From: a virus
Strand: one strand, 5' to 3'
Virus record (IMG/VR): IMGVR_UViG_3300031159_000070
Location: 64,001-128,000 of that record
DNA: 64,000 bases
Under the pieces are notes generated by a model. It did not search any database and was not told the DNA's origin. It saw only the letters and a program-made list of their open reading frames with translations. A program made the translations under genes and the position numbers. Positions within the stretch are counted from its first letter, which is position 1; every line of letters begins with the position of its first letter. Shown one piece after another: positions 1 through 64,000 of the stretch.

Positions 1-217
1 TCCGATATTCGTTGTCATCGGTGTAGGCACTGACGTCGTTGATCTGGCCGCTGTCGCTCGCGCCTTCATAGTCGACCTCGACAACGACGATTCCGGCGGC
101 CTTCAGGATCGGCAAAAGGACGGCCTTGTTTTTCTCCAGGCATTTTTTGCTGATCTCGCGTCGTTTTGCCTGCTCAGCTTCCCATCGATCACGGATCTCT
201 TCAAACGTCTCGGTCAT
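1..217 (-). CDS. DUF6878-like protein (runs off window start)
   Basis: Hand translation MTETFEEIRDRWEAEQ...LKAAGIVVVEVDYEGASDSGQI; RBS GAAGGAG upstream. Confidence 0.6.
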   Translation of the reverse strand, partial: MTETFEEIRDRWEAEQAKRREISKKCLEKNKAVLLPILKAAGIVVVEVDYEGASDSGQINDVSAYTDDNEYR

Positions 218-264
218 GAGTCACTCCTTCGAACTCGACGTACAAGGCAACGAGGCGCCGCGAG

Positions 265-711
265 CTACCACTCCTCGCGGTGTCCGGTCGCGTTTTTGAT
301 CTCGGTGTAGAGGGCGTTCCAGTCGATTGCGGTCGGGCACCTTTCGTTTTTGTCCATCTCCTCGGACTGCTGACGCACGAACTTGAGAATGGCGTCCAGA
401 GCTTCGGTGTCCTGTTTGGCGAGGGTGCGCTCGTTGTTTGCCTGGGCCATGAACCGGTCGAGCGCTTCTTTTTCGTATTGCGGGGCCAGTGATTCAAAGC
501 AGACGGTCTGGAGCAGATTGATTGCGTGTTGTGGATTGGCAACCGGATAGAATTGCCCATCTTCCTTCTGCATGAAGAGTGCTGTTCCTCTTCCAAAGCT
601 CGAGCTGGCGGTGTAAAGCCGGGCCTCCTCGAATGCCAGATTCAGATCGCGCTTCAGTTCCTTTCGTGCGTTTTCGCGAATGCGCTCCTCGAGCGTTTTG
701 ATGTCGGCCAT
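265..711 (-). CDS. hypothetical protein
   Basis: 148-aa ORF, AGGAG RBS, co-oriented with neighbours. Confidence 0.7.
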   Translation of the reverse strand: MADIKTLEERIRENARKELKRDLNLAFEEARLYTASSSFGRGTALFMQKEDGQFYPVANPQHAINLLQTVCFESLAPQYEKEALDRFMAQANNERTLAKQDTEALDAILKFVRQQSEEMDKNERCPTAIDWNALYTEIKNATGHREEW

Positions 712-813
712 GGTCGTGATCTCCTATTTGCGGTTCAGTCGAGTGATCCGGCGAGCGCGGCGCTGCGCCTCGCGGCGCCCGCGGCAAGCGTCATGCCGAG
801 ACCAAGGGCGCTG

Positions 814-996
814 TCAGCTTTCAGGCACGAAGGTGCGCACGACTTCCCCTTCCGGGCCTATCTCTTGAATTTGGGCGTCGAAGATCCGGCCCTTCTTGAC
901 TCGCTTCTGGAAAGTCTCCTCCGCTTCGGCCCTTGTGGTGTGTTCGGACGATTCCTCGGTCTCGCCGTTATCGATGATCAGCACAAACGTGTTCAT
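814..996 (-). CDS. small hypothetical protein
   Basis: 60-aa ORF with AAGGAG RBS. Confidence 0.6.
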   Translation of the reverse strand: MNTFVLIIDNGETEESSEHTTRAEAEETFQKRVKKGRIFDAQIQEIGPEGEVVRTFVPES

Positions 997-1053
997 GGGC
1001 TGGGCTCCTTGGGAGAAGGCGGGGCCGTCAGGCCCCTGCCTTCGCGTATGCTG

Positions 1054-2013
1054 TCAGCTCGCCATCTCGAGGGCGAGCTTCAGGGCGCGGTTCTTGCGAT
1101 CGGCGCCCTGGCCGTACCAAGCCGAGTAGAGCCGCGCGTCCGGATCGTTGCCGGCGTGATGATCCACGTGGACCGTCACCGCGTTGAAGGCTTGCCACCA
1201 CGTGCCAGCGCCGAACTCGGCACCGGGCTGGGTGTGCAGGAGCTGCTTGAGCTGCTCGACCTGCTTGCGCGAGCGCTCCGCAACCGCCTTGCCGGCCGGC
1301 GTGTCCTGGTTCCCTTCCTTGATGTCGAACACGCGCTTGAAGTAGGTGACGACGTCTTCCTTCTTCGCGCGCTGCTTGGCCAGGAACTCGGCCCGCTCCT
1401 TGTACTCAGCCAGGATCTTGCTCGAGATGCCGAGCGTGCGCTTGACCTCTTCGGGGTCGAACTTCTGGTTATGCGCGACGCTCACTTGATTGCGGGACTC
1501 CCGGTTAAGGGCCAGCGACAAGGTGTTGTTGCAGACCACCCTGATCGGGGTGAACCGGACGTCGAGCGCGTGGCCGACCTTGTGCGGGTTCGTAAAGAGC
1601 AGATAGGCGTCGATCTGATCCTTCTTCAGGACCGTGAAGCTCTCCTTCACTTTGGCGAGCGCCCACACGAACTGACCATCCTTGAGGGAGCCGGCCGTGT
1701 GCATCTCCATGTCGCCGTTCTTCACGAAGTCGTTGAAGAACTCGAACGCCTGCTCGTTCTGCAGAGGGTTCCAGCTGCCCGACGCGATGTCGAACACGCG
1801 CTGATCCTTGTCGCGCACCAGCGCGAAACGGTTCTCGATCGTTTGCGTCGTGCCGTCCTCGTTGATGAAGGCGATCGGCTTCTTTGCGACGCGCCAATCA
1901 ACGCCGGCCTCGACCAGCATCTCCTGCGGCGTCAGATCCGGGCGGACCTTCTTGCCCTGCCGGTGCCAAGGTACCTCGCCCGCATAGGCCATCGTCTCAA
2001 CTTCTGCGCTCAT
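1054..2013 (-). CDS. DUF932/DUF945 phage/plasmid protein (TIGR03299-like)
   Basis: N-terminal MSAEVETMAYAGEVPWH; motifs TAGSLKDG and TPIRVVCNNTL. Confidence 0.85.
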   Translation of the reverse strand: MSAEVETMAYAGEVPWHRQGKKVRPDLTPQEMLVEAGVDWRVAKKPIAFINEDGTTQTIENRFALVRDKDQRVFDIASGSWNPLQNEQAFEFFNDFVKNGDMEMHTAGSLKDGQFVWALAKVKESFTVLKKDQIDAYLLFTNPHKVGHALDVRFTPIRVVCNNTLSLALNRESRNQVSVAHNQKFDPEEVKRTLGISSKILAEYKERAEFLAKQRAKKEDVVTYFKRVFDIKEGNQDTPAGKAVAERSRKQVEQLKQLLHTQPGAEFGAGTWWQAFNAVTVHVDHHAGNDPDARLYSAWYGQGADRKNRALKLALEMAS

Positions 2014-2078
2014 GGCTCTCTCCGTTCGCTAACGGTTGAACTCGGCGACAAGCGAACCGCTCGCTCATCATGGTTCTA

Positions 2079-2107
2079 TGTATAGTACAGCTATATGAGA
2101 CTGTCAA
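2079..2107 (-). promoter_or_regulatory. sigma70-type promoter (copy C) with imperfect TATAG-N5-CTATA palindrome
   Basis: Minus strand TTGACA-17bp-TATACA upstream of the DUF932 gene; related to the copies at 5767 and 7182. Confidence 0.7.
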
Positions 2108-2194
2108 CTCTCATGAGACGTCCTCGTCAGCAAAAGGGCCGTGTGGCAGTCAGAGCACTGTCAACGAAACAATGTGCGGGGTTCCATTTGGGCG

Positions 2195-2223
2195 TTGACA
2201 GAAAGGCCAATTTGGTCTAGCAC
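2195..2223 (+). promoter_or_regulatory. sigma70-type promoter pointing antisense into parB
   Basis: TTGACA-17bp-TAGCAC; 18 bp GCCAATTTGGTCTAGCAC identical to the promoter at 39256-39284. Confidence 0.55.
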
Positions 2224-2248
2224 TGCGATACACTGCCGTGTCGTGTAT

Positions 2249-3139
2249 TCAGATCAATGCCGTCTCTCTGGCGGCGCAGGCGCGGCGCAATTCCTTCTCC
2301 ATGATCTTCAGCGCGTGAATGGTGGCCTTGATCTTGTCGGCCATCAGCTCGGTGCGGTCCGGCGACACTCTCGTGGCGACGATGCACTCGCCGTCCTTCC
2401 ATCCGCTGGCGGCCATGGCGGCCATGCGTTCGATGCGGGTCTCCATCTGATTCAGCGTGGCTACGTCCTGTGCGCTCGCCTGAGGCGCGTTGGCGGGCAG
2501 CAGATCAGGCTGGGCGGCCTTGTCCTGCAACGTGGCGACGGCGGAGCGGATGGCATCGATCGTGGTGAGCTTGCCGGCCGTGTAGGCGGCCATGACGCGG
2601 CGTTGGTCGGAGTGGGAGAGCTTGGCCATTTCGAGCGCGTAGAGCGGCGGTAGGGCTCCGGTGGCGACCAGCTGTTGAATGGACGTGTCAAGGTCCATGA
2701 GGCTGAGGCGCCATCTGACACGGAACGGAGCGCAGCCGACGGCGCGGGCGAGGGCTTCCGGCTCCCAGCCTTTGGCGACCATGGCGGCGAAGGCGCGGGC
2801 CTCCTCGATCGGATTGAGATCCGCGCGCTGCAGGTTCTCGATAATGGCGGCGACATCGCGGTCCTTCGTGCTCAGTCTCTCGACCTGGGCCTTGATGGTC
2901 TCGAATCGCTTGTCGGTTTCGGCGAGCAGCCGATGGGCGCGCCAGCGGCACTCGCCGGCGACGATCTCGTAGATGGTGCCGACTTCGTCAGGCTTTACGC
3001 GGCGCACGGTGATGGGCTGCATGAGGCCGGCGGCGCGGATCGATGCGGCAAGCGCGCGAATGTGCTCGATCGGGAAGGTCTGTCGGGGATTGTCCGGGTT
3101 CGGACGGATGAGGGAAATCGGTATACGCTCAATGGTCAT
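2249..3139 (-). CDS. parB: ParB/RepB/Spo0J family protein
   Basis: PNPDNPRQTF, LMQPITVR, YEIVAGECRWRA, IIENLQRADLNPIEEA, then an HTH. Confidence 0.9.
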   Translation of the reverse strand: MTIERIPISLIRPNPDNPRQTFPIEHIRALAASIRAAGLMQPITVRRVKPDEVGTIYEIVAGECRWRAHRLLAETDKRFETIKAQVERLSTKDRDVAAIIENLQRADLNPIEEARAFAAMVAKGWEPEALARAVGCAPFRVRWRLSLMDLDTSIQQLVATGALPPLYALEMAKLSHSDQRRVMAAYTAGKLTTIDAIRSAVATLQDKAAQPDLLPANAPQASAQDVATLNQMETRIERMAAMAASGWKDGECIVATRVSPDRTELMADKIKATIHALKIMEKELRRACAARETALI

Positions 3140-3208
3140 GACGTGCTCCTGAACGACAAGGCACACTAGACAAGTGTGGCCTTGCCGTCCAGAGCGATAT
3201 CGCGCTTC

Positions 3209-3499
3209 TCAAGCCGCCATTGCTTCTCGGTTTTCTTCGATGATGCGGTCGATCTCGGCGTCGGCGTCGTGCTCATTGGCGATCATGAAGGCGCATGTGT
3301 CGCCGACGAAGATCGATAACGATTGGACGGCGCTCGGCTTGAAGCAATCGGGATCCCCGAGCGCGAGCTGCTGCTCATCCTCGTTCTCGATCGGCACAAC
3401 CCAGACGGCGAACTTCTCGTAGTCGATCAGCGGCTCGACCTGCTTGATAGCGGCCAGCACCAAGGCTTGGCGCAGGAGTTCGTTCTCGCGGATGGTCAT
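3209..3499 (-). CDS. hypothetical protein
   Basis: 96-aa ORF in a tightly packed leftward operon. Confidence 0.65.
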   Translation of the reverse strand: MTIRENELLRQALVLAAIKQVEPLIDYEKFAVWVVPIENEDEQQLALGDPDCFKPSAVQSLSIFVGDTCAFMIANEHDADAEIDRIIEENREAMAA

Positions 3500-3502
3500 T
3501 GC

Positions 3503-3712
3503 TCAGCTCTCCAGGTTCAGGGTCTTTCTGATGGCCGGGTCCTTCAGCCGCTCCTTAATGCGCCATTGCAGGAACGTGATCTCTGCATTGATTGAGCGAA
3601 TTACCGCTGTGTCTACCCATCCGCTCAGGCGATCTCTCGCTTCGAGCAGCTTGGTGATCTTGCACGCGTCCTCGTTGATCAGGGGATCGTAGGCTTCGAG
3701 CTTGTTGGGCAT
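3503..3712 (-). CDS. hypothetical protein
   Basis: 69-aa ORF, GGAGG RBS, 3-nt gaps to both neighbours. Confidence 0.6.
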   Translation of the reverse strand: MPNKLEAYDPLINEDACKITKLLEARDRLSGWVDTAVIRSINAEITFLQWRIKERLKDPAIRKTLNLES

Positions 3713-3715
3713 GTT

Positions 3716-4111
3716 TCAGTCCTCCAACCATTCTTCGTCGTCCGGCTCATAACCGAGGATCTCTTTTGCACGATCCTTCGGCAGAGCCAGCGTTACGTTG
3801 AGAAGGCTCGTGCCATCCTGGTGCGGCTCGACGTCTTCGATCACGGCGCCTCTGGCGACGTAGGTCTGGCACCACTCCTTAAGCTCCGCTTCGTTGTCGG
3901 CGATCCACCAGAGGCGGCCGATGCCGGGAGCGGTCTGAGCGCGAGCGGCGAAGATCGCAGGCGCTGCCTTGGGGCTGCACCAGTATTGCCCTTGGCTTGC
4001 GAGAGCGCGGCGGGCAGCGTTGCGCTCGCTGGCCTCGGGGAAGGCCTCGATCAACGGAACGTCGATCCTGTAGGGCTCGCCTTCCGGGTTCGTGTAGAGG
4101 TTGACGCGCAT
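3716..4111 (-). CDS. hypothetical protein
   Basis: ORF from MRVNLY with GAGGAG RBS. Confidence 0.65.
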   Translation of the reverse strand: MRVNLYTNPEGEPYRIDVPLIEAFPEASERNAARRALASQGQYWCSPKAAPAIFAARAQTAPGIGRLWWIADNEAELKEWCQTYVARGAVIEDVEPHQDGTSLLNVTLALPKDRAKEILGYEPDDEEWLED

Positions 4112-4131
4112 GGGTCCCGTGCTCCTCTCTG

Positions 4132-4554
4132 TCAGGCTGCTTTCTGGACGGTCGGGTCGTAGGTCACGACCCAACCCTTGCCGATCACGTAATGGCCGCC
4201 TTTGACCGGCTCGAACGGTTGCGCCGAGATGTCGGTCGGATCGAACAGCCCGTACCGGTCGGGGTTAGCCTTCCACTTCGCGATCCACTCCTCGCGCACG
4301 GACTGCTGCCACTCGTTGAAGGCGGCCACGGTCTCATCCGGGATGGGGCGCGTCGAGCTTGTCCGGTGCAGTATACCGATGGCGGCCACCACGTCGCGCT
4401 CCCAGGCCTCGTCCGTGTAACTGGTGATGCTGCGCTCGTAATCCGAGACGCGGCGGCGGAGTTCGACCTCATAGGTGCCGGTCTCGTCGGTCACCTCGTA
4501 CCAGACGCAGTTGAGATACGAGCAGGTCCAGCGGAATGTCGGCTTGATTGCCAT
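4132..4554 (-). CDS. hypothetical protein
   Basis: 140-aa ORF with AAGGAG RBS. Confidence 0.7.
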   Translation of the reverse strand: MAIKPTFRWTCSYLNCVWYEVTDETGTYEVELRRRVSDYERSITSYTDEAWERDVVAAIGILHRTSSTRPIPDETVAAFNEWQQSVREEWIAKWKANPDRYGLFDPTDISAQPFEPVKGGHYVIGKGWVVTYDPTVQKAA

Positions 4555-4569
4555 GGCTCCAATCTCCTT

Positions 4570-4833
4570 TCAGCGCTCAAGCGCGTAGCGAGCTGCTGTC
4601 TCAAGGTCTCGGTCGCTGCCGACGATGCCGTTGTGGCTCACGCACCAGAGGCCGCGCCGGTCGCGCCAGATGAGGACGCTGGGCCCGTCCTTGACGTCGA
4701 CTTGCGTCAGGCCATCGCGGTCGCACAGCTCATCGTTCACCCAATGAGCATTGCCGAACTCGCCGTGGTGAATGCCGCGTAGCCAGAGCGATCCATAGAT
4801 GGTCGCGATCTTCTCGTGGTCGGTGAAGGTCAT
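4570..4833 (-). CDS. hypothetical protein
   Basis: ORF from MTFTDHEK with ACGGAG RBS. Confidence 0.6.
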   Translation of the reverse strand: MTFTDHEKIATIYGSLWLRGIHHGEFGNAHWVNDELCDRDGLTQVDVKDGPSVLIWRDRRGLWCVSHNGIVGSDRDLETAARYALER

Positions 4834-4901
4834 GGCTGTCTCCGTTGTCTGATCTGGTGCAGGGGATGGGAGCCGGGCGGGCCGGCTCCACATGAGCTGC
4901 A

Positions 4902-5495
4902 TCAGGCCTTGGCGCCCCATGGCAGGCCCCACTTGTGGGCGCACGTCTTGCCATAACCGACAGCCAGCGAACGCTCGTCCTTGAGCGGCAAATCGCAAAA
5001 GCAGCAGTGACCTGAAAGTTTGCCCTGCTCGGCCGCGGTCTCGGCTGGCTTGTCGGCGAGCCGACGCAGCAGGTCGAACAGGCCTTCCGGTGCCTCGTCA
5101 CGGCCGGGCGCGAACGTGCCGTCGCGCAGGATGCGGCCGAACCACTTGCCCTGGCCGTAGGGCGCATCCTCGGCAACGAGGATCGATCCCGGCACCTTCG
5201 AGCGCTCGCCGGCAATCGTCAGGCGAATGACGATGTCGCCGACGGTGAGCGCGATCGACGGCCGCTTGAGCTTCTGGCCGGCGTTCTCGAAAAAGGCGAT
5301 CAGCTTGCTCAAGTCGCCAATCTCAACCGTCTTCGGCGGGTTCTTCGCGCGCTCAATGAGCTTGTCGACCCAGAAGAGCTGCTTGCGGGACAGCCCGCGC
5401 TCGCGGGCCTGCCGTAAAAGGCTGTCGGCAAAGCTGAGGTCGCCGGCCGGGAGCTGGTCGCGGATGGCTTCGAGGGTTTCGATGTTCGCGGTCAT
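4902..5495 (-). CDS. DUF6011 domain protein (C-terminal Zn-binding motif)
   Basis: C-terminal CCFCDLPLKDERSLAVGYGKTCA. Confidence 0.8.
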   Translation of the reverse strand: MTANIETLEAIRDQLPAGDLSFADSLLRQARERGLSRKQLFWVDKLIERAKNPPKTVEIGDLSKLIAFFENAGQKLKRPSIALTVGDIVIRLTIAGERSKVPGSILVAEDAPYGQGKWFGRILRDGTFAPGRDEAPEGLFDLLRRLADKPAETAAEQGKLSGHCCFCDLPLKDERSLAVGYGKTCAHKWGLPWGAKA

Positions 5496-5525
5496 GGCAC
5501 TCTCCACTCAGGTCTGGGTTGCGGC

Positions 5526-5723
5526 TTAGTTGTTGATCGCTGCAAAGCGTGCAGTGCGGATCTTCGGCAGGATGTCCGTGCGGACGTGGACGTAGTCGTT
5601 CTCCGGACCCTGGAATTTCGAGCTCGACAGATAGCGTTCGATCTCGGCCAGCTGCTCACGCACATCGCGCAGCTGCTGGTGAAGCTCTTCGTTCTCCTTC
5701 TGCAAGCGGTGGATGTAGTTCAT
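5526..5723 (-). CDS. hypothetical coiled-coil protein
   Basis: 65-aa ORF directly downstream of promoter copy A. Confidence 0.65.
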   Translation of the reverse strand: MNYIHRLQKENEELHQQLRDVREQLAEIERYLSSSKFQGPENDYVHVRTDILPKIRTARFAAINN

Positions 5724-5766
5724 TGGAGGTCTCCAGGGCTGGCGTTGCGTCGTTCCTGATGGTTCT

Positions 5767-5825
5767 GTTATATAGCCAAGCTATACGGAATGCAACAAAA
5801 ATCGTCAGCCTAGACCGCATTTTTT
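5767..5825 (-). promoter_or_regulatory. sigma70-type promoter (copy A) with TATAGC-N3-GCTATA operator-like palindrome
   Basis: TTGCAT-17bp-TATAAC; 38 bp (5788-5825) identical to 7203-7240. Confidence 0.8.
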
Positions 5826-5865
5826 ATCGTTGTGGGGCGGCTACTTAGCCGCCCAGCTTTGCGCC

Positions 5866-6306
5866 TTATGGCATGATGCGGACCACGCCGGCGGCGATGC
5901 TGGCCAGTGTGGCGAGCCTCGGGATCTGCTCCAGGAGCTCATCCCACGAGCACTCGATCGGGCCCTCGACCTTCTTCGCGGTGCAGCCGTACCGCGCATG
6001 GCGACCGGAGATAACGATCGTCCAGCGGCCATGGCCTTCCGGGCTCTTGTGATGGCGCTTCTCGTACTCGCGCGTATCGATCCGGAAGCCTTGAACGAGC
6101 GGGCCGGTCGGTGCCTTGGCGGGGTCGAGGTAGACCTGCTCGCCTGCCGGGCGGATGTGCTGCTGGCGCACTAAGGTTGCGAGCGTGCCGCGGCGGGCAG
6201 GCTTCGTTGACGCCTTCTTCGGCGACTGCGATGGCGCCTTGCCTTCGGCCGCGAGCTTGGCGCGGCGTGTTTCCCAGGCTTTGCGTGCGGCTTCGGAACT
6301 TGCCAT
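5866..6306 (-). CDS. basic hypothetical protein (AARKAWETRR motif)
   Basis: 146-aa ORF, ACGGAGAG RBS. Confidence 0.7.
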   Translation of the reverse strand: MASSEAARKAWETRRAKLAAEGKAPSQSPKKASTKPARRGTLATLVRQQHIRPAGEQVYLDPAKAPTGPLVQGFRIDTREYEKRHHKSPEGHGRWTIVISGRHARYGCTAKKVEGPIECSWDELLEQIPRLATLASIAAGVVRIMP

Positions 6307-6347
6307 TTTCGCTCTCCGTGTCTATCCACATTAGACCTTCCAGGCAT

Positions 6348-6513
6348 GACTGCACTGGCAAGATGGCGCGCGTCTTACGGGCTGGCCCCATCGCCGGGTT
6401 CTGCCGGCGAGATCCGAGGGCGAGACGCACAGGACCGAGGCTGCATCGGACGAACAGCTGGTTCTCGGCCCTTCCGGAAGCGCCCCTGCGGGCGCCATCT
6501 TGGCAGGGCAGTC
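6348..6513 (-). ncRNA. candidate structured RNA (long closing stem with two internal arms)
   Basis: 6348-6369 pairs with 6492-6513 (20 of 22 bp); inner stems 6370-6375/6423-6428 and 6432-6439/6464-6471, the latter with a G.U pair only on the minus strand. Confidence 0.5.
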
Positions 6514-6521
6514 GGGGGGGG

Positions 6522-6551
6522 GCCGGATGAGAGAGACCTCTCTCATCCGGC
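6522..6551. terminator. perfect hairpin downstream of the histone-like gene
   Basis: GCCGGATGAGAGAG/CTCTCTCATCCGGC inverted repeat; no clear U-tract. Confidence 0.45.
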
Positions 6552-6585
6552 AGCCGGGCTACGCGGAACCGGTTGCGCCCGGAAC

Positions 6586-6828
6586 TCAGGCGGCCTTCTT
6601 GGCCTTGCCCTTGGCCTCCGCCTTGGCCGGCTTGCCAGCCTTGGCGGGCTTGGCGGTCCCGGCCGGCTTGACCTCACCGCGGCGGCGGGCCCAGAACTTG
6701 AGGGCGGCCTCGCGGGCAATCTCGGAGCGGCTCTTGGCCGGTGCCGCGGCCGACGCGGCGGCTTTCGCCTTCGGGGCAGCCTTCTCGACCTTGGCCTTCG
6801 GGGCGTTCTTCGCGATCTTCGTGGTCAT
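6586..6828 (-). CDS. Lys/Ala-rich histone-H1-like basic protein
   Basis: 80 aa of PKAK/KPAKA repeats around RSEIAREAALKFWARRR; ACGGAGAG RBS. Confidence 0.75.
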   Translation of the reverse strand: MTTKIAKNAPKAKVEKAAPKAKAAASAAAPAKSRSEIAREAALKFWARRRGEVKPAGTAKPAKAGKPAKAEAKGKAKKAA

Positions 6829-6868
6829 GGTTCTCTCCGTTCGTTTCGAGTTTCGGTTCAGGTTTCGA

Positions 6869-7024
6869 TCAGGCAGTCAGGGCTTCGTAGGTCGCTTGCA
6901 GGGCTTGGGCCTTTGCGAGGTAGACCGACTTGGCCTTGAAGTTGCGAGCCTTCTTCGCCTTGCGCTGATTGATGGTGATGTGAGCGCGGATGGCGGCGAG
7001 CTGGGCGATCTGTGAGCGGGTCAT
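6869..7024 (-). CDS. small basic protein
   Basis: MTRSQIAQLAAIRAHITINQRK..., ACGGAGAG RBS; the frame is open to 7138. Confidence 0.6.
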   Translation of the reverse strand: MTRSQIAQLAAIRAHITINQRKAKKARNFKAKSVYLAKAQALQATYEALTA

Positions 7025-7181
7025 TTTCTCTCTCCGTGGCTTTGGGTTGCTGACTTCGATTTCGATCTTTGCTGGCCGCTTCATCCGCGTCATGATTAGG
7101 GTGGCTAGATCATCCAGCCAGGTCCTTTCTGTAATCATGTCCGCGTCCTCTGCGATCTCGTGTTCCGTTCTTGATGGTTCC

Positions 7182-7240
7182 TTTATATAGCCCAGCTATA
7201 CAGAATGCAACAAAAATCGTCAGCCTAGACCGCATTTTTT
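7182..7240 (-). promoter_or_regulatory. sigma70-type promoter (copy B) with TATAGC-N3-GCTATA palindrome
   Basis: TTGCAT-17bp-TATAAA; near-duplicate of copy A. Confidence 0.8.
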
Positions 7241-7337
7241 TTTGCGTCTAAGTGCACATTTTCTCTTGACAGGGGAGCCATTCTGGCGGGTGAAAAAATC
7301 CGCCGTTTCCGTGCCGAAAAAACCGCAAAGGTGAATA

Positions 7338-7967
7338 ATGGCAAAGCCGCCGAGAAAACCGAAAGCGCCAAAGGCGCCGCCTGAGCTGTCCCGCGATAAA
7401 TTCGAGACCGTTTTCATCGCACCCGATCAGCTCGTGGCCAATCCGCGCAATCCGCGCGTGCATCCTGCAAGCCAGATTTCCATGCTGGCCGAAAGCCTGC
7501 GCCGCTTCGGGCAGACCTATCCCGTGATCGCACGGCGGGCGAATAAGATGATCGTCGCCGGCCACGGAGTCCGTGAGGCAGCGCTCGAGGCGGGGCTTGA
7601 CCGCATCGAGGTCCGCCTGTGGGATGTCGACCAGAAGACCGCCGACGGCTACATGCTCGCCGACAACCGGCTCGGCGATCTGTCGAATGATGATGAGGCG
7701 GCTGTTAAGGCGCTGCTCGCCGAGTTCGAAGACGACTGGCTGCCGGCGCTTGGCTTCGATCTCGACGATAAGCCCGATGAAGACGACGCCGATCTCGGTG
7801 CCGATCTGGAGATCCGCGAGATCGATACCTCACCCGTCGCCGACATGTTCTATGTGACCGTCCGCGGTCCGCTCGAATTGCAGTCGAAGGCGCTCGACGT
7901 CTTCAAGGCGCTCGAGCGGGAGCATCCGGCGCTTGAAGTGCTGCTGGGCACGTCGGCCGATGGCTAA
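7338..7967 (+). CDS. ParB N-terminal (ParBc/Srx) domain protein
   Basis: NPRNPRVH, SLRRFGQTYPV, IVAGHG, LADNRL: the type usually linked to phage DNA methylases. Confidence 0.85.
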   Translation: MAKPPRKPKAPKAPPELSRDKFETVFIAPDQLVANPRNPRVHPASQISMLAESLRRFGQTYPVIARRANKMIVAGHGVREAALEAGLDRIEVRLWDVDQKTADGYMLADNRLGDLSNDDEAAVKALLAEFEDDWLPALGFDLDDKPDEDDADLGADLEIREIDTSPVADMFYVTVRGPLELQSKALDVFKALEREHPALEVLLGTSADG

Positions 7968-8574
7968 GCGCTTTGCCGCCGGCCTCGCCGCGGCCGGCAA
8001 GACCAACAACTCCGAGTCCGCGCATCGCCTGAAGATCGAGCTGCGCAACTTGGCTCTGGAGGCGATCGGACCGGACAATGCCGTGGTGCTCGACGCTTAT
8101 GCAGGTTCAGGCGAGATGCACAAGGGCGTCTGGCATCGTGCAAGCCGGTACGTCGGTTGCGACACGGAGTTTTATAGAGACGAGCGCGAGATGTTCGTGT
8201 GCGACAATCGCCGGCTGTTTCGCTGCCTCGATCTCAGGGCCTTTAACGTCTTCGACCTCGACGCCTATGGCTCACCATGGGAGCTGGCGCTGATTTTGGC
8301 CGATCGGCGCAAGATCGCCGAGGGCGAGCGCATCGCGCTCATCATCACCGACGGCTCGGCGATCGCCGGCCGGCTCAATGCGACATCGAACGCGTTCCTC
8401 CTGCTTACCGGCACGAAGATGCTGGCCGGCATGACCCGGGATTACGAGCGGCTGCACACCAAGGCCATCCACGCGGTCGCACGGCGCATGGGGGCGACGC
8501 TGGAAAAGCACTGGCTGCTCAGGGGGCGCGGGGCGCGGATGTACTACTCATCCGTCGTTCTCAGAGGAGCATGA
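7960..8574 (+). CDS. class I SAM-dependent methyltransferase-like protein
   Basis: Motif I VLDAYAGSG and DLDAYGSPW; overlaps the ParB-N gene stop. Confidence 0.7.
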   Translation: MAKRFAAGLAAAGKTNNSESAHRLKIELRNLALEAIGPDNAVVLDAYAGSGEMHKGVWHRASRYVGCDTEFYRDEREMFVCDNRRLFRCLDLRAFNVFDLDAYGSPWELALILADRRKIAEGERIALIITDGSAIAGRLNATSNAFLLLTGTKMLAGMTRDYERLHTKAIHAVARRMGATLEKHWLLRGRGARMYYSSVVLRGA

Positions 8575-8781
8575 GCTGGCATCTCGCGCTTCGTGTTTGG
8601 CGAGATACTCCTCCTTTTCCAGAAAGTCCAGTTCGACAACGTGTCGTGGAGACAATGACGGTTTCCCAGCGAGAATTGCCTCTGCGTCAAGAATCGTATC
8701 CCACAAAGGATGCAATGTTCCATAGCGGGCTGCGACGCGGCGTGCTCGCTTGATGTATGATCTGAGTTCGTCGTCAGTCAT
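8548..8781 (-). CDS. hypothetical protein
   Basis: ORF from MTDDELRS, ATGA-coupled to the upstream gene. Confidence 0.55.
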   Translation of the reverse strand: MTDDELRSYIKRARRVAARYGTLHPLWDTILDAEAILAGKPSLSPRHVVELDFLEKEEYLAKHEARDASSCSSENDG

Positions 8782-8939
8782 GATCCAGGTCCGAGCAGCA
8801 GGAGCCGGTATGCGATCAATAGAGCGATCCCAGCAATGATCGCACCGATCGCAATCCAGTACGTGAGCCTCGGCTTGCGATCCGAATAGCCGAAGGCATA
8901 TCGAGAAAAATCTGACTTCGGCCCCTCGCGTCGAGACAT
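8778..8939 (-). CDS. small single-TM membrane protein (53 aa, not in ORF track)
   Basis: MSRREGPKSDFSRYAFGYSDRKPRLTYWIAIGAIIAGIALLIAYRLLLLGPGS; AGGAG RBS. Confidence 0.6.
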   Translation of the reverse strand: MSRREGPKSDFSRYAFGYSDRKPRLTYWIAIGAIIAGIALLIAYRLLLLGPGS

Positions 8940-8941
8940 GA

Positions 8942-9235
8942 TTACTCTCCTGGGATCGGTTCAAAGAACTCGTCGAGTTCTGCACCGAGGACCTCGGCGT
9001 AGAGCTTGAGCTGTCCGGCGAAGACGCGCGAGCGCCCGTTCTCGTGCTGCTGCACGAGCGGCTTCGTGAAGCCGGTCAGTTCGGCCAGCGTGTCGAGCGA
9101 CACGCCGGCCCTCTGCCGCAGGCGACGCAGATTGTAGGCAACGAGCTGATTGTTCAGAGCAGCCGCCCCGAGGCCGCCGGCTCCAGATTGCCCTCGATCT
9201 TCGCTTTTCCGAGTTCGTGCTTCAGTGCGTGCCAT
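8942..9235 (-). CDS. XRE/Cro-family HTH regulator (start uncertain)
   Basis: NLRRLRQRAGVSLDTLAELTGFTKPLVQQHENG...LGAELDEFF. Confidence 0.8.
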   Translation of the reverse strand: MARTEARTRKSEDRGQSGAGGLGAAALNNQLVAYNLRRLRQRAGVSLDTLAELTGFTKPLVQQHENGRSRVFAGQLKLYAEVLGAELDEFFEPIPGE

Positions 9236-10074
9236 GCTGTCGGGAGCTCATGATAAACGTGGCCGTCGAGCGTTGCGCCGCCCTTCTCATCGGGTTCCTT
9301 CTCGAGCCCGCGCGCAATCGCGAGCTGGAAGGCCTTCTGTATCGTGATCCGCTCCTCCTTGGCAATTCTGACGGCGTAGGGGTTGTTCTTCGGGTGCCCG
9401 TACTGCTTGAACCAGATCGCAGCGTTGGCAGCGCGCGACTTGTCGATCGATGACTTAAGCCAGTCGAGCGCCATCGGCCGGCATTTCGGACCCGACTCGC
9501 CACCGATCAAGATCCAGTCGCACCCTGAGAAGTCGACCTTGTCGATTGGCCCGATCAATGGCTCGACGGACAGGAAAGCGCAGGAGACGTTGTGGCGGGC
9601 CTTGATATCGCGCAGCACGTCCGTGCGCTTGGCCACGTCATTGTTCTCGATCGACGTGCCGAACCAGAGGTGGAATGGCGCACGGTTATGCCCATATCGG
9701 CGGCGCAGGTAGCGACCGGCAACGCCTGGGCGTTTGGTGAGTAGCTGGAAGATGGTGATGGGATTGTCTTCCATTGCATCGAAGACCTGATCTCGAAATG
9801 TGTCTGGGATCTGCTCGTGAAAAATGTCCGACATTGAGTTCAGGAAGACCATCCTTGGCACGACTTCTCCCACAGCGTTTCGCAGGGGTTTCATCGCGCG
9901 AATGTCCTCCAGCCTCTTGGGGTAATAGCGAATTTCCTCGAACGGGTTTTTTCCCAACCGGTCGTTGATGGCTTCGGCATAGCAGAAGTCACATCCTGCG
10001 CTGACCTTCGTGCAACCCCAGGTGGGATTGATTGTCGTGTTGGTCCAAGAGATTCCGGTCTTCAGGACGGTCAT
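9154..10074 (-). CDS. DUF5131 (phage Gp37/Gp68) radical-SAM-like protein
   Basis: TGISWTNTTINPTWGCTKVSAGCDFCYAE (CX6CX2C), NSMSDIFH, LTKRP, LSVEPL, WILIGGESG. Confidence 0.92.
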   Translation of the reverse strand: MTVLKTGISWTNTTINPTWGCTKVSAGCDFCYAEAINDRLGKNPFEEIRYYPKRLEDIRAMKPLRNAVGEVVPRMVFLNSMSDIFHEQIPDTFRDQVFDAMEDNPITIFQLLTKRPGVAGRYLRRRYGHNRAPFHLWFGTSIENNDVAKRTDVLRDIKARHNVSCAFLSVEPLIGPIDKVDFSGCDWILIGGESGPKCRPMALDWLKSSIDKSRAANAAIWFKQYGHPKNNPYAVRIAKEERITIQKAFQLAIARGLEKEPDEKGGATLDGHVYHELPTAWHALKHELGKAKIEGNLEPAASGRLL

Positions 10075-10666
10075 TCGACTTCCTCTCGATTGTTCGCTTG
10101 ATGACGGATATGGGAACGTTGCTGTTCTTCACCGGTCTTCTGTTGATATGGAAAAGAGTCTCATCTGCTGGTGCGGTGTGAAGTACATGCAGGGGGAGAC
10201 CTAAAGCTTTTGCGTATCGAATTTTTCGGCTGAGATCGCGACGTCGTGCTCCGGTCACTTCGACTGCAACGCGTTTTCCTTCGTAGGTTGCGGCAATGTC
10301 GAATGGAGATCCATGTGAGAGTTCCGATAGGTGCACGATTTCTGTGTATCCGAGTTTCGGAAGGATTCTCGCTATAGCTCGTCTTTCAAGCCTGCGACCT
10401 GTGCCGACAGTATCGCCGCGCGACCCTGATGGCCTCTTGGCGAAGCCGTACCATGCTGTGTTGAAGGCTGAATGCCAGTCCTTCTGAGTGCGTCGCCGTT
10501 CCGCCGCTTTTTGACGCCGGGCGATATGATAGCAACTCTGCGAGCAGTATCTGTTCCTGTGATCTCTGTCGTATTTTTGGCCGCGGTACGGTGTAGGGCC
10601 GCCGCAGACACCGCATGGTCTGTCACTGATCCCATAGCTTATCACCGCTTGCGCTCCTCGCGGCAT
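9989..10666 (-). CDS. Zn-finger plus PD-(D/E)XK-like nuclease protein
   Basis: CGVCG...YCSQSC; E...PFDIAATYEGKRVAVEV; lower GC than neighbours. Confidence 0.6.
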   Translation of the reverse strand: MPRGAQAVISYGISDRPCGVCGGPTPYRGQKYDRDHRNRYCSQSCYHIARRQKAAERRRTQKDWHSAFNTAWYGFAKRPSGSRGDTVGTGRRLERRAIARILPKLGYTEIVHLSELSHGSPFDIAATYEGKRVAVEVTGARRRDLSRKIRYAKALGLPLHVLHTAPADETLFHINRRPVKNSNVPISVIKRTIERKSNDRPEDRNLLDQHDNQSHLGLHEGQRRM

Positions 10667-10683
10667 TGTTGAGGCTTTCGAGC

Positions 10684-10968
10684 TTAGGATAGCTCTTTCT
10701 CAAGCTGGTCGAGGAGCTCTCTGGCTTGGCGCAGGCTTCTATCGATCAGCGGCTTGTTGAAGCGCGAAGCGAGGTCGTTCAAGGCGTCTGCGATGGCTTC
10801 CTTCTCTTCGGGCGTATGTCCATTCCAAGTGCAATCAACTGTTGGCGGGCGCTCACCCTGACAAAGATTGCCATGTTTCACCGACCACCTTCTGGCGAGC
10901 GCCCTGTCGATGTTGCTCAGTGTCCCCATGAGAGCGTGCAGCGTCTCGTTCTTTGACTCCGTGAACAT
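10684..10968 (-). CDS. hypothetical protein
   Basis: 94-aa ORF, GAGG RBS, directly after a promoter. Confidence 0.65.
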   Translation of the reverse strand: MFTESKNETLHALMGTLSNIDRALARRWSVKHGNLCQGERPPTVDCTWNGHTPEEKEAIADALNDLASRFNKPLIDRSLRQARELLDQLEKELS

Positions 10969-11004
10969 GAGTTCGCGTTCCTCGTGTGATTGCGGAAGCT
11001 CGTG

Positions 11005-11033
11005 AGTATAATAGCACTATACTATTCCATCAA
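11005..11033 (-). promoter_or_regulatory. sigma70-type promoter at the early/late divergence
   Basis: Minus strand TTGATG-17bp-TATACT; an overlapping TATAAT lies on the plus strand at 11007-11012. Confidence 0.6.
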
Positions 11034-11042
11034 GTCGCGGTG

Positions 11043-11173
11043 CGAGCGCGATGCTCGGTGCCGTGCAGTCTCAGGGGCGATCCCTGGAACTCAGTTCAAC
11101 CCGCGTCGCAGCGCGATGCTGCGGTCAAGGAGAAACCCACCATGTCTGCAATGAACGGCGGGAGCGATTCCCG
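11043..11173 (+). repeat. four GCGAT-loop hairpins in the terS leader/start
   Basis: CGAGC-GCGAT-GCTCG, CAGGG-GCGAT-CCCTG, CGCAGC-GCGAT-GCTGCG, CGGGA-GCGAT-TCCCG. Confidence 0.8.
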
Positions 11174-11615
11174 GCGGGAAGGCAACTACACTGGTAAGCC
11201 TCCGCGTTTTACGGTCGAACAGGTCATCGAGGCATTGCGTGCCGCGGCCGGTGTCCAGCACATCGCCGCGCAAAAGCTCGGGTGTGCGCGCTCCACCATC
11301 ACCTATTACAAGCGCAAGCACCCCGAGATAGAAGAGGCGCTCGAGGAGATCAAGGAAAGCCTCATCGACCTTTCCGAGGGTGTCGTCTGGCACCACGTCC
11401 GCAAGAAGAATCTGCGTGCAGCACAGTTCGTGCTCGAAACGATCGGCAAGCAGCGCGGCTGGGTCAAGCGCGGCGAGATCGCCGGCGTCAACGGCGAGCC
11501 GATCGAAGTGCGTCTCGGGCTCGACCTTTCGAACCTGTCGCCCGAAGAGCTGATTACCCTCGATCAGCTGCTGGCACGAGCTCAGGGCAAGCCCACAGAA
11601 GCCGTTCCGAACTGA
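11142..11615 (+). CDS. terS: terminase small subunit
   Basis: N-terminal HTH, AAQFVLETIGKQRGW, EIAGVNGEPI; AAGGAG RBS; directly upstream of terL. Confidence 0.8.
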   Translation: MSAMNGGSDSRREGNYTGKPPRFTVEQVIEALRAAAGVQHIAAQKLGCARSTITYYKRKHPEIEEALEEIKESLIDLSEGVVWHHVRKKNLRAAQFVLETIGKQRGWVKRGEIAGVNGEPIEVRLGLDLSNLSPEELITLDQLLARAQGKPTEAVPN

Positions 11616-11616
11616 C

Positions 11617-13170
11617 GTGCTCTCTGCCGCGCAGTGGCGGCAGCTCAACGAACGTCCGCGCGACGTCGTTGATCTTCGGGCCGCGATAGATCGGACGCTC
11701 TGCGAGAAGTCGTTCTCGCATTTCGTGCGTCAGGCCTGGCCGTACATCGATCCGGCGCACTACCTGCACAACTGGCACATCGATGCGATCGCCGAGCATC
11801 TTGAAGCGGTGATGCGCGGCGAGATCCGGCGGCTGCTCATCAACATCCCGCCGCGGTCGATGAAGAGCCTCATGTGCTCCGTCGCGTTCCCGGCCTACGT
11901 GTGGGCGCAGGAGCCGATCAAGGGGCCGGACGGCGTTCAGCTGCCGACGTGCGGGCCCCACTGCCAGTTCTTCTATGCGTCCTATGCCGCAGAGCTGTCG
12001 ACTGAGCACTCGGTCAAGACGCGCGATCTCATACTGTCGCCCTGGTATCAGAGCCGCTGGGGCACTCGCTTCAAGCTCAAGGGCGACGCCAACCTAAAGA
12101 CCAAGTTCGACAACGACAAAGGCGGCAAGCGTCTCGCCGCCTCGGTCGGCGGCATATCGACCGGTTTCGGCGGCGACATCATCGTCGTCGACGACCCGCA
12201 CAACACCAAGACCTCGGAAAGCGACGTCGTCCGCGATGAGACGGTGCGCTGGTATTTCGAGGTTCTGCAAACCCGTCTCAACGATCCGAAGCGTGGCGCG
12301 TTCATCGTCGTCATGCAGCGCGTTCACGAACGTGACGTCGCTGGCGAGATCATCGCGCGAGAGGCAGGCTACGTTCATCTGTGCCTACCGGCGCGGTTCG
12401 AATCCGATCATCCGTTCGTGTGGGTCCGCGATCCGCGCGCCGTCGAGAACGGCGGGGAAGGGGACGGCCAGCTGCTCTGGCCAGAGCGCTTCGGCGAGAA
12501 GGAGCTCGAAGAGCTCGCCATCATGGGAGAGTACGGCGTCGCCGGCCAGCTGCAGCAACGTCCGGCTCCGCGCACCGGCGGCTTCTTCGAGACCGACAAG
12601 ATCGAGGTCATCGATCACCTGCCGGTCGACGCAGACGGCAAGCCGATCAAGATCGTCAAACGCGTAAGGGCCTGGGACCTCGCTGCCACCAAGGATATCG
12701 GCTCGCTTGACCCGAGCTGGACCGTCGGCGTCCTGATGGCCAAGGGCGAGAACGGTGTCTTCTACGTCGAGGACGTGCAGCGGTTCAGAGAGAACCCGCA
12801 CGAGGTCGAGGTGCGCATTCGTCGGACTGCGCAGATCGACGGCCGTGATGTCGAGATTTCGATTCCGAAAGATCCGGGTGCGGCCGGCAAGACGGTTGCT
12901 GAGCATCTCATCAGGATGCTCGCCGGCTTTATCGTCAAGGAAGAGCCGCAGTCAGCCGACAAGGCCCAGCGGGCCAAGCCGTTCGCTGCGCAGGTCGGCG
13001 GACGAAACGTGAAGCTCATCCGAGCCAGTTGGAACCGGGCGTACCTGGACGAGCTGCAGACGTTTCCTATGGGTCGGCATAATGACCAGGTCGACGCATC
13101 GGCGTCGGCTTTCAACCGGCTCGCTGATCCCGGCAAGATCGGCTTCATCATCGGTGGTGGTCGCAGATAG
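11617..13170 (+). CDS. terL: terminase large subunit
   Basis: LLINIPPRSMKS (Walker A), IIVVDDPH (Walker B), nuclease AWDLA and HNDQVDA. Confidence 0.96.
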   Translation: MLSAAQWRQLNERPRDVVDLRAAIDRTLCEKSFSHFVRQAWPYIDPAHYLHNWHIDAIAEHLEAVMRGEIRRLLINIPPRSMKSLMCSVAFPAYVWAQEPIKGPDGVQLPTCGPHCQFFYASYAAELSTEHSVKTRDLILSPWYQSRWGTRFKLKGDANLKTKFDNDKGGKRLAASVGGISTGFGGDIIVVDDPHNTKTSESDVVRDETVRWYFEVLQTRLNDPKRGAFIVVMQRVHERDVAGEIIAREAGYVHLCLPARFESDHPFVWVRDPRAVENGGEGDGQLLWPERFGEKELEELAIMGEYGVAGQLQQRPAPRTGGFFETDKIEVIDHLPVDADGKPIKIVKRVRAWDLAATKDIGSLDPSWTVGVLMAKGENGVFYVEDVQRFRENPHEVEVRIRRTAQIDGRDVEISIPKDPGAAGKTVAEHLIRMLAGFIVKEEPQSADKAQRAKPFAAQVGGRNVKLIRASWNRAYLDELQTFPMGRHNDQVDASASAFNRLADPGKIGFIIGGGRR

Positions 13171-13211
13171 CGAAAAACAAGCCGCGAGCTGAGAACTCGT
13201 GAGCAAGTGTC

Positions 13212-13781
13212 ATGAGCAAGGATTGCACGTCGGTCTTCGAGGCCGATTATGTTGCGCGGCAGCTTTGCACGAAAGCGCCGCTGGTCGAAGGCTGGCAATG
13301 GACTCGTCATCGCCGGCCGCCGCTGCCGTTCTACGAGAACCACGATCTGCTGCCCGCGGCGCATGGGTACTGCCGCATCTGCGCCGGACCTGTTTACGCC
13401 GACGGCGCGCATTTCGGCTCGCACCTGAGCAAGCGGACCTGGCACAACATCTGCCTCAAGGCTTTCACGTTCTGGACGCAGCCCGACGCCAACGTGCTGG
13501 GTCCACGCCAGCAATGGGCGTGTGCGTCCTGTGGCAGAGATCTTTCGCGGGAGCGTTCGTCTGGCCCCTGTTTCGCTGACGTCGCCCAGGTCGACCATAT
13601 CGTGCCGCTGTACCGCGTCTGGCGAGACCTCAGAGGCCTCCATTGGACGGAGCTGCTTCACTACTGGTCGCCCGACAACTGTCAGGTGCTCTGCGTTGCC
13701 TGCCACAAACTCAAGTGTTCCGCTGAAGCCGGCGAGCGCGCCGCCTTCCGCGCCGATGGTCCGCAACTCGTCCTGATCTGA
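13212..13781 (+). CDS. HNH endonuclease
   Basis: CASCG...QVDHIVPL...NCQVLCVACHKLK. Confidence 0.85.
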   Translation: MSKDCTSVFEADYVARQLCTKAPLVEGWQWTRHRRPPLPFYENHDLLPAAHGYCRICAGPVYADGAHFGSHLSKRTWHNICLKAFTFWTQPDANVLGPRQQWACASCGRDLSRERSSGPCFADVAQVDHIVPLYRVWRDLRGLHWTELLHYWSPDNCQVLCVACHKLKCSAEAGERAAFRADGPQLVLI

Positions 13782-13845
13782 GCCCCGCACAATCCGAAAC
13801 CTTAGAGCCTGGAGCGCAAGCCCCGGGCCGCAGGAGCATGCGCAA

Positions 13846-15420
13846 ATGCCAACTCCGCTCCCCCGCATTTCGTCGGACACCAAGACCGGTGGTCAGGGTC
13901 GCATGCGCGATCCGAGCACGCCGTCCTACGCCTACCTGCGAATGGAGGAAGACTGGCACGTCGTTCGCACCGTCTACGAGGGCACTCGGGCGATGCGCGA
14001 AGCGCGCCACCGGTATCTGCCTCAGCACACCCGTGAGACCGATGACGAGTACGAGCGGCGCCTGCAGTGCACCACGCTGCACAACGTGCTTCGCGATGCC
14101 GTCCAGAACACAGCCGCCCGCCCGTTTCGCAAGCGCATCGCCCTCACCGAAACGAGCCCCGAGGTTGCGCAGTTCTGGGCCGAAGATATCGATCTGATCG
14201 GCAACAGTCTGCATATGTTCGCCGTCCGCGCCTTTCGCGAGGCGCTGCTCGACGGCATGGTGCACGTCCTTGTCGATATGTCGATCGTGCCGCCCGGCGC
14301 GACGAAGGCTGATGAGATGGCGCTCCGGACTCGTCCGTTCTGGACGCTTGTTCCCGCACGGGACCTCATTGCCGCCTACAGTCGCTTTGACGAGGCCGGC
14401 AACAAGATCTGCTATCACGCGCGCATCCGCGAAACGGTTACCGAGCTCGAGGACGATTTCTTCGAGGTGGAGGTCGAAAGAGTCCGCGTCTACCGGCTGA
14501 AACCGGAGGAAGATGAGTTTGGCAATCCGATCGAAGGTGGCCGCGAAGTCGCCGTGTGGGAGCTGTGGGAGCGGACTTCTGCCGGCTGGGAAGTCATCGA
14601 CGGAGGACCGCTGCTCAAGGCCGGCGGCGAGCCCTGGGATCGCGTGCCGCTCGAGACCTTCTATTGCGGCAACTTCATCGACGATTATGTCGCCACGCCG
14701 CCGTTTCTCGATCTTGCATGGAAGAACGTCGAGCACTGGCAGTCATCCTCTGACCAGCGCAACATCCTGACCAAGGGACGCTTTCCGATCCTTGCCGCCT
14801 CCGGCATCGAAGATCCATCGAAGCTGCTCAATGACAAGGGCGAGCTGGAGATCGGCCCGCACACAGCGCTCGTCACGCCGCACAAGGAAGCCAAGTGGTA
14901 TTATGTCGAACCACAAGGCAATGCGATCAAAGCGGGCGCTGAAGATCTGAAGCAGCTCGTCGAGGACATGCGCATCATGGGCCTCGACCCGCTGATGCCG
15001 CAGAACGGTGGCATGCAGACGGCCACGGAGCGCTCGATCGATGAATCCAAGGCGCGCGCGCCGCTTGAGCAGTGGGCGTGGGAGTTCGCCGATTTTATTT
15101 CACGTTGCTTCGATCGCATGTTCGAATGGGTCGGCCTGGGTCAATACGTCGGACTGGCCAAGGTCCTGCTCGATATCGACATGGGGCTTGGTGACGAGAA
15201 CAAGCACGACCTGCAGACGCTGCTACAGCTGCGTCAGCTCGGAGACATCTCGCGCCACACGCTCTACGAGGAGCTGAAACGGCGCGGCCTGCTCGGGCCG
15301 TACTTCGATCCGTTGAGAGAAGAGCAGTTCATCGAGCAGGAGCTGATGATGATCGCCCGCACCAATCCCAATTTCGATGACGACAGCGACGGTGCAGGCG
15401 ATGAGTCGTTTCTCAATTAA
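13846..15420 (+). CDS. portal protein (DUF4055 family)
   Basis: YLPQHTRETDDEYERRL, PPFLDLAWKNVEHWQSSSD, TATE; position after terL. Confidence 0.9.
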   Translation: MPTPLPRISSDTKTGGQGRMRDPSTPSYAYLRMEEDWHVVRTVYEGTRAMREARHRYLPQHTRETDDEYERRLQCTTLHNVLRDAVQNTAARPFRKRIALTETSPEVAQFWAEDIDLIGNSLHMFAVRAFREALLDGMVHVLVDMSIVPPGATKADEMALRTRPFWTLVPARDLIAAYSRFDEAGNKICYHARIRETVTELEDDFFEVEVERVRVYRLKPEEDEFGNPIEGGREVAVWELWERTSAGWEVIDGGPLLKAGGEPWDRVPLETFYCGNFIDDYVATPPFLDLAWKNVEHWQSSSDQRNILTKGRFPILAASGIEDPSKLLNDKGELEIGPHTALVTPHKEAKWYYVEPQGNAIKAGAEDLKQLVEDMRIMGLDPLMPQNGGMQTATERSIDESKARAPLEQWAWEFADFISRCFDRMFEWVGLGQYVGLAKVLLDIDMGLGDENKHDLQTLLQLRQLGDISRHTLYEELKRRGLLGPYFDPLREEQFIEQELMMIARTNPNFDDDSDGAGDESFLN

Positions 15421-15448
15421 CTCCGCATGAAAAAATGGACTGACCGCA

Positions 15449-17974
15449 ATGCCGACGCCGCGAAAGCGCGATGCCTACCGCGCCGATCTGATGCGAGAGA
15501 TGAATGGCGCCGGCCGGACAAGCGCTACCGGCGCGCGCCGCGCCAGCGCCTCGTCGACCCCGCGCGTCTCGAGCCCGCCAGCACCCAGCTTCGACGCCCA
15601 GGCGATAGCTGAGGCTGCTGAACGCAAGCTGGCGCAAAAGCGGGCCCTCGAAACGGTCAATGCCGCGCGTGTGCGGGGGCTCACGGACACCACGCGCTCT
15701 GCACGCGAGATCAAGCGCGCTTCATTCGAAAAGGCTCGACCGCAGGCGCGTGGTGGCGCCGATCGGGTCTGGGTCGAGGGCTTCACGCGCAAAGATGGGA
15801 CCCGGGTCAAGGGCCATTGGCGGACCAATCCGAACCCAGCCGAAGTGGACGATGCGCTGCCGTTTCCGAAGGTCACCGATCCCAAAGCTGCCGAAGCTGG
15901 CATAGAGAACATGCCGCTCACGGGCATGTTCTCGCCGGTGGGCCTGGCACTGATGGGCGCTGCCACCATCAAGAGTGTGCATGATGCCTACAAGGCGATG
16001 AAGGGTGCCTTTGACATTACGCTGGGCCGCGCTCCGGCAACCTATCAGCTTGACAAGGACGGCAAGCTCGTCAGCCGCATTCCGACGGAGATCCAGGCCG
16101 GCGGCATGGCCGCGGCCGGGCTTGCAGCAACCGGCTCGGTGGCCGGCATGGGCAGGGTAGGCGTGAGAAATGCCGTTGGCTCAGGCCCAACTCGCCTTGC
16201 TTCTGGTGTGGCGCCCGACATCAACGAGCTTGGGCTTTACAGCCAGGCCTTGCGCGCAGCGCGCGCGCTGCCACAGGAGAAGGGTACGCCCCAACAGATG
16301 CTGGAGATGCTGAAGCGCGCCGGCGTCAAGGATGATGAGATCAAATGGACTGGGCTCGACAAGTTCCTTCAGCAAAGCGGCAAGCAGGTTACCAAGAAGG
16401 ACATTGTCGAGTTTATCGATGCCAACCGAGTGAGGTTGCGCGAGCGGACATACGGCGGCGGATATAATGCCGAGGAGCTTTTCGTCGACCTTGGCGAAAA
16501 TTTGCGCCGGCTCGGAAGTGGCTGGTATGCGCAGACGCTGAATCATGGAGATTGGATCGTTCGGCCTCTGGGCGGCAACAGATACAAGGCTCGGTCGGAT
16601 CGAGGCATTCAATTAGAGATCGATTTGACGGGTAATCCCACTGTGGAACGCGTGGCGGCAAAAATTGCGGACGCCCTTGAAAAGAGTGGCGGGGGAGAGC
16701 CAGCGCGTTATGCCAAATACTCGTTTGATCCCGATAACCCGACCTATCGAGAGCAGGTTTTGCAGTGGCTGCATCCTGAAGGTATGTCGGTGCAGAGGAC
16801 CCTTCCCGGAGGTCACTTCAGTGTATCTGGCACCGTGGCTCATGTGAGGTCCCTGGTCGATGAGCTTCGCGAGCCTCCTGCTGGCACCAACCTCAAGTCC
16901 GGCGATCGCATTCTTCACATTGAAGAGATCCAGAGCGATGCGGCGCAGGAAGCACGCAAAATTGGGATTAAGCCGACCGGAGAGGAAGGTGAGAAGCTTC
17001 GCGGTGAGTTGAAGCGCGTCGGCAAGGAGCTGTCTCGCGTTACAGACCAAACGGCAGAACTCCACGCCGAGATGGTCAGGTTCACCAGCAAGCATGGCGT
17101 TTCCGGCGGTGATGTTACTGATCTCATTGGGATTGACGTTGACCCCGCGGTGCGTGATCAAGCGTGGGCTTTACTTGAGCGTAACAACCAGCTCATTCAG
17201 CAATACAATCGCTTGAGCCAGGAGTTTCATGCGTTGCAGCAGCTTACGCAGGGTGTCGAGCCGATGCCCTACATCGACTCCACCAACAAATGGGTTGATC
17301 TCGCTCTCAAGACGCAGCTTGTCAGGGCCGCGCGTGATCCTAGTGTTAAGGGGATTTCCCTTATTGCCGGCAAGGATGTTGCGCAGCGCTTTTCCCAAAT
17401 CCGCGTGTTCGATTATGTCGAGTACCAGCCCATTGGCGATAAATTCGAGGTTCGCACGAGAGACGTTTACGGCAACCGACGGAAAGACATTGTGTCATCG
17501 GAGCAATTGCCGGATGTCGTTGGCTCTGAGATTGCCGAGCGCATTCTCCGCGGGGAGGGCGAAAAGCACGGCATGATTCACGAGCTACTTCCTCCATTTG
17601 CTCCGATGATAACGAGGAAGGGTCAGGGTAACATCGCCTTCTACAACAAGATCGTCCCGCAACGCCTGAAAGAGATCGTCCGCAAGATCGATCCGCAGGC
17701 CAAGATCGGCGAGGGCAAGCTCTCTGTCCAGTCGACCGATCAGTCGCCCGTCAAGGTCCTCGAGATGACGGAAAAGATGCGCGAGAAGATCATCCGTGAT
17801 GGTCTCTCCCTCTTCGTCAACCGGCCGGGCGCTGGCGTGCCGGCCCTGCCCCTCATGACGCCGCGCGAGCAGCGCGAAGCCGAGCACCGCGCTGCCTTGC
17901 GTGAAAGCGTGCGCCGTCGCTCTCGCCAACGCCGGGAGTTCTATCGCGCTCTCGCTCGTGGAGATGCCACCTGA
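15449..17974 (+). CDS. putative head-cargo polyvalent protein A (shared N-terminus plus EEIQSD module)
   Basis: N-terminal ~215 aa paralogous to the next gene; C-terminal GLYSQAL...GVKDDEIKWTGL...HIEEIQSD...FYNKIVP as in large phage polyvalent proteins. Confidence 0.7.
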   Translation: MPTPRKRDAYRADLMREMNGAGRTSATGARRASASSTPRVSSPPAPSFDAQAIAEAAERKLAQKRALETVNAARVRGLTDTTRSAREIKRASFEKARPQARGGADRVWVEGFTRKDGTRVKGHWRTNPNPAEVDDALPFPKVTDPKAAEAGIENMPLTGMFSPVGLALMGAATIKSVHDAYKAMKGAFDITLGRAPATYQLDKDGKLVSRIPTEIQAGGMAAAGLAATGSVAGMGRVGVRNAVGSGPTRLASGVAPDINELGLYSQALRAARALPQEKGTPQQMLEMLKRAGVKDDEIKWTGLDKFLQQSGKQVTKKDIVEFIDANRVRLRERTYGGGYNAEELFVDLGENLRRLGSGWYAQTLNHGDWIVRPLGGNRYKARSDRGIQLEIDLTGNPTVERVAAKIADALEKSGGGEPARYAKYSFDPDNPTYREQVLQWLHPEGMSVQRTLPGGHFSVSGTVAHVRSLVDELREPPAGTNLKSGDRILHIEEIQSDAAQEARKIGIKPTGEEGEKLRGELKRVGKELSRVTDQTAELHAEMVRFTSKHGVSGGDVTDLIGIDVDPAVRDQAWALLERNNQLIQQYNRLSQEFHALQQLTQGVEPMPYIDSTNKWVDLALKTQLVRAARDPSVKGISLIAGKDVAQRFSQIRVFDYVEYQPIGDKFEVRTRDVYGNRRKDIVSSEQLPDVVGSEIAERILRGEGEKHGMIHELLPPFAPMITRKGQGNIAFYNKIVPQRLKEIVRKIDPQAKIGEGKLSVQSTDQSPVKVLEMTEKMREKIIRDGLSLFVNRPGAGVPALPLMTPREQREAEHRAALRESVRRRSRQRREFYRALARGDAT

Positions 17975-19650
17975 TGCCAGAGAATCGCAGCGCCTACGCC
18001 AGGGATCTTCTGCGGTCCATGACTGCCGAGACCCCGAAGACGTCCGTCGTGCGCATTTCCAGTCCACCACGTGCCGAGCTCACCCCCCAAGACTACGTCG
18101 AGGCCGCACGCCGCAAGCGCGCACAGCGCGAGGCGATGGAAGTGCTCAATGCGGCGCGCAGCCGCGGCATCACCCCGGTCATGCGCGAGGCCAAGGACGC
18201 CAAGCGCGAGGCGTTCTCGACCACTGCTATGAACGTCAAGCCGGGACCAACTCGTGTCTGGGTCGAAGGCTTCAGGCGCAAGGACGGCACCCGGGTCGAA
18301 GGTCACTGGCGCACCAACCCCAGCCCGGCAAAGCCGCCTCAGCCCAAGACGCATCCCATGGCGCGGCCGAAGTCCGCTTCAGCGCCCGGCGAGAAAGAGA
18401 TCGCCGATATGTCGCTCATCGACATGGCCTCGCCGACCGGTGCCGTTCTGGTCGGAGCCGCTGCCATCAAGGCGCTCTACGACGGCTACAAGACGGTCAA
18501 GGCTTATACCGACGCCATTCGCGGCAAACGCCCGCTCACCTACACGATCCGCCCGGACGGCACTGTCGCGCCATACTCGGATCAAGCGGCAGAAGCCGGA
18601 AAGGTGCTCGCCGAGATCGCGGTCACAAAAGGCCTGCCAGCAGCCGTGGCGCGCTCTGCAGTACGCGGCATAGCACGCGACCGCCTCAACACCTTCATCG
18701 GCCCGGAAGGTGCGGAAAACCTCGCCAAGGCTGGGCTGCGTCATCCGGATGACTGGGGCGGCATCAACCGGCTCGCTGCCGCCAAGCAAGCCTGGGGCAA
18801 GGGCAAGGGCGATGAAGAGGTCTGGCGCGAGTTCGGCTGGACCAGAGCCAATACCTGGGGGCCGTGGAACCAGGGCGATCAGCCGGCCACAGTCATTGCG
18901 GATAATCGCGTCGCCCTGAAGCCGTTGAGTCCCGGCCAGCATGGCGGATCGCTCAAGGATTTCATTGATGCGGATGAGCTGTTCGTCGCGGAACCCAGGT
19001 CAGCGATGGTGCCAACCGTCGTCACCATCAGGGAAGGGTTGACGCATGGTGGCGCGACACGCCCCTACGAGTCAGGCCAGCCCAAGAAGCCAGAAAAGTG
19101 GCCTCGTATGTCATCGCGGCAGCGGGCGATGTGGCTTGATGCCAATCGGCCGCGCCTTCTTCCACGGGATATCGATGTCACGGCTCCTGTCGCCGATCGC
19201 AATCTGCTGGAAACGCTGATGCACGAGACTCAGCACACCGTGCAGATGTTCCAGAATGTCCCGACCGTTCACATGGAGATGCTGGGGTACATGCTGCATG
19301 GCACCGAGGCACAGCGTTTGCTGGCTTTACGCGTGCGCGATGTCGAGAACCAACTCCTCGCCATCAAGGCTTCGCCGCAACCCGACTGGGAACAGATCTT
19401 CAAGCTGAATGAATTGCTGTCCGACCTGAAATGGCGGATGGACAGATCTGCAACGCACGCGCGCTATCTGGACGTCCCTTGGGAGCGGCAGGCGCGCGAA
19501 GGGCACCTGCGGCGGCGCATGACGCTCGAGGAAAACCGCGAGGTGGTGCCCGGCAAGATGGACGTCTACGCGCCGGAAGCTTTTCCGGGATTGGATTATG
19601 CCGGCACCTGGGGGCTCCCGCCGTCAGCCTTCAGGCCTCCGAAGAAGTAG
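17974..19650 (+). CDS. putative head-cargo polyvalent protein B (LPD23-like plus HExxH metallopeptidase)
   Basis: EEVWREFGW, LMHETQHTVQ, YLDVPWERQAR; N-terminus paralogous to the previous gene. Confidence 0.72.
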   Translation: MPENRSAYARDLLRSMTAETPKTSVVRISSPPRAELTPQDYVEAARRKRAQREAMEVLNAARSRGITPVMREAKDAKREAFSTTAMNVKPGPTRVWVEGFRRKDGTRVEGHWRTNPSPAKPPQPKTHPMARPKSASAPGEKEIADMSLIDMASPTGAVLVGAAAIKALYDGYKTVKAYTDAIRGKRPLTYTIRPDGTVAPYSDQAAEAGKVLAEIAVTKGLPAAVARSAVRGIARDRLNTFIGPEGAENLAKAGLRHPDDWGGINRLAAAKQAWGKGKGDEEVWREFGWTRANTWGPWNQGDQPATVIADNRVALKPLSPGQHGGSLKDFIDADELFVAEPRSAMVPTVVTIREGLTHGGATRPYESGQPKKPEKWPRMSSRQRAMWLDANRPRLLPRDIDVTAPVADRNLLETLMHETQHTVQMFQNVPTVHMEMLGYMLHGTEAQRLLALRVRDVENQLLAIKASPQPDWEQIFKLNELLSDLKWRMDRSATHARYLDVPWERQAREGHLRRRMTLEENREVVPGKMDVYAPEAFPGLDYAGTWGLPPSAFRPPKK

Positions 19651-20056
19651 GGGCGAGCCATGCTGCCCGCCAGGCCTCGTTCCAGCCCGGTGGGCTGATA
19701 TCGTCGTCATCGTCGAAGTCCACCGGTGGATCGGCGATGACCCGGCCTTCGACCCGTCCCACACGACCGAAGCGCCGGCGCATGACAAGGCGTTTGCTTT
19801 CTCCGTCGAGCTCATCACCGATCGTTACCCAGCCGAGCGCGACGGCGCAGTCTAAGCCAATGCCGAGCCCCTGCAGGTCCTCGCCGCGCCGGAAAAAGCG
19901 CTTCACCCCGTTCGGCCACGCGTGCGGAGCAACCGCGCACGTCTGCTCGTCAAGATAAGCCCAGCGCCAGCTCTTCTGCCACCAGACAGCGACCTTGCCG
20001 GCGTAGAGATCGAGGTCCCAGGCACTCGCGCGGACGATGTGTTCGTGAGTGAGCAT
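19631..20056 (-). CDS. hypothetical Trp-rich protein, opposite strand
   Basis: Fills the gap between two plus-strand genes; weak RBS. Confidence 0.45.
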   Translation of the reverse strand: MLTHEHIVRASAWDLDLYAGKVAVWWQKSWRWAYLDEQTCAVAPHAWPNGVKRFFRRGEDLQGLGIGLDCAVALGWVTIGDELDGESKRLVMRRRFGRVGRVEGRVIADPPVDFDDDDDISPPGWNEAWRAAWLAPTSSEA

Positions 20057-20170
20057 TCCGAGTCTCGTGCGGCAACCAGCCGTTCTTACCGACTTTGCAC
20101 TGAATTTGCCGGACGTCGAGGCGTCCATCAAGGCTGGCTCGATCCTGGTCGGGCCTTCACGGAGATCGTC

Positions 20171-21115
20171 ATGCCTGAAATCACGGACGACAGAACGCGT
20201 TATCGCAAGGCGCTCGTGCACGTGATGGCGGAAGCCGCCCGCGGCGCGACCATCCTGAACGTATGGGCGCCGCCCACCACTCCGCCGCCAGCACGCGTGG
20301 CGCTGGGCGTCCTCGGCGGAGCTGGGATGGGGGGAATTGCAGCCATGGGTGTCATCTGGCGCGGCGCAAGCGGCGAAGAGCTGACGCCGCCGCTGCGCTT
20401 CTCACCTATCGAGCGCATTCTCGGCGAGGCGGCAGCAAGCGGCGGCACCGGCTTCGTCATGGCGGCCGGCATCACCCGCAGCCTCGCCAGATCATCCGTC
20501 ATCGGCGGGCGCATCGCTATGGCGACGGCCGCCGGTGCTGCTGCCGCCGAAACGGTGCGTGCGCTCGATGACGTGATCGCGCGTGGTCGCGTCATGGATG
20601 AAGCGGCCGAAACGCTCCAGGAGTTGAAAGAGAAAACCGAGGAGCGTCTTGACCGAGTCCGTGAACTGATCAACGAGCGCATCGAGGAAATCGCCCCCGA
20701 CATACCGAAATTGCCGGCAATTTCCGAAATGCCGGTCTTCGACTTCATCTCGCGTCAGGTCGCGAAGTTTCGTGAGCGCAAGGCAATCGAAGACAAGAAC
20801 GTGGCCCGCGTCACTGGCAATACCGAGGCCAAGCGCGAAGCCACGGAGAAGGTCCAGAGAGTCTTTGGTCTCGGCCGCGAGATCAAGGGCGCCGAGCTTG
20901 AGGCGCTTCTAGAGGCAAGTGACCGCGCTCGTGAGGTCGCTCGCGCCCTAATGCGCAAAGCCCAGCCAGCCCCGGCGCCAAAGGTGCTGCAGCTCAAGAG
21001 CGAAGTGCCGACGCGAAAGCAGGTCTCAAACGTCAAGGGTTTCTGGCGCACGCGGACGTCGCCCGATGGCCGCAAGATCCGTGAGTACGTTCGCCCGCAT
21101 AGCCGGAAAATTTGA
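20171..21115 (+). CDS. putative head-cargo protein C
   Basis: GGAG RBS; MPEITDDRTRYRKALVHVM; Gly/Ala hydrophobic segments, coiled coil; C-terminal VKGFWRTRTSPDGRKIREYVRPHSR. Confidence 0.7.
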   Translation: MPEITDDRTRYRKALVHVMAEAARGATILNVWAPPTTPPPARVALGVLGGAGMGGIAAMGVIWRGASGEELTPPLRFSPIERILGEAAASGGTGFVMAAGITRSLARSSVIGGRIAMATAAGAAAAETVRALDDVIARGRVMDEAAETLQELKEKTEERLDRVRELINERIEEIAPDIPKLPAISEMPVFDFISRQVAKFRERKAIEDKNVARVTGNTEAKREATEKVQRVFGLGREIKGAELEALLEASDRAREVARALMRKAQPAPAPKVLQLKSEVPTRKQVSNVKGFWRTRTSPDGRKIREYVRPHSRKI

Positions 21116-21138
21116 TCTTCATCAGAAAGGATAAGGTC

Positions 21139-22029
21139 ATGCCAAAGCGTCGGAAGCCTGGTCAGGATCATCGCAGAAGCTATCTCGATATCCTGAAGAG
21201 CGCCGCGCGCAGCGTGCAGAAGGAGATCGACGAGAATCTCGAGGAAGCCAAGCGTTTCGCGCGTCAAGTCGAGACAGAAGCCAAGCGGCGCATCCTGCTC
21301 ACCATCGTGCAGGACAACGGCAACCTGCAGGCCAAGGCGCTGCGATTCGCCGCCGACAAAGCGCCCATCCAGACGTTCGACGTCATCACCACCATGGCCT
21401 TGCGAAATCCCGAGGGTGTTGCATGGTTCCTCTTCGGGCCAGAGGCTGCACAAAAGGTTACCAAAGGGCTGAAGTTCGCCGATGACCTGAAGCGGTCGAT
21501 CCGTGCACAGTTCCCTGGCTCCAAGCGCACTGAGGAGTCGATCAGACGCCAGAAAGAATTGCAGCAGCGGATGCGCGAGCGGGCGAGGGCGCGCGCTGAG
21601 CAGGAGGCGCTCGCCATCAAGCCGAAGCCCGGGGAGCTTGCCGGCGAACGGCTTGAGCGTCTGTTGCGGGAAAGCGATGAGCGCAGAGAGCGCGCCTTGC
21701 GCGAAAGAGGCGAGCTCCCACGGCGAACATCTGACAGCCTGACCACATCTCGCGATGCCAGCGTCGCTTTTGTTCAAGATGCCGTTGCGGTGCAGGCGGC
21801 CAAAAACCGGCAACGTCGTGCGCTCGAGCAGAAGAACGCACTGCGTGTGAGCGGTGCTGACCCGGAAAAGATCCGTGCTGCCAATCAGGCGTTTCGCGAT
21901 GCCATCGCAGCCGTGCGCCGGCAGCGGGAAGATGAGCGGGAAGAGACCAACAGCCGCGGCGACATCAAGGTCAGGAGCTATGTGCGCTCCGACGGCACTC
22001 GCGTGCGCGCCTTCCGCCGGTCGAGGTGA
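21139..22029 (+). CDS. putative head-cargo protein D
   Basis: Basic coiled-coil protein ending IKVRSYVRSDGTRVRAFRRSR. Confidence 0.7.
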   Translation: MPKRRKPGQDHRRSYLDILKSAARSVQKEIDENLEEAKRFARQVETEAKRRILLTIVQDNGNLQAKALRFAADKAPIQTFDVITTMALRNPEGVAWFLFGPEAAQKVTKGLKFADDLKRSIRAQFPGSKRTEESIRRQKELQQRMRERARARAEQEALAIKPKPGELAGERLERLLRESDERRERALRERGELPRRTSDSLTTSRDASVAFVQDAVAVQAAKNRQRRALEQKNALRVSGADPEKIRAANQAFRDAIAAVRRQREDEREETNSRGDIKVRSYVRSDGTRVRAFRRSR

Positions 22030-22032
22030 TTC

Positions 22033-22443
22033 ATGAGCAGCAATATCATCGGCGATGTCGCTCGGCGTGAGAAGCTGCGCAGGGAAATCGAACACGGCGC
22101 CGAAACCCAGCGCCAGCTCGTCAACTCTCTCTCGCCCATCGATCGCGCGCGCCGCGCACGCCTTGATCCTGATGCAGTGAAGGGTCGTTTTCTCGATCGC
22201 TCTGCGCTTTCCGCCTACGGACACCAGGAGCAGCAGGGCAGGGATGATCCGCTGGCGTCCTATGGCCATTCCCATCAGCAGCAGCTCGGAATCGTGAACG
22301 ATCAGGTCGCCGTTCTGAAAAATCGCCTCGCACAGTCCGACGAAGATGCCGAGCGCGCCGAGTGGCAAAAGCAACAGCGCGTTTCGGCGCCCGATCCTGA
22401 GACGATCGATCCGCGGGGGCTTGCAAACCGTAAGGACGCCTGA
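22033..22443 (+). CDS. hypothetical protein
   Basis: 136 aa, GAGGTG RBS, directly before MuF. Confidence 0.7.
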   Translation: MSSNIIGDVARREKLRREIEHGAETQRQLVNSLSPIDRARRARLDPDAVKGRFLDRSALSAYGHQEQQGRDDPLASYGHSHQQQLGIVNDQVAVLKNRLAQSDEDAERAEWQKQQRVSAPDPETIDPRGLANRKDA

Positions 22444-22451
22444 GTTCCTGC

Positions 22452-25400
22452 ATGCCGGATACTCGCCTCGACGAGCTCGTCAAGCACCGCATCGGGCTTG
22501 AGAGATACCAGACGAGCATTTTGCGCCAGGTCATCCCTGTGCTGCACGACGCTGAACAGGATCTCGTGCAGATCATTCGCGAGAAGCTGTTCGATCCGCG
22601 TCTTACGCTGTCGGAGGCCCGTCGCCTCGAGACCACGCTGCGCATGGTGCGCAAAGCGCAGCTCGAGGCCTACGAAGTCATCTTCAAGCGACTGTGGAGC
22701 GAGTACCGCGGTCTGTCCGCCCATGAGGCAGACTGGGCGAAAAGCTACTATCGCGATCTGTTCGCCGTCCAGCACAGCATCGAGGTGCCTTCGGCATCCA
22801 TGCTTGTCGCCGCGGCTTTGGAGCGGCCGATGTCCGGCCGCCATCTCAAGGCCTGGGCCGACAAAATGACCGCCGAGCACATTGCCGAGGTCGAGCGGCA
22901 GATCAGGCTTGGCGTCATTGAAGGCGAGTCCATCGATCAGATGGTGCGCCGGCTCCGTGGCACCGAGGCCTTCCGGTTTCGCGATGGCGTGACGGCAAAG
23001 CAAAGGCGCAGTCTCGAGGCTCTGGTCCGCACGTCCGTCAACCACATCACGAACGCAGCGCATCTGAGCTTTCTGCAGCAGAACCCCGAGGTCTTCAAGA
23101 AAGTCCAGTTCGTTGCGGTGCTCGACAACCGCACGACGCCGCGCTGCCGGTCGCTCTCAGGCCAGATCTTCGACGTCGATAAGGCGCCCGTCCCTCCCTT
23201 GCACGTCAACTGCCGTTCGACGCTGGTCGGGCTGCCGACGGCGCCGGACGGCACACCGGCTGCTGAGCCGCTGGCCGATGTCTCATACGAGGAATGGCTT
23301 CGCGAGCAGCCGGTTGCGGTCCAGGAAGATGTGCTGGGCGTCGCCAAGGCCAAGCTCTTCCGCATCGGCGATCTCAAGCTCGATCGCTTTGTCGACCACA
23401 CCGGCAAGGAGCTGACCCTCGATCAGCTGAAGCGTCAGGAGCGTGCCGCCTGGGAGCGTACGTTTCTGACCGCCGAAGATCGCCGCGCAATGTCCGTCAT
23501 CCGACGCGTCAACAGCCTCGTCAACCGCGCGCCAGAGGACCTGAGGCCGCTGGCAGAGATCGGTCAGCGCGCCTGGCAGTTCCTGCGCTTTCATTCCAGT
23601 CAGTGGCTCGAGGCTGTCGCGACCCAATGGAGCCGGCCGGTTGATCCTGAGCTCGTCAGCCTCGTGTTCCTGCTCGATTTCTTCGATGGGCCGGTAACCG
23701 TCCAGCTCTACCGCTCATCGGCGTTCTGGCGCTCGATCATCCGCCGGGGATTGCGGCCGCGGCCGGCTCTTGTCTACCCTCATACCCGCATGCCGCGCGG
23801 GCTCATCGTGCATCCGACCGTGCGGCGTGTGCGCGGCGAGCTGTTCCCGCCGCCAGGTCGCTCACGCTCTCCGGTGCCCGTCGGTCCACGGCCGCGGCCG
23901 GGCGAAGGCATCATCATCGACATCGATCCGACCCGTCCACCGCAGCCACCGACACCCAGGCCGATCGTTCCGCCCCGCCGGCCTGACAGCATCATTATCC
24001 CTCCGGGCCGCAGAGGGCCTGCAACACGACGGCCGCCTGCCGACATGCCGGTGCCACCACCGCGCGCGCCGGTGCCGACGGAGCGCCTGCCGCACGTCAT
24101 GCGCGTCATCCCCGACAAGGGCGCCGAGGCGATCATCCCGAAGATCGCCGATGACGTGCAGTCGCTGCCGCCGCCGAGCCCGGTGCGCGTTCTGCCCTCG
24201 CCACAGCCAAGCCAGCTGCCGGCAAGAGTTCCGGCGCTCACCAACAATCTTCCGGCACCCAAGAATCCGCTGCGCATCACGGTGCCTGAGCTCGAGGCCG
24301 AGCTCGATCGTCTGCTGCCCAAGGAAGGCGCTCGCTTCAATGTCGAGGATGCGTTGCGCAATCTCTGGAACGCGTTCAAGCAGCGCGGGCACGATGGCTT
24401 CGAGATCCTCGACAGCCAAGGCGTGCCGCGGGTCAGGATCGGCATCAACGAGGATCAGCTCACCACGTTTCTCGACCGCTGGCGCGCGGCGCGTGCCGCC
24501 TTCGACCAAGCTCAGCGCCCGCTGCTGCCGGCTCCACCCGCACGTCCTGCGTTGCCCGGGGCAGCACGTGTCGCCGATCGGATCGAGGTGCGGCCGGGTG
24601 CGCAGGCGCCGAATGTCATTCATCTGCCCTATCGCCCGCCACCGCACCCATTGCCGCCCCACGGCGTACCAGGCGATCTTGCGGCTGTGGCCAAGAACCA
24701 GCTTGGCAATGGTATCAGAGCCATCGAGGATCTGCCCAAGCCACGCGCGCGTCGCCGCGTGCCGCTTGCGCCCCGCATTGCCGCGCGCCGCGCGCGCGAG
24801 GCAGAGGCGCGCCGGCTTGTCGCCGAACAGCAGATCCGCGATCTGCTTGCCGAGCTCAATGAGATCAACGCCGGGCTGGAAGGCCTGCGTCCGATCTCAC
24901 GCCAGCTGCAGGCGCGTGCCGACGTGCTGCAACGACTCACCTTGCAGAACAGGCTCGAAACGGACGTCACGGTCTATCGCCCCGTCCGCTGGGCGAACTT
25001 CGCCGAGCGTATGGGCCCGTCTCCGGCGCGACTCGATAAGGTCATCTTCGAGTCTCCGTCGTTCCTGAGCGGCACCGGGAACGAGATCACTGCCTTCGAG
25101 GCAGGTGCTCGCTTCGGCAAAGGGCCGCTTGTCGTCATGCGCATCAACCTCAAGAAGGGCGACGTCGCCCTGGCAGGCAACCGTGAGGCGCATGAGCTGG
25201 TGCTGCCGGCAGGCTCCCGCCTCAAGGTGACGGCGGTGCGCCGCATGCGCGCTTCCGAGATTCCGGCCGATCTGCGCAATCTCTACCCGCAGAACCAGGA
25301 GTTCTGGCTGGCTGACATCGAGATGGTGCGGCCAGGAGATCCGGTCGACCGTGCCATCACGGCCGCCCGCACGACCCAGCAGCGTTACGTCGACCGCATG

Positions 25401-28400
25401 CTGCGCACGCCGCTCGACAACGAGGCCGAGCAGGCCATGCGGCGCACGCCATACGCTCCGTTCCGTCAGGTGGGTGAAGGCGTTGACGAGTGGCCGGTCT
25501 ACGATCCGTCGTCCGGCGAGATGCTGGTCGGTCCGCCGAAAGCCCATCCCATCATTGTCCTTGGCCGCGAGCAGCGTGCGATCGATCCGACGGATGCGGC
25601 ATCGGCTCCGCTGTTCCGTCGGGCGCTGGGCACGCTCATCAATCGGTCCGGCCGTGCTCAGCCGTTGACGAATGAGATCGCCAAAGAGGCTGAGGAGATC
25701 GGCAATCGCTACGTCAAAGGCTTTTCTCTCGAGCGGTTCCTGCGCCGGCTCGATGCCGGCAATCTCTCGAAAGCGGATCGCTTTCTGCCTGAGCCGCGCG
25801 CCGACATCGTGCGCAAGGTGCGCGAGCTGATCGATGTCGATATGGAGCAATTCGGCGATGCCGCCGGGCCGCTCGGGCATGCGCTGCTGAAGAAGGATCC
25901 GGTGGCGTTCGCGCGCATGGTCTCGCAGCTGTCGGACGCGCGCATGAGCCAATACTTCCTCGACCGCGGCTATGATGCGACGCGCGCCGCAGTGGAGGGC
26001 GCGGAGCTCCAGCGTGGTGCCCGGCTGTTCGCTGAGCTGGTCGATGGCATCACCAAGGGCAAGGCGCGCGTCAAGTTCTACGACCTCGCCAACGTGGATG
26101 GAGCGCTCAGAACCTATCGTGGCAGAGAGCATCTGGCGCAGGCCTTTGAGGCTTGGTTCGCGCTGGAGTACAGCCCGAACCCGACCTGGCGCCGGATGAT
26201 CGATCACATGATGCCTGGGCTGGACGAGGTGATGCGTCGGGTGCTGAGGGCGCGCTCGCGCGAGGCGTTCCCGGACGTGTGGGCGCCGACGCTGCGCATG
26301 GCCCACAACCGGCGCATCGTGGCCGATCCGCGCGCCATCGATGTCGATCGTCTGACGTTTGAGCTGGAGGCGCCACCGGCCAGCATTGCCGCCGGCATAC
26401 GCGAGAGCGTGCGGCAGCGGTTCTATGACTACCTCGAGGGCGAAGGGTCGCTCGCCAAGCGCGTTCACAACCAGATCGCCAAGGACCTCGGTATCTCGCG
26501 GCAGGATGTCGAGGTGCTGATCCGTGAAGCGCAGCGCGCGGGCTGGGTCAGGGCTCAGGGTCGCGGCTTCCGCGTGGTGCCGGCCGACAGGCGTCCGCCG
26601 CGCCCCGTCGGCACGCCGGCCATCTCCCCGACGCAGCATCAGCGCGACCTATTCTACGACTATCTGGAAGGCAAGACCGGCGGCTCGGAGAAATCTCTCG
26701 GCTCGCTGAGCCAGGCTGCCTTGCGCGATCTGCAGCGCGAGATCGGCGCGACGCCGATACAGATGAGCCGCCTGACGTTTGAAGCGCAAGAGGTGGGCTG
26801 GCTCAAGCGCGATGCGCGCGGACAGCTCAGGCGCACATGGACCCGCGGTCTGGAGCGGACTGACAAGGCACCGCCGCCGCGGCCAAAGTCGCAAGATATC
26901 GAGCGGATCGAGGGGACACTTGGCACGCCTGCTGGTAGGATCGAACCGGCAGAGGCGCCGAAGCGACGGCGAGGTGACGATGGCGACTTTGGCGGAACTG
27001 GAGGCGCGGGAGAAGGACCTGCTGGGCCGGGCCCCCAAGGCGGAGGACTATCCGAACCCGGAGGCCTTCGCGGAAGCGAGAGCGAGCTGGATCCGAACAT
27101 ACGGGCCAGCGCTGAGGATCCTCCGCTCAGAAATCTCCCGACGCAGATCACAGTCCCGGGCCGCGGCAAGGTCACGTTCGGGCCGCTGAAGCAGGCGCGG
27201 CAAGCGGCAATCGACTACATGCGCGACGCGGGTCTGCCTTACAACCCGCCGCGCACCTACGTGAAAGTCGATCCGGCGCGTGCCAGGCGCATCGCCGAAG
27301 CCTATGAGGCGATGCCGCACAATCCCAACGATCCCGAGGTGAAGGCCGCCTTCAAGGCGATGATCGAGGAGACTCTGGCTCAGTATCAGTACATCAAGAA
27401 GACCGGTCTCAAGATCGAGATGATGGACCTCGATCAGCCCGACCCCTATGCCGCTTCGCCGCGGCTCGCTCATCTCGACGTCATCGAGAACAACCACCTC
27501 TGGGTCTATCCGACGGACGCCGGCTTCGGATCGAATGCCGATTTCGATGTCAGCGACAATCCGCTGATGCAGTTCACCGATGAGTACCTGAACGGCAAGC
27601 GCCTCAGGGCAAATGACGTGTTCCGCATCGTCCATGACTACTTCGGCCACTTCAAAGAGGGCGTCGGTTTCCGTGCAGATGGCGAGGAGAACGCGTGGCG
27701 CTCGCACAGCGCCATGTACTCGCCGCTCGCCCGGCGAGCGATGACGACGGAGACGCGCGGACAGAACTCCTGGGTCAACTTTGGCCCGCACGGTGAGAAG
27801 AACCGCACGGCCAAGGCCGAAGATACGATCTTCGCCGACCAGAAAACGGGCCTGCTCCCGCAATGGGTTGTTGACGAAGGCGCAGGCGATCCGCCGGACG
27901 TGACGCCCCCTGCGCAACCAGAGCCGACCCGAAACATTCTCGATCGGGCGCATCTCACAGAGCTTGTCCAGCGCATCGTCTCTGAAATGCGTGGTGTTCC
28001 GCTCGATCGCATCGCCCATCAGCGCCTCCCGGTGCGCACCGAGTCCGAACAGACGATGGTGAATGAGGTCTGGCGCCACGCCACGCTGTCGCCAGAGATC
28101 GAAAAGGTGATTTCAGGTGCCGAGTCCATCACGCTCTCTGAGCCGACCGACGGGCCCACCTACTACGATCCTGTGACGGGAACGCTTGAGATCGGCCGGC
28201 GCAATCCTTCGGCGCCTCAGGACCGGGTCTGGATCCGCCACGAGTTCGGCCACCACCTCGACCTGCCGATGACGCCGGACGGAACGGTGGTGCAGTATTC
28301 GGCCGCGCCAGAGTTCGGCCTGGCCAAAGCGATGCAGGCCGATCTCGAGCAGCTGGCGCGCAGCTACGCGCCTGATGCGAAGGTCGTCCTGCGTGCCGAG

Positions 28401-28844
28401 TCCGCGCTGCAGCGGTTCAAGGATCGTTACGGGATCGATCTTGCGAAAAACGTCTCTGATATTGGGCTTGCGCATCGCATGGCTGAATACGCGTTGACCG
28501 GCAATGCGGCGTTCCTGAAGCTGGTTGACCAGGCCGTGCGGACTGGTGCGATCAGAGACGCCAAGATCGCCAGCGAGTTCATGGTCTATTCAGACTTGAC
28601 GGCTGCGGTGACAAAGCTCAAGCTTGGCACCGGCCATCCTGAGACGTACTTCGCCGGTGGATTTGATATCGGCGAGGGTTACACGAGTCGTCATGCCAAT
28701 GAGGCATTCGCCAACTGGTTCGCGCTGCATTCGAGCGATGTGACCGGTTGGCGCCTGCTTATGCAGCAGTATTTCCCGCGCGTCGTGGAGTCCAATGCGT
28801 CGATCCTGGATCGCATGGGAGCCGATGCGCATGGCGAACAGTGA
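22452..28844 (+). CDS. MuF (SPP1 gp7-like) minor head protein fused to ART-like, winged-HTH and zincin domains
   Basis: MuF motif AVLDNRTTPRC...PPLHVNCRS; ART-like VYR/FLSGT/HELVL; FRIVHDYFGH...TTETRGQNS; HEFGH...NEAFA. Confidence 0.9.
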   Translation: MPDTRLDELVKHRIGLERYQTSILRQVIPVLHDAEQDLVQIIREKLFDPRLTLSEARRLETTLRMVRKAQLEAYEVIFKRLWSEYRGLSAHEADWAKSYYRDLFAVQHSIEVPSASMLVAAALERPMSGRHLKAWADKMTAEHIAEVERQIRLGVIEGESIDQMVRRLRGTEAFRFRDGVTAKQRRSLEALVRTSVNHITNAAHLSFLQQNPEVFKKVQFVAVLDNRTTPRCRSLSGQIFDVDKAPVPPLHVNCRSTLVGLPTAPDGTPAAEPLADVSYEEWLREQPVAVQEDVLGVAKAKLFRIGDLKLDRFVDHTGKELTLDQLKRQERAAWERTFLTAEDRRAMSVIRRVNSLVNRAPEDLRPLAEIGQRAWQFLRFHSSQWLEAVATQWSRPVDPELVSLVFLLDFFDGPVTVQLYRSSAFWRSIIRRGLRPRPALVYPHTRMPRGLIVHPTVRRVRGELFPPPGRSRSPVPVGPRPRPGEGIIIDIDPTRPPQPPTPRPIVPPRRPDSIIIPPGRRGPATRRPPADMPVPPPRAPVPTERLPHVMRVIPDKGAEAIIPKIADDVQSLPPPSPVRVLPSPQPSQLPARVPALTNNLPAPKNPLRITVPELEAELDRLLPKEGARFNVEDALRNLWNAFKQRGHDGFEILDSQGVPRVRIGINEDQLTTFLDRWRAARAAFDQAQRPLLPAPPARPALPGAARVADRIEVRPGAQAPNVIHLPYRPPPHPLPPHGVPGDLAAVAKNQLGNGIRAIEDLPKPRARRRVPLAPRIAARRAREAEARRLVAEQQIRDLLAELNEINAGLEGLRPISRQLQARADVLQRLTLQNRLETDVTVYRPVRWANFAERMGPSPARLDKVIFESPSFLSGTGNEITAFEAGARFGKGPLVVMRINLKKGDVALAGNREAHELVLPAGSRLKVTAVRRMRASEIPADLRNLYPQNQEFWLADIEMVRPGDPVDRAITAARTTQQRYVDRMLRTPLDNEAEQAMRRTPYAPFRQVGEGVDEWPVYDPSSGEMLVGPPKAHPIIVLGREQRAIDPTDAASAPLFRRALGTLINRSGRAQPLTNEIAKEAEEIGNRYVKGFSLERFLRRLDAGNLSKADRFLPEPRADIVRKVRELIDVDMEQFGDAAGPLGHALLKKDPVAFARMVSQLSDARMSQYFLDRGYDATRAAVEGAELQRGARLFAELVDGITKGKARVKFYDLANVDGALRTYRGREHLAQAFEAWFALEYSPNPTWRRMIDHMMPGLDEVMRRVLRARSREAFPDVWAPTLRMAHNRRIVADPRAIDVDRLTFELEAPPASIAAGIRESVRQRFYDYLEGEGSLAKRVHNQIAKDLGISRQDVEVLIREAQRAGWVRAQGRGFRVVPADRRPPRPVGTPAISPTQHQRDLFYDYLEGKTGGSEKSLGSLSQAALRDLQREIGATPIQMSRLTFEAQEVGWLKRDARGQLRRTWTRGLERTDKAPPPRPKSQDIERIEGTLGTPAGRIEPAEAPKRRRGDDGDFGGTGGAGEGPAGPGPQGGGLSEPGGLRGSESELDPNIRASAEDPPLRNLPTQITVPGRGKVTFGPLKQARQAAIDYMRDAGLPYNPPRTYVKVDPARARRIAEAYEAMPHNPNDPEVKAAFKAMIEETLAQYQYIKKTGLKIEMMDLDQPDPYAASPRLAHLDVIENNHLWVYPTDAGFGSNADFDVSDNPLMQFTDEYLNGKRLRANDVFRIVHDYFGHFKEGVGFRADGEENAWRSHSAMYSPLARRAMTTETRGQNSWVNFGPHGEKNRTAKAEDTIFADQKTGLLPQWVVDEGAGDPPDVTPPAQPEPTRNILDRAHLTELVQRIVSEMRGVPLDRIAHQRLPVRTESEQTMVNEVWRHATLSPEIEKVISGAESITLSEPTDGPTYYDPVTGTLEIGRRNPSAPQDRVWIRHEFGHHLDLPMTPDGTVVQYSAAPEFGLAKAMQADLEQLARSYAPDAKVVLRAESALQRFKDRYGIDLAKNVSDIGLAHRMAEYALTGNAAFLKLVDQAVRTGAIRDAKIASEFMVYSDLTAAVTKLKLGTGHPETYFAGGFDIGEGYTSRHANEAFANWFALHSSDVTGWRLLMQQYFPRVVESNASILDRMGADAHGEQ
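26980..27189 (+). CDS. nested +1-frame small protein inside the MuF gene
   Basis: GAGGTG RBS; MATLAELEAREKDLLGRAPKAEDYPNPEAFAEARASWIRTYGPALRILRSEI...; overlies a Gly/Pro linker of MuF. Confidence 0.55.
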   Translation: MATLAELEAREKDLLGRAPKAEDYPNPEAFAEARASWIRTYGPALRILRSEISRRRSQSRAAARSRSGR

Positions 28845-29130
28845 GCTCACACCTGCTGCCATCAGTGTCCTGGCCGATGAACCATTTGCCAAGCGGATCG
28901 AGGACAACGGGCGGGTGCTGTCCGTTGATCTCTTCTTCGATGGCCCAGAATGCAAGGCGCGGCTCAAAGCCGGCAAGATCGACATCGTCTTGAGCGCCGG
29001 CGGCGCGGAGCGGCTGTCGCACGTGCTTTATGAGGCGGCGCGCACGGCAGAGCGCAAGATGCACTGGGCCAAAGTTCGCGGGCTTTCGCCGGCGCCTACC
29101 GCGAGTGCGCAAGCCGATCTTTTTGGTTGA
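28831..29130 (+). CDS. hypothetical protein
   Basis: Overlaps the MuF stop. Confidence 0.6.
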   Translation: MANSELTPAAISVLADEPFAKRIEDNGRVLSVDLFFDGPECKARLKAGKIDIVLSAGGAERLSHVLYEAARTAERKMHWAKVRGLSPAPTASAQADLFG

Positions 29131-29158
29131 AACAAATCAAAAAGCACTGAGCCGGCTG

Positions 29159-29368
29159 ATGTCCAAAGACAACTACGAGATCTTCCAGGATCTTCCTTGC
29201 GACAGGACGCTTCACGTCGTGCCGCTTGGCGATCTTCGCGAGCACGAGACAGAGCGCACGTGCTGGTGCCGACCGCGTCTCGAGATCGAGGGAGCCTATT
29301 GGATCCTCGTGCACAACAGCCTCGACGGCCGCGAGGCATTCGAGGAAGGCAGGAGAAAACCGTCGTGA
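29159..29368 (+). CDS. small His/Cys phage protein
   Basis: HVVPLGDLREH...CWCRP...VHNSLDGRE. Confidence 0.7.
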   Translation: MSKDNYEIFQDLPCDRTLHVVPLGDLREHETERTCWCRPRLEIEGAYWILVHNSLDGREAFEEGRRKPS

Positions 29369-29637
29369 CACTCACCATCTGTTGTCCCGCTTGCGGCTGG
29401 ACGGGGTCAAAAGAAGATCCACATGAAATCCTTCATAAGGTCCTGGATGAGCCGAAGCTCTCAGGAAAAGATGACCTCGCCTACCAACCCATTCGCTGCG
29501 GTGCCTGCGGACACGAGTTCTATCCGCTGGCAATTATAGGCGGCAAGCTCACCAGTCACTTCTTCGACGAAAACGGAAAGCGCTGGGAAGGCGATCAGAA
29601 GCATTTCTGGTGGAATCCGAATCCTGCCAATGCCTGA
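29365..29637 (+). CDS. Zn-ribbon protein
   Basis: GTG start coupled by GTGA, AGGAG RBS; CPAC...CGAC. Confidence 0.6.
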   Translation: MTLTICCPACGWTGSKEDPHEILHKVLDEPKLSGKDDLAYQPIRCGACGHEFYPLAIIGGKLTSHFFDENGKRWEGDQKHFWWNPNPANA

Positions 29638-29851
29638 CCCTGTTTTTGATCACGGTCCCCTCAAGGATGATTGGGACCGTTATGCAGAGTTGTTCGGCCC
29701 GTTGCCGTTTCACGTTCACAAACTCGAGTCCAAAACACTGCGTGCGCTAGCAGATCTGATCTCAGCTGCAGTTGCGCGCGGCTCCCCAATCACAAAGTCC
29801 GAACTTGACGGGATCGGCTACGAGCACCCGCACCCTGGGCTTTTCCACTGA
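29630..29851 (+). CDS. hypothetical protein
   Basis: 73 aa, overlaps the previous stop. Confidence 0.55.
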   Translation: MPDPVFDHGPLKDDWDRYAELFGPLPFHVHKLESKTLRALADLISAAVARGSPITKSELDGIGYEHPHPGLFH

Positions 29852-29870
29852 ACTCAAGAGGGCACTGGCT

Positions 29871-30308
29871 ATGAGCAAGTCGAACGCCTTTGAAACGGCG
29901 CTGCTGAAGCTGATTTTCCAGAATACCGACATCACCAACCTTGGCGATGCGAATGGAGTTCTTGGCAGCGATACCGCCGGCAATCTCTATGTCAGCTTGC
30001 ATACCGGTGATCCCGGCGAGAGTGGTAATCAGGAAACCAATGAGGCTGACTATACCGGTTACGAGCGTGTCGCTGTGGTCCGATCTGCTTCGGGATGGAC
30101 GGTGAACGGGAACGCGGTCAATCCGGCTGCCAATATCGATTTTCCGCAGTGTACCGGTGGCACCAATACCATCACGCATTTTGGTGTCGGCACGGCAGCA
30201 AGCGGTACTGGTATGCTGCTCTACAAGGGAACAGTCACCCCGAACATCAATGTCAGCGAGGGCGTGACGCCAAGGCTGACTACCGACACGAATATCACCG
30301 AGGACTGA
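29871..30308 (+). CDS. virion structural/fibre-associated protein
   Basis: MSKSNAFETALL...LYVSLHTGDPG...YERVAV...IDFP...ITHFGV: common phage structural family. Confidence 0.75.
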   Translation: MSKSNAFETALLKLIFQNTDITNLGDANGVLGSDTAGNLYVSLHTGDPGESGNQETNEADYTGYERVAVVRSASGWTVNGNAVNPAANIDFPQCTGGTNTITHFGVGTAASGTGMLLYKGTVTPNINVSEGVTPRLTTDTNITED

Positions 30309-30335
30309 TCGGTTCGATTCCGTCGGGATCGAACG

Positions 30336-30366
30336 GGGACCGCCTAGTGCGGTCCCTTTCTTTTTT
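30336..30366 (+). terminator. rho-independent terminator
   Basis: GGGACCGC-CTAGT-GCGGTCCC followed by TTTCTTTTTT. Confidence 0.8.
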
Positions 30367-30376
30367 GGGGTTCGCG

Positions 30377-31063
30377 ATGGGAAAGCTTTTCGATCTTGTG
30401 CGCGTCGTGACGAGCACGACCGGGCAGGGGACCATAACGCTTGGGCCGGCGGTTGATGGATTCCTGACGTTCGCCGAAGCCGGTGTGCAGAATGGCGACG
30501 TCGTCTCTTATGGCCTGCGCACTCTCGATGGTCAGCACGCCGAGGTCGGCGAGGGCACCTATTCCTCGAGCGGGCCGACGATGACGCGATCCGTCTCGGC
30601 TTCGACAAATGGCGGAGATCCCATCGACCTCGATGGACCAGCGGTCATCTTCATCACGCCGAGAGCCGTCGATTTTCTGCTGGCCGCCGTCGCGGCCGAT
30701 TTTCGTGTCGGCACTGCGCTCAACAAGGCGCTCACGCCGAAGGCGGTTTGGGACGGCGCCGAATACGTCTCGCTGACGGATGCGAGCACGATTGCCGTCG
30801 ACATGAGCGCCGGCTTCAATTTCCAGGTCACACTCGGCGGCAACCGGACATTAGGCAATCCGACGAGCGCCAAGCCTGGTCAATCCGGCGTGATCAAGAT
30901 CAATACCAACGGCAGCAACCGCACTTTGGCATTCGGCTCCAACTGGAAAGCGGCTGGCGGCGAGGCGCCGGATATCTCTGATACCGACACGATCGATCTG
31001 CTGTTCTACCACGTCGTCGAATCCGATTTCATCGTTTACTCCCTGCTGACGGACGTGAGCTGA
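30377..31063 (+). CDS. fibre-like structural protein
   Basis: TSTTGQGTITLG...EVGEGTY N-domain; C-terminal LTDASTI...LGGNRTLGNPT module shared with 50754-51878. Confidence 0.75.
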   Translation: MGKLFDLVRVVTSTTGQGTITLGPAVDGFLTFAEAGVQNGDVVSYGLRTLDGQHAEVGEGTYSSSGPTMTRSVSASTNGGDPIDLDGPAVIFITPRAVDFLLAAVAADFRVGTALNKALTPKAVWDGAEYVSLTDASTIAVDMSAGFNFQVTLGGNRTLGNPTSAKPGQSGVIKINTNGSNRTLAFGSNWKAAGGEAPDISDTDTIDLLFYHVVESDFIVYSLLTDVS

Positions 31064-31107
31064 TGATCCTGGCTGCAACAGCCGGATAAGTCGCCGAGGG
31101 CGCGGCC

Positions 31108-34100
31108 GTGGCCAATAAGCCAACCGATATCCACTATGAAGGCCAGATTCTTTTCGGATCTGTCGGGCAGTTCGGTCTTGGTGACCCAGGGTTTCCCCGG
31201 GGCAGCGCTGTTGGAACCGCCGCCGGCTCATCATCTGCATCTGGTGGCGGTGGCCGGCTTACCGCACCACTTCTCCCTGTCCATCTCGTCGGGCATGTAC
31301 TTTTCGGCGCGATAGGACAGTTCGGGCTTGGGGATGCGGGCGATCTCAATCCGATCGTTGAAGCCGCTGGCTCCGCATCGGCCAGCGCTGAAGCCAACGC
31401 GTCAGCGACCACCGTTCTCTCATCGACCGCCTCGGCTGTCGGTTCGGCAACCAGCACAGGTGCTGGAACCGGCATATTCGATGCGGCGGCCAGCGCCGAT
31501 GGTGACGCGCAAGCATCGGCGACTGGCCTTGGTTTGGCGGTCGTCGCGGCAGTAGGCAGCGCATCAGGAACTTCGCAAGCAACGAGTGCGAGTGTTGCGA
31601 CTGCTGCAGCCTCCGGCAGCTCATCCTCGCTCGCAGAGCTTGTCGCAGTTGGTGCTGCGACCTCGGCCGCGGCAGCTTCGAGCTCTGCCGCAGCTACAGC
31701 TGCCGCCATTGGCGCTGCTGCGGTTCAAGCTATCGGTGTAAGCACTGGATCTTCTGCAGCCGAAGGAACGTCAGCGCCCGTTGCTGCTGGAGCCGGCGAG
31801 AGCGCTGCATCTGCTGCTGTTGCCGGCTCGCTTCACGCACGAGCCGATGCGACTGGCTCGGTTTCAGGAACGTCAACCGCATCAGCTGCGGCGTTGCTGA
31901 CAGCTGCGGCGACTGGCGCGAGTTCCGCAGCAGGCAGCGCAACAGCTGCCGGGCGAGAAGTTGCCCTCCAGACGCGCGTTGACCGCGAGGGCCACGTTCT
32001 CTTCGGTGCGCTGGGCCAGTTCGGGCTTGGTGATGCCGGCGAGATCCCCGGTATCCTGCTTGCTTCGGCCGGAATCAGCGCTGGCGTAGCGGCGGCAGAT
32101 GCAATCGGGCGGTCAATCGCAACCGCTGCCGGATCGGCTGTCGCCACCTCCACCGCCGCCGCGTTTGGTATCGGCGAGATCGGCACGTCCGGAACCGTTG
32201 CCGGACAGAGCACCGCTGCGGGCGTTGGCAGCGCCATTGCTGCTGCTGCTGGATCCGTTGTCGACGCGAGCGGTTCCGCTGACGGCCATGCACTTTCACA
32301 AGCTTCCGGCGTCGGTGTTGCTATCGGCAACGCGTCGGCCAGCGCCGTCGGCAGATCAACATCTGATGCCGCTGGCACTTCTGCAGCCGTTGCTTCCGCG
32401 GTCGCGGCCGGTGCAAGCATCATTGACTCGTCAGGCGTTGCTGCGGCTGCCGCGACAGCTGCCGCGCAAGGTGCCGCCACTGCAGCCCGCGCTGGGATTG
32501 TTTCGTGTTCTGCTGCTGTCAGCGGGAACACTGCTGCCACCGCATCGGCCTCAGGCAACGCATCGGCCGAGACAACCGCTCTTGCTGATGGCGCCTCTAC
32601 GAGCGAGGCAGCTGGCAGCACATCCGCCACGGCCGATGCGGACGGGCGCGGTCGAGCTGTCGCCCCACTGAGGCCCGTTGACCGCGAAGGTCACGTTCTC
32701 TTCGGTGCGCTGGGTCAGTTCGGACTTGGCGATGCTGGCGATAATCTTACTGGCACCGTTCAGGCCGTGGGCTCGAGTAGTGGTGCGGCGCAGACATCTG
32801 CGATTGGCGCGTCCACTGCAGCAGCGGATGGCGTTGCAGCTGCTGTCGCCAGTACGAGCGGCGTTGCGTCAACGATCGCTGCCGCGTCCGGTCAGTGCCA
32901 GGCGCAGAGCGGCGTCGCCGGTGCTGGCTCGACGGTCATCAACGCAAGCGGCTCTGCTGAAGCTGCGTCCGGCGCTGAGGGGCGCGGCGCATCCATAAGC
33001 GCAGCCGCGGCCACGGCGGCAGGCGCAAGCACGACCAGCGCGAAAGGCGCATCGCGGTTTTCGGCTTATGGCCTTATCATCGCCATGGCCGCCGCGCTCG
33101 CGCTGTGGATTGCTACCCACAGCAGTATCGGCCTGTCCGTTTCTGGTGCTTCTGCTGCAGCCCGTGGGGCTTCCATCGCGGCAAGCGCAGGGCAGGCGAG
33201 TGGCACCAGTGCTGTCGATGGTGGCGGTGCATCAACGCATGCCGCATCTGGGTCAAGCGCCGGCGCAGCCACAGCATCTGCCGAGTCGGCGCTGACCGGC
33301 GAAGCGAGCGGTCTGGCGCAAGGTCTTGCAGCCGTCGAAGGTGTCGGTCAGTCGACCGCGGCAAGCGCGGGTGCTGCTGGCGGTGATGCCGCGAGCCAGG
33401 CTGTTCTGGCAGCGACTGCCAGCGCAGTCGGATCGGCGCAAGGAACCGCGAACGCTGCAGCCGACGGCGCCAGTTCCGCTGCCGGCGTCGGTACAGCGAT
33501 TGGCCAGAGCGAGGTTGCCGGCGAGGCCAGATCGTCTGCTGCATCGGCCGGATCCTCCCCTGGCCTTGCAACCGTCGAAGGCACTGGCGCGGCCACAGCC
33601 GCTGCTGTCGGTGTGTCGGATGCTATTGCATCCGTGTCGGCCGGCTTCTCGGCCACCGACGCTGGCGTCGGCGCGGTTGCCGGTGTTGCAACGGCGGCGG
33701 CGAAGGCCGAAGCGACCGCTGCCGGGACAGGCAAGGCCGAAGGATCGGTTGCTGTCCTGGGCGCTGGAACCGGCATCGCCCCGGCCGCTGGCAGTGGCGA
33801 TGGTGCTGCAGAGGCCGCAGCTGCTGGCGAAGCCGCGGCGATCACTGTCGGCGAGACGGCCGGCTCGAGCACTGTTGCTGGAACCGGCGCTGCCACCGCG
33901 GAAGGCTCCGGTTCCGCGATCGGCACCAGCGTTGTCAGCGGCGGCGCAAGTGCGACAGCTGCCGGCGTCGGACAGGTTGCTTGCGTCGCAACGTCGGAAA
34001 GCACCGGAGCTCCGATAGCGGCTGCTGCTGGTGGCGTGTCAGGCGATGCCATCGTTGATGGTCAGAGTCTGCCGCTTGTCACCCTCTCCGGCGACGGTCT

Positions 34101-35409
34101 TGCCGAGGGCTCTGCGACCGCTAACGGCGTCGTCGCCGCAACGCATGCATCCGCCGCCGAAGCCGTAGCCGCATCGCTTGTTTCAGCTGTTGGCGCTGCG
34201 ACGGCTCAAGCCCGTGGGTCCGTCGAGGCGAGCTCGAGCGTCGCCGGCGTTGTCTTCTCGACAGCAGCCGCGACCGGTGCGGCGGCGGGCAGCTCGACTG
34301 CCGATGCGGAAGCTGCTTGGACGGCAGCTGCTGCCGGCGACGCGGATGCCAGCGCTTCTATCAGTGGTGATGCGGAATCAACCGCCGCAGCTGCCGGTCG
34401 GTCCGAAAACCTGGCCGCGGTTGATGGGCGAGCTGCGGCCCGTGCTGATGCTGCAGGTGTCGGTGCCGGCGTCGCTACTGCCGATGGCGCACTTCGCGCG
34501 GATGCGTTTGCTGCAGGCTTTGGCCAAGGCGAAGCGGCAGCGGCGGCGCAAGGAGCGGCGGCGGCGGCTGCTGCCGGGGAGGTCTCCGCCAGCGCGAGCG
34601 TGGCAGGCGCAGGCGCTTCGACGGCAGCTGCTGTTGCGGAGAGTGCCGGCGCTGTTGCAGTCGAGGGCAGTGCTGCAGCCACTGCCGCTACCGTTGCAAC
34701 GGCCGAAGCTGTTGCCGATGCTCATGCGACCGGTGCTGCGACGGCGAGCGCAGCTGGTGTTGCTGCTGGTGAGGCGAGCGCTGTCGCCGATGCCCGAAAG
34801 CTCCTGTCGGGCGCCGGCGCGAGCGAGGGCCAGGCGAGCGCAAGTGCCCACGGCGTTGCGCTACGCATGGGAGCGGGCGCTGCGGTCGGCGAGGCCTCCG
34901 CGGCTGCGACGGGCCGGGCGACGCATTCGGCTGTTGCGGCTGCGTCCGGTTCCGCAGAAGTCGCGGCACAGCACGATTCGATCCTGTGGTGGGAAGGCCT
35001 GGCCTCGGGCCACGCCACCGCCGCCGGCGTCGGTAAGGCGCTGCATCAGCTCAACATCCAGTCCGATCACTGGCCTGCAGCGGCGCTCGCCGTGTCCGCG
35101 GAGCCCGCCGCTGAGATCGACGTGGTTGCGCAGGCGCCGGTCGCAATTGCTGTAAGTGTGCGTGGCGAGGCACCACCAAAGACAGCGAAGTCTCGCAAGC
35201 TGCATGTTGCCACGCGCGTGATGTCGCTGAGCGAAGTCGAAGTCTCACACGATAGTGCGATGGAAATGTCGGTCTCGAGCGGCCCGGCGGTGATCATCTC
35301 GACGCTTGTTCTCGAGCTGGTCGAGACGGGGTCGAGCAACGGACCCGAGATCGACACCGATGCATCTCATGGGCCGAAGGCAAGAATTGCAACCCGAGCG
35401 AGGTCGTGA
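31108..35409 (+). CDS. Ala/Gly/Ser-rich 20-aa-repeat fibre-like protein
   Basis: 1433 aa; long 20-residue periodicity; four (H/Q)(V/I)LFGxxGQFGLGD motifs. Confidence 0.8.
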   Translation: MANKPTDIHYEGQILFGSVGQFGLGDPGFPRGSAVGTAAGSSSASGGGGRLTAPLLPVHLVGHVLFGAIGQFGLGDAGDLNPIVEAAGSASASAEANASATTVLSSTASAVGSATSTGAGTGIFDAAASADGDAQASATGLGLAVVAAVGSASGTSQATSASVATAAASGSSSSLAELVAVGAATSAAAASSSAAATAAAIGAAAVQAIGVSTGSSAAEGTSAPVAAGAGESAASAAVAGSLHARADATGSVSGTSTASAAALLTAAATGASSAAGSATAAGREVALQTRVDREGHVLFGALGQFGLGDAGEIPGILLASAGISAGVAAADAIGRSIATAAGSAVATSTAAAFGIGEIGTSGTVAGQSTAAGVGSAIAAAAGSVVDASGSADGHALSQASGVGVAIGNASASAVGRSTSDAAGTSAAVASAVAAGASIIDSSGVAAAAATAAAQGAATAARAGIVSCSAAVSGNTAATASASGNASAETTALADGASTSEAAGSTSATADADGRGRAVAPLRPVDREGHVLFGALGQFGLGDAGDNLTGTVQAVGSSSGAAQTSAIGASTAAADGVAAAVASTSGVASTIAAASGQCQAQSGVAGAGSTVINASGSAEAASGAEGRGASISAAAATAAGASTTSAKGASRFSAYGLIIAMAAALALWIATHSSIGLSVSGASAAARGASIAASAGQASGTSAVDGGGASTHAASGSSAGAATASAESALTGEASGLAQGLAAVEGVGQSTAASAGAAGGDAASQAVLAATASAVGSAQGTANAAADGASSAAGVGTAIGQSEVAGEARSSAASAGSSPGLATVEGTGAATAAAVGVSDAIASVSAGFSATDAGVGAVAGVATAAAKAEATAAGTGKAEGSVAVLGAGTGIAPAAGSGDGAAEAAAAGEAAAITVGETAGSSTVAGTGAATAEGSGSAIGTSVVSGGASATAAGVGQVACVATSESTGAPIAAAAGGVSGDAIVDGQSLPLVTLSGDGLAEGSATANGVVAATHASAAEAVAASLVSAVGAATAQARGSVEASSSVAGVVFSTAAATGAAAGSSTADAEAAWTAAAAGDADASASISGDAESTAAAAGRSENLAAVDGRAAARADAAGVGAGVATADGALRADAFAAGFGQGEAAAAAQGAAAAAAAGEVSASASVAGAGASTAAAVAESAGAVAVEGSAAATAATVATAEAVADAHATGAATASAAGVAAGEASAVADARKLLSGAGASEGQASASAHGVALRMGAGAAVGEASAAATGRATHSAVAAASGSAEVAAQHDSILWWEGLASGHATAAGVGKALHQLNIQSDHWPAAALAVSAEPAAEIDVVAQAPVAIAVSVRGEAPPKTAKSRKLHVATRVMSLSEVEVSHDSAMEMSVSSGPAVIISTLVLELVETGSSNGPEIDTDASHGPKARIATRARS

Positions 35410-35705
35410 TGATACCCCTTGGCAATACTGTCGTCGTCTCTGCTGTCATCAGGGACAAGGCCACGAAGGCGCTGATCGATCCTGAAACGCTGCGCTGTCG
35501 CGTCAAGCGGCGCGCGAAGGACGCGGAAGAGACCGTTTATGTGTACGGCACGCATCCCGAGTTGACCCGGCGCAGTGTGGGCACCTATGAGCTGAGAATC
35601 ACACCAGACGCGCCTGGCGCCTGGATCTATCGTTGGGAAGGCGACGGACCGTTTGAGAGCGCGCGGGAAGGCACGTTCAACATCGAGCCGAGCAATTTCG
35701 GATGA
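35406..35705 (+). CDS. small Ig-like beta-sandwich virion protein
   Basis: DP...GTYEL...PGAWIYRWEG pattern. Confidence 0.6.
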   Translation: MMIPLGNTVVVSAVIRDKATKALIDPETLRCRVKRRAKDAEETVYVYGTHPELTRRSVGTYELRITPDAPGAWIYRWEGDGPFESAREGTFNIEPSNFG

Positions 35706-35989
35706 CGGACTATTCTCCTGAAAGCTTCGCCGACCATCCAGAATCGATCCAGGAGCTTCGCTCCGACAGGACGCAGAATGCCGCTGACTGGTCACCGCGC
35801 GATGCGCTGATTGCGATGTTGAGAAAGATCGATCGCGGCGAGATCGACTCCGATGCGCTGGTTGTGGTCTGGCGCCAGCGCAAGGGCGAAGGCGTAGCTG
35901 AGTCGGGTTTTGCTGTGGCAAGTCCGGATGTGCATGTAACGCTCGGCTTGCTGGTTCACGCCCAGCACAAAGTGATGGGATTGCCCTGA
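35702..35989 (+). CDS. hypothetical protein
   Basis: 95 aa, ATGA-coupled. Confidence 0.7.
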   Translation: MTDYSPESFADHPESIQELRSDRTQNAADWSPRDALIAMLRKIDRGEIDSDALVVVWRQRKGEGVAESGFAVASPDVHVTLGLLVHAQHKVMGLP

Positions 35990-36204
35990 TGGCTGACGAA
36001 GACGAGGATGAGATCGAGATCCCAGAGCGTACCTTCGAGCAGGCGCTGGAAGGGCTCGTTTCGGTCGGCGGCGCGGGACCTGGCGGAGCGCTGCGGTTCT
36101 ATGATGCCGAGGGCCATATCCTGACGCCTGAGCAGATCGCGCGGCGCCCGCCGCCGAGGAAGGCGCCCAACATCAAGCTGAAGTTTCGCGCTCGCCGGGA
36201 TTAG
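35989..36204 (+). CDS. hypothetical protein
   Basis: 71 aa, TGATG-coupled. Confidence 0.6.
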   Translation: MADEDEDEIEIPERTFEQALEGLVSVGGAGPGGALRFYDAEGHILTPEQIARRPPPRKAPNIKLKFRARRD

Positions 36205-36403
36205 TCTCGTCGCACCACGCCATGAGCGCGCCGATCTTCTGAGTTGCTTCGGCTTCGATCTCGGCGCAGGTCGGTCTTCCGAGTGCTCTGTCGATGCGGT
36301 CCAGTATGTGCTGTCGCGCGAACGGAGTTGCCGGGCCGCCGTAGATCATGTGGTAGGCGTCATTCAAAAGGCGCTCCAGCTCTTTCACGCGATCGGCAGT
36401 CAT
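36173..36403 (-). CDS. hypothetical protein
   Basis: 76 aa, ATGA-coupled to the upstream gene. Confidence 0.55.
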   Translation of the reverse strand: MTADRVKELERLLNDAYHMIYGGPATPFARQHILDRIDRALGRPTCAEIEAEATQKIGALMAWCDETNPGERETSA

Positions 36404-36702
36404 GGGCGGGGTTCCAGCTCAGCCTCGAGCTCGACCACTACCGCGTCGACCTCATTCAGGAATTGCAGCGCCGCGCGGGCCAGCTTCTTCTGTCTCTCAA
36501 AGGACTTCGAGTAGATCATGTCGCGATAGAGCGTCGGGTCGAGGATGTGTCCGACGTTGTGCATGTGGTGCTCCGCTTCCAAAAGCGTTTCGAGGTGCGG
36601 CTTCACCGCCTTCAGGTTCTGATACAGGAAGCCGATCGTGTCCATCGCCAGCTTGTGCTCGGGCGATACGTTGTTCCTGTACTTCTCGGCTGGATCAACC
36701 AT
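36400..36702 (-). CDS. hypothetical protein
   Basis: Helical ORF from MVDPAEKY. Confidence 0.6.
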   Translation of the reverse strand: MVDPAEKYRNNVSPEHKLAMDTIGFLYQNLKAVKPHLETLLEAEHHMHNVGHILDPTLYRDMIYSKSFERQKKLARAALQFLNEVDAVVVELEAELEPRP

Positions 36703-36848
36703 GAATGCCCATCCCGGGTGCCAAAGCATAGGGTTCTAGTCTAGGAGCACTAGACCGCTCAGTCGAGCAACTATTCGGGCTTTCCACTGCCGACTTCTCG
36801 TCATAGTATTGATCTACGGAGACCGGTTATCGAATGTAGGTGTTCGCC

Positions 36849-37235
36849 ATGATTGATCGTCGCTCGTTTCTCACTGCAGGCGCTGCGCTTCTGCCGGCCT
36901 CCTGGCTCACTCCTGCACGTGGCGCTGAGACGCTCGCCGGCGAGCCGATCATCGGCACATATGCCATCACCCTGCCGCGCGACGGCGTTTACCGGGTGAT
37001 GGCGGACGGCATCTGGGCCAAAGATCCGACAGAGCTGTCGATGTTTCTGACGCGCGGCTCTGACATCAGCATGATCGCGGCTGCGGTTCGCGCGCCGCGG
37101 CCGGGCGAGGGCGGCGAGCTGGTGCTGGCGACGCGCATCGATGCCAAGGCACACGATCGCATCTCGATCGAGGTCTCGAGCGATACCAACTCGATGCCGC
37201 GGCTTGCCGCGATGCCTCTCATCTTCTACGCGTAA
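36849..37235 (+). CDS. Tat-signal exported protein
   Basis: MIDRRSFLTAGAALLPASWLTPARGAE; AGGTG RBS. Confidence 0.7.
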   Translation: MIDRRSFLTAGAALLPASWLTPARGAETLAGEPIIGTYAITLPRDGVYRVMADGIWAKDPTELSMFLTRGSDISMIAAAVRAPRPGEGGELVLATRIDAKAHDRISIEVSSDTNSMPRLAAMPLIFYA

Positions 37236-37251
37236 ATCTGTCTAGCGTCAC

Positions 37252-37280
37252 TTGACCTGAATCTGCGTCGGGCATAGCGT
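37252..37280 (+). promoter_or_regulatory. sigma70-type promoter
   Basis: TTGACC-17bp-TAGCGT with GTCTAG 6 bp upstream of the -35. Confidence 0.55.
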
Positions 37281-37301
37281 CACCTCTACAGGAGGTGGCG
37301 C

Positions 37302-37601
37302 ATGAATGCTTTGGAGCAACATCTAAAGCCCGATCAGCTGTTGCGGCTGCGATGTCTCGAGCTGGCGCTCAACAACCGGCACGCGTTCTCCGATGGAGAG
37401 CGACGATCGTTCACGGAATGGGCTGATCTCTTCCAGCAGTTCGTCATGACCGGCGTGCCCTTCACGGATAATCCGTGGATCACGGGGAACGTCACCCGCC
37501 AGCATGAAATCATGCAGAAGAACCCAGAGCTTGCCAGGAAGCTCATTGCCGAAGTGAGCGAGGCTCGCGGCGAAAACTCAGCACCAGCAACCCAGGAGTA
37601 G
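37302..37601 (+). CDS. small protein with a scaffold-like C-terminal motif
   Basis: AGGAGG RBS; NPWITGNVTRQHEIMQKNPELARKL. Confidence 0.75.
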   Translation: MNALEQHLKPDQLLRLRCLELALNNRHAFSDGERRSFTEWADLFQQFVMTGVPFTDNPWITGNVTRQHEIMQKNPELARKLIAEVSEARGENSAPATQE

Positions 37602-37605
37602 TGAC

Positions 37606-37830
37606 ATGCCTGTGCAGATTCGCATGGATCATACCGGTGACACCCGCTTTACGTTCGATGCTGCCGATGAGGCGGCTGTCGCCGAAGCCGAGGCCCGTTT
37701 CAAGGAGCTGACCGGAAAGGGCTTCCGCGCCGCAGCCTTGGGTGAGAGCGGTGAGCCTGGACGTCTGCTCAAGGAGTTCGATCCGACCGTCGAGCGCACG
37801 CTCTTCATTCCGGCTCTGCAGGGCGGCTAG
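37606..37830 (+). CDS. small protein ending in Gly-Gly
   Basis: 74 aa, MDHTGD...FDP...PALQGG; AGGAG RBS. Confidence 0.8.
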   Translation: MPVQIRMDHTGDTRFTFDAADEAAVAEAEARFKELTGKGFRAAALGESGEPGRLLKEFDPTVERTLFIPALQGG

Positions 37831-37912
37831 TCCATGTGGCCACCAGAGGGGATCAATGATCTCCAGTATCTGGAAAGGGAGATCGAGCGGGCCGCGACGC
37901 GATCTCCAGTAC

Positions 37913-38479
37913 ATGGGCATGCAGGTGGTCGTGGATGCTGCGGATCAGGCCGACAACACTGGCTTGATGGGCTTACGCATCGATCGGGCTCTTCTCGATC
38001 CTGTAGACAGCGATGTCGGGATCGGCCTCTGTGCTCCCAATTTCGAGGCGGAGCTGGCTGAACACGCGCGGCGTATCTCGCAGGCCGACGTCGTTATCGA
38101 CCGCTACAATGATTTCGGGGGCGACAAGAAGGCCAGCGAGAAGTCCATCAAGCTGCTCAAGGAAAACCTGACGCCCAAGCAGCTCGAAACCTATGAGAAA
38201 CATCGCTGGTTCGAGGTGAAGGGCGGCGACACCGGCCGGACCTACCGCATCTATCACCGCCGGCAAATGAACGTCTCGGTGCGCAACTGGCGCGGCAAGC
38301 ACAAACACGGGCTCTGCTTCCTGCCCACCGGCGGCCTCGCCATTGGAGATATCCTGCTCGGACAGAAGATCGCGCTCGAGCTCTACGAGCACGATGCCCT
38401 CAAGGTCGCCAACCGGTTCGATCATGACCCTGGCATTTGGGTCACGCCCTTCGAAACTTCTTTCGAAGAAGTGGTCTAG
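37913..38479 (+). CDS. putative partner of the GG protein (start uncertain)
   Basis: LLKENLTPKQ...FEVKGGDTGRTYRI...N...GLCFLP...GDILLGQKIALE...AN. Confidence 0.7.
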   Translation: MGMQVVVDAADQADNTGLMGLRIDRALLDPVDSDVGIGLCAPNFEAELAEHARRISQADVVIDRYNDFGGDKKASEKSIKLLKENLTPKQLETYEKHRWFEVKGGDTGRTYRIYHRRQMNVSVRNWRGKHKHGLCFLPTGGLAIGDILLGQKIALELYEHDALKVANRFDHDPGIWVTPFETSFEEVV

Positions 38480-38485
38480 TGACGC

Positions 38486-38514
38486 TTGACGTCTCCGCTG
38501 GCTGACCTTACACG
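38486..38514 (+). promoter_or_regulatory. sigma70-type promoter for the tRNA
   Basis: TTGACG-17bp-TACACG with GTCTAG 6 bp upstream of the -35. Confidence 0.5.
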
Positions 38515-38536
38515 TGATTCTGCCACGAGCGAGCGG

Positions 38537-38611
38537 TGTGGGGTGGAGCAGTGGTAGCTCGCTGGTCTCATACGCCAGAGGTCGTCGGTTCGAATCCGAC
38601 CCCCGCAACCA
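38537..38611 (+). tRNA. tRNA-Met(CAT), initiator-like scaffold, encoded CCA
   Basis: TGTGGGG/CCCCGCA acceptor stem, GAGC/GCTC D stem, CTGGT-CTCATAC-GCCAG anticodon arm, GTCGG-TTCGAAT-CCGAC T arm, ACCA end. Confidence 0.93.
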
Positions 38612-38704
38612 ATCGATCCCATCCGAGATAAAAGCCGCCGGGGATGGGAAAAAGGAAGTGGTGACAGCGCGCATCTCGCGCCAACACACGGAGGCTTGCC
38701 ATTC

Positions 38705-39139
38705 ATGTTCAAGAGCGCAGCATACCCCGATACTCCGCTCGATCACTCCAAATCGCGCGATTTCATGCGCACCAACCTCGGCCTTTCGCCAGTACAGGAT
38801 TCGCTCGAACTGAATGGCGAGGCGGCAACCGACGTCACGCTCGAAGCCTATCAGACGACGCTCGTCTCGGCAGACGCTGGCGCCCAATACAATCTGCCGG
38901 ATGGCGAATACGTTGGCCAGCGCAAGCTGCTGAAGGCCGATGTCTCCGACGCAGGAACATGCGTCGCTTCCGACGCGGCCAAGGCGAAATTGATCGTCAA
39001 TGGACTCCATGGCCAATCGGCAGCGAACGTCACTGCGCTCACCTTCGATGCCGATGGCGAACTCGCTCTCCTCGAGTGGACAGGCGCGAAATGGAATGTC
39101 GTCTACGCAACCGCTACGGTCACGGATGATTCGGTATAG
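38705..39139 (+). CDS. beta-rich virion decoration/fibre-like protein
   Basis: YNLPDGEYVGQRKLL...LTFDADGE..LLEWTGAKWNVV; GGAGG RBS. Confidence 0.6.
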   Translation: MFKSAAYPDTPLDHSKSRDFMRTNLGLSPVQDSLELNGEAATDVTLEAYQTTLVSADAGAQYNLPDGEYVGQRKLLKADVSDAGTCVASDAAKAKLIVNGLHGQSAANVTALTFDADGELALLEWTGAKWNVVYATATVTDDSV

Positions 39140-39159
39140 CGCGCGGCAAGACCAATTTG

Positions 39160-39190
39160 AACGGGCACCTTCGGGTGCCCGTTGTATTTT
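39160..39190 (+). terminator. UUCG-capped terminator hairpin
   Basis: AACGGGCACC-TTCG-GGTGCCCGTT followed by a T-rich tract. Confidence 0.75.
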
Positions 39191-39255
39191 GATTGCAAAT
39201 CAGCAACACCTTTGCACCTTTCAGAAAAAAATCTTGACAGGCGCATTTTTGCTGG

Positions 39256-39284
39256 TTGACGCAAGAGCCAATTTGGTCTAGCAC
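39256..39284 (+). promoter_or_regulatory. promoter of the sRNA
   Basis: TTGACG-17bp-TAGCAC. Confidence 0.65.
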
Positions 39285-39290
39285 CACGAT

Positions 39291-39386
39291 ACCATCGGCT
39301 CATTGCGAGCGATGAGCTATGGGCCCTCCTTGGGCGTTGTTTCCTCCCTAGACTTGGGCCGTTCGGAAATCCGGACGGCCTTTTTC
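39291..39386 (+). ncRNA. mmgR: alpha-r8/MmgR (Rfam suhB)-like small RNA
   Basis: CCCTCCTTGGGCGTTGTTTCCTCCCTAGACTTGGGCCG core, terminator GGCCGTTCGG-AAAT-CCGGACGGCC-TTTTT, 5' hairpin and its own promoter. Confidence 0.85.
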
Positions 39387-39513
39387 GTTGGGGGATCGTT
39401 CAGTACGGCGAAGGCGGGGTGCCTGCGCTTTGCGATTGTCCTGAGATGTGCTGCTCAATACGCCCACTCGATTTTGGAGTGCGGCAGGTCACGGCTTTCC
39501 GAAAAAGCAGCGC

Positions 39514-39750
39514 TCAGGGTCGTCGATCGATGCGGGACCATTTGGGCTCGTCGAGACCTCGCTCGACGCGCCGCATCTTCGTCTTTACCGCCGCAAACGA
39601 GCGGTGGTCTGAGGGTGAGCTCGGCGTAAAAACGATCGTCCTGTGCCGAGGATGCGTCAGCCTGTAATGCTGATTCTTGGTCTGCTCGATATCCCAGCCA
39701 CGCTTCTTCGCGTAGCTCAATAGCTCGCGGCGGTAGTGTGCGGGGTTCAT
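39514..39750 (-). CDS. HicA-like small protein
   Basis: ELLSYAKKRGWDIEQTKNQHYRLTHP...TPSSPSDHR; GAGGAG RBS. Confidence 0.65.
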   Translation of the reverse strand: MNPAHYRRELLSYAKKRGWDIEQTKNQHYRLTHPRHRTIVFTPSSPSDHRSFAAVKTKMRRVERGLDEPKWSRIDRRP

Positions 39751-39760
39751 GGGCGTCTCC

Positions 39761-40114
39761 TCAGGCGGCACGCTTGATGGAGACTTGCTGAAGCTGCCAC
39801 TGCAGAATGATCTTTTCGCGCAGCCACGCTCGAAAAAGAGCTTCATGCAGCGGTTTCGAGTAGGACCAGTGTCCATTCACTCCCATCTGTCGCGCGCGGC
39901 TGCAGGCGACCTCGAGCTTTAGGATAAGTGCTCGCGTATTGTGGATCGCGGCCTTGGCATCGACCAGGAGATGCGCGGCTGGATCAACGAGCATATTCGG
40001 ATCGTCAATGATCGGCGCCCATTTCGGAATGTCGCGACGATCATAACTGCCGATCTTCGCACGTAAATCAGCACAGCTTTGTTGCCAGGATTTGACGTCC
40101 TGCAGCTCGATCAT
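39761..40114 (-). CDS. hypothetical protein
   Basis: 117 aa, AAGGAG RBS. Confidence 0.65.
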   Translation of the reverse strand: MIELQDVKSWQQSCADLRAKIGSYDRRDIPKWAPIIDDPNMLVDPAAHLLVDAKAAIHNTRALILKLEVACSRARQMGVNGHWSYSKPLHEALFRAWLREKIILQWQLQQVSIKRAA

Positions 40115-40289
40115 GGTGGTCTCCTTGGGGCTCGCGTCCGGGTCGGGCAGGCGGTAGTCTCACGCCACTTGCCATCATGCGTCTAGTATAACTGGTCTTG
40201 ATGCCGTCCAGCAAGGATCAGTCCAGCTCTCCACAGCTGGGTCAGTCGGGCGCCGTTCGCCTTCGTCCGTAATCGATCAGAGTGCCGGG

Positions 40290-40385
40290 CCGGCGCGATG
40301 CCGGGTCGGATCACCTCAACTGCCAGCTTGTCTGCCGGCGCGATGCCGGTCGAGAGCCGAGGCCAACCGCGGGCGCGATGCCTGC
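40290..40385 (+). repeat. three GCGAT-loop hairpins in the scaffold leader
   Basis: CCGGC-GCGAT-GCCGG, GCCGGC-GCGAT-GCCGGT, GCGGGC-GCGAT-GCCTGC, the last abutting the GAGG RBS. Confidence 0.8.
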
Positions 40386-40398
40386 ATTGAGGATTGTG

Positions 40399-41271
40399 AT
40401 GTTCGACTTTCCACTGACCGTCAAATCAATCGACGAAGTTCCCGAAGAGTACCGCATCCTTTACGAGCTGAATGACGACGGCGAGGGCGCGACGCTCATC
40501 GCTAGTCTGAAGCAGCGCATAGAGGGTGTCGGTCCTGCCGGACAACGCGCTCTGCAGGAAGAGCGCAAGGCCCGGGCTGCTGCCGAAAAAGCCGCGAAGG
40601 CTTGGAAGGAGGCGGCCGGTGTCGAAACTCCGGAAGAGCTCACTGCCAAATTCGAGGAAATCGAATCCGAGTGGCAGCAGAAGCTCGAGGAAGCGCAGGC
40701 CACTAAAGGCGGCGACAAGGACGAAGATCTGAACAAGCGATTGCAGCAGGTCAGATCCGAAGTCGAGCGCGAGTGGAGCAAAAAGCTCGATCGGGAAATT
40801 GCCGAGCGCAAGAAGGCCGAGGAAGAGCGCGACCAGATGTTCAAAGACATGCAAAGGAACATGCTGGAGCGCGAAGCCATGGAGGCCATCGCAGCGCACA
40901 AGGGCAAGCCTACGCTGCTCAGGCGCGAGGTTATGGCCCAGCTCAAACTCGCCAAGACGGACGCCGGCTGGAAGGTCCGCGTCGTCGATGAAGATGGCGA
41001 TGAGCGCTACGACGGCGATGGAAAGCCGATGACGGTCCACAACCTCGTGGCACTGATGCGCCAGTCCGATGACTACGCGGCTGCTTTTGAGGGCGATGGC
41101 GCCACTGGAAGCGGTTCACGGTCGCCGGCCGGCGGCACGAAGATCTCCTCAAAAACCAACCCCTGGTCCAAAGCGACGTTCAACGCAACGGAGCAGGCCA
41201 AAATCCTGAAGTCGAATCCTCAGCTCGCCAAGCAACTGCAGGCGCAGGCTGAGGCCGAGGCTCGCAGGTAA
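40399..41271 (+). CDS. capsid scaffolding protein
   Basis: DEVPEEYRILY, RALQEERKAR, long coiled coil, GSGS linker, C-terminal NPWSKATFNATEQ; directly before the capsid gene. Confidence 0.88.
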   Translation: MFDFPLTVKSIDEVPEEYRILYELNDDGEGATLIASLKQRIEGVGPAGQRALQEERKARAAAEKAAKAWKEAAGVETPEELTAKFEEIESEWQQKLEEAQATKGGDKDEDLNKRLQQVRSEVEREWSKKLDREIAERKKAEEERDQMFKDMQRNMLEREAMEAIAAHKGKPTLLRREVMAQLKLAKTDAGWKVRVVDEDGDERYDGDGKPMTVHNLVALMRQSDDYAAAFEGDGATGSGSRSPAGGTKISSKTNPWSKATFNATEQAKILKSNPQLAKQLQAQAEAEARR

Positions 41272-41390
41272 GGCCACAGCTCACTTCCGAAGTTTCAAGA
41301 CCCCGTCTCTCGTGAGAGTGGCGGGGTCTCGTCGTTTCGGGAGCCGCGTCGGCGCGCTGAGGGCCACCAGCGAAAGAGGGCACCCCAGAA

Positions 41391-42356
41391 ATGACTGAGA
41401 CTCGCCTTGCAGACGTTATCGTTCCCGAGCATTTCAATCAGTATTCGATGCAACTTACCACCGAGTTGTCTCGATTCCGGCGCTCTGGGCTTGTGGTCGA
41501 CTTCTCCGCGGAGCTTGGCTCCCAGATGGGCGGCACGACCGTCAACATGCCGTACTTCAACGATCTGGAGGGTGACGACGACGTCGTCGACGACACCCAG
41601 GATCTCGAGCTCAACAAGATCACGACCGGGCAGGATGTTGCGGTCAAGCTGTACCGCGCCAAGGCTTTCGGTGCAACCGACCTGTCCGGCGATCTCGCCG
41701 GCGCCGATCCTGTCAAGGCGATCGCCACGCGCTTTGCCGAGTGGTGGATCCGCAAGGAGCAGGAGGTTCTGATCTCGGTCTGTCAGGGCGCGCTCGGTTC
41801 GGCGCTGATGACCGATAACGTCCTCGATATTTCAAACCTCGAGGGCGCTGCCGCAAACTTCGATCCCTACAGCTTCATCGATGCGCAGGCGCGTCTCGGT
41901 GACCACCAGGATCTTCTGTCTGGCATTGCCTGCCACAGCAAGACCTACACGGCCATGAAGAAGGCTGATCTCATCGAGGAGATCCGGCCGTCGGATGGCG
42001 GTGATCCCATTCCGACCTACATGGGCAAGGTCCTGATCGTCGATGACAAGATGCCTTATTCTGAGGGCGTCTATACGACCTTCATCTTCGGCCAGGGCGC
42101 CATCGGCTACGTCTCCGCAAGCCCGAAGGTTCCCGTCGAGGTCGGTCGCGAGCCTCTGAAGGGCGGTGGCCAGGACTATATCGTCCAGCGCCGCTTCTTC
42201 GTCATGCACCCGCGCGGCGTGCGCTGGTCTCCGCAGCCTGGCGTCCCGGCGAGAGCGACGCCCACCAACGCCGAGCTGGCCAATACGGCCAACTGGCAGC
42301 GCTGCTATGACCCGAAGAACATCCGGATCGTGATGTTCAAGCACAAGGTCGGCTAA
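41391..42356 (+). CDS. major capsid protein
   Basis: TRLADVIVPEHF, GGTTVNMPYFNDL, PTYMGKVLIVDD, MHPRG, PTNAELA..ANW. Confidence 0.93.
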   Translation: MTETRLADVIVPEHFNQYSMQLTTELSRFRRSGLVVDFSAELGSQMGGTTVNMPYFNDLEGDDDVVDDTQDLELNKITTGQDVAVKLYRAKAFGATDLSGDLAGADPVKAIATRFAEWWIRKEQEVLISVCQGALGSALMTDNVLDISNLEGAAANFDPYSFIDAQARLGDHQDLLSGIACHSKTYTAMKKADLIEEIRPSDGGDPIPTYMGKVLIVDDKMPYSEGVYTTFIFGQGAIGYVSASPKVPVEVGREPLKGGGQDYIVQRRFFVMHPRGVRWSPQPGVPARATPTNAELANTANWQRCYDPKNIRIVMFKHKVG

Positions 42357-42378
42357 GGCTGATCACCCGCGCACTTAC

Positions 42379-42417
42379 AAGCGGAAAGGCCGATCGGGAT
42401 TGCCGGCCTTTCCGCTT
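42379..42417 (+). terminator. hairpin after the capsid gene
   Basis: 14-bp stem AAGCGGAAAGGCCG/CGGCCTTTCCGCTT. Confidence 0.6.
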
Positions 42418-42452
42418 GCTCCTCCATAACGACAGCAAAGCCGAGCCTCCCC

Positions 42453-43082
42453 GTGGAATATGATCAACTTTCTGAGCTGATGGAGCGGCGTGCCCGCAAG
42501 CGGGCCAAGCGCCGCCGTGCTCAAATGCGCGCGGCCCAGGCGGCCGTATTGCGCGTGCGTGCCGTTTACGTCAATGCCTGCGACAACGGCTGGAAAAGCG
42601 ATGAAGCCCTGGCTCTGCAGCGCGCTTTTGTCGACGCCATGCAGATTGGCGATGAAGTGCATGCCGCGGCCATCGAACATCTGAGCCATCTGACCCCAGC
42701 CGAAGCCAACGCCGCCATCGACAAATACGAAGCGATCGTTGCAGCCCAGCATGCTGCCGAGCAGCAGGCCGATCCCGTTGTTGAGACCGCACCCTCTGCG
42801 GAAGAAATCGCAGAGCCGGAACCGAAGCATCCTGTTTCCCCAGAACCGGAGCCGGAAGCCCAGCCCGTTGCTACGGGTGCAGCGTTTGACGATGACGACG
42901 ATCCATTCACCGATTGGGTCGACAATCCCGAAGCGAACGCAATAGCCGAGACGGCGCTGGAGCCTGTCGTTGAAAGCCCGCCGGTAGAATCCACGACAGA
43001 AATCGAGACCGTGGCGAGTCCTGTCTCTGAGCCTGCGCCGGCGGTCGAGAAGCCGAGGCGTAGACGTCGCTCGCGCAATTGA
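42453..43082 (+). CDS. hypothetical protein (acidic, Pro-rich)
   Basis: 209-aa ORF between capsid and connector genes. Confidence 0.65.
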   Translation: MEYDQLSELMERRARKRAKRRRAQMRAAQAAVLRVRAVYVNACDNGWKSDEALALQRAFVDAMQIGDEVHAAAIEHLSHLTPAEANAAIDKYEAIVAAQHAAEQQADPVVETAPSAEEIAEPEPKHPVSPEPEPEAQPVATGAAFDDDDDPFTDWVDNPEANAIAETALEPVVESPPVESTTEIETVASPVSEPAPAVEKPRRRRRSRN

Positions 43083-43090
43083 GTCTCATC

Positions 43091-43528
43091 ATGGCCTACG
43101 CGACCCGGGAAGACATCGAAAGCCTTTACGGCCCTCAGCTCGTTTCCATCATCGCTGATCTCACCGAAGACGGTCAGCCCGAGGATGTCGCGGTCGAGCG
43201 AGCCCTCAACGAAGCCTCTTCCGAGATTGATACCTATCTCGCAGTCCAGTATCTGACGCCTATCAATCCTGCGCCGCCGATCCTCGTCCAGCTTTGCCGT
43301 GACATGGCGATCTATCGCCTGGCGCTGCAGTCGAGCGTGCGCACCACGGAAATGCGCACGCGATACGAGGACGCCATCAAGATGCTCGAACGCATCGCGG
43401 CCGGCAAGGCAAGCCTGCCGCCCGTTGACGGCGATCTCAACAGAGATGGCGAGGTCAACGAGGATGATGATGCGCTTGCTGAGGCGCTGAAGCGGCCTTA
43501 CATCCTGCGCACCGTTCGCAATGGGTAA
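43091..43528 (+). CDS. head-tail connector, Mu gp36/DUF1320
   Basis: MAYATREDI...ASSEIDTYL...DMAIYRL...RYEDAIKMLERIAAGK. Confidence 0.9.
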   Translation: MAYATREDIESLYGPQLVSIIADLTEDGQPEDVAVERALNEASSEIDTYLAVQYLTPINPAPPILVQLCRDMAIYRLALQSSVRTTEMRTRYEDAIKMLERIAAGKASLPPVDGDLNRDGEVNEDDDALAEALKRPYILRTVRNG

Positions 43529-43537
43529 GGGCTGCAG

Positions 43538-43960
43538 ATGATTGTCGTCCACACTCATGGTTTTGATCGGGCTGTTCTGCAGATCAACGAGTTCGCGGAA
43601 TTTGATCGCCGCGCTCTGCTTGCTGCTCTTGCAGAGACCGTGCGGAAGCAGACGATCCGTCGTTTTGCGACGAAGACAGCCCCGGGCGGCGGCAAGTGGG
43701 CCCCATTGAAGCCGTCATCCGTGCGCGGCCGGCGCACGCCTCGCGACATTCTGGTCGATACCGGGCGGCTCAGGAACTCGATCGCATCGAAGGTGTACGG
43801 CCACACCGCCGAGATCGGCACCAATGTCTTCTACGGCAAGTTCCACCAGTTCGGGACAAAGAAGATGGTGGCGCGGCCGTTCTTAGGAATTGACTCATCG
43901 GATGTCGCGGAGCTTCGGCGCGTGGCTGAAGCTTTCATCCGTGCTGCCACGGTCGCGTGA
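43538..43960 (+). CDS. virion morphogenesis protein (Mu gpG/P2 gpS-like)
   Basis: PGGGKWAPLK, LVDTGRLRNSI, GTNVFYGKFHQFG, ARPFLG. Confidence 0.9.
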   Translation: MIVVHTHGFDRAVLQINEFAEFDRRALLAALAETVRKQTIRRFATKTAPGGGKWAPLKPSSVRGRRTPRDILVDTGRLRNSIASKVYGHTAEIGTNVFYGKFHQFGTKKMVARPFLGIDSSDVAELRRVAEAFIRAATVA

Positions 43961-43969
43961 GGTCGCGCG

Positions 43970-44569
43970 ATGTCGTTTCGCCAATATCGCGACGCTGTCA
44001 TCGACGACATCCGCAAGGAGCTGGTGATCAATGTGAGCGAAGGTCTGACGGACAGGCCGTTTCTGCAAGTCGCTGCAGCGCCGCGCGTCGTTGACGAAGA
44101 CTGGCTCGAGCACGTGATCCGCAAGGTGCCGTCCGTTCACGTTGCCTTTATCGGGAGTGGGCGGCGTCTGGAACGCCTTGCCAACGGACAGCTCAGAGGC
44201 CCCTGGTCAATGGTGGCGCATGTTGTCGTCGGCACCAGACCGAAGGTCCCGGCAGAAACTCTGCTTCTCGACAAGCTCTACGAGTTCGCCATGTGGATCG
44301 AAGGCCGCACGTTCGGCTATCCGCTGGCGGCGCCGGCACAGGTCGTTGAGATCGAGAACCTGTGGAACCTGCAGGTTGACAAGGAAGGTTTTGCCATTGG
44401 CAGCGTCTCCTGGCAGCAGATGGTGACCTTCGGGCGGGACCTTGCGGCAGAGGCGTTTGCAGAAGGCGGGCCGGATTTTCCGGTGACCGCGCCGGCTGGT
44501 GGCCTGCCCTCAATGCGTGAGCTGTTTGTCCATCCCGACGGGTCCAGAGCCTGGCCCGAAGAAGATTAA
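43970..44569 (+). CDS. tail completion/terminator-like protein
   Basis: Position after gpG; ENLW...SVSWQQ. Confidence 0.65.
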   Translation: MSFRQYRDAVIDDIRKELVINVSEGLTDRPFLQVAAAPRVVDEDWLEHVIRKVPSVHVAFIGSGRRLERLANGQLRGPWSMVAHVVVGTRPKVPAETLLLDKLYEFAMWIEGRTFGYPLAAPAQVVEIENLWNLQVDKEGFAIGSVSWQQMVTFGRDLAAEAFAEGGPDFPVTAPAGGLPSMRELFVHPDGSRAWPEED

Positions 44570-44611
44570 GCCGCTTCGCTTTCATCCCTCTCGCCCCTGG
44601 AGATTGCACTG

Positions 44612-44818
44612 ATGATCATCGGCCTGCTCAACCCTATCCGCTGGGTTTTCGATCACAGCCGTTGGGCTGTCGATCGCACCCGCTTTGGTCCATCCCGCCA
44701 TGCAACGCTGCAGCGCGAGAAGGTCGAGTACCGCTTTATTTTCGATCACGACCGCTGGATCTTCGACCGGGCCCGCTGGTGGGGCACGGAGGCGATGACT
44801 CCGGAAGAGCTGGAGTAA
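44612..44818 (+). CDS. small protein with a duplicated aromatic motif
   Basis: 68 aa, GGAG RBS; two FDHxRWxxDRxR(F/W) copies. Confidence 0.55.
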   Translation: MIIGLLNPIRWVFDHSRWAVDRTRFGPSRHATLQREKVEYRFIFDHDRWIFDRARWWGTEAMTPEELE

Positions 44819-44824
44819 GCGCTG

Positions 44825-45385
44825 GTGGCGCGGCACGCCCTCATTGAGCTCGTCATTGAGTTACGCGAGGAGTTGATCGAGGCGCGCCGCGAAATCGCTG
44901 AGCTGCATCGGCGCATGGCCCACATCATGCGCCCGGCGCGCGTGACTCAGGTTGATGCGGAGAAGGGTCTGTTCAAGGTCGCGTATGCGCTCGACGATGA
45001 AGGCAATCCCGTCGAGAGTCCATGGATTCGCTACGCGCATCGCAATAGCAAAAAAAATCAGGTTTGGGACCCGCCGGGTGTCGATGAGCAGGTGATTCTG
45101 TTTTCGCCCGGCGGCGATGTCTCGCCGCTGTCGTGGATCATGCCTGGCGGCTTTTATGATGACATCCCGAAGAACCACGACAAGGAAGACGAATACAAGC
45201 GGACCGTCAGCAGCTCGTTGTTCCTGATGAAAGACGGGGAGATTCGCTTCAAAGCCGACAAATTGATTCTTGAAGGCGAAGTGCATCTCGGCGGCGAAGG
45301 TGGTCAGCTGGTGCATCGCAAAGGCGACGTCGATAGCGACGGCGATACGGCTGAGACCTCGGCCAGCAAAGTCTACGCCGTCTGA
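44825..45385 (+). CDS. baseplate spike (P2 gpV-like)
   Basis: ESPWI...WDPPGVDEQVILFSPGGD; C-terminal HRKGDVDSDGD. Confidence 0.9.
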   Translation: MARHALIELVIELREELIEARREIAELHRRMAHIMRPARVTQVDAEKGLFKVAYALDDEGNPVESPWIRYAHRNSKKNQVWDPPGVDEQVILFSPGGDVSPLSWIMPGGFYDDIPKNHDKEDEYKRTVSSSLFLMKDGEIRFKADKLILEGEVHLGGEGGQLVHRKGDVDSDGDTAETSASKVYAV

Positions 45386-45413
45386 TCTTTTCCCTAGATA
45401 ACGGAGATTTCCG

Positions 45414-45734
45414 ATGACGACCAAGACCTACCGGTCGAGCGGCGGCTGGGTGCTCGGCTCGTATGTGGCTGAGAATCAGCGGCTGAGGCTGCACCCGAAG
45501 CAGGCGGCGCCTTACGTGCAGAACGGCACGCTCGTTGAACTCGGTGCCGATGGGCAGCCTGTCAAGAAGGTGGCCAAGAGCGCAAAGCCGACGCCCGTCG
45601 AGGCGCCTGTCAAGCCGGCTACTCCTCCGTCTCCGCGCCCTCGCCGCTCGCGCCGCGTCTCTGAAAGCGTCTCGGCAAGCTTGCCCCAAAATCTTGTTGG
45701 CCTCGCGCCGCTCACCGACAGGTCCGAGCAGTAA
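45414..45734 (+). CDS. hypothetical protein
   Basis: 106 aa, GGAG RBS. Confidence 0.6.
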   Translation: MTTKTYRSSGGWVLGSYVAENQRLRLHPKQAAPYVQNGTLVELGADGQPVKKVAKSAKPTPVEAPVKPATPPSPRPRRSRRVSESVSASLPQNLVGLAPLTDRSEQ

Positions 45735-45747
45735 GGAGGTTTGAGCG

Positions 45748-46083
45748 GTGGCCGGGATGAACCGCCAGACCGGCAAGCCGCTTGATGGCTGGCAGCACGT
45801 CTCGCAATCGATCGGCGATATTCTCTCGACGCCGATTGGTACGCGCGTCATGCGCCGCGACTACGGCTCACGTCTTTTTGAGCTTGTTGATCGCCCGATG
45901 AACGAAGCGACCGTGATGGAGGCAACGATTGCCGTTGCCGAGGCGCTCGATCGTTGGGAGCCGCGGTTTGAGCTGCGTCGCGTGATGATCCTTGAAGGCG
46001 GCCAGGACGGCCATCTCAGCATCGATGTCATTGGCGTCTATGTGCCGGACGGCCATTTGAGAACCGTGCGCGTGACGATCTGA
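45748..46083 (+). CDS. baseplate wedge gpW/gp25
   Basis: GMNRQTGK...HVSQSIGDILSTPIGTRVMRRDYGS...RWEPR. Confidence 0.95.
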   Translation: MAGMNRQTGKPLDGWQHVSQSIGDILSTPIGTRVMRRDYGSRLFELVDRPMNEATVMEATIAVAEALDRWEPRFELRRVMILEGGQDGHLSIDVIGVYVPDGHLRTVRVTI

Positions 46084-46095
46084 AGGGGCGCTCTC

Positions 46096-47007
46096 ATGAC
46101 CACCCAAGTCACGCATCCGCCGCGCTTCGACGCGATCGATCTGTCGCAACTGCCTGCTCCAGAGGTTGTCGAAACCCTCGACTACGAAGCGATTCTCGCT
46201 GAGCTCAAGGCGGACTTCAAAGAGCGCTGGCCCGACTACGACGTCGAGATGCTGGAAAGCGATCCAGCGATCAAGCTGCTTGAGGTTGCGGCATTCCGCG
46301 AGCTGGTCCTGCGCGCCCGCGTCAATGATGCGGCCCGGGCGGTCATGCTTGCATTTGCGAAGTCGTCCGATCTCGATCATCTGGGCGCGCTTTTCAAGAC
46401 GTCGCGCAAGCTGATCCAGGAAGCCGACCCGACGATCAATCAGCCGGAAATCTACGAGAGCGACCGGGAGTATCGCGCGCGGGTGCAGCTGGCGCCGGAA
46501 GCCCTGTCGACCGCCGGCCCGATCGGGGCTTATATCTACCATGCATTATCAGCGCACCCGGATGTTCGTGACGTCGGCGTCTATTCTCCAGAGCCTGGCA
46601 GCGTGCATGTTCTGCCGCTCGTGCGCGCCGACGACGGCATTCCTTCCGAGGAAGTGCTTGATGCCGTGCGCGACCGGCTGATGCTGGAGACTGTCAAGCC
46701 GCTCACCGACTCGCTTGCGGTGCGTGCGCCTGAGCGTATCGATTTCACGGTCGAGGCAACGCTCGTCATTCCGCATGGACCGGACTCGTTGACCGTCAAG
46801 CAGGCGGCAGAGGCCGCTCTTGCGACCTACCTCAGCTCAAGGCACAGAGTTGGCCGCACGGTCTATCGCTCAGGAATAACTGCAGCGCTTTCCGTGGCCT
46901 CCGTCGAGACCATCGTGCTCGCCAGTCCGGCCCAAGATGTGATCGTGGGCCCCGATCAAGTCGCTTGGGCGACGGATATCTCGATCTCCATTCAAGTCGC
47001 CGACTGA
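46096..47007 (+). CDS. baseplate J protein
   Basis: IDLSQLPAPEVVETLDYEAIL, ESDP, STAGP.GAY, PLTD. Confidence 0.95.
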   Translation: MTTQVTHPPRFDAIDLSQLPAPEVVETLDYEAILAELKADFKERWPDYDVEMLESDPAIKLLEVAAFRELVLRARVNDAARAVMLAFAKSSDLDHLGALFKTSRKLIQEADPTINQPEIYESDREYRARVQLAPEALSTAGPIGAYIYHALSAHPDVRDVGVYSPEPGSVHVLPLVRADDGIPSEEVLDAVRDRLMLETVKPLTDSLAVRAPERIDFTVEATLVIPHGPDSLTVKQAAEAALATYLSSRHRVGRTVYRSGITAALSVASVETIVLASPAQDVIVGPDQVAWATDISISIQVAD

Positions 47008-47010
47008 GCG

Positions 47011-48246
47011 ATGCACCAACATCTGCTGCCGCCCAACTCGACGCCGCTCGAGATCGCGCTCGCGCAGACTATTGCGCGCATCTCGATGATTCCCGATCCC
47101 GTCGAGGTCGTCTGGCGTCCTTGGGAATGTCCGGAAAACATCTTACCGTGGCTCGCGTGGGCGTTATCTGTCGATGTCTGGGATAATACCTGGACGGAAG
47201 AGCGCAAGCGCCACGTCATCGCGAATGCGGTCGAGCTGCATCGCCTGAAAGGGACTGCGGCAGGTCTCAAGCGTCACGTCAAGCTCGTCGATTCGGAAGT
47301 CAAGCAGCTCGTCGTCCCGCCGCAGAGCGCATTCGCGTCGCGCTCTCTCACCAAGGAGGAGATGGACGCTTGGCTCAGGACGATGCCGCAGATCCGGGTC
47401 TATCTCGCGCGCGAGGTGGGCTCTGGACAGGGGCTCTACTTTGCCAACCAGCATTTCGTCGACAACGCGTTTGCCTGCTTCGATGCCGGCAGGGCACTCT
47501 ATGGTCGCACTGCCCGCCTATGGGATCGCGGCGAGGAAGTTCCGCTCAAGATCGTCGATCTGACGACGCAGCGGGAAGAGAGACAGGCTCTGAGAATTGA
47601 GCGCGTCTCGATTCCCGGTAATGCCGGCAAGGGTGCGTTCGTCGGGCGGTTCATCAATCACACATTCGTCGGTCATGTCGGTAAGGCGGCGCAGATTGTC
47701 ACTTACCGTCAGAACATCAGCTATGAGCACCGGCTGTCGTCCCTGTCGATGCGCTCTGCTCATCCTGGCCTTGATCCCGTTGACGTGCGTTCGGAAAGGG
47801 TTAGCGAAACAGGGCATGCCGGTGCATACGCGTTTGTCAGGCGTTTTGTCGGTCACGTGTTTGCCGGCGAGGATCGAGCGCCGTGGATGATGTACGACCG
47901 CATCGTCCTGCATGATCCGGCGCGCGCGGCGATCAAGGTGCCGGCCTGGTCTTTTGCGGGTTACGCCCGGCTCGGCATCCGGCCCTATACGGCCAAAACG
48001 ATCATCGATCTCAAGGATACGATGCACGCGCGCGCCGCGGCCGTCGGCAAGTTCATCGGCAGGTGCTACGCGCTACCTGAAAAGACCCGCAAGAGGACGA
48101 ATGCGCGACTCGCCGTGCGTGCTTCCAAGGCCGCACGCGACCGCATCTTTGTTACCCACAAGCTCACGCGCCCGCGCACCTTCGCGGACGGCATCCCGCT
48201 CGACGGGAGCTTCACGTTCGGCGCGCGCGTCGCATTCCGCCTTTAA
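47011..48246 (+). CDS. tail protein I (P2 gpI-like), extended
   Basis: LLPPNSTPLE, LPWLAWALSVDVW, HRLKGT. Confidence 0.9.
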   Translation: MHQHLLPPNSTPLEIALAQTIARISMIPDPVEVVWRPWECPENILPWLAWALSVDVWDNTWTEERKRHVIANAVELHRLKGTAAGLKRHVKLVDSEVKQLVVPPQSAFASRSLTKEEMDAWLRTMPQIRVYLAREVGSGQGLYFANQHFVDNAFACFDAGRALYGRTARLWDRGEEVPLKIVDLTTQREERQALRIERVSIPGNAGKGAFVGRFINHTFVGHVGKAAQIVTYRQNISYEHRLSSLSMRSAHPGLDPVDVRSERVSETGHAGAYAFVRRFVGHVFAGEDRAPWMMYDRIVLHDPARAAIKVPAWSFAGYARLGIRPYTAKTIIDLKDTMHARAAAVGKFIGRCYALPEKTRKRTNARLAVRASKAARDRIFVTHKLTRPRTFADGIPLDGSFTFGARVAFRL

Positions 48247-48263
48247 CTCGGAAGGACCACTCC

Positions 48264-50522
48264 ATGGAGCGGCGTGTCAAGATCCATCAGAATCAGCAGA
48301 TCACTGATACCGATCTCAACAACATGGGCGAGTTCCCGCGTGCGTCGCTTGATCACGTCGTGCATGACGGTATCGATAATGGGCGCAAGTTCTGGGGTTT
48401 TCCTGTTGTTGCAAGCGGCCCGCTTGAGGTCACCGTTGGTGCCGGCCGGTATTACAATCAGGGCAAGGTGTTTTATCGCGACGATGACGGCGGTGTGACG
48501 CTGTCCGTTGCCGATTACGTGCCTGTCGTCACAAAGCGCATCGTCACTGTCGCGGTCTGGGGTCAGGAGGTCGATACCAACGTGCAGCCGCGCACGTTCC
48601 TGCAGAATGTCGATACTCTTGAGACCGAAGCCGAGGCGGTCGCCACCGAAAGCCGTCGTCACGCCGAAATCAATCTCGTGGCCGGCATCGAGGCCGTCGA
48701 GCCGCAGCCGGCTCCGCTCGATGCCAACGTCATCGCGGTTGCCTATATCACCATGTCGCCGGGCGGCATCGAATCGATCGAGGCTGTCGAGATCAACCGT
48801 ATCACGTCGGTTGCCGCCAATCGGCAAAAGATCAATGAACTAGACGCATGGCGCAGTCAGGCAGGGTCGATCCTTGATACCCTGCGGTCGGACGTGGCTG
48901 GCATCGTCGATCGGCAGCGCGGATTGATCGGGCGCACGGAGTTCAACGATGTGACCGCGGACGTAGCGGCAATCAAGGACTTGCTGGAGCTTCCTGATGA
49001 TCTGACGACTTACTCCGCCGACCACTTCCTCGACCTGAGCGGTAGCGATCCGGATCATCCCGATTGGCTTGCCAAGGTCGAAGAGGGTGTTCGCTTTCCG
49101 CATGCCCAAGAGCGCCTTGCTCAAATCGGTCTGCTCAATCAGTTCGAGGAGCGCGTTACGGTCACCAACGGCTTCATGCTGCCAAAGTGGCATGAGGTGA
49201 CACGCATCGCCGTCGTCGGAAACGACGGCGAGCTGAGTCTGTCTCAGTACCAGTTCCAGACTGTGACGGTTGTTGAGAAGAAGCGCTCTCGTCGCCGCGT
49301 CCGCTACGGCGAGGTAATGAAGAAGTGTACGAACTCCTCCTGGTGGAAGTCCGGACACTACAATGCGCATGAGCGTATTTTCAGCCGCGGCGACGAAGTC
49401 TTCGAGGTCGTCAGCAAGGACGGCAAGTGGGTTCGCCTGCGTCAATACTGGGTTGATTACGTCGAGGAGAGCTATTGGGAGGAAGTCGTCGTTACCGAGG
49501 GCGTCAACGGCTCGGTAACGGGGCAGACCTTCCTCAATGCGCAAGACGGCTGGCTGACTTCGATCGATCTCTACTTCACCCGCGTCGCCAGCACCGGCGA
49601 TGTCCATGTGCTGATCACGGAAACCGCAGGTGGCGCGCCAGATTTCACGAAGACGATCGCCAAGGTCACGGTTGCTGCCGCCGATTTGAAGGTCTGGCCA
49701 GACGCGACGCGCATTCCGTTCTCACCAACGCACCTAATCGCTGGCCGCTATGCGATCGTGATCATCACTCCAGGCAACCATTTCTCTGCACTTGTCTCCA
49801 ACAATAAATTCGCCGAAGGCTCGCTCTTCTACAGCACAGACAGTGCTTGGTTCATGGGCGACCTGACGCGCGATCTGGCGTTCCGCGCCAACTTCGCCGA
49901 GTTTGAGAGTCCGCGCGTCGAGGTCCAGATGCAGCCGCTGGAGCTCGCCAATGGTATTGCCGCGATTGACCTTTTGATGGAATCAATCGTTCCGACGGGT
50001 TGCGAGATCCATCACGAGGTCCAGATCAATTCCGTCTGGAAGCGGCTGTCAGAGGAAAACCAGAACCTTCTGAACGGCCTGCCGGCTCTGGTGCCCTATC
50101 GCATCGTGTTTGTTGGCACAACCGACAATCATGGCGGTGTCGCGCTGGGCGCGCCGTCAACGGCGCTCACATTGCGCCCGCGCACGGATTTCCAGCACGT
50201 TTCCGCGACACGGACGCTGCCGGCTCCGTGCGACGAGATCGAGGTCAGGGCAGAGGTCGAATGGTGGGATGACGACCGCCATACACTCGACATCAAGCTG
50301 CTGACAGGCGCCGAGTTCGATACCGAGGTGCCGGCGGACAGCACAGAAGAAAGGGCGTTGCCGAACCTCGCCGGCGTCACGGATCGCAAAGAGTTCCGCG
50401 CCAAATTCACTCTCGGTGCCCCGATCGAGGCTTACAAGATCCTGCTCGAAGGCACAACCAACAACGCGCTCGTCACCTATCACGTGTCAAAGCGTGTCGA
50501 CATCGCGTGGGCGGCAGAGTGA
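48264..50522 (+). CDS. baseplate/tail protein (DUF4815-like)
   Basis: 752 aa after gpI; GQTF...LTSIDLYF...GRYAIV. Confidence 0.7.
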   Translation: MERRVKIHQNQQITDTDLNNMGEFPRASLDHVVHDGIDNGRKFWGFPVVASGPLEVTVGAGRYYNQGKVFYRDDDGGVTLSVADYVPVVTKRIVTVAVWGQEVDTNVQPRTFLQNVDTLETEAEAVATESRRHAEINLVAGIEAVEPQPAPLDANVIAVAYITMSPGGIESIEAVEINRITSVAANRQKINELDAWRSQAGSILDTLRSDVAGIVDRQRGLIGRTEFNDVTADVAAIKDLLELPDDLTTYSADHFLDLSGSDPDHPDWLAKVEEGVRFPHAQERLAQIGLLNQFEERVTVTNGFMLPKWHEVTRIAVVGNDGELSLSQYQFQTVTVVEKKRSRRRVRYGEVMKKCTNSSWWKSGHYNAHERIFSRGDEVFEVVSKDGKWVRLRQYWVDYVEESYWEEVVVTEGVNGSVTGQTFLNAQDGWLTSIDLYFTRVASTGDVHVLITETAGGAPDFTKTIAKVTVAAADLKVWPDATRIPFSPTHLIAGRYAIVIITPGNHFSALVSNNKFAEGSLFYSTDSAWFMGDLTRDLAFRANFAEFESPRVEVQMQPLELANGIAAIDLLMESIVPTGCEIHHEVQINSVWKRLSEENQNLLNGLPALVPYRIVFVGTTDNHGGVALGAPSTALTLRPRTDFQHVSATRTLPAPCDEIEVRAEVEWWDDDRHTLDIKLLTGAEFDTEVPADSTEERALPNLAGVTDRKEFRAKFTLGAPIEAYKILLEGTTNNALVTYHVSKRVDIAWAAE

Positions 50523-50562
50523 CGTTTTGCTGAAATAGCAGAAAATCAGACGGAGACCTGAT

Positions 50563-50754
50563 ATGGCCCCCCGAAAAAAGGAGCCAGCCCTTGAGCTTGG
50601 CGCAATTGAAGCCGATCGCCAGTACAGGGTGAAGTTCCGTCTGCCGCATGCAATTGGGCGGACGCGCTTCTCACCGATCCACAGCTACAGGATCAAGGGT
50701 AAGTTGCTGACCGAAATTCCGGTTGAAAAGCTTTCGAGCGTGGAAGCTATCTGA
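50563..50754 (+). CDS. small hypothetical protein
   Basis: 63 aa, GGAG RBS, TGATG-coupled. Confidence 0.6.
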   Translation: MAPRKKEPALELGAIEADRQYRVKFRLPHAIGRTRFSPIHSYRIKGKLLTEIPVEKLSSVEAI

Positions 50755-51878
50755 TGGCAGAAGTCGTCGATGCTTTCGAGCGGGCGTTTTCGGCCGCCTC
50801 CCTCAAGGGCATCAACGCCGAAACCTGGGACCGCTTTATCCGCACGATCAACGTGCGACTCAAAGGCGTCGAGGAAAAGAAGGCAGATTTTGAGGCGGCA
50901 GAGCAGCTGCTTATCGGTCTTGGGTTGCAGCGGATCAACGAAGCGCTGCTGCCGGCATTCCAGACGATCACGGGCCTATCGCATCTAGGCGCGATATTTT
51001 CAACCACCTCATCGACAACACTCGAGATCGGCGTTGGCTCGAAAGAGCTCACCATAGCCGAGGCGGATCGCGACCGTTTCGCTCCGTCGGCCTATCTGGC
51101 AATTCGCGCGACTGGCGAAGGCGTGCGCGTGATGACCGGCTACCTTGTCGAGTATCAACGCGAGACTGGTACGCTCAAGATTGATGTCGATCAATTCCGC
51201 GGAGAAGGCTCTCACAACGATTGGACCATATCGGCTGCGGCAGCACCTGATTTCGCAAGTTTTGCGGACATCAGAGGAGAGGCGCCGGAAGGACTGGATA
51301 CACTCGAAAAGATTGCTCAAGCGATCGACAACGATCCCACATTCGCCGAGACTATCAACTCCGCATTGGCCTCGTTGAACGCGAGCCTGGTCAATGGTCT
51401 GTCCGGCAAGGTATCGCTTTCTCGAAAGATCGAGACCTCTGGATTGGCTCAGGGAGGGGGTACACTTGCTTCGGATCGCACCATTCTGGTGCCAAAGGCC
51501 AATGCTGCTTCACTTCGCGGCGGGACAGACGATACCAGCGCGCTAACAGCGAAGGCAGCTTATAGCGCCATGGCCGAGGTGACGCTGACGGATGCCGCAA
51601 CCGTCACTATCGATTTGACCGCGGGCACGGATTTCTACCTTCCGCTCGGAGGCAACCGCACCCTCGCCAATCCGACCAATGCCGACAAGGTGATCGGAAA
51701 GAAGGGCCGCATTCGCATCGTCCACAGCGACCGCACGCTCTCATTCGGGTCGAATTGGGAGTTTGCTGGCGGGGAGGCACCGGACCTGAGCGAGGGCAGC
51801 AACAAGACCGACATTCTCTATTACGACGTTATAGCCGCCGATCGCATTCTCGGCGCGCTGGTTCCGGAGATTTCGTGA
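50754..51878 (+). CDS. tail fibre protein
   Basis: APEGLDTLEKIAQAIDNDPTFA fibre motif, GLAQGGGTLASDRTI, LTDAATV...LGGNRTLANPT. Confidence 0.85.
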   Translation: MAEVVDAFERAFSAASLKGINAETWDRFIRTINVRLKGVEEKKADFEAAEQLLIGLGLQRINEALLPAFQTITGLSHLGAIFSTTSSTTLEIGVGSKELTIAEADRDRFAPSAYLAIRATGEGVRVMTGYLVEYQRETGTLKIDVDQFRGEGSHNDWTISAAAAPDFASFADIRGEAPEGLDTLEKIAQAIDNDPTFAETINSALASLNASLVNGLSGKVSLSRKIETSGLAQGGGTLASDRTILVPKANAASLRGGTDDTSALTAKAAYSAMAEVTLTDAATVTIDLTAGTDFYLPLGGNRTLANPTNADKVIGKKGRIRIVHSDRTLSFGSNWEFAGGEAPDLSEGSNKTDILYYDVIAADRILGALVPEIS

Positions 51879-52633
51879 TGACGCCTCCGCTTGCGCTTCC
51901 CCCCCCTGATTTTCCTCTCCCCGCCTATGTGCGGCGGGCTGAGAGTGGGCTGCTGACGCCGGTAGCTGCTGTTCTGCCTGGACTCTACATGCTGCCGGGG
52001 TTCTTCGGTGGCGCACGCAAGGTCGAGTTTTTCGATAGTGCGACCAGCAAGAGCGCGACGATCCAAGTCCCGCCCGGTGTGCGGGCTGGCGACATCATCG
52101 TACTGGCCGACTATGCGATTGAAGATGGTGACGAGCCGGATCTGGTCATCCCGTCCGGCTTTACTTCGTGGATGGACTATGGCGGCGACACCAGCGCCAG
52201 TGGCTGGGAGTCCCGGCTGCTGGCGAGCTACAAGATTGCCGCTGGCACCGAGGGCGGGACGAACCTCACCGGCATGGCGGGCGATGAAGAGTCGAAGGCG
52301 TTGGTGGTGTTTCGGCCGAACTTCGCGGTGGGCGCAGTTACGAGGACCGATTCGGGCGGGTCGAACACCAACAGCAACCCAGCGCCTGTGTCGATTCTGT
52401 CCGGCGCTGGAGCCCCACCGCTGATCGTGTTCGGGTTCTACGCGGTTGCGTCCGGTTCGATTAGCCCGCGCACCATGACTCCGGCGAAGGACTCCGAGAT
52501 CAACGCGGCGGGTGATCCTGTCCTCTACATGGCGTGGAAAATTTACAACTCATCTCCCGCCAACGTCCAAATCGACATGGATGACGAAGGCAACCTGAAC
52601 ACGCTCGCGGGCGGATTTTTGGAGGTAGCGTGA
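51878..52633 (+). CDS. fibre tip/receptor-binding-associated protein
   Basis: VPPGVRAGDIIVL...PSGFT beta-sandwich; coupled to the fibre gene. Confidence 0.6.
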   Translation: MTPPLALPPPDFPLPAYVRRAESGLLTPVAAVLPGLYMLPGFFGGARKVEFFDSATSKSATIQVPPGVRAGDIIVLADYAIEDGDEPDLVIPSGFTSWMDYGGDTSASGWESRLLASYKIAAGTEGGTNLTGMAGDEESKALVVFRPNFAVGAVTRTDSGGSNTNSNPAPVSILSGAGAPPLIVFGFYAVASGSISPRTMTPAKDSEINAAGDPVLYMAWKIYNSSPANVQIDMDDEGNLNTLAGGFLEVA

Positions 52634-53160
52634 TGCTCGTCTACACCCTCCCCGACAACCGCCAGATCCAGCAAGGACAAGCCTTCGAGCTGGACGGTAT
52701 CAAATACCCGCGCAACTGGCTCACCCGTGCCACCCCAGAAGATTTGCAGGATCGCGGAATTACCGTCGAGGAAATTGCTGATCCGGAGCCCGAGCCCTAT
52801 CAGCCGACAGTCGATGATGTGATCGCCGAGCGCGCGCGACGCTTGGCGCTCGGCTTCGACTATGACTTCGGTGACGAGCGCGGCGTTCATCGTATCGGCA
52901 CGACCGATAACGATATGAAGGGCTGGGATGAGGTAACAAAGATATCGAATGCCTTTCTAGCGATTGGCGAAAACGACGCGACTATTCAGATCGAAACCAA
53001 TACCGGCCCGACACAAGTTACCGCGTTGGAATGGCAGTATATTCTGATTGCTGCCGCGCAGTTCCGGCAGCCGATTTGGCTGGCATCCTTCGCGCTGCAG
53101 AAGATGGACCCGATTCCGGAAGACTACGCCGACGACAGCTATTGGCTGCCGAGCGAATGA
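52630..53160 (+). CDS. tail fibre assembly protein (DUF4376-like)
   Basis: GIKYPRNWL; ERARRLALGF...DPIPEDYADDSYW. Confidence 0.75.
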   Translation: MMLVYTLPDNRQIQQGQAFELDGIKYPRNWLTRATPEDLQDRGITVEEIADPEPEPYQPTVDDVIAERARRLALGFDYDFGDERGVHRIGTTDNDMKGWDEVTKISNAFLAIGENDATIQIETNTGPTQVTALEWQYILIAAAQFRQPIWLASFALQKMDPIPEDYADDSYWLPSE

Positions 53161-53294
53161 TCGATTCACCGAGTGAATATCTGAGTTTGGCCGATTCCTG
53201 ATCCGGCATCGTGATTTCGCGCTGCGACCTACGGTTCGCGGCGTTTTTTGCGTTCTCGCGCCCTCTCACCCACGTCATTGAAGGAGGCCATCTG

Positions 53295-55031
53295 ATGGCT
53301 GCCGCTCTTCGCTATCTGCACGGCGTTGAGGTTATTGAGGTGTCGGATGGCATCCGGCCCATCCAGACCCTCAAGTCCGCCGTGATCGGTATCGTCGGCA
53401 CGGCTCCCGACGCTGACCCGGAAATCTTTCCTATCAACGAACCCGTCCTGCTTATCGGCGATCAACGCACCGCACAGCTGCTCGGATCTTCCGGCACGCT
53501 GCTCGATGCTATGAAAGACATCTATTCCATCATCGGCGCCACGGTCGTGCTGGTGCGCGTCGAGGAAGGCGAAAACGACGCCGAGACGCTTTCCAACGTC
53601 ATCGGCAATCCGATCACCAAGACCGGCGTGTGGGCCTTGATGACGGCCAACGAGAAGGTCAAGGTAAAGCCGCGCTTGCTGTGCGCTCCCGGCTTCACTG
53701 GATTGCGCCCGACAGACGGTATTGCGAGCGTCACTGTCAACACCGGCGGCGCAAACTACGACCCGCTCCGGCCGCCCAAGGTGACATTCCAGAGCGACAG
53801 CGGCTACGGCGCCGAAGCCGTCGCGGTCATTCAAAACGGCCATGTCAACTCGATCATCGTCACCAACCCGGGTCACGGCTATGCTTCGCCGCCGACGGTT
53901 ACGATCGAAAGCACGGCGCCCACTCTCTCGGTCCAGGCTGGCGAGGAGAACGCCGGCAATGGCACGCTGACGCTGGCTGAGCCTGGTTATAGCACCGACA
54001 TCAAAGCTGGCCGGTATGTCATCACCTGCACGGCTGCAGCACAGGATGGCGGCACCTTCAGCGTCGTCGATCCCAATGGTGATACGGTCGGCGAAGCCAC
54101 TGTTGGCCTGGCCTTCGATGACGAGATCAAGTTCACGATCGCCGATGGCGAAGACGACTTCGAGGAAGGCGACACCTTCTTCGTGGACGTGACCATCAAC
54201 GGCGGCTTCGGCGCCACGGCGACGGCTGTTCCCGGCGCTGCTGCTAATCCGGTCGGCAAGGCGCTCGAGGCGCTTGCGATGCGACTGCGTGCTATCGCGT
54301 TCCTCGACGGTCCGAACACGACCAACGAGGCAGCCGTTCAGTATCGCGGCGACTACGGGTCGGATCGTGTCATGATTCTCGATCCGTATCCGCTCGTCTG
54401 GTCAACCGACGTCAATGCCTATGTGGCGCGGCCGGGCTCGCCGCTCGCTTGTGCGCTGCAGTGCCGTATCGATAACGAGAACGGTTTTTGGCACTCGTTC
54501 TCGAACAAGGTGCTGCCCAACATCGGCGGGATTTCGCGTCCCATTAGCTGGGAGATCGACAACCCCGACACGGACGCCAACTACCTCAACGAGAACCGCG
54601 TCACGACTATCGTCAGGACCTGGACAGCGCAAAACGGCGGCTTCCGGTTCTGGGGTGTGCGGACGACGGCATCCGATCCGGTGTGGACTTTCATGTCGGT
54701 CCGGCGCACGGCTGACATGATCTACGAGTCGATCATCGACGCCTTCCTGTGGATCGTTGATCAGCCGATCAGTCCGCAGCTCCTCGAGGACGCCGTGCGC
54801 TCGGTGCAGGCCTATCTCCGTCTGCTCACCCGCCGCGGTGCGACGCTTGGCGGTGATGCCTGGCTCGATGTGCACCTCAACACCAAGGAGGAGCTGGCCT
54901 CCGGCAAGCTGTCGATCAGCTTCGACTTCGAGCCGCCGGCTCCCGTCGAGCGCCTGACGTTCCACGCACACAGGAACATCGCCTACTACGATGTGCTGCT
55001 CGAGGAAGTCATTCGCGAGCTGAGCCTCTAA
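53295..55031 (+). CDS. tail sheath protein with inserted domains
   Basis: YLHGVEVIE..GIRPI, SAVIGIVGTAPDAD, GFWHSFSN, ANYLNE, GFRFWG.RT, VRRTAD. Confidence 0.96.
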   Translation: MAAALRYLHGVEVIEVSDGIRPIQTLKSAVIGIVGTAPDADPEIFPINEPVLLIGDQRTAQLLGSSGTLLDAMKDIYSIIGATVVLVRVEEGENDAETLSNVIGNPITKTGVWALMTANEKVKVKPRLLCAPGFTGLRPTDGIASVTVNTGGANYDPLRPPKVTFQSDSGYGAEAVAVIQNGHVNSIIVTNPGHGYASPPTVTIESTAPTLSVQAGEENAGNGTLTLAEPGYSTDIKAGRYVITCTAAAQDGGTFSVVDPNGDTVGEATVGLAFDDEIKFTIADGEDDFEEGDTFFVDVTINGGFGATATAVPGAAANPVGKALEALAMRLRAIAFLDGPNTTNEAAVQYRGDYGSDRVMILDPYPLVWSTDVNAYVARPGSPLACALQCRIDNENGFWHSFSNKVLPNIGGISRPISWEIDNPDTDANYLNENRVTTIVRTWTAQNGGFRFWGVRTTASDPVWTFMSVRRTADMIYESIIDAFLWIVDQPISPQLLEDAVRSVQAYLRLLTRRGATLGGDAWLDVHLNTKEELASGKLSISFDFEPPAPVERLTFHAHRNIAYYDVLLEEVIRELSL

Positions 55032-55055
55032 GATCCCAAACCTGACGCAATCGCG

Positions 55056-55086
55056 GTCGCCGGCGAAAGCCGGCGGCTTTCTCTTT
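55056..55086 (+). terminator. hairpin with T-tract after the sheath gene
   Basis: GTCGCCGGC-GAAA-GCCGGCGGC-TTTCTCTTT. Confidence 0.65.
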
Positions 55087-55110
55087 ATCGGCCAATGACG
55101 GAGAGCGCAG

Positions 55111-55638
55111 ATGGCCCAGCTAAACAATCTTCTTCGGTACTACGCCGTCTACCTCAACGGCGTTGGCTACATGGGCGAGGCTGAAGATGTCAAGCTGCCC
55201 GAGCTCAAGATCAAGCGCGAGGAGTTCCGCGGAGGTGGCATGGACATCCCCGTTGATGTCGACCTCGGCATGGAAAAACTCGAGACGGAGTTCAAGCTCT
55301 TCTCCTACGATCCCATGGTCTTCCGCCGTTTTGGTCTCCTCGGTCAGTTTGCGCGCACGCCGCTCACTTTCCGCGGCCACCTTGAGGGCCAGGACGGCGT
55401 GACTCAGGGCATCAAGATCAACATGGACGTCAGGTTGATGGAGAACGTGCCCGACAACTGGCAGGCTGGCGAGAAGGCTTCCGTGACGGTGCGCTGCGCG
55501 GTCGATTTCTATGAGTATATTCAGAACAATCGCGTGCTCATCAGGATCGATCCGCTTGGATTCCACCGCATCATCGATGGCGTCGATCAGCTGCTCGAGG
55601 CGCGCATCAATCTCGGCCTGCTGGCTGGCGCCAACTAA
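55111..55638 (+). CDS. major tail tube protein (P2 FII-like)
   Basis: LPELKIKREEFRGGGMD, LGMEKLE, IIDGVDQL. Confidence 0.95.
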   Translation: MAQLNNLLRYYAVYLNGVGYMGEAEDVKLPELKIKREEFRGGGMDIPVDVDLGMEKLETEFKLFSYDPMVFRRFGLLGQFARTPLTFRGHLEGQDGVTQGIKINMDVRLMENVPDNWQAGEKASVTVRCAVDFYEYIQNNRVLIRIDPLGFHRIIDGVDQLLEARINLGLLAGAN

Positions 55639-55738
55639 TCACCCCGCCTGATCCGTCGTTGGGCCGACGCCCATGAGTTCCGCGCCGGCCGGATCGGCTT
55701 TTCTCTCAACTCTCACCCCCAACTGACGAGCCCTTCCA

Positions 55739-56287
55739 ATGAACGATAAGCCGCAACGTGAATATGTTCTGACTGAAGCAGAGGCCAAGAGGCTTGGTCT
55801 GATTGCCGAGGATATGCAGCGTCCTCCGCAGCGCCGCGCCGCACAGGTCCAGGCCGCGCACGCCGTGCCGACACCGCATTCGGCCCGCGTGCTTCCCGGG
55901 ATCCCCGGCGGCGAGCCGGTCGCGGAGGAGACTGAGACGTCGCCGGCCGCGGTGGCGGCAGCAACGGGCGAGCCTGCACCTCATGAGAAGCGCATCAAGC
56001 TCGAGGTTCCGGTCACCGATCCGTCGGGTAAGGTGTGGACTGAGGTTGTCCTGCGCCGGCCGAAGTGGTCGAAGATGGAGGAGTATGCGGGGCATCGTCT
56101 TGTGACGTCCGGCAAGCTCACCACGAACTCGGCGATCATTGCCGCGTGTGCCGGCGTGCCGCTCGACTTCATGCTGGACCTTGACGGGTTCGACGGCATG
56201 CGGCTGTTGGGCGCGCTCACAGATTTTTTCCCACAGGACCTTCGGGACAAAATCCAGTCCACTACGTCAGCATCGGAGCAGACCTAG
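55739..56287 (+). CDS. tail assembly chaperone (gpE-like)
   Basis: VVLRRP...LDLDGFD...LTDFF after the tube gene. Confidence 0.85.
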   Translation: MNDKPQREYVLTEAEAKRLGLIAEDMQRPPQRRAAQVQAAHAVPTPHSARVLPGIPGGEPVAEETETSPAAVAAATGEPAPHEKRIKLEVPVTDPSGKVWTEVVLRRPKWSKMEEYAGHRLVTSGKLTTNSAIIAACAGVPLDFMLDLDGFDGMRLLGALTDFFPQDLRDKIQSTTSASEQT

Positions 56288-56454
56288 CGGACCGGTTCCG
56301 CTGGTCGCCTGACGTGTGGGAAGACTGGCCATGGGAGCGCCTCGTGCTGTGGCACGAGGAAGCTCTCCGGCGAGCCAAGCGCGAGCAGGATGAGATCGAG
56401 AAGTCGAAGCGCCAGTCACGTACAAAGGCGCCAGGGGTCAATCAGCCATTCTGA
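56224..56454 (+). CDS. -1 frameshift extension of the chaperone (gpE'-like)
   Basis: Slippery T TTT TTC at 56224-56230; open -1 frame encodes ADLADRFRWSPDVWEDWPWERLVLWHEEALRR. Confidence 0.8.
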   Translation, partial: FFPTGPSGQNPVHYVSIGADLADRFRWSPDVWEDWPWERLVLWHEEALRRAKREQDEIEKSKRQSRTKAPGVNQPF

Positions 56455-56946
56455 TCAGAGTGTCAGGTTGATTTCCTGCATCTTTCCGTTCTTGCCGTTG
56501 TGGACCCGGATGCTGATGATCTGCGCCGGCTCTGTTTCGGCTTTGCCGTTGGGTCGGCGCGGGCGCTTGTAGTGCTCGCTCACCCTCACGCCGTCTCTGC
56601 GCATGTAGGGAGCGACGTAGACCGTCTTCCCCTCATTGGTCGATCTGGTAGGCTGATCCGACGGCCGTGCCGGGTTGTCGGATACGGCAGTCAGGGTGAA
56701 GATCACACCGTTGGCGGTCTCTCGAGCGACGATGCGGTTGCTGGCGATGAGGTTCTGGAGATTGCGGAAGGCTGTGGTATAGCGCAGCCGTTCCATGTGC
56801 TCGGCGCTGACGAATGCACCGCGTTCTGTGACTGTGATGGTTGCCTCCGACATCCACGCAGCCGGGAAGCCGGCTTCGTGAAGTAGAGACATCACGTTGC
56901 GAGATGTGGTATAGGCGTGGCCAGCCTGGGCCATGGGGACCTCCAT
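56455..56946 (-). CDS. moron protein with a VAPYMRRDGVRVSEH motif
   Basis: Opposite-strand ORF between TAC and TMP. Confidence 0.65.
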   Translation of the reverse strand: MEVPMAQAGHAYTTSRNVMSLLHEAGFPAAWMSEATITVTERGAFVSAEHMERLRYTTAFRNLQNLIASNRIVARETANGVIFTLTAVSDNPARPSDQPTRSTNEGKTVYVAPYMRRDGVRVSEHYKRPRRPNGKAETEPAQIISIRVHNGKNGKMQEINLTL

Positions 56947-57043
56947 TGGCTTGGGTTAGGGCCTCGCGCGGTGGTAGGAGCACCCGCGAGGTCCGCTTGT
57001 CAGTTTAGCAGATTTGATCGTAAAACCAACGCCTTAATTGCTA

Positions 57044-57406
57044 CTAAAGCTTGCCGGTCAGATACTCCACTATTATGCCGATAGCTATAATCATTATGAG
57101 TGGTCCGAGAAAATTGTAGCGCCGTGGTTCTCTGGCGGACTGCTGTAAAGCGGCCTTTAAGGTGTGGTTATCTGCTAAGGCGCTGGGCTCAAGCGTGCTG
57201 CTTTCGTCTCTCGCTTCGTCAGAAGTCAGGAGTGGTGAATATTCTCCGCAAAGCTCGCTCTTATACACCTCTGGCCAGTAAGTATTACCATATCTGGTTA
57301 TCTGTGGCGGCAGACGCCGACAGATCCCATCACGCTCATCTCGCGCATCACGAACTGGCTTGAAGTATTGGCACGTGCCGCAACGAATATCGTTTTCCTC
57401 CGGCAT
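57044..57406 (-). CDS. Cys-rich protein with a C-terminal TM helix (moron)
   Basis: CGTCQYF...GICRRLPP...WPEV...CGEY; hydrophobic tail; low GC. Confidence 0.7.
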   Translation of the reverse strand: MPEENDIRCGTCQYFKPVRDARDERDGICRRLPPQITRYGNTYWPEVYKSELCGEYSPLLTSDEARDESSTLEPSALADNHTLKAALQQSAREPRRYNFLGPLIMIIAIGIIVEYLTGKL

Positions 57407-57430
57407 TGCTTAGTGCTCCCCGACACGTAA

Positions 57431-57943
57431 TCAGCGTCTGGTGACCCTTAGGCGTTTGAAAAGCCGTAGGCAAAAAGATTGTGCGTAGTAGTTGTTCTCG
57501 CAATAGTCCAAGGCTCCCTTGGCGGCGATTGGATCTACATGCTCAACTTTTGCGAAGTTGAGAATCATCGCTGAAGAAAAGCCAGAGTATTCAATTTTCT
57601 GAAGATCAGATGTTCTGATGCTGAGCCGTAATACGGGCTGCATTGATGATTTGTTATAACGATTACGAACAGACACCTTCATAATCCAAACTACGCGATC
57701 GGCAGATTTATCTCCTGTCTCCTTTATCCACTTCCCGAATCGGCGCAGATCGATGGCGCTTAAAGCGAATATGTCAGCGTCGGTGAATAGAGGGTCAGCT
57801 GATTTTGTTACTATTACAGTCTTTCCTGACCTCTCGACCGTGTAGTCGTCGCTTCCGAAGAATCCTTCTATGGATTCTTCTGCTTTAGGATGTGCGCTTG
57901 CAATTACGCAGGCCGCCAAGATGCCAGCGATGAGAGTTCGCAT
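57431..57943 (-). CDS. secreted/periplasmic protein (moron)
   Basis: Signal peptide MRTLIAGILAACVIASA; low GC. Confidence 0.7.
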   Translation of the reverse strand: MRTLIAGILAACVIASAHPKAEESIEGFFGSDDYTVERSGKTVIVTKSADPLFTDADIFALSAIDLRRFGKWIKETGDKSADRVVWIMKVSVRNRYNKSSMQPVLRLSIRTSDLQKIEYSGFSSAMILNFAKVEHVDPIAAKGALDYCENNYYAQSFCLRLFKRLRVTRR

Positions 57944-58065
57944 TGCTCAGTTCTCCCCTCATTTGCGAGAGTTGCAGCGAGAAAGTAGCAGCAGCTACTC
58001 GCACCATCCACGTGAACGAAAAAAGAACTCCAGCTCATCTACCAACACTGGACTAAACCTCACCC

Positions 58066-61000
58066 ATGGCCGCAATGGACGTCTCCGTGCAGCTCCGGCT
58101 GCTCGATCAGATGAGCGCGCCCGCTCGCCGTGCGGCCGAAGCGTTGCGCAATATCGAGCGCCGCGCGCGAGCGCTTGGTCCGGCGGCACGTGGCGCTCTT
58201 CAGATGGCACATGCCTACGATCGTCTCGCTCTCAGTGCGCAGCGTGCGCAGGCGAAGATTGGTGCGCTGCGCGGCAAAGCGCTTGGTGTTGCTCTCGGTG
58301 CTTTCGGTTTGTCACTGCCGCTGAGAGTCGGGGCTGACTTCGAAAAGTCGCTGGTGCGGTTCGGCCAAGTCGCTGGCTGGACCGCCGAGAACATGCAGCA
58401 GAACATCCTGGCTCTTTCCCAAGAGCTGACAACGATGGCGCGAGCGACGCGCCAAAGCTCCTCCGACTTGCTGCAAGGCATGACCACCATCGTCAACCTC
58501 GGCGTCGAGGCTGACGTCGCGCGCGTGGCGATGCTTGGTATCGGCCGCGCGGCAACTGCGAGCGGTGCTTCCGTCGACGAACTCGCACGCACCTGGCATG
58601 CGGCCAGCATTCACCTTGGCCTCAGCGCGGAAGCTGCTGAGCGCGCCATGAACGTACTGCATCAGGCCGGCAAGAAGGGTGGCTTTGAGCTCACCGACAT
58701 GGCGCGGTTCTTCCCGTCGTTCCTGGCCAACGTCGGCGTGCTTTATGCGGACTTCATCAAGCGCTCTACCGCCGGCATGACACCGGAGGAGGCCAAACGC
58801 TGGAGAGATGAGTTTGCGCTGCGAAAGCTGACTGAGATTGCGAGTTGGGCACAGGTTGTCCGACTTGGTGCCGCTGATGCCGAAACAGCTGGCACCAACC
58901 TGCAGAACATCTTCCAGAAGAACCTCATTCCGGAGACGTCGAAAAACTTCTCAAAGGCCCTCGGCATCGATCTGCGCAAAGCGATGTGGAACGTCGTCAA
59001 CCAAGGCGGCGATCCGATTCTGTTCGTCGCCGAGCGCATTGCCGATCTCGTCGAAAAGAACAAAGGCAACCCGCTGTTCCTTGGCGAGCTGTTTGCCGAC
59101 AAGCAGGCGATGGAAGGCTACCTGCCTATCATCCGCAAGGTGATGCACGAGCGCGGCCAACTCAGGGAGTTCATGAAGCAGGTTTATGCCGCGCGTGATG
59201 AGGGCATTATCAGCAAGGACTTTGCGACAGCGGTTAACACGGTCTCTTTTGCCTTCAAGTTCTTTACCGACGCGCTGAGCGAGCTCTACAAGGCGCTCAC
59301 GCTGCTTGGCCTCGGCTCGCCACTGCGGTCGTTCTTCGAGTTCCTCGGGGATCGGATCTACGATCTCGTCCAGTTGATGCAGAGGAACAAGGAGCTCGCA
59401 GGCTGGCTGATTCGCATCGGCTCCGGAATCATGACGGCCATGGGGGCGCTCGTACTGCTGCGCTTCGTAATAGCAGCGCTCGAGTTTGCATTCGCTCGCG
59501 CCGGCATGGGAGCAATTACACTTGCCCGTGCGATCCCCGGTGCAGCAACTGCAATCGGTCTTTTTGGAGCTGCTGCAGGTAGACTGCTGCGTCTGGGTCT
59601 GATTGGTGGCGCGGTGGGCGGTCTCGGCTTCCTGGCCTGGCAGCACTGGGATCAGCTCAGACCACACATGGAGTCTGTCGGGACTTGGTTCCTCGGCTTC
59701 ATCAGCCGTCTGTCCACGATGTTTCCGGAGACGTTCGGCTGGTTCACGGACACCGCGCTGCCGGCGATCACCGAGTGGTTCCAGACGAACTTCCCAACCC
59801 TTGCCACTTTCTTCTGGACGCTGGTCGATGCAGGTAAGCAGCTTTGGGAAGCCTTGAAATGGCTGTTCACCGGTATCGGTGATGCCAATGCGTTCGAAAT
59901 TTTCAAGTCGAGTGTCGCTTCGCTTGGTGAGCTGCTGGGTGATCTGTTTCCGAGGCTTGAGGCTATCAGGGAGTTCTTCTCTCAACTTTGGGATGATCTC
60001 GGTTCCGATAGCTTGTTCACGCGTGTCGGCGCCTGGATGAAAGCTCTCGGCCTTGGTTTTCTTGCCAGCTCCGCAGGTATGATTCTGGCACGGGGACCTG
60101 CCGGCCTGCTGATGTCGCTGATGGCCCTGCGTACGATAATGTTCGTAGCCGGCATTCTGATCGGCCTCTTCAGCATGCTGGCGTCGATCGTGACGACATT
60201 TCTGACGCCATTCATCGAGTCGTTCTTCGATTCCGATCTATGGAAAACGCGCATGGCGGGACCAGTTGCCGGGTTCTTTGGCAGCATCTTCGCGGTCATC
60301 GGCCTGCTGATTCTGTTCAGAGAGCATTGGGAGGCGGTCAAGGCAAGCCTTTCCGGATTCGTGGAGGGGGTGCAGTCGATAGTAGGTCCGGCATTCCAAG
60401 TCTTGCAGGAAGCCTGGACCGACCTCATGCGCACCCTGTTCGGCGAGGGTGAGGTCAATTACACCGAACAGGATCTTCAAGACATTCTATCGTTCTGGCG
60501 CAATATCGGCAGGATTGTCGGCGCAATTCCAGCATATGCTTTCCGCGGCTTGGCTTGGGCTATTCGCGAGCTCACTGCTGCGCTGAAGGAATTTCGCGAT
60601 CTGGTCGGTCAGGAGCGGTTCGACGCCATTGTGAAATGGGGATCGATCATCGCTGGCGCACTTGTCTCCTGGCTTGCGCTGCGAGGCGCCATCAAGGCTG
60701 TCGGCACTGCCTTGGTGTGGGTGCTGTCGAAGCTCAACCCCTTCAAATGGGGCGGCGGCGGGATCCTCGGACGTATCACTGGTTTCGCAATGGGCGCTCT
60801 CGGCAGTACGGCGGCCGGGAAAATCATCGAGGCGTTGAGGACTGGTACGCTTGCAAAATGGGCACCCAGATTGCTTCGTTTTGTAGGCGGTCCCGTCGGA
60901 TTCTTTTTGCTGCTCTTTACGGTTATTGGCGCCGTCATCGACCACCTGGATGAACTCAAAGCAAAGCTAGATGAGATTTCCAACTGGGGTAAGGATACTT

Positions 61001-61386
61001 GGATCGGCAAGCTGTTCAGCTTGATGGGCGACAACATTGAGCGAGATTCGACAATTGCTCGAATTTTGGGTCTCTGGCTGAAATCGAAGATGCAGCCGGC
61101 GCCGGCCGATTCAAACCTGCAGCCACAGTCAGGTGTCGAGAGTCCCTTCGGTCATTGGGCGCAAATGGCAAGCCAGCTCAACACCGGTATCGAAGCTGCC
61201 GGCCGGCAGGCCGCGACTGAGATCCAGAGCAGCGGCAGCCTCATCAGGTCGGCCGTCGAGCAACTGGCCGCGGCCATCCGCTCGTCCGCTGCGAGCGTAG
61301 CCCACGCCGCGCATGTGCCGGGGGGATCGCTGTCCAATCGCGCCGAAGGTCAGCTGGCCGACGCGCCATACTCGTCATATCCCTGA
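58066..61386 (+). CDS. tail tape measure protein
   Basis: 1106 aa; VQLRLLDQMSAP, AGKKGGFELTDMARFFP core; Trp/Phe-periodic helical region. Confidence 0.95.
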   Translation: MAAMDVSVQLRLLDQMSAPARRAAEALRNIERRARALGPAARGALQMAHAYDRLALSAQRAQAKIGALRGKALGVALGAFGLSLPLRVGADFEKSLVRFGQVAGWTAENMQQNILALSQELTTMARATRQSSSDLLQGMTTIVNLGVEADVARVAMLGIGRAATASGASVDELARTWHAASIHLGLSAEAAERAMNVLHQAGKKGGFELTDMARFFPSFLANVGVLYADFIKRSTAGMTPEEAKRWRDEFALRKLTEIASWAQVVRLGAADAETAGTNLQNIFQKNLIPETSKNFSKALGIDLRKAMWNVVNQGGDPILFVAERIADLVEKNKGNPLFLGELFADKQAMEGYLPIIRKVMHERGQLREFMKQVYAARDEGIISKDFATAVNTVSFAFKFFTDALSELYKALTLLGLGSPLRSFFEFLGDRIYDLVQLMQRNKELAGWLIRIGSGIMTAMGALVLLRFVIAALEFAFARAGMGAITLARAIPGAATAIGLFGAAAGRLLRLGLIGGAVGGLGFLAWQHWDQLRPHMESVGTWFLGFISRLSTMFPETFGWFTDTALPAITEWFQTNFPTLATFFWTLVDAGKQLWEALKWLFTGIGDANAFEIFKSSVASLGELLGDLFPRLEAIREFFSQLWDDLGSDSLFTRVGAWMKALGLGFLASSAGMILARGPAGLLMSLMALRTIMFVAGILIGLFSMLASIVTTFLTPFIESFFDSDLWKTRMAGPVAGFFGSIFAVIGLLILFREHWEAVKASLSGFVEGVQSIVGPAFQVLQEAWTDLMRTLFGEGEVNYTEQDLQDILSFWRNIGRIVGAIPAYAFRGLAWAIRELTAALKEFRDLVGQERFDAIVKWGSIIAGALVSWLALRGAIKAVGTALVWVLSKLNPFKWGGGGILGRITGFAMGALGSTAAGKIIEALRTGTLAKWAPRLLRFVGGPVGFFLLLFTVIGAVIDHLDELKAKLDEISNWGKDTWIGKLFSLMGDNIERDSTIARILGLWLKSKMQPAPADSNLQPQSGVESPFGHWAQMASQLNTGIEAAGRQAATEIQSSGSLIRSAVEQLAAAIRSSAASVAHAAHVPGGSLSNRAEGQLADAPYSSYP

Positions 61387-61395
61387 GGCCCATCG

Positions 61396-61953
61396 ATGAT
61401 CCTTGCTGCTTTGGGACCGGCTTTCGAGCCGGTCATCAAGGACGCGCTCTCGCGCTTGCATCGCTTGCCGGTCGTGTATGATCCGGAAAACATTCCCGAT
61501 CTGTCCGAAGTACGCTCGCCCGTCGAGACGCTCGCCGAACAACCGGTCAAGCTCAACGAGACTTATGGTCGTGCATACGTCTTCGCGATGAACGACCTTC
61601 CGCAGACGATGCTCGATCGCAACTTCGAGTATCGCTGGGACCCGGCCAACCGTCTCGGCCGCCGGCCGGCGATGCAGTTCCTCGGGCCGGGCGAGGAGAC
61701 CGTATCAATCAAGGGCATCATCTACCCGCCGCACTTCGGCTCATTCAGCATGCTGCAGTCGATGCGCGCGGAAGCCATGGCCGGCACGCCACGCCCCTTC
61801 GTGACGCAGTACGGCGAATATCACGGCATCTGGTGCATCAAGGCGATCCGCGACAACCAGGGCCCCTATTGGCCAGACGGATATCCACGCAAAGTCGAGT
61901 TCACCATCGAGCTGACCCACTACGGGCCTGACGGCTTCAGCCTCGGATTCTAG
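61396..61953 (+). CDS. tail protein gpU
   Basis: YRW...RLGRRPAMQFLGPGEETVSIKGIIYP...PRKVEFTIEL. Confidence 0.9.
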   Translation: MILAALGPAFEPVIKDALSRLHRLPVVYDPENIPDLSEVRSPVETLAEQPVKLNETYGRAYVFAMNDLPQTMLDRNFEYRWDPANRLGRRPAMQFLGPGEETVSIKGIIYPPHFGSFSMLQSMRAEAMAGTPRPFVTQYGEYHGIWCIKAIRDNQGPYWPDGYPRKVEFTIELTHYGPDGFSLGF

Positions 61954-61966
61954 CGAGACTTTAGAA

Positions 61967-62191
61967 ATGGCTTATCGCCTCTACCAGACCAAAGACGGCG
62001 ACATGATCGATCTGATCGCCTGGCAGCACTACGGCAAGTCGAGCGGCTTTGTCGAAAAGATGCTGGAGGTCAACCGCGGCGATCGCGCGCACGCCCTGTC
62101 GAGCAAGCCGCTGGTTCTCCCGAGAGGCCTCAACATCCTGCTGCCGGAAGCAACCGAGGAACCGCGTCGCATCATCAGCCTCTACGACTGA
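61967..62191 (+). CDS. tail protein X (LysM-like)
   Basis: TKDGDMIDLIAWQHYG...LPRGLNILLP...ISLYD. Confidence 0.92.
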   Translation: MAYRLYQTKDGDMIDLIAWQHYGKSSGFVEKMLEVNRGDRAHALSSKPLVLPRGLNILLPEATEEPRRIISLYD

Positions 62192-62209
62192 TCGCAAGGT
62201 CGCTCAGCG

Positions 62210-63319
62210 ATGCGCCCGATGGTCAGCATCTCTGGTCTATCGGCCAATGCCAATGACAGGATCATCGCCGTTGAGGTGCGAGACGAGGAAGGCCGCCAGT
62301 CCGATTCTGTCGACATCACGCTTGATGATCGCGACCAGGCAATCGGCCTACCGAGCGAGGGGCAAACGATAAGCGTCTCGATCGGCTACGTCGAAACCGG
62401 CCTCGTCTTCATGGGCTCGTACAAGATCGACAGCGTCAAGGCGAGCGCTCCGCCTTACGAAATCAAGGTCTCCGCCAAAAGCATCGACCTTCTGAAGAAG
62501 GGCAAGCATAAGCAGTACAAGGCTTACGAGAACAAGAAGCTCGGCGAGATCATTCAGGACCAGGCCAAGATCATCGGCGCCCAGGCGGTGATTTCGCCTG
62601 GGCTCGCCAATGAGCTTGTCGAATACATCGCGATGCAGGACGAGTCGGCGCTGCATTTCGTGACTCGTCTCGCCGATATGTATGATGCCAACGCCAACGT
62701 GAAGGACGGCCGGCTTGTTTTCACGGAGCGTGGCACGCTGACGTCTGGCTCGGGCTTGTCGCTCGGCACTGTCACGGTTCTCGGCCCCAACGGTGGCGGC
62801 ATCACCGGATTCGGTATGCTGCCGGGGAATGTGATCGATTTCGACTGTGATATCGTCACGCGCCCGCAGGTCAAGCAGGGCGTCAAAAAGGGCTGGGACA
62901 AGGACAAGGCCGAAGAGTGGAGAGAGTCCGTGCTGTCTTTGATCGGCCCGGAAGCCGAGCAGACGGCGCGCTATCAGACCGCCGAGCGTGCCCGCGCCAA
63001 GCGTGAAGCGCAGGGAAAAGCGCGATCCCTGAAGCGCAACAAAGGGCAACTCTCACTCACGGTCGTCGGTGATCCGACAATTCGCGCTGAGTCGCCGCTC
63101 CTCGTTCAGGGCCTACGTGCTGGTGTTGACGGCATGTGGCGCGTGAAATCCGCCACGCACACGTTCTCCGGCGGCGCCGCCTACGTCACGAAGATCGAAG
63201 CGGAAAAGCCAAACTCCGGCGGCTCCTCTTCAGGTGGTGCCGGCGGTGGTTCTGGCGGCGGCTCCAGTGGCGGCATGAGCGGCGCGACTTCGGGACCCCT
63301 TTCTCTGTTGGACGAATAG
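62210..63319 (+). CDS. baseplate hub/late control D protein
   Basis: DEEGRQSD...LDD, IGY.ETGL..MG, QDESALHFVTRLA, GDPTIRAE. Confidence 0.92.
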   Translation: MRPMVSISGLSANANDRIIAVEVRDEEGRQSDSVDITLDDRDQAIGLPSEGQTISVSIGYVETGLVFMGSYKIDSVKASAPPYEIKVSAKSIDLLKKGKHKQYKAYENKKLGEIIQDQAKIIGAQAVISPGLANELVEYIAMQDESALHFVTRLADMYDANANVKDGRLVFTERGTLTSGSGLSLGTVTVLGPNGGGITGFGMLPGNVIDFDCDIVTRPQVKQGVKKGWDKDKAEEWRESVLSLIGPEAEQTARYQTAERARAKREAQGKARSLKRNKGQLSLTVVGDPTIRAESPLLVQGLRAGVDGMWRVKSATHTFSGGAAYVTKIEAEKPNSGGSSSGGAGGGSGGGSSGGMSGATSGPLSLLDE

Positions 63320-63330
63320 GAGCCCATCCC

Positions 63331-63564
63331 ATGAAGAGACTGGCCAATTTCGCAGGCGTGCTTGCGCTTTTCTTCTCTGGCTATCTGACCATCGGCGCGC
63401 TGTTCCATTGGCTGCTGTTTGGCCCATTCGTCGATTGGTCGTATCTGCCGAGCATCGTCATCCTGCTCGCGTGGCCCGTCATCTTCATCGCTGCTGGCAT
63501 CATCTACGGCGCGCTCGAGAAAATCGTGCAGGTTGCGCGCCACACCACCAAGCCAAACGCCTGA
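63331..63564 (+). CDS. small two-TM membrane protein (possible holin)
   Basis: 77 aa, two hydrophobic helices, directly before the endolysin. Confidence 0.55.
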   Translation: MKRLANFAGVLALFFSGYLTIGALFHWLLFGPFVDWSYLPSIVILLAWPVIFIAAGIIYGALEKIVQVARHTTKPNA

Positions 63565-63589
63565 CGTTCCTCTAACCCCAGGCTGATCC

Positions 63590-64000
63590 ATGACTTTCTA
63601 TCCGACAGAGGCGGAGCTCCGCCTCTATTGCCCGAACGCGCCCAAAGCGTGGATCGAGACTTTCGCACGCCTCGCGCCGGTTCTTTGTCAGCACTATGAG
63701 TTCAATCGCCTGCGCTGGATCCACTTTGCCGCGCAATGGGGTTTTGAAAGCGGCGGGCTCACGATCATTCGTGAGAACATGACCTTTACCACTGTCAAGC
63801 GGATCAAGGAGGTCTACAGCTATCGGCTGAGCCTGTGCATCCAGAAGGTCAACAGCGGCCAGGAAACAGAGCCGAAGATCGCCAAGGGTTCGACGGTCAC
63901 CAAGCTCGCACAGGCATGCGTGCGCAATCCAACGCTGCTCGCTGATATCGTCTATGGCGGGCGCGAGGGAACGCCGTGGATGCAGGGCTCTCGTTACATC
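63590..64000 (+). CDS. GH19-family endolysin (runs off window end)
   Basis: Hand translation ...HFAAQWGFESGGLTIIREN...NPTLLADIVYGGREG...GSRYI. Confidence 0.8.
   Translation, partial: MTFYPTEAELRLYCPNAPKAWIETFARLAPVLCQHYEFNRLRWIHFAAQWGFESGGLTIIRENMTFTTVKRIKEVYSYRLSLCIQKVNSGQETEPKIAKGSTVTKLAQACVRNPTLLADIVYGGREGTPWMQGSRYI

Follow-up and report, generated by a model that had tools for sequence, protein, structure and literature searches.

A 64,000-nucleotide stretch of viral DNA (positions 64,001 to 128,000 of the IMG/VR record IMGVR_UViG_3300031159_000070), referred to below as the window, carries a small RNA (sRNA) gene of the alphaproteobacterial alpha-r8 family within the structural module of a 137-kb myovirus-like record, where it lies between a tRNA-Met gene and the scaffold and capsid genes. 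We consider it probable, at roughly 60%, that this is an intact MmgR/SisA/SuhB-type gene that was captured from an alphaproteobacterial host and is kept as a functional, host-mimicking sRNA unit in a variable cargo region of the head module. Observations counted against this reading include a weak −10 element, an empty promoter scan, the presence of the gene in one of three close relatives and a 3-base duplication. Host-derived metabolic genes are known in phages, and reports of phages with a copy of a core regulatory RNA of the host are rare.

Identity and predicted structure of the RNA

The original prediction had assigned the sequence to the alpha-r8 family (Rfam suhB) on the basis of its core, and a covariance-model search bore this out. 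Using cmscan with Rfam 15, a suhB/mmgR match (RF00519) was obtained at 39316–39395 on the plus strand of the window, with 48.0 bits against a gathering score of 41, an E-value of 8.7e-7 for the 64-kb window and coverage of all model positions (1–77 of 77). Only one other Rfam match in the whole window exceeded its gathering score, a tRNA at 38537–38608. The copy at 39316–39395 is the single RF00519 match in the entire 137,047-base record, and a sub-threshold Rfam scan of 35400–40400 revealed no further match of note. Members of the family are described as having an internal single-stranded decamer, a weak hairpin 5′ of the decamer and a Rho-independent terminator (PMC12559287), and the phage copy has all three, with the decamer being exact and predicted to be unpaired.

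Folding of the RNA at 39290–39388 (99 nt) gave −46.8 kcal/mol with a z-score of −4.55, and none of 200 shuffled sequences folded equally well. In 5′ to 3′ order, the fold comprises a 5′ hairpin, a small CCUCC hairpin, an unpaired stretch with the decamer and a terminator, all on the plus strand. The 5′ hairpin, the core with two anti-Shine-Dalgarno motifs and the intrinsic terminator named in the original prediction were thereby recovered: a strong hairpin at 39292–39322 abuts the small hairpin, the quoted core is found exactly at 39324–39355 with CCTCC motifs at 39325–39329 and 39343–39347, and the terminator (39356–39385) consists of an 11-bp stem at 39356–39381 with a 4-base loop, followed by T5 at 39381–39385. 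The small hairpin (39323–39335), which is seen in both the cmscan alignment and the fold, has the form GCCC, 5-base loop, GGGC and bears the first CCUCC. The family decamer UUUCCUCCCU (39340–39349), reported as the family core (PMC12559287) and the putative pairing seed, is predicted to be unpaired in both the MFE and the centroid fold.

The linker that joins the small hairpin to the decamer contains a 3-base tandem duplication (39336–39338, plus strand), which appears as an insert in the cmscan alignment and is absent from the original description. It is because of this duplication that the RF00519 score is 48.0 bits, compared with 62.8 bits in other phage copies such as that of the related IMG/VR contig L120. 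The duplication was found in none of the 119 core-pattern matches listed from the IMG/VR loci (L120 repeats the contig of L067) nor in the high-depth bacterial contigs of three phyllosphere metagenomes, and it is known from the source assembly alone. Chromosomal copies in the bacterial genomes G002, G001 and G083 fold alike, with a 5′ hairpin, a small hairpin, a free decamer and a terminator; hence the 5′ hairpin is inherited and not a phage invention. Letter for letter, the host copies have the same small hairpin and decamer.

Genomic setting in the phage record

The claim that the RNA is phage-borne is borne out by PHROG matches, which place it between portal/head-morphogenesis genes and scaffold/capsid genes. 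On its 5′ side, the window encodes the terminase large subunit (11617–13170), the portal (13846–15420), a 2130-aa head-morphogenesis protein (22452–28844), of which the first ~350 residues match head-morphogenesis families, and a giant ORF of 1433 aa (31108–35409) with no PHROG or Pfam match. On its 3′ side follow the genes for the head scaffolding protein (40282–41271, plus strand; phrog_206, E = 4.3e-25) and the major head protein (41391–42356, plus strand; phrog_247, E = 8.9e-103; Pfam Gp13-like), and further on those for baseplate (46096–47007), tail sheath (53211–55031) and tape measure (58066–61386). As structural genes flank the sRNA on both sides, it is not located at a prophage end. 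An attachment site was also considered and rejected, the gene being whole and internal to the structural genes in the record. IMG/VR labels the record as a provirus that is 95% complete; neither a tyrosine integrase nor a resolvase was detected in it, and the FGase gene (PF05013) gave no match anywhere in the 137 kb.

The cargo region that holds the sRNA also contains, about 700 bases 5′ of it, a tRNA gene with anticodon CAT, listed as tRNA-Met and of elongator Met, initiator or Ile2 type (38537–38611, plus strand; RF00005 65.4 bits, ARAGORN), followed by an upstream ORF of 147 aa without a family match (38696–39139, plus strand), which is kept beside the sRNA in L120. This ORF is closed by a terminator-like hairpin (39160–39183, plus strand), so that the sRNA would constitute a separate transcription unit, and with terminators on both sides (hairpins 39160–39183 and 39356–39381) its boundaries are those of a moron. 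The next gene downstream (39514–39876, minus strand; phrog_2089, a family of unknown function) is convergent, so that the sRNA cannot serve as a read-through leader at this site.

Bacterial counterparts and host

Among 401 evenly sampled genomes of the class of G001, a set that includes the unpublished genome G241, 102 matched the sRNA by blastn, which points to the Alphaproteobacteria as this class. The best bacterial match (G002:C34) showed 88% identity over sRNA positions 8–74, and the terminator of the window copy is nearly identical to that of the G002 chromosomal copy and closer to it than to any of the 118 other viral copies listed. In all five bacterial genomes checked, the matching chromosomal copy was convergent with and adjacent to an FGase gene, which is the canonical host arrangement as described in PMC12559287. 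Named plasmid and chromid matches came from Methylobacterium, Methylocystis, Azospirillum, Bradyrhizobium and Ancylobacter at 79–92% identity, values that do not settle the genus.

Three phyllosphere metagenomes contained contigs of 370–1700x depth that match 39323–39385 with 0–3 differences and a 3-base gap and continue beyond this match into unrelated sequence, indicating that a nearly identical sRNA is present in abundant bacteria of these samples. The phage is carried by the phyllosphere metagenome X2, in which three contig pieces of 783–1583 bases showed no differences at ~7x depth; the phage-depth contigs in this run stop at 39182 and resume at 39376, and none of those listed spans the sRNA.

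The proposal that the RNA points to the host group held up, and the host is, judging from the bacterial sRNA copies, the FGase-linked loci and the named plasmid and chromid matches, an alphaproteobacterium. So close a resemblance to a host copy would be in keeping with a capture that is recent and possibly neutral. As the host presumably has an alpha-r8 gene of its own with this seed, the phage copy may be redundant.

Promoter region and PhaR/AniA operator

The promoter ascribed to the gene in the original prediction stays a prediction. The predicted element (39256–39284, plus strand) consists of a −35 box TTGACG at 39256–39261, a 17-base spacer and a −10 box at 39279–39284, and has no PhaR-type dyad. 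In the alignment with L120, a 9-base block with the TTGACG is identical, and smaller patches 5′ of the sRNA are conserved as well. The −10 box is weak, however, and a simple sigma-70 scan returned no promoter site at its threshold near the sRNA, for which reasons we refer to the promoter as predicted.

Bacterial copies share a promoter layout of −35, TGC-N3-GCA dyad, −10 and often a second dyad. The PhaR consensus is given in PMC12542648, where a PhaR site in the mmgR promoter of Sinorhizobium meliloti is listed and confirmed by EMSA. Neither YGCRNYGCR nor TGC-N3-GCA occurs within 120 bases 5′ of the phage sRNA. When the PhaR core YGCRNYGCR was counted 10–130 bases 5′ of the GGGCG of the small hairpin, it was present in 15 of 20 FGase-linked and 11 of 13 other bacterial copies (26/33 overall, with the caveat that this set was chosen by similarity to the window sRNA). 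The viral set comprised those 105 of the 118 listed IMG/VR loci that are distinct and have enough upstream sequence; the core was found in 7 of these 105 copies and, for a control region further upstream, in 4 of the 96 listed copies, so that it is missing from 98 of the 105 listed viral copies other than that of the window. L120 and three deposited phages together gave one match in four for the core and none in four for the strict dyad, and the window copy itself had none (0/1).

On this comparison, the phage copy retains the region predicted to be transcribed and has lost the operator tied to carbon status, a feature on which the original prediction was silent. Its designation as a homolog of the host MmgR is accordingly valid for family membership (RF00519) and not for regulatory equivalence to mmgR: because the PhaR/AniA operator is absent, the phage copy is a family member and not a regulatory equivalent, and neither by locus nor by control is it an mmgR orthologue. 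As a separate observation, two or three tandem alpha-r8 copies adjoin the FGase gene at several loci of bacterial genomes (G001:C21 2091–2410, i.e. L127/L128, as well as L138 and L148); in the tandem copies of G001, a PhaR-type dyad is found at the FGase-proximal copy and none at the distal one.

Alpha-r8 genes in other viruses

The core pattern was detected in at least 118 IMG/VR contigs. An FGase gene was nearby in none of the 118 listed viral loci, compared with 22 of 32 bacterial loci, and the listed viral loci therefore do not represent flanking host DNA from the canonical locus. Neighbours within 3 kb of these loci were clustered and the first ten clusters annotated, nine of them with a PHROG family. 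The clusters correspond to replication initiation (22 loci), antiterminator (19), HNH (19 plus 6), phrog_12540 (18), large terminase (14), primase (7) and small terminase (5), and at least 47 of the 118 listed loci have one of these annotated neighbours. In 19 listed loci the sRNA lies just 3′ of an antiterminator-like gene, in 33 packaging-side genes (HNH, phrog_12540 or terminase) are found within 3 kb of it, and both features coincide in 11.

A layout that recurs among the loci L002–L119 (e.g. L022, L079, L110 and L116) runs from replication initiation via an antiterminator-like gene (phrog_6386) and the sRNA to HNH, phrog_12540 and the large terminase, which puts the sRNA at the position of a late-promoter leader, unlike the layout of the window. 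A late-leader gate fits these other viral loci and was rejected for the window, where the downstream gene is convergent.

Terminators were examined in the window copy and 108 distinct listed viral copies, ten loci having been dropped as duplicates or because they lay too close to the end of a locus. A strict hairpin-plus-T-run terminator was present in 84 of the 109 copies, formed by 79 different hairpins, compared with 7 of 109 in shuffled controls.

Among deposited phages, five records matched the L120 sRNA by blastn, four of which were fetched. Bradyrhizobium phage ppBeUSDA76-1 and the 'Microcystis phage' Mwe-JY08 gave RF00519 matches of 62.8 bits, under which neither record has an annotated RNA, while BDU-MI-1 and ppBdUSDA122-1 have degenerate copies below the cut-off, as judged by eye. 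The Mwe-JY08 record (L126, PP395640.1), which has the full alpha-r8 sRNA at 2996–3079, is filed under a cyanobacterial host; since the alpha-r8 family is described as restricted to Alphaproteobacteria (PMC12559287), the true host of this phage may be an associated alphaproteobacterium. In deposited phages, as well as in at least 118 IMG/VR contigs, the family model detects sRNA genes that have no annotated RNA under the match, and it assigns the hosts of these viruses to the Alphaproteobacteria.

In a search of the literature on mmgR, alpha-r8 and alphaproteobacterial phage and prophage sRNAs (PMC7143759, PMC12559287, PMC8401924, PMC12542648, PMC10127595 and bioRxiv 10.64898/2025.12.09.693200), no description of a phage-borne alpha-r8 was found; the family phylogeny of Lagares 2016 and the J Bacteriol 2017 paper on MmgR, which are outside that scope, may mention mobile copies. 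We tentatively propose, as a possibility short of even odds, that alpha-r8 genes are a widespread, undescribed auxiliary regulatory gene of alphaproteobacterial phages, acquired in many independent captures in which the seed and the terminator were kept and the PhaR/AniA operator was dropped, such that expression would be uncoupled from the carbon/PHB status of the host and the host regulon would be forced. If so, the window copy would represent one independent capture from a G002-like host lineage, and the transporter, receptor and carbon-storage regulon of the host would be forced during lysogeny or infection, with superinfection exclusion via receptor repression or the redirection of carbon to phage production as possible gains.

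Conservation among close relatives

The contig L120, whose major head protein is 84% identical to that of the window, shows the same order of upstream ORF, sRNA, scaffold and capsid. Its sRNA reaches 62.8 bits with RF00519, and DNA identity between the window and L120 is 85% in the sRNA and 69% and 74% in the flanks. The contig L121 (head protein 80%) has no alpha-r8 match in the 6 kb that precede its capsid gene, even with the cut-off relaxed to E ≤ 1, and on the phage-like contig of the bacterial MAG G001 (head protein 76–77%) no RF00519 match was found within 6 kb; the two RF00519 matches of this MAG both lie on a contig other than the phage-like one. The sRNA is thus present at the same site in one of three close relatives (L120, as opposed to L121 and the G001 contig), which is the presence/absence pattern expected of a moron.

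Searches with the capsid protein returned a single locus among genome contigs (L122) and a single distant locus among metagenome contigs (L172, 41%). The upstream ORF has seven homologues (P0001–P0007), and a profile search with it yielded only the contig of L120 again and a 34% relative (L174); neither L172 nor L174 has an RF00519 match. By capsid, the nearest cultured relative is Bradyrhizobium phage BDU-MI-1 with 57.7% amino acid identity. Two side observations concern these contigs. At 78–187 on its minus strand, L121 has a sub-threshold YrlA (Y RNA-like) match with a tRNA-like part (35.4 bits; gathering score 69). L122 is titled as a Bacteroidota MAG, yet its genome G001 has the alphaproteobacterial alpha-r8/FGase arrangement and a phage relative, which suggests a mixed bin or a mislabel.

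The main rival explanation is that the gene is a neutral passenger, i.e. recently acquired host DNA that has not decayed and is of no use to the phage. We regard this as unlikely, even though the patchy occurrence in close relatives, a terminator almost identical to that of a bacterial chromosomal copy, the duplication that lowers the model score and the weak −10 would all suit it. In L120, however, the gene is found at the same site with an intact seed and a higher identity than its flanks; the host promoter has been replaced and not carried along, with part of the new, predicted promoter being conserved; and the terminator has been kept through many different stems across the 108 other distinct viral copies listed. 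Retention as a functional sRNA unit remains the reading that we prefer.

Proposed function and comparison with known systems

We infer that the captured gene is transcribed and that its RNA depends on Hfq, has targets in the host and benefits the phage. The RNA would measure ~95–100 nt, starting near 39290 and ending at the T-run near 39385. The decamer, and perhaps also the CCUCC of the small hairpin, would pair with Shine-Dalgarno regions of the host, aided by Hfq, and the pairing would block translation of host mRNAs. Since the pairing motifs are identical to those of the host copies, the phage RNA should act on the same regulon as the host alpha-r8, which in the species studied is reported to include transporters, TonB-dependent receptors, carbon-metabolism genes and PHB-related genes. 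Control alone would differ, with a phage promoter in place of the host-type promoter and its PhaR/AniA operator, so that timing and dose would be changed; with that host-type promoter replaced, the phage would impose the regulon regardless of the carbon status of the host and could run a host gene-silencing programme on its own schedule. A seed that is the same as that of the host, combined with a promoter that alone is different, would offer a clean, testable case of the takeover of a post-transcriptional regulon by timing. In rhizobia, Caulobacter and sphingomonads, nutrient uptake and carbon storage are under the control of this family, so that phage copies could change how carbon flows and which surface receptors are displayed in plant-associated and soil bacteria.

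With respect to the two functions offered in the original prediction, silencing of host mRNAs by the phage sRNA may fairly be inferred from the sequence, while a role centred on PHB or phasins appears doubtful to us. The diversion of carbon from storage granules is an analogy drawn solely from the phenotypes of S. meliloti and Sphingopyxis. Mutants in MmgR are reported to over-accumulate PHB and phasins, with no direct MmgR target known (PMC12559287 among the sources), and SuhB of Sphingopyxis granuli TFA has been described to block thnR translation, its mutant over-accumulating PHB.

MmgR of S. meliloti and the phage copy have the small CCUCC hairpin, the unpaired decamer, the intrinsic terminator and the RF00519 match in common. 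MmgR is chromosomal, however, whereas the phage copy is located on a phage without FGase nearby, and the mmgR promoter has a PhaR/AniA site (PMC12542648) that the phage promoter lacks. Moreover, MmgR has 77 nt, while the phage RNA, predicted at ~95–100 nt, is longer because of its 5′ hairpin and bears the 3-base duplication. In Caulobacter, SisA is reported to repress its targets via the decamer and Hfq by pairing to 5′ UTRs, as supported by compensatory mutations, and the alpha-r8 regulon there consists mainly of TonB-dependent receptors and transporters, which are repressed (PMC12559287). The set SisA–D of Caulobacter crescentus places one seed at several loci under unrelated promoters, and a phage copy with its own predicted promoter follows the same logic, although SisA–D are chromosomal paralogues and their regulon and the sponge CrfA are, as described, known only in Caulobacter. 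The Sphingopyxis SuhB belongs to the same family as the phage copy and differs in being chromosomal and, according to its description, under a LysR-type regulator. Further counterparts are the RF00519 copies inside the genomes of ppBeUSDA76-1 and Mwe-JY08; in ppBeUSDA76-1 and many IMG/VR contigs, though, the sRNA lies between an antiterminator-like gene and HNH/terminase, whereas the window copy stands alone in the head module.

Among enterobacteria, DicF is a prophage-encoded regulatory RNA. Like phage morons and the RNAs AsxR, AgvB and DicF, the window unit would be a small autonomous element acting on host RNA networks, and it is absent from the close relative L121. To our knowledge, none of AsxR, AgvB and DicF duplicates a core sRNA of the host, whereas the seed of the phage alpha-r8 is letter-for-letter that of the host family.

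AsxR and AgvB, which are described as phage-encoded anti-sRNAs of enterobacteria (PMC12559287), together with the Caulobacter sponge CrfA, which is reported to bind exactly the decamer (PMC12559287), lend some interest to a decoy function, in which the RNA would soak up a CrfA-like anti-alpha-r8 sponge or Hfq and thereby raise or perturb host alpha-r8 activity with no mRNA pairing. We consider this quite improbable, as no such sponge is known outside Caulobacter and mRNA pairing is predicted equally well by the identical seed.

The scaffold and capsid genes 900 bases downstream of the sRNA, and the antiterminator/packaging layout of other listed viral loci, which fits a late-leader role in that class, might suggest that the RNA regulates the phage's own genes or acts as a plain terminator or insulator in the head module. 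This is highly improbable for the window, where the convergent phrog_2089 gene makes read-through into the late genes impossible. In addition, duplex energies against 190 predicted phage start regions revealed no outlier (best −32.5, mean −21.6, s.d. 3.8 kcal/mol), and no complement to the decamer of at least 9 bases was found in the record apart from the sRNA gene itself.

An artefact, be it a bacterial sRNA joined to phage sequence during assembly or a patch of homology or attachment site serving integration, is barely credible in spite of the long exact words common to the sRNA and very abundant bacterial contigs of the same kind of sample and the lack of a tyrosine integrase or resolvase in the record, because the arrangement recurs at 69–85% identity in L120, an independent contig from a different data set, and the gene is whole, with a predicted non-host promoter and structural genes on both sides.

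Further genes of the record

Outside the window, the record (G000:C1) encodes several further proteins. An AAA ATPase gene (3727–5682) is interrupted by a LAGLIDADG-like domain. There are also genes for an OMP beta-barrel protein (7192–7959) and a CI-like HTH repressor (14878–15543), the latter with a weak, sub-threshold S24 match. A PAS-HWE histidine kinase gene (135950–137047) runs off the right end of the record and possibly belongs to the host flank.
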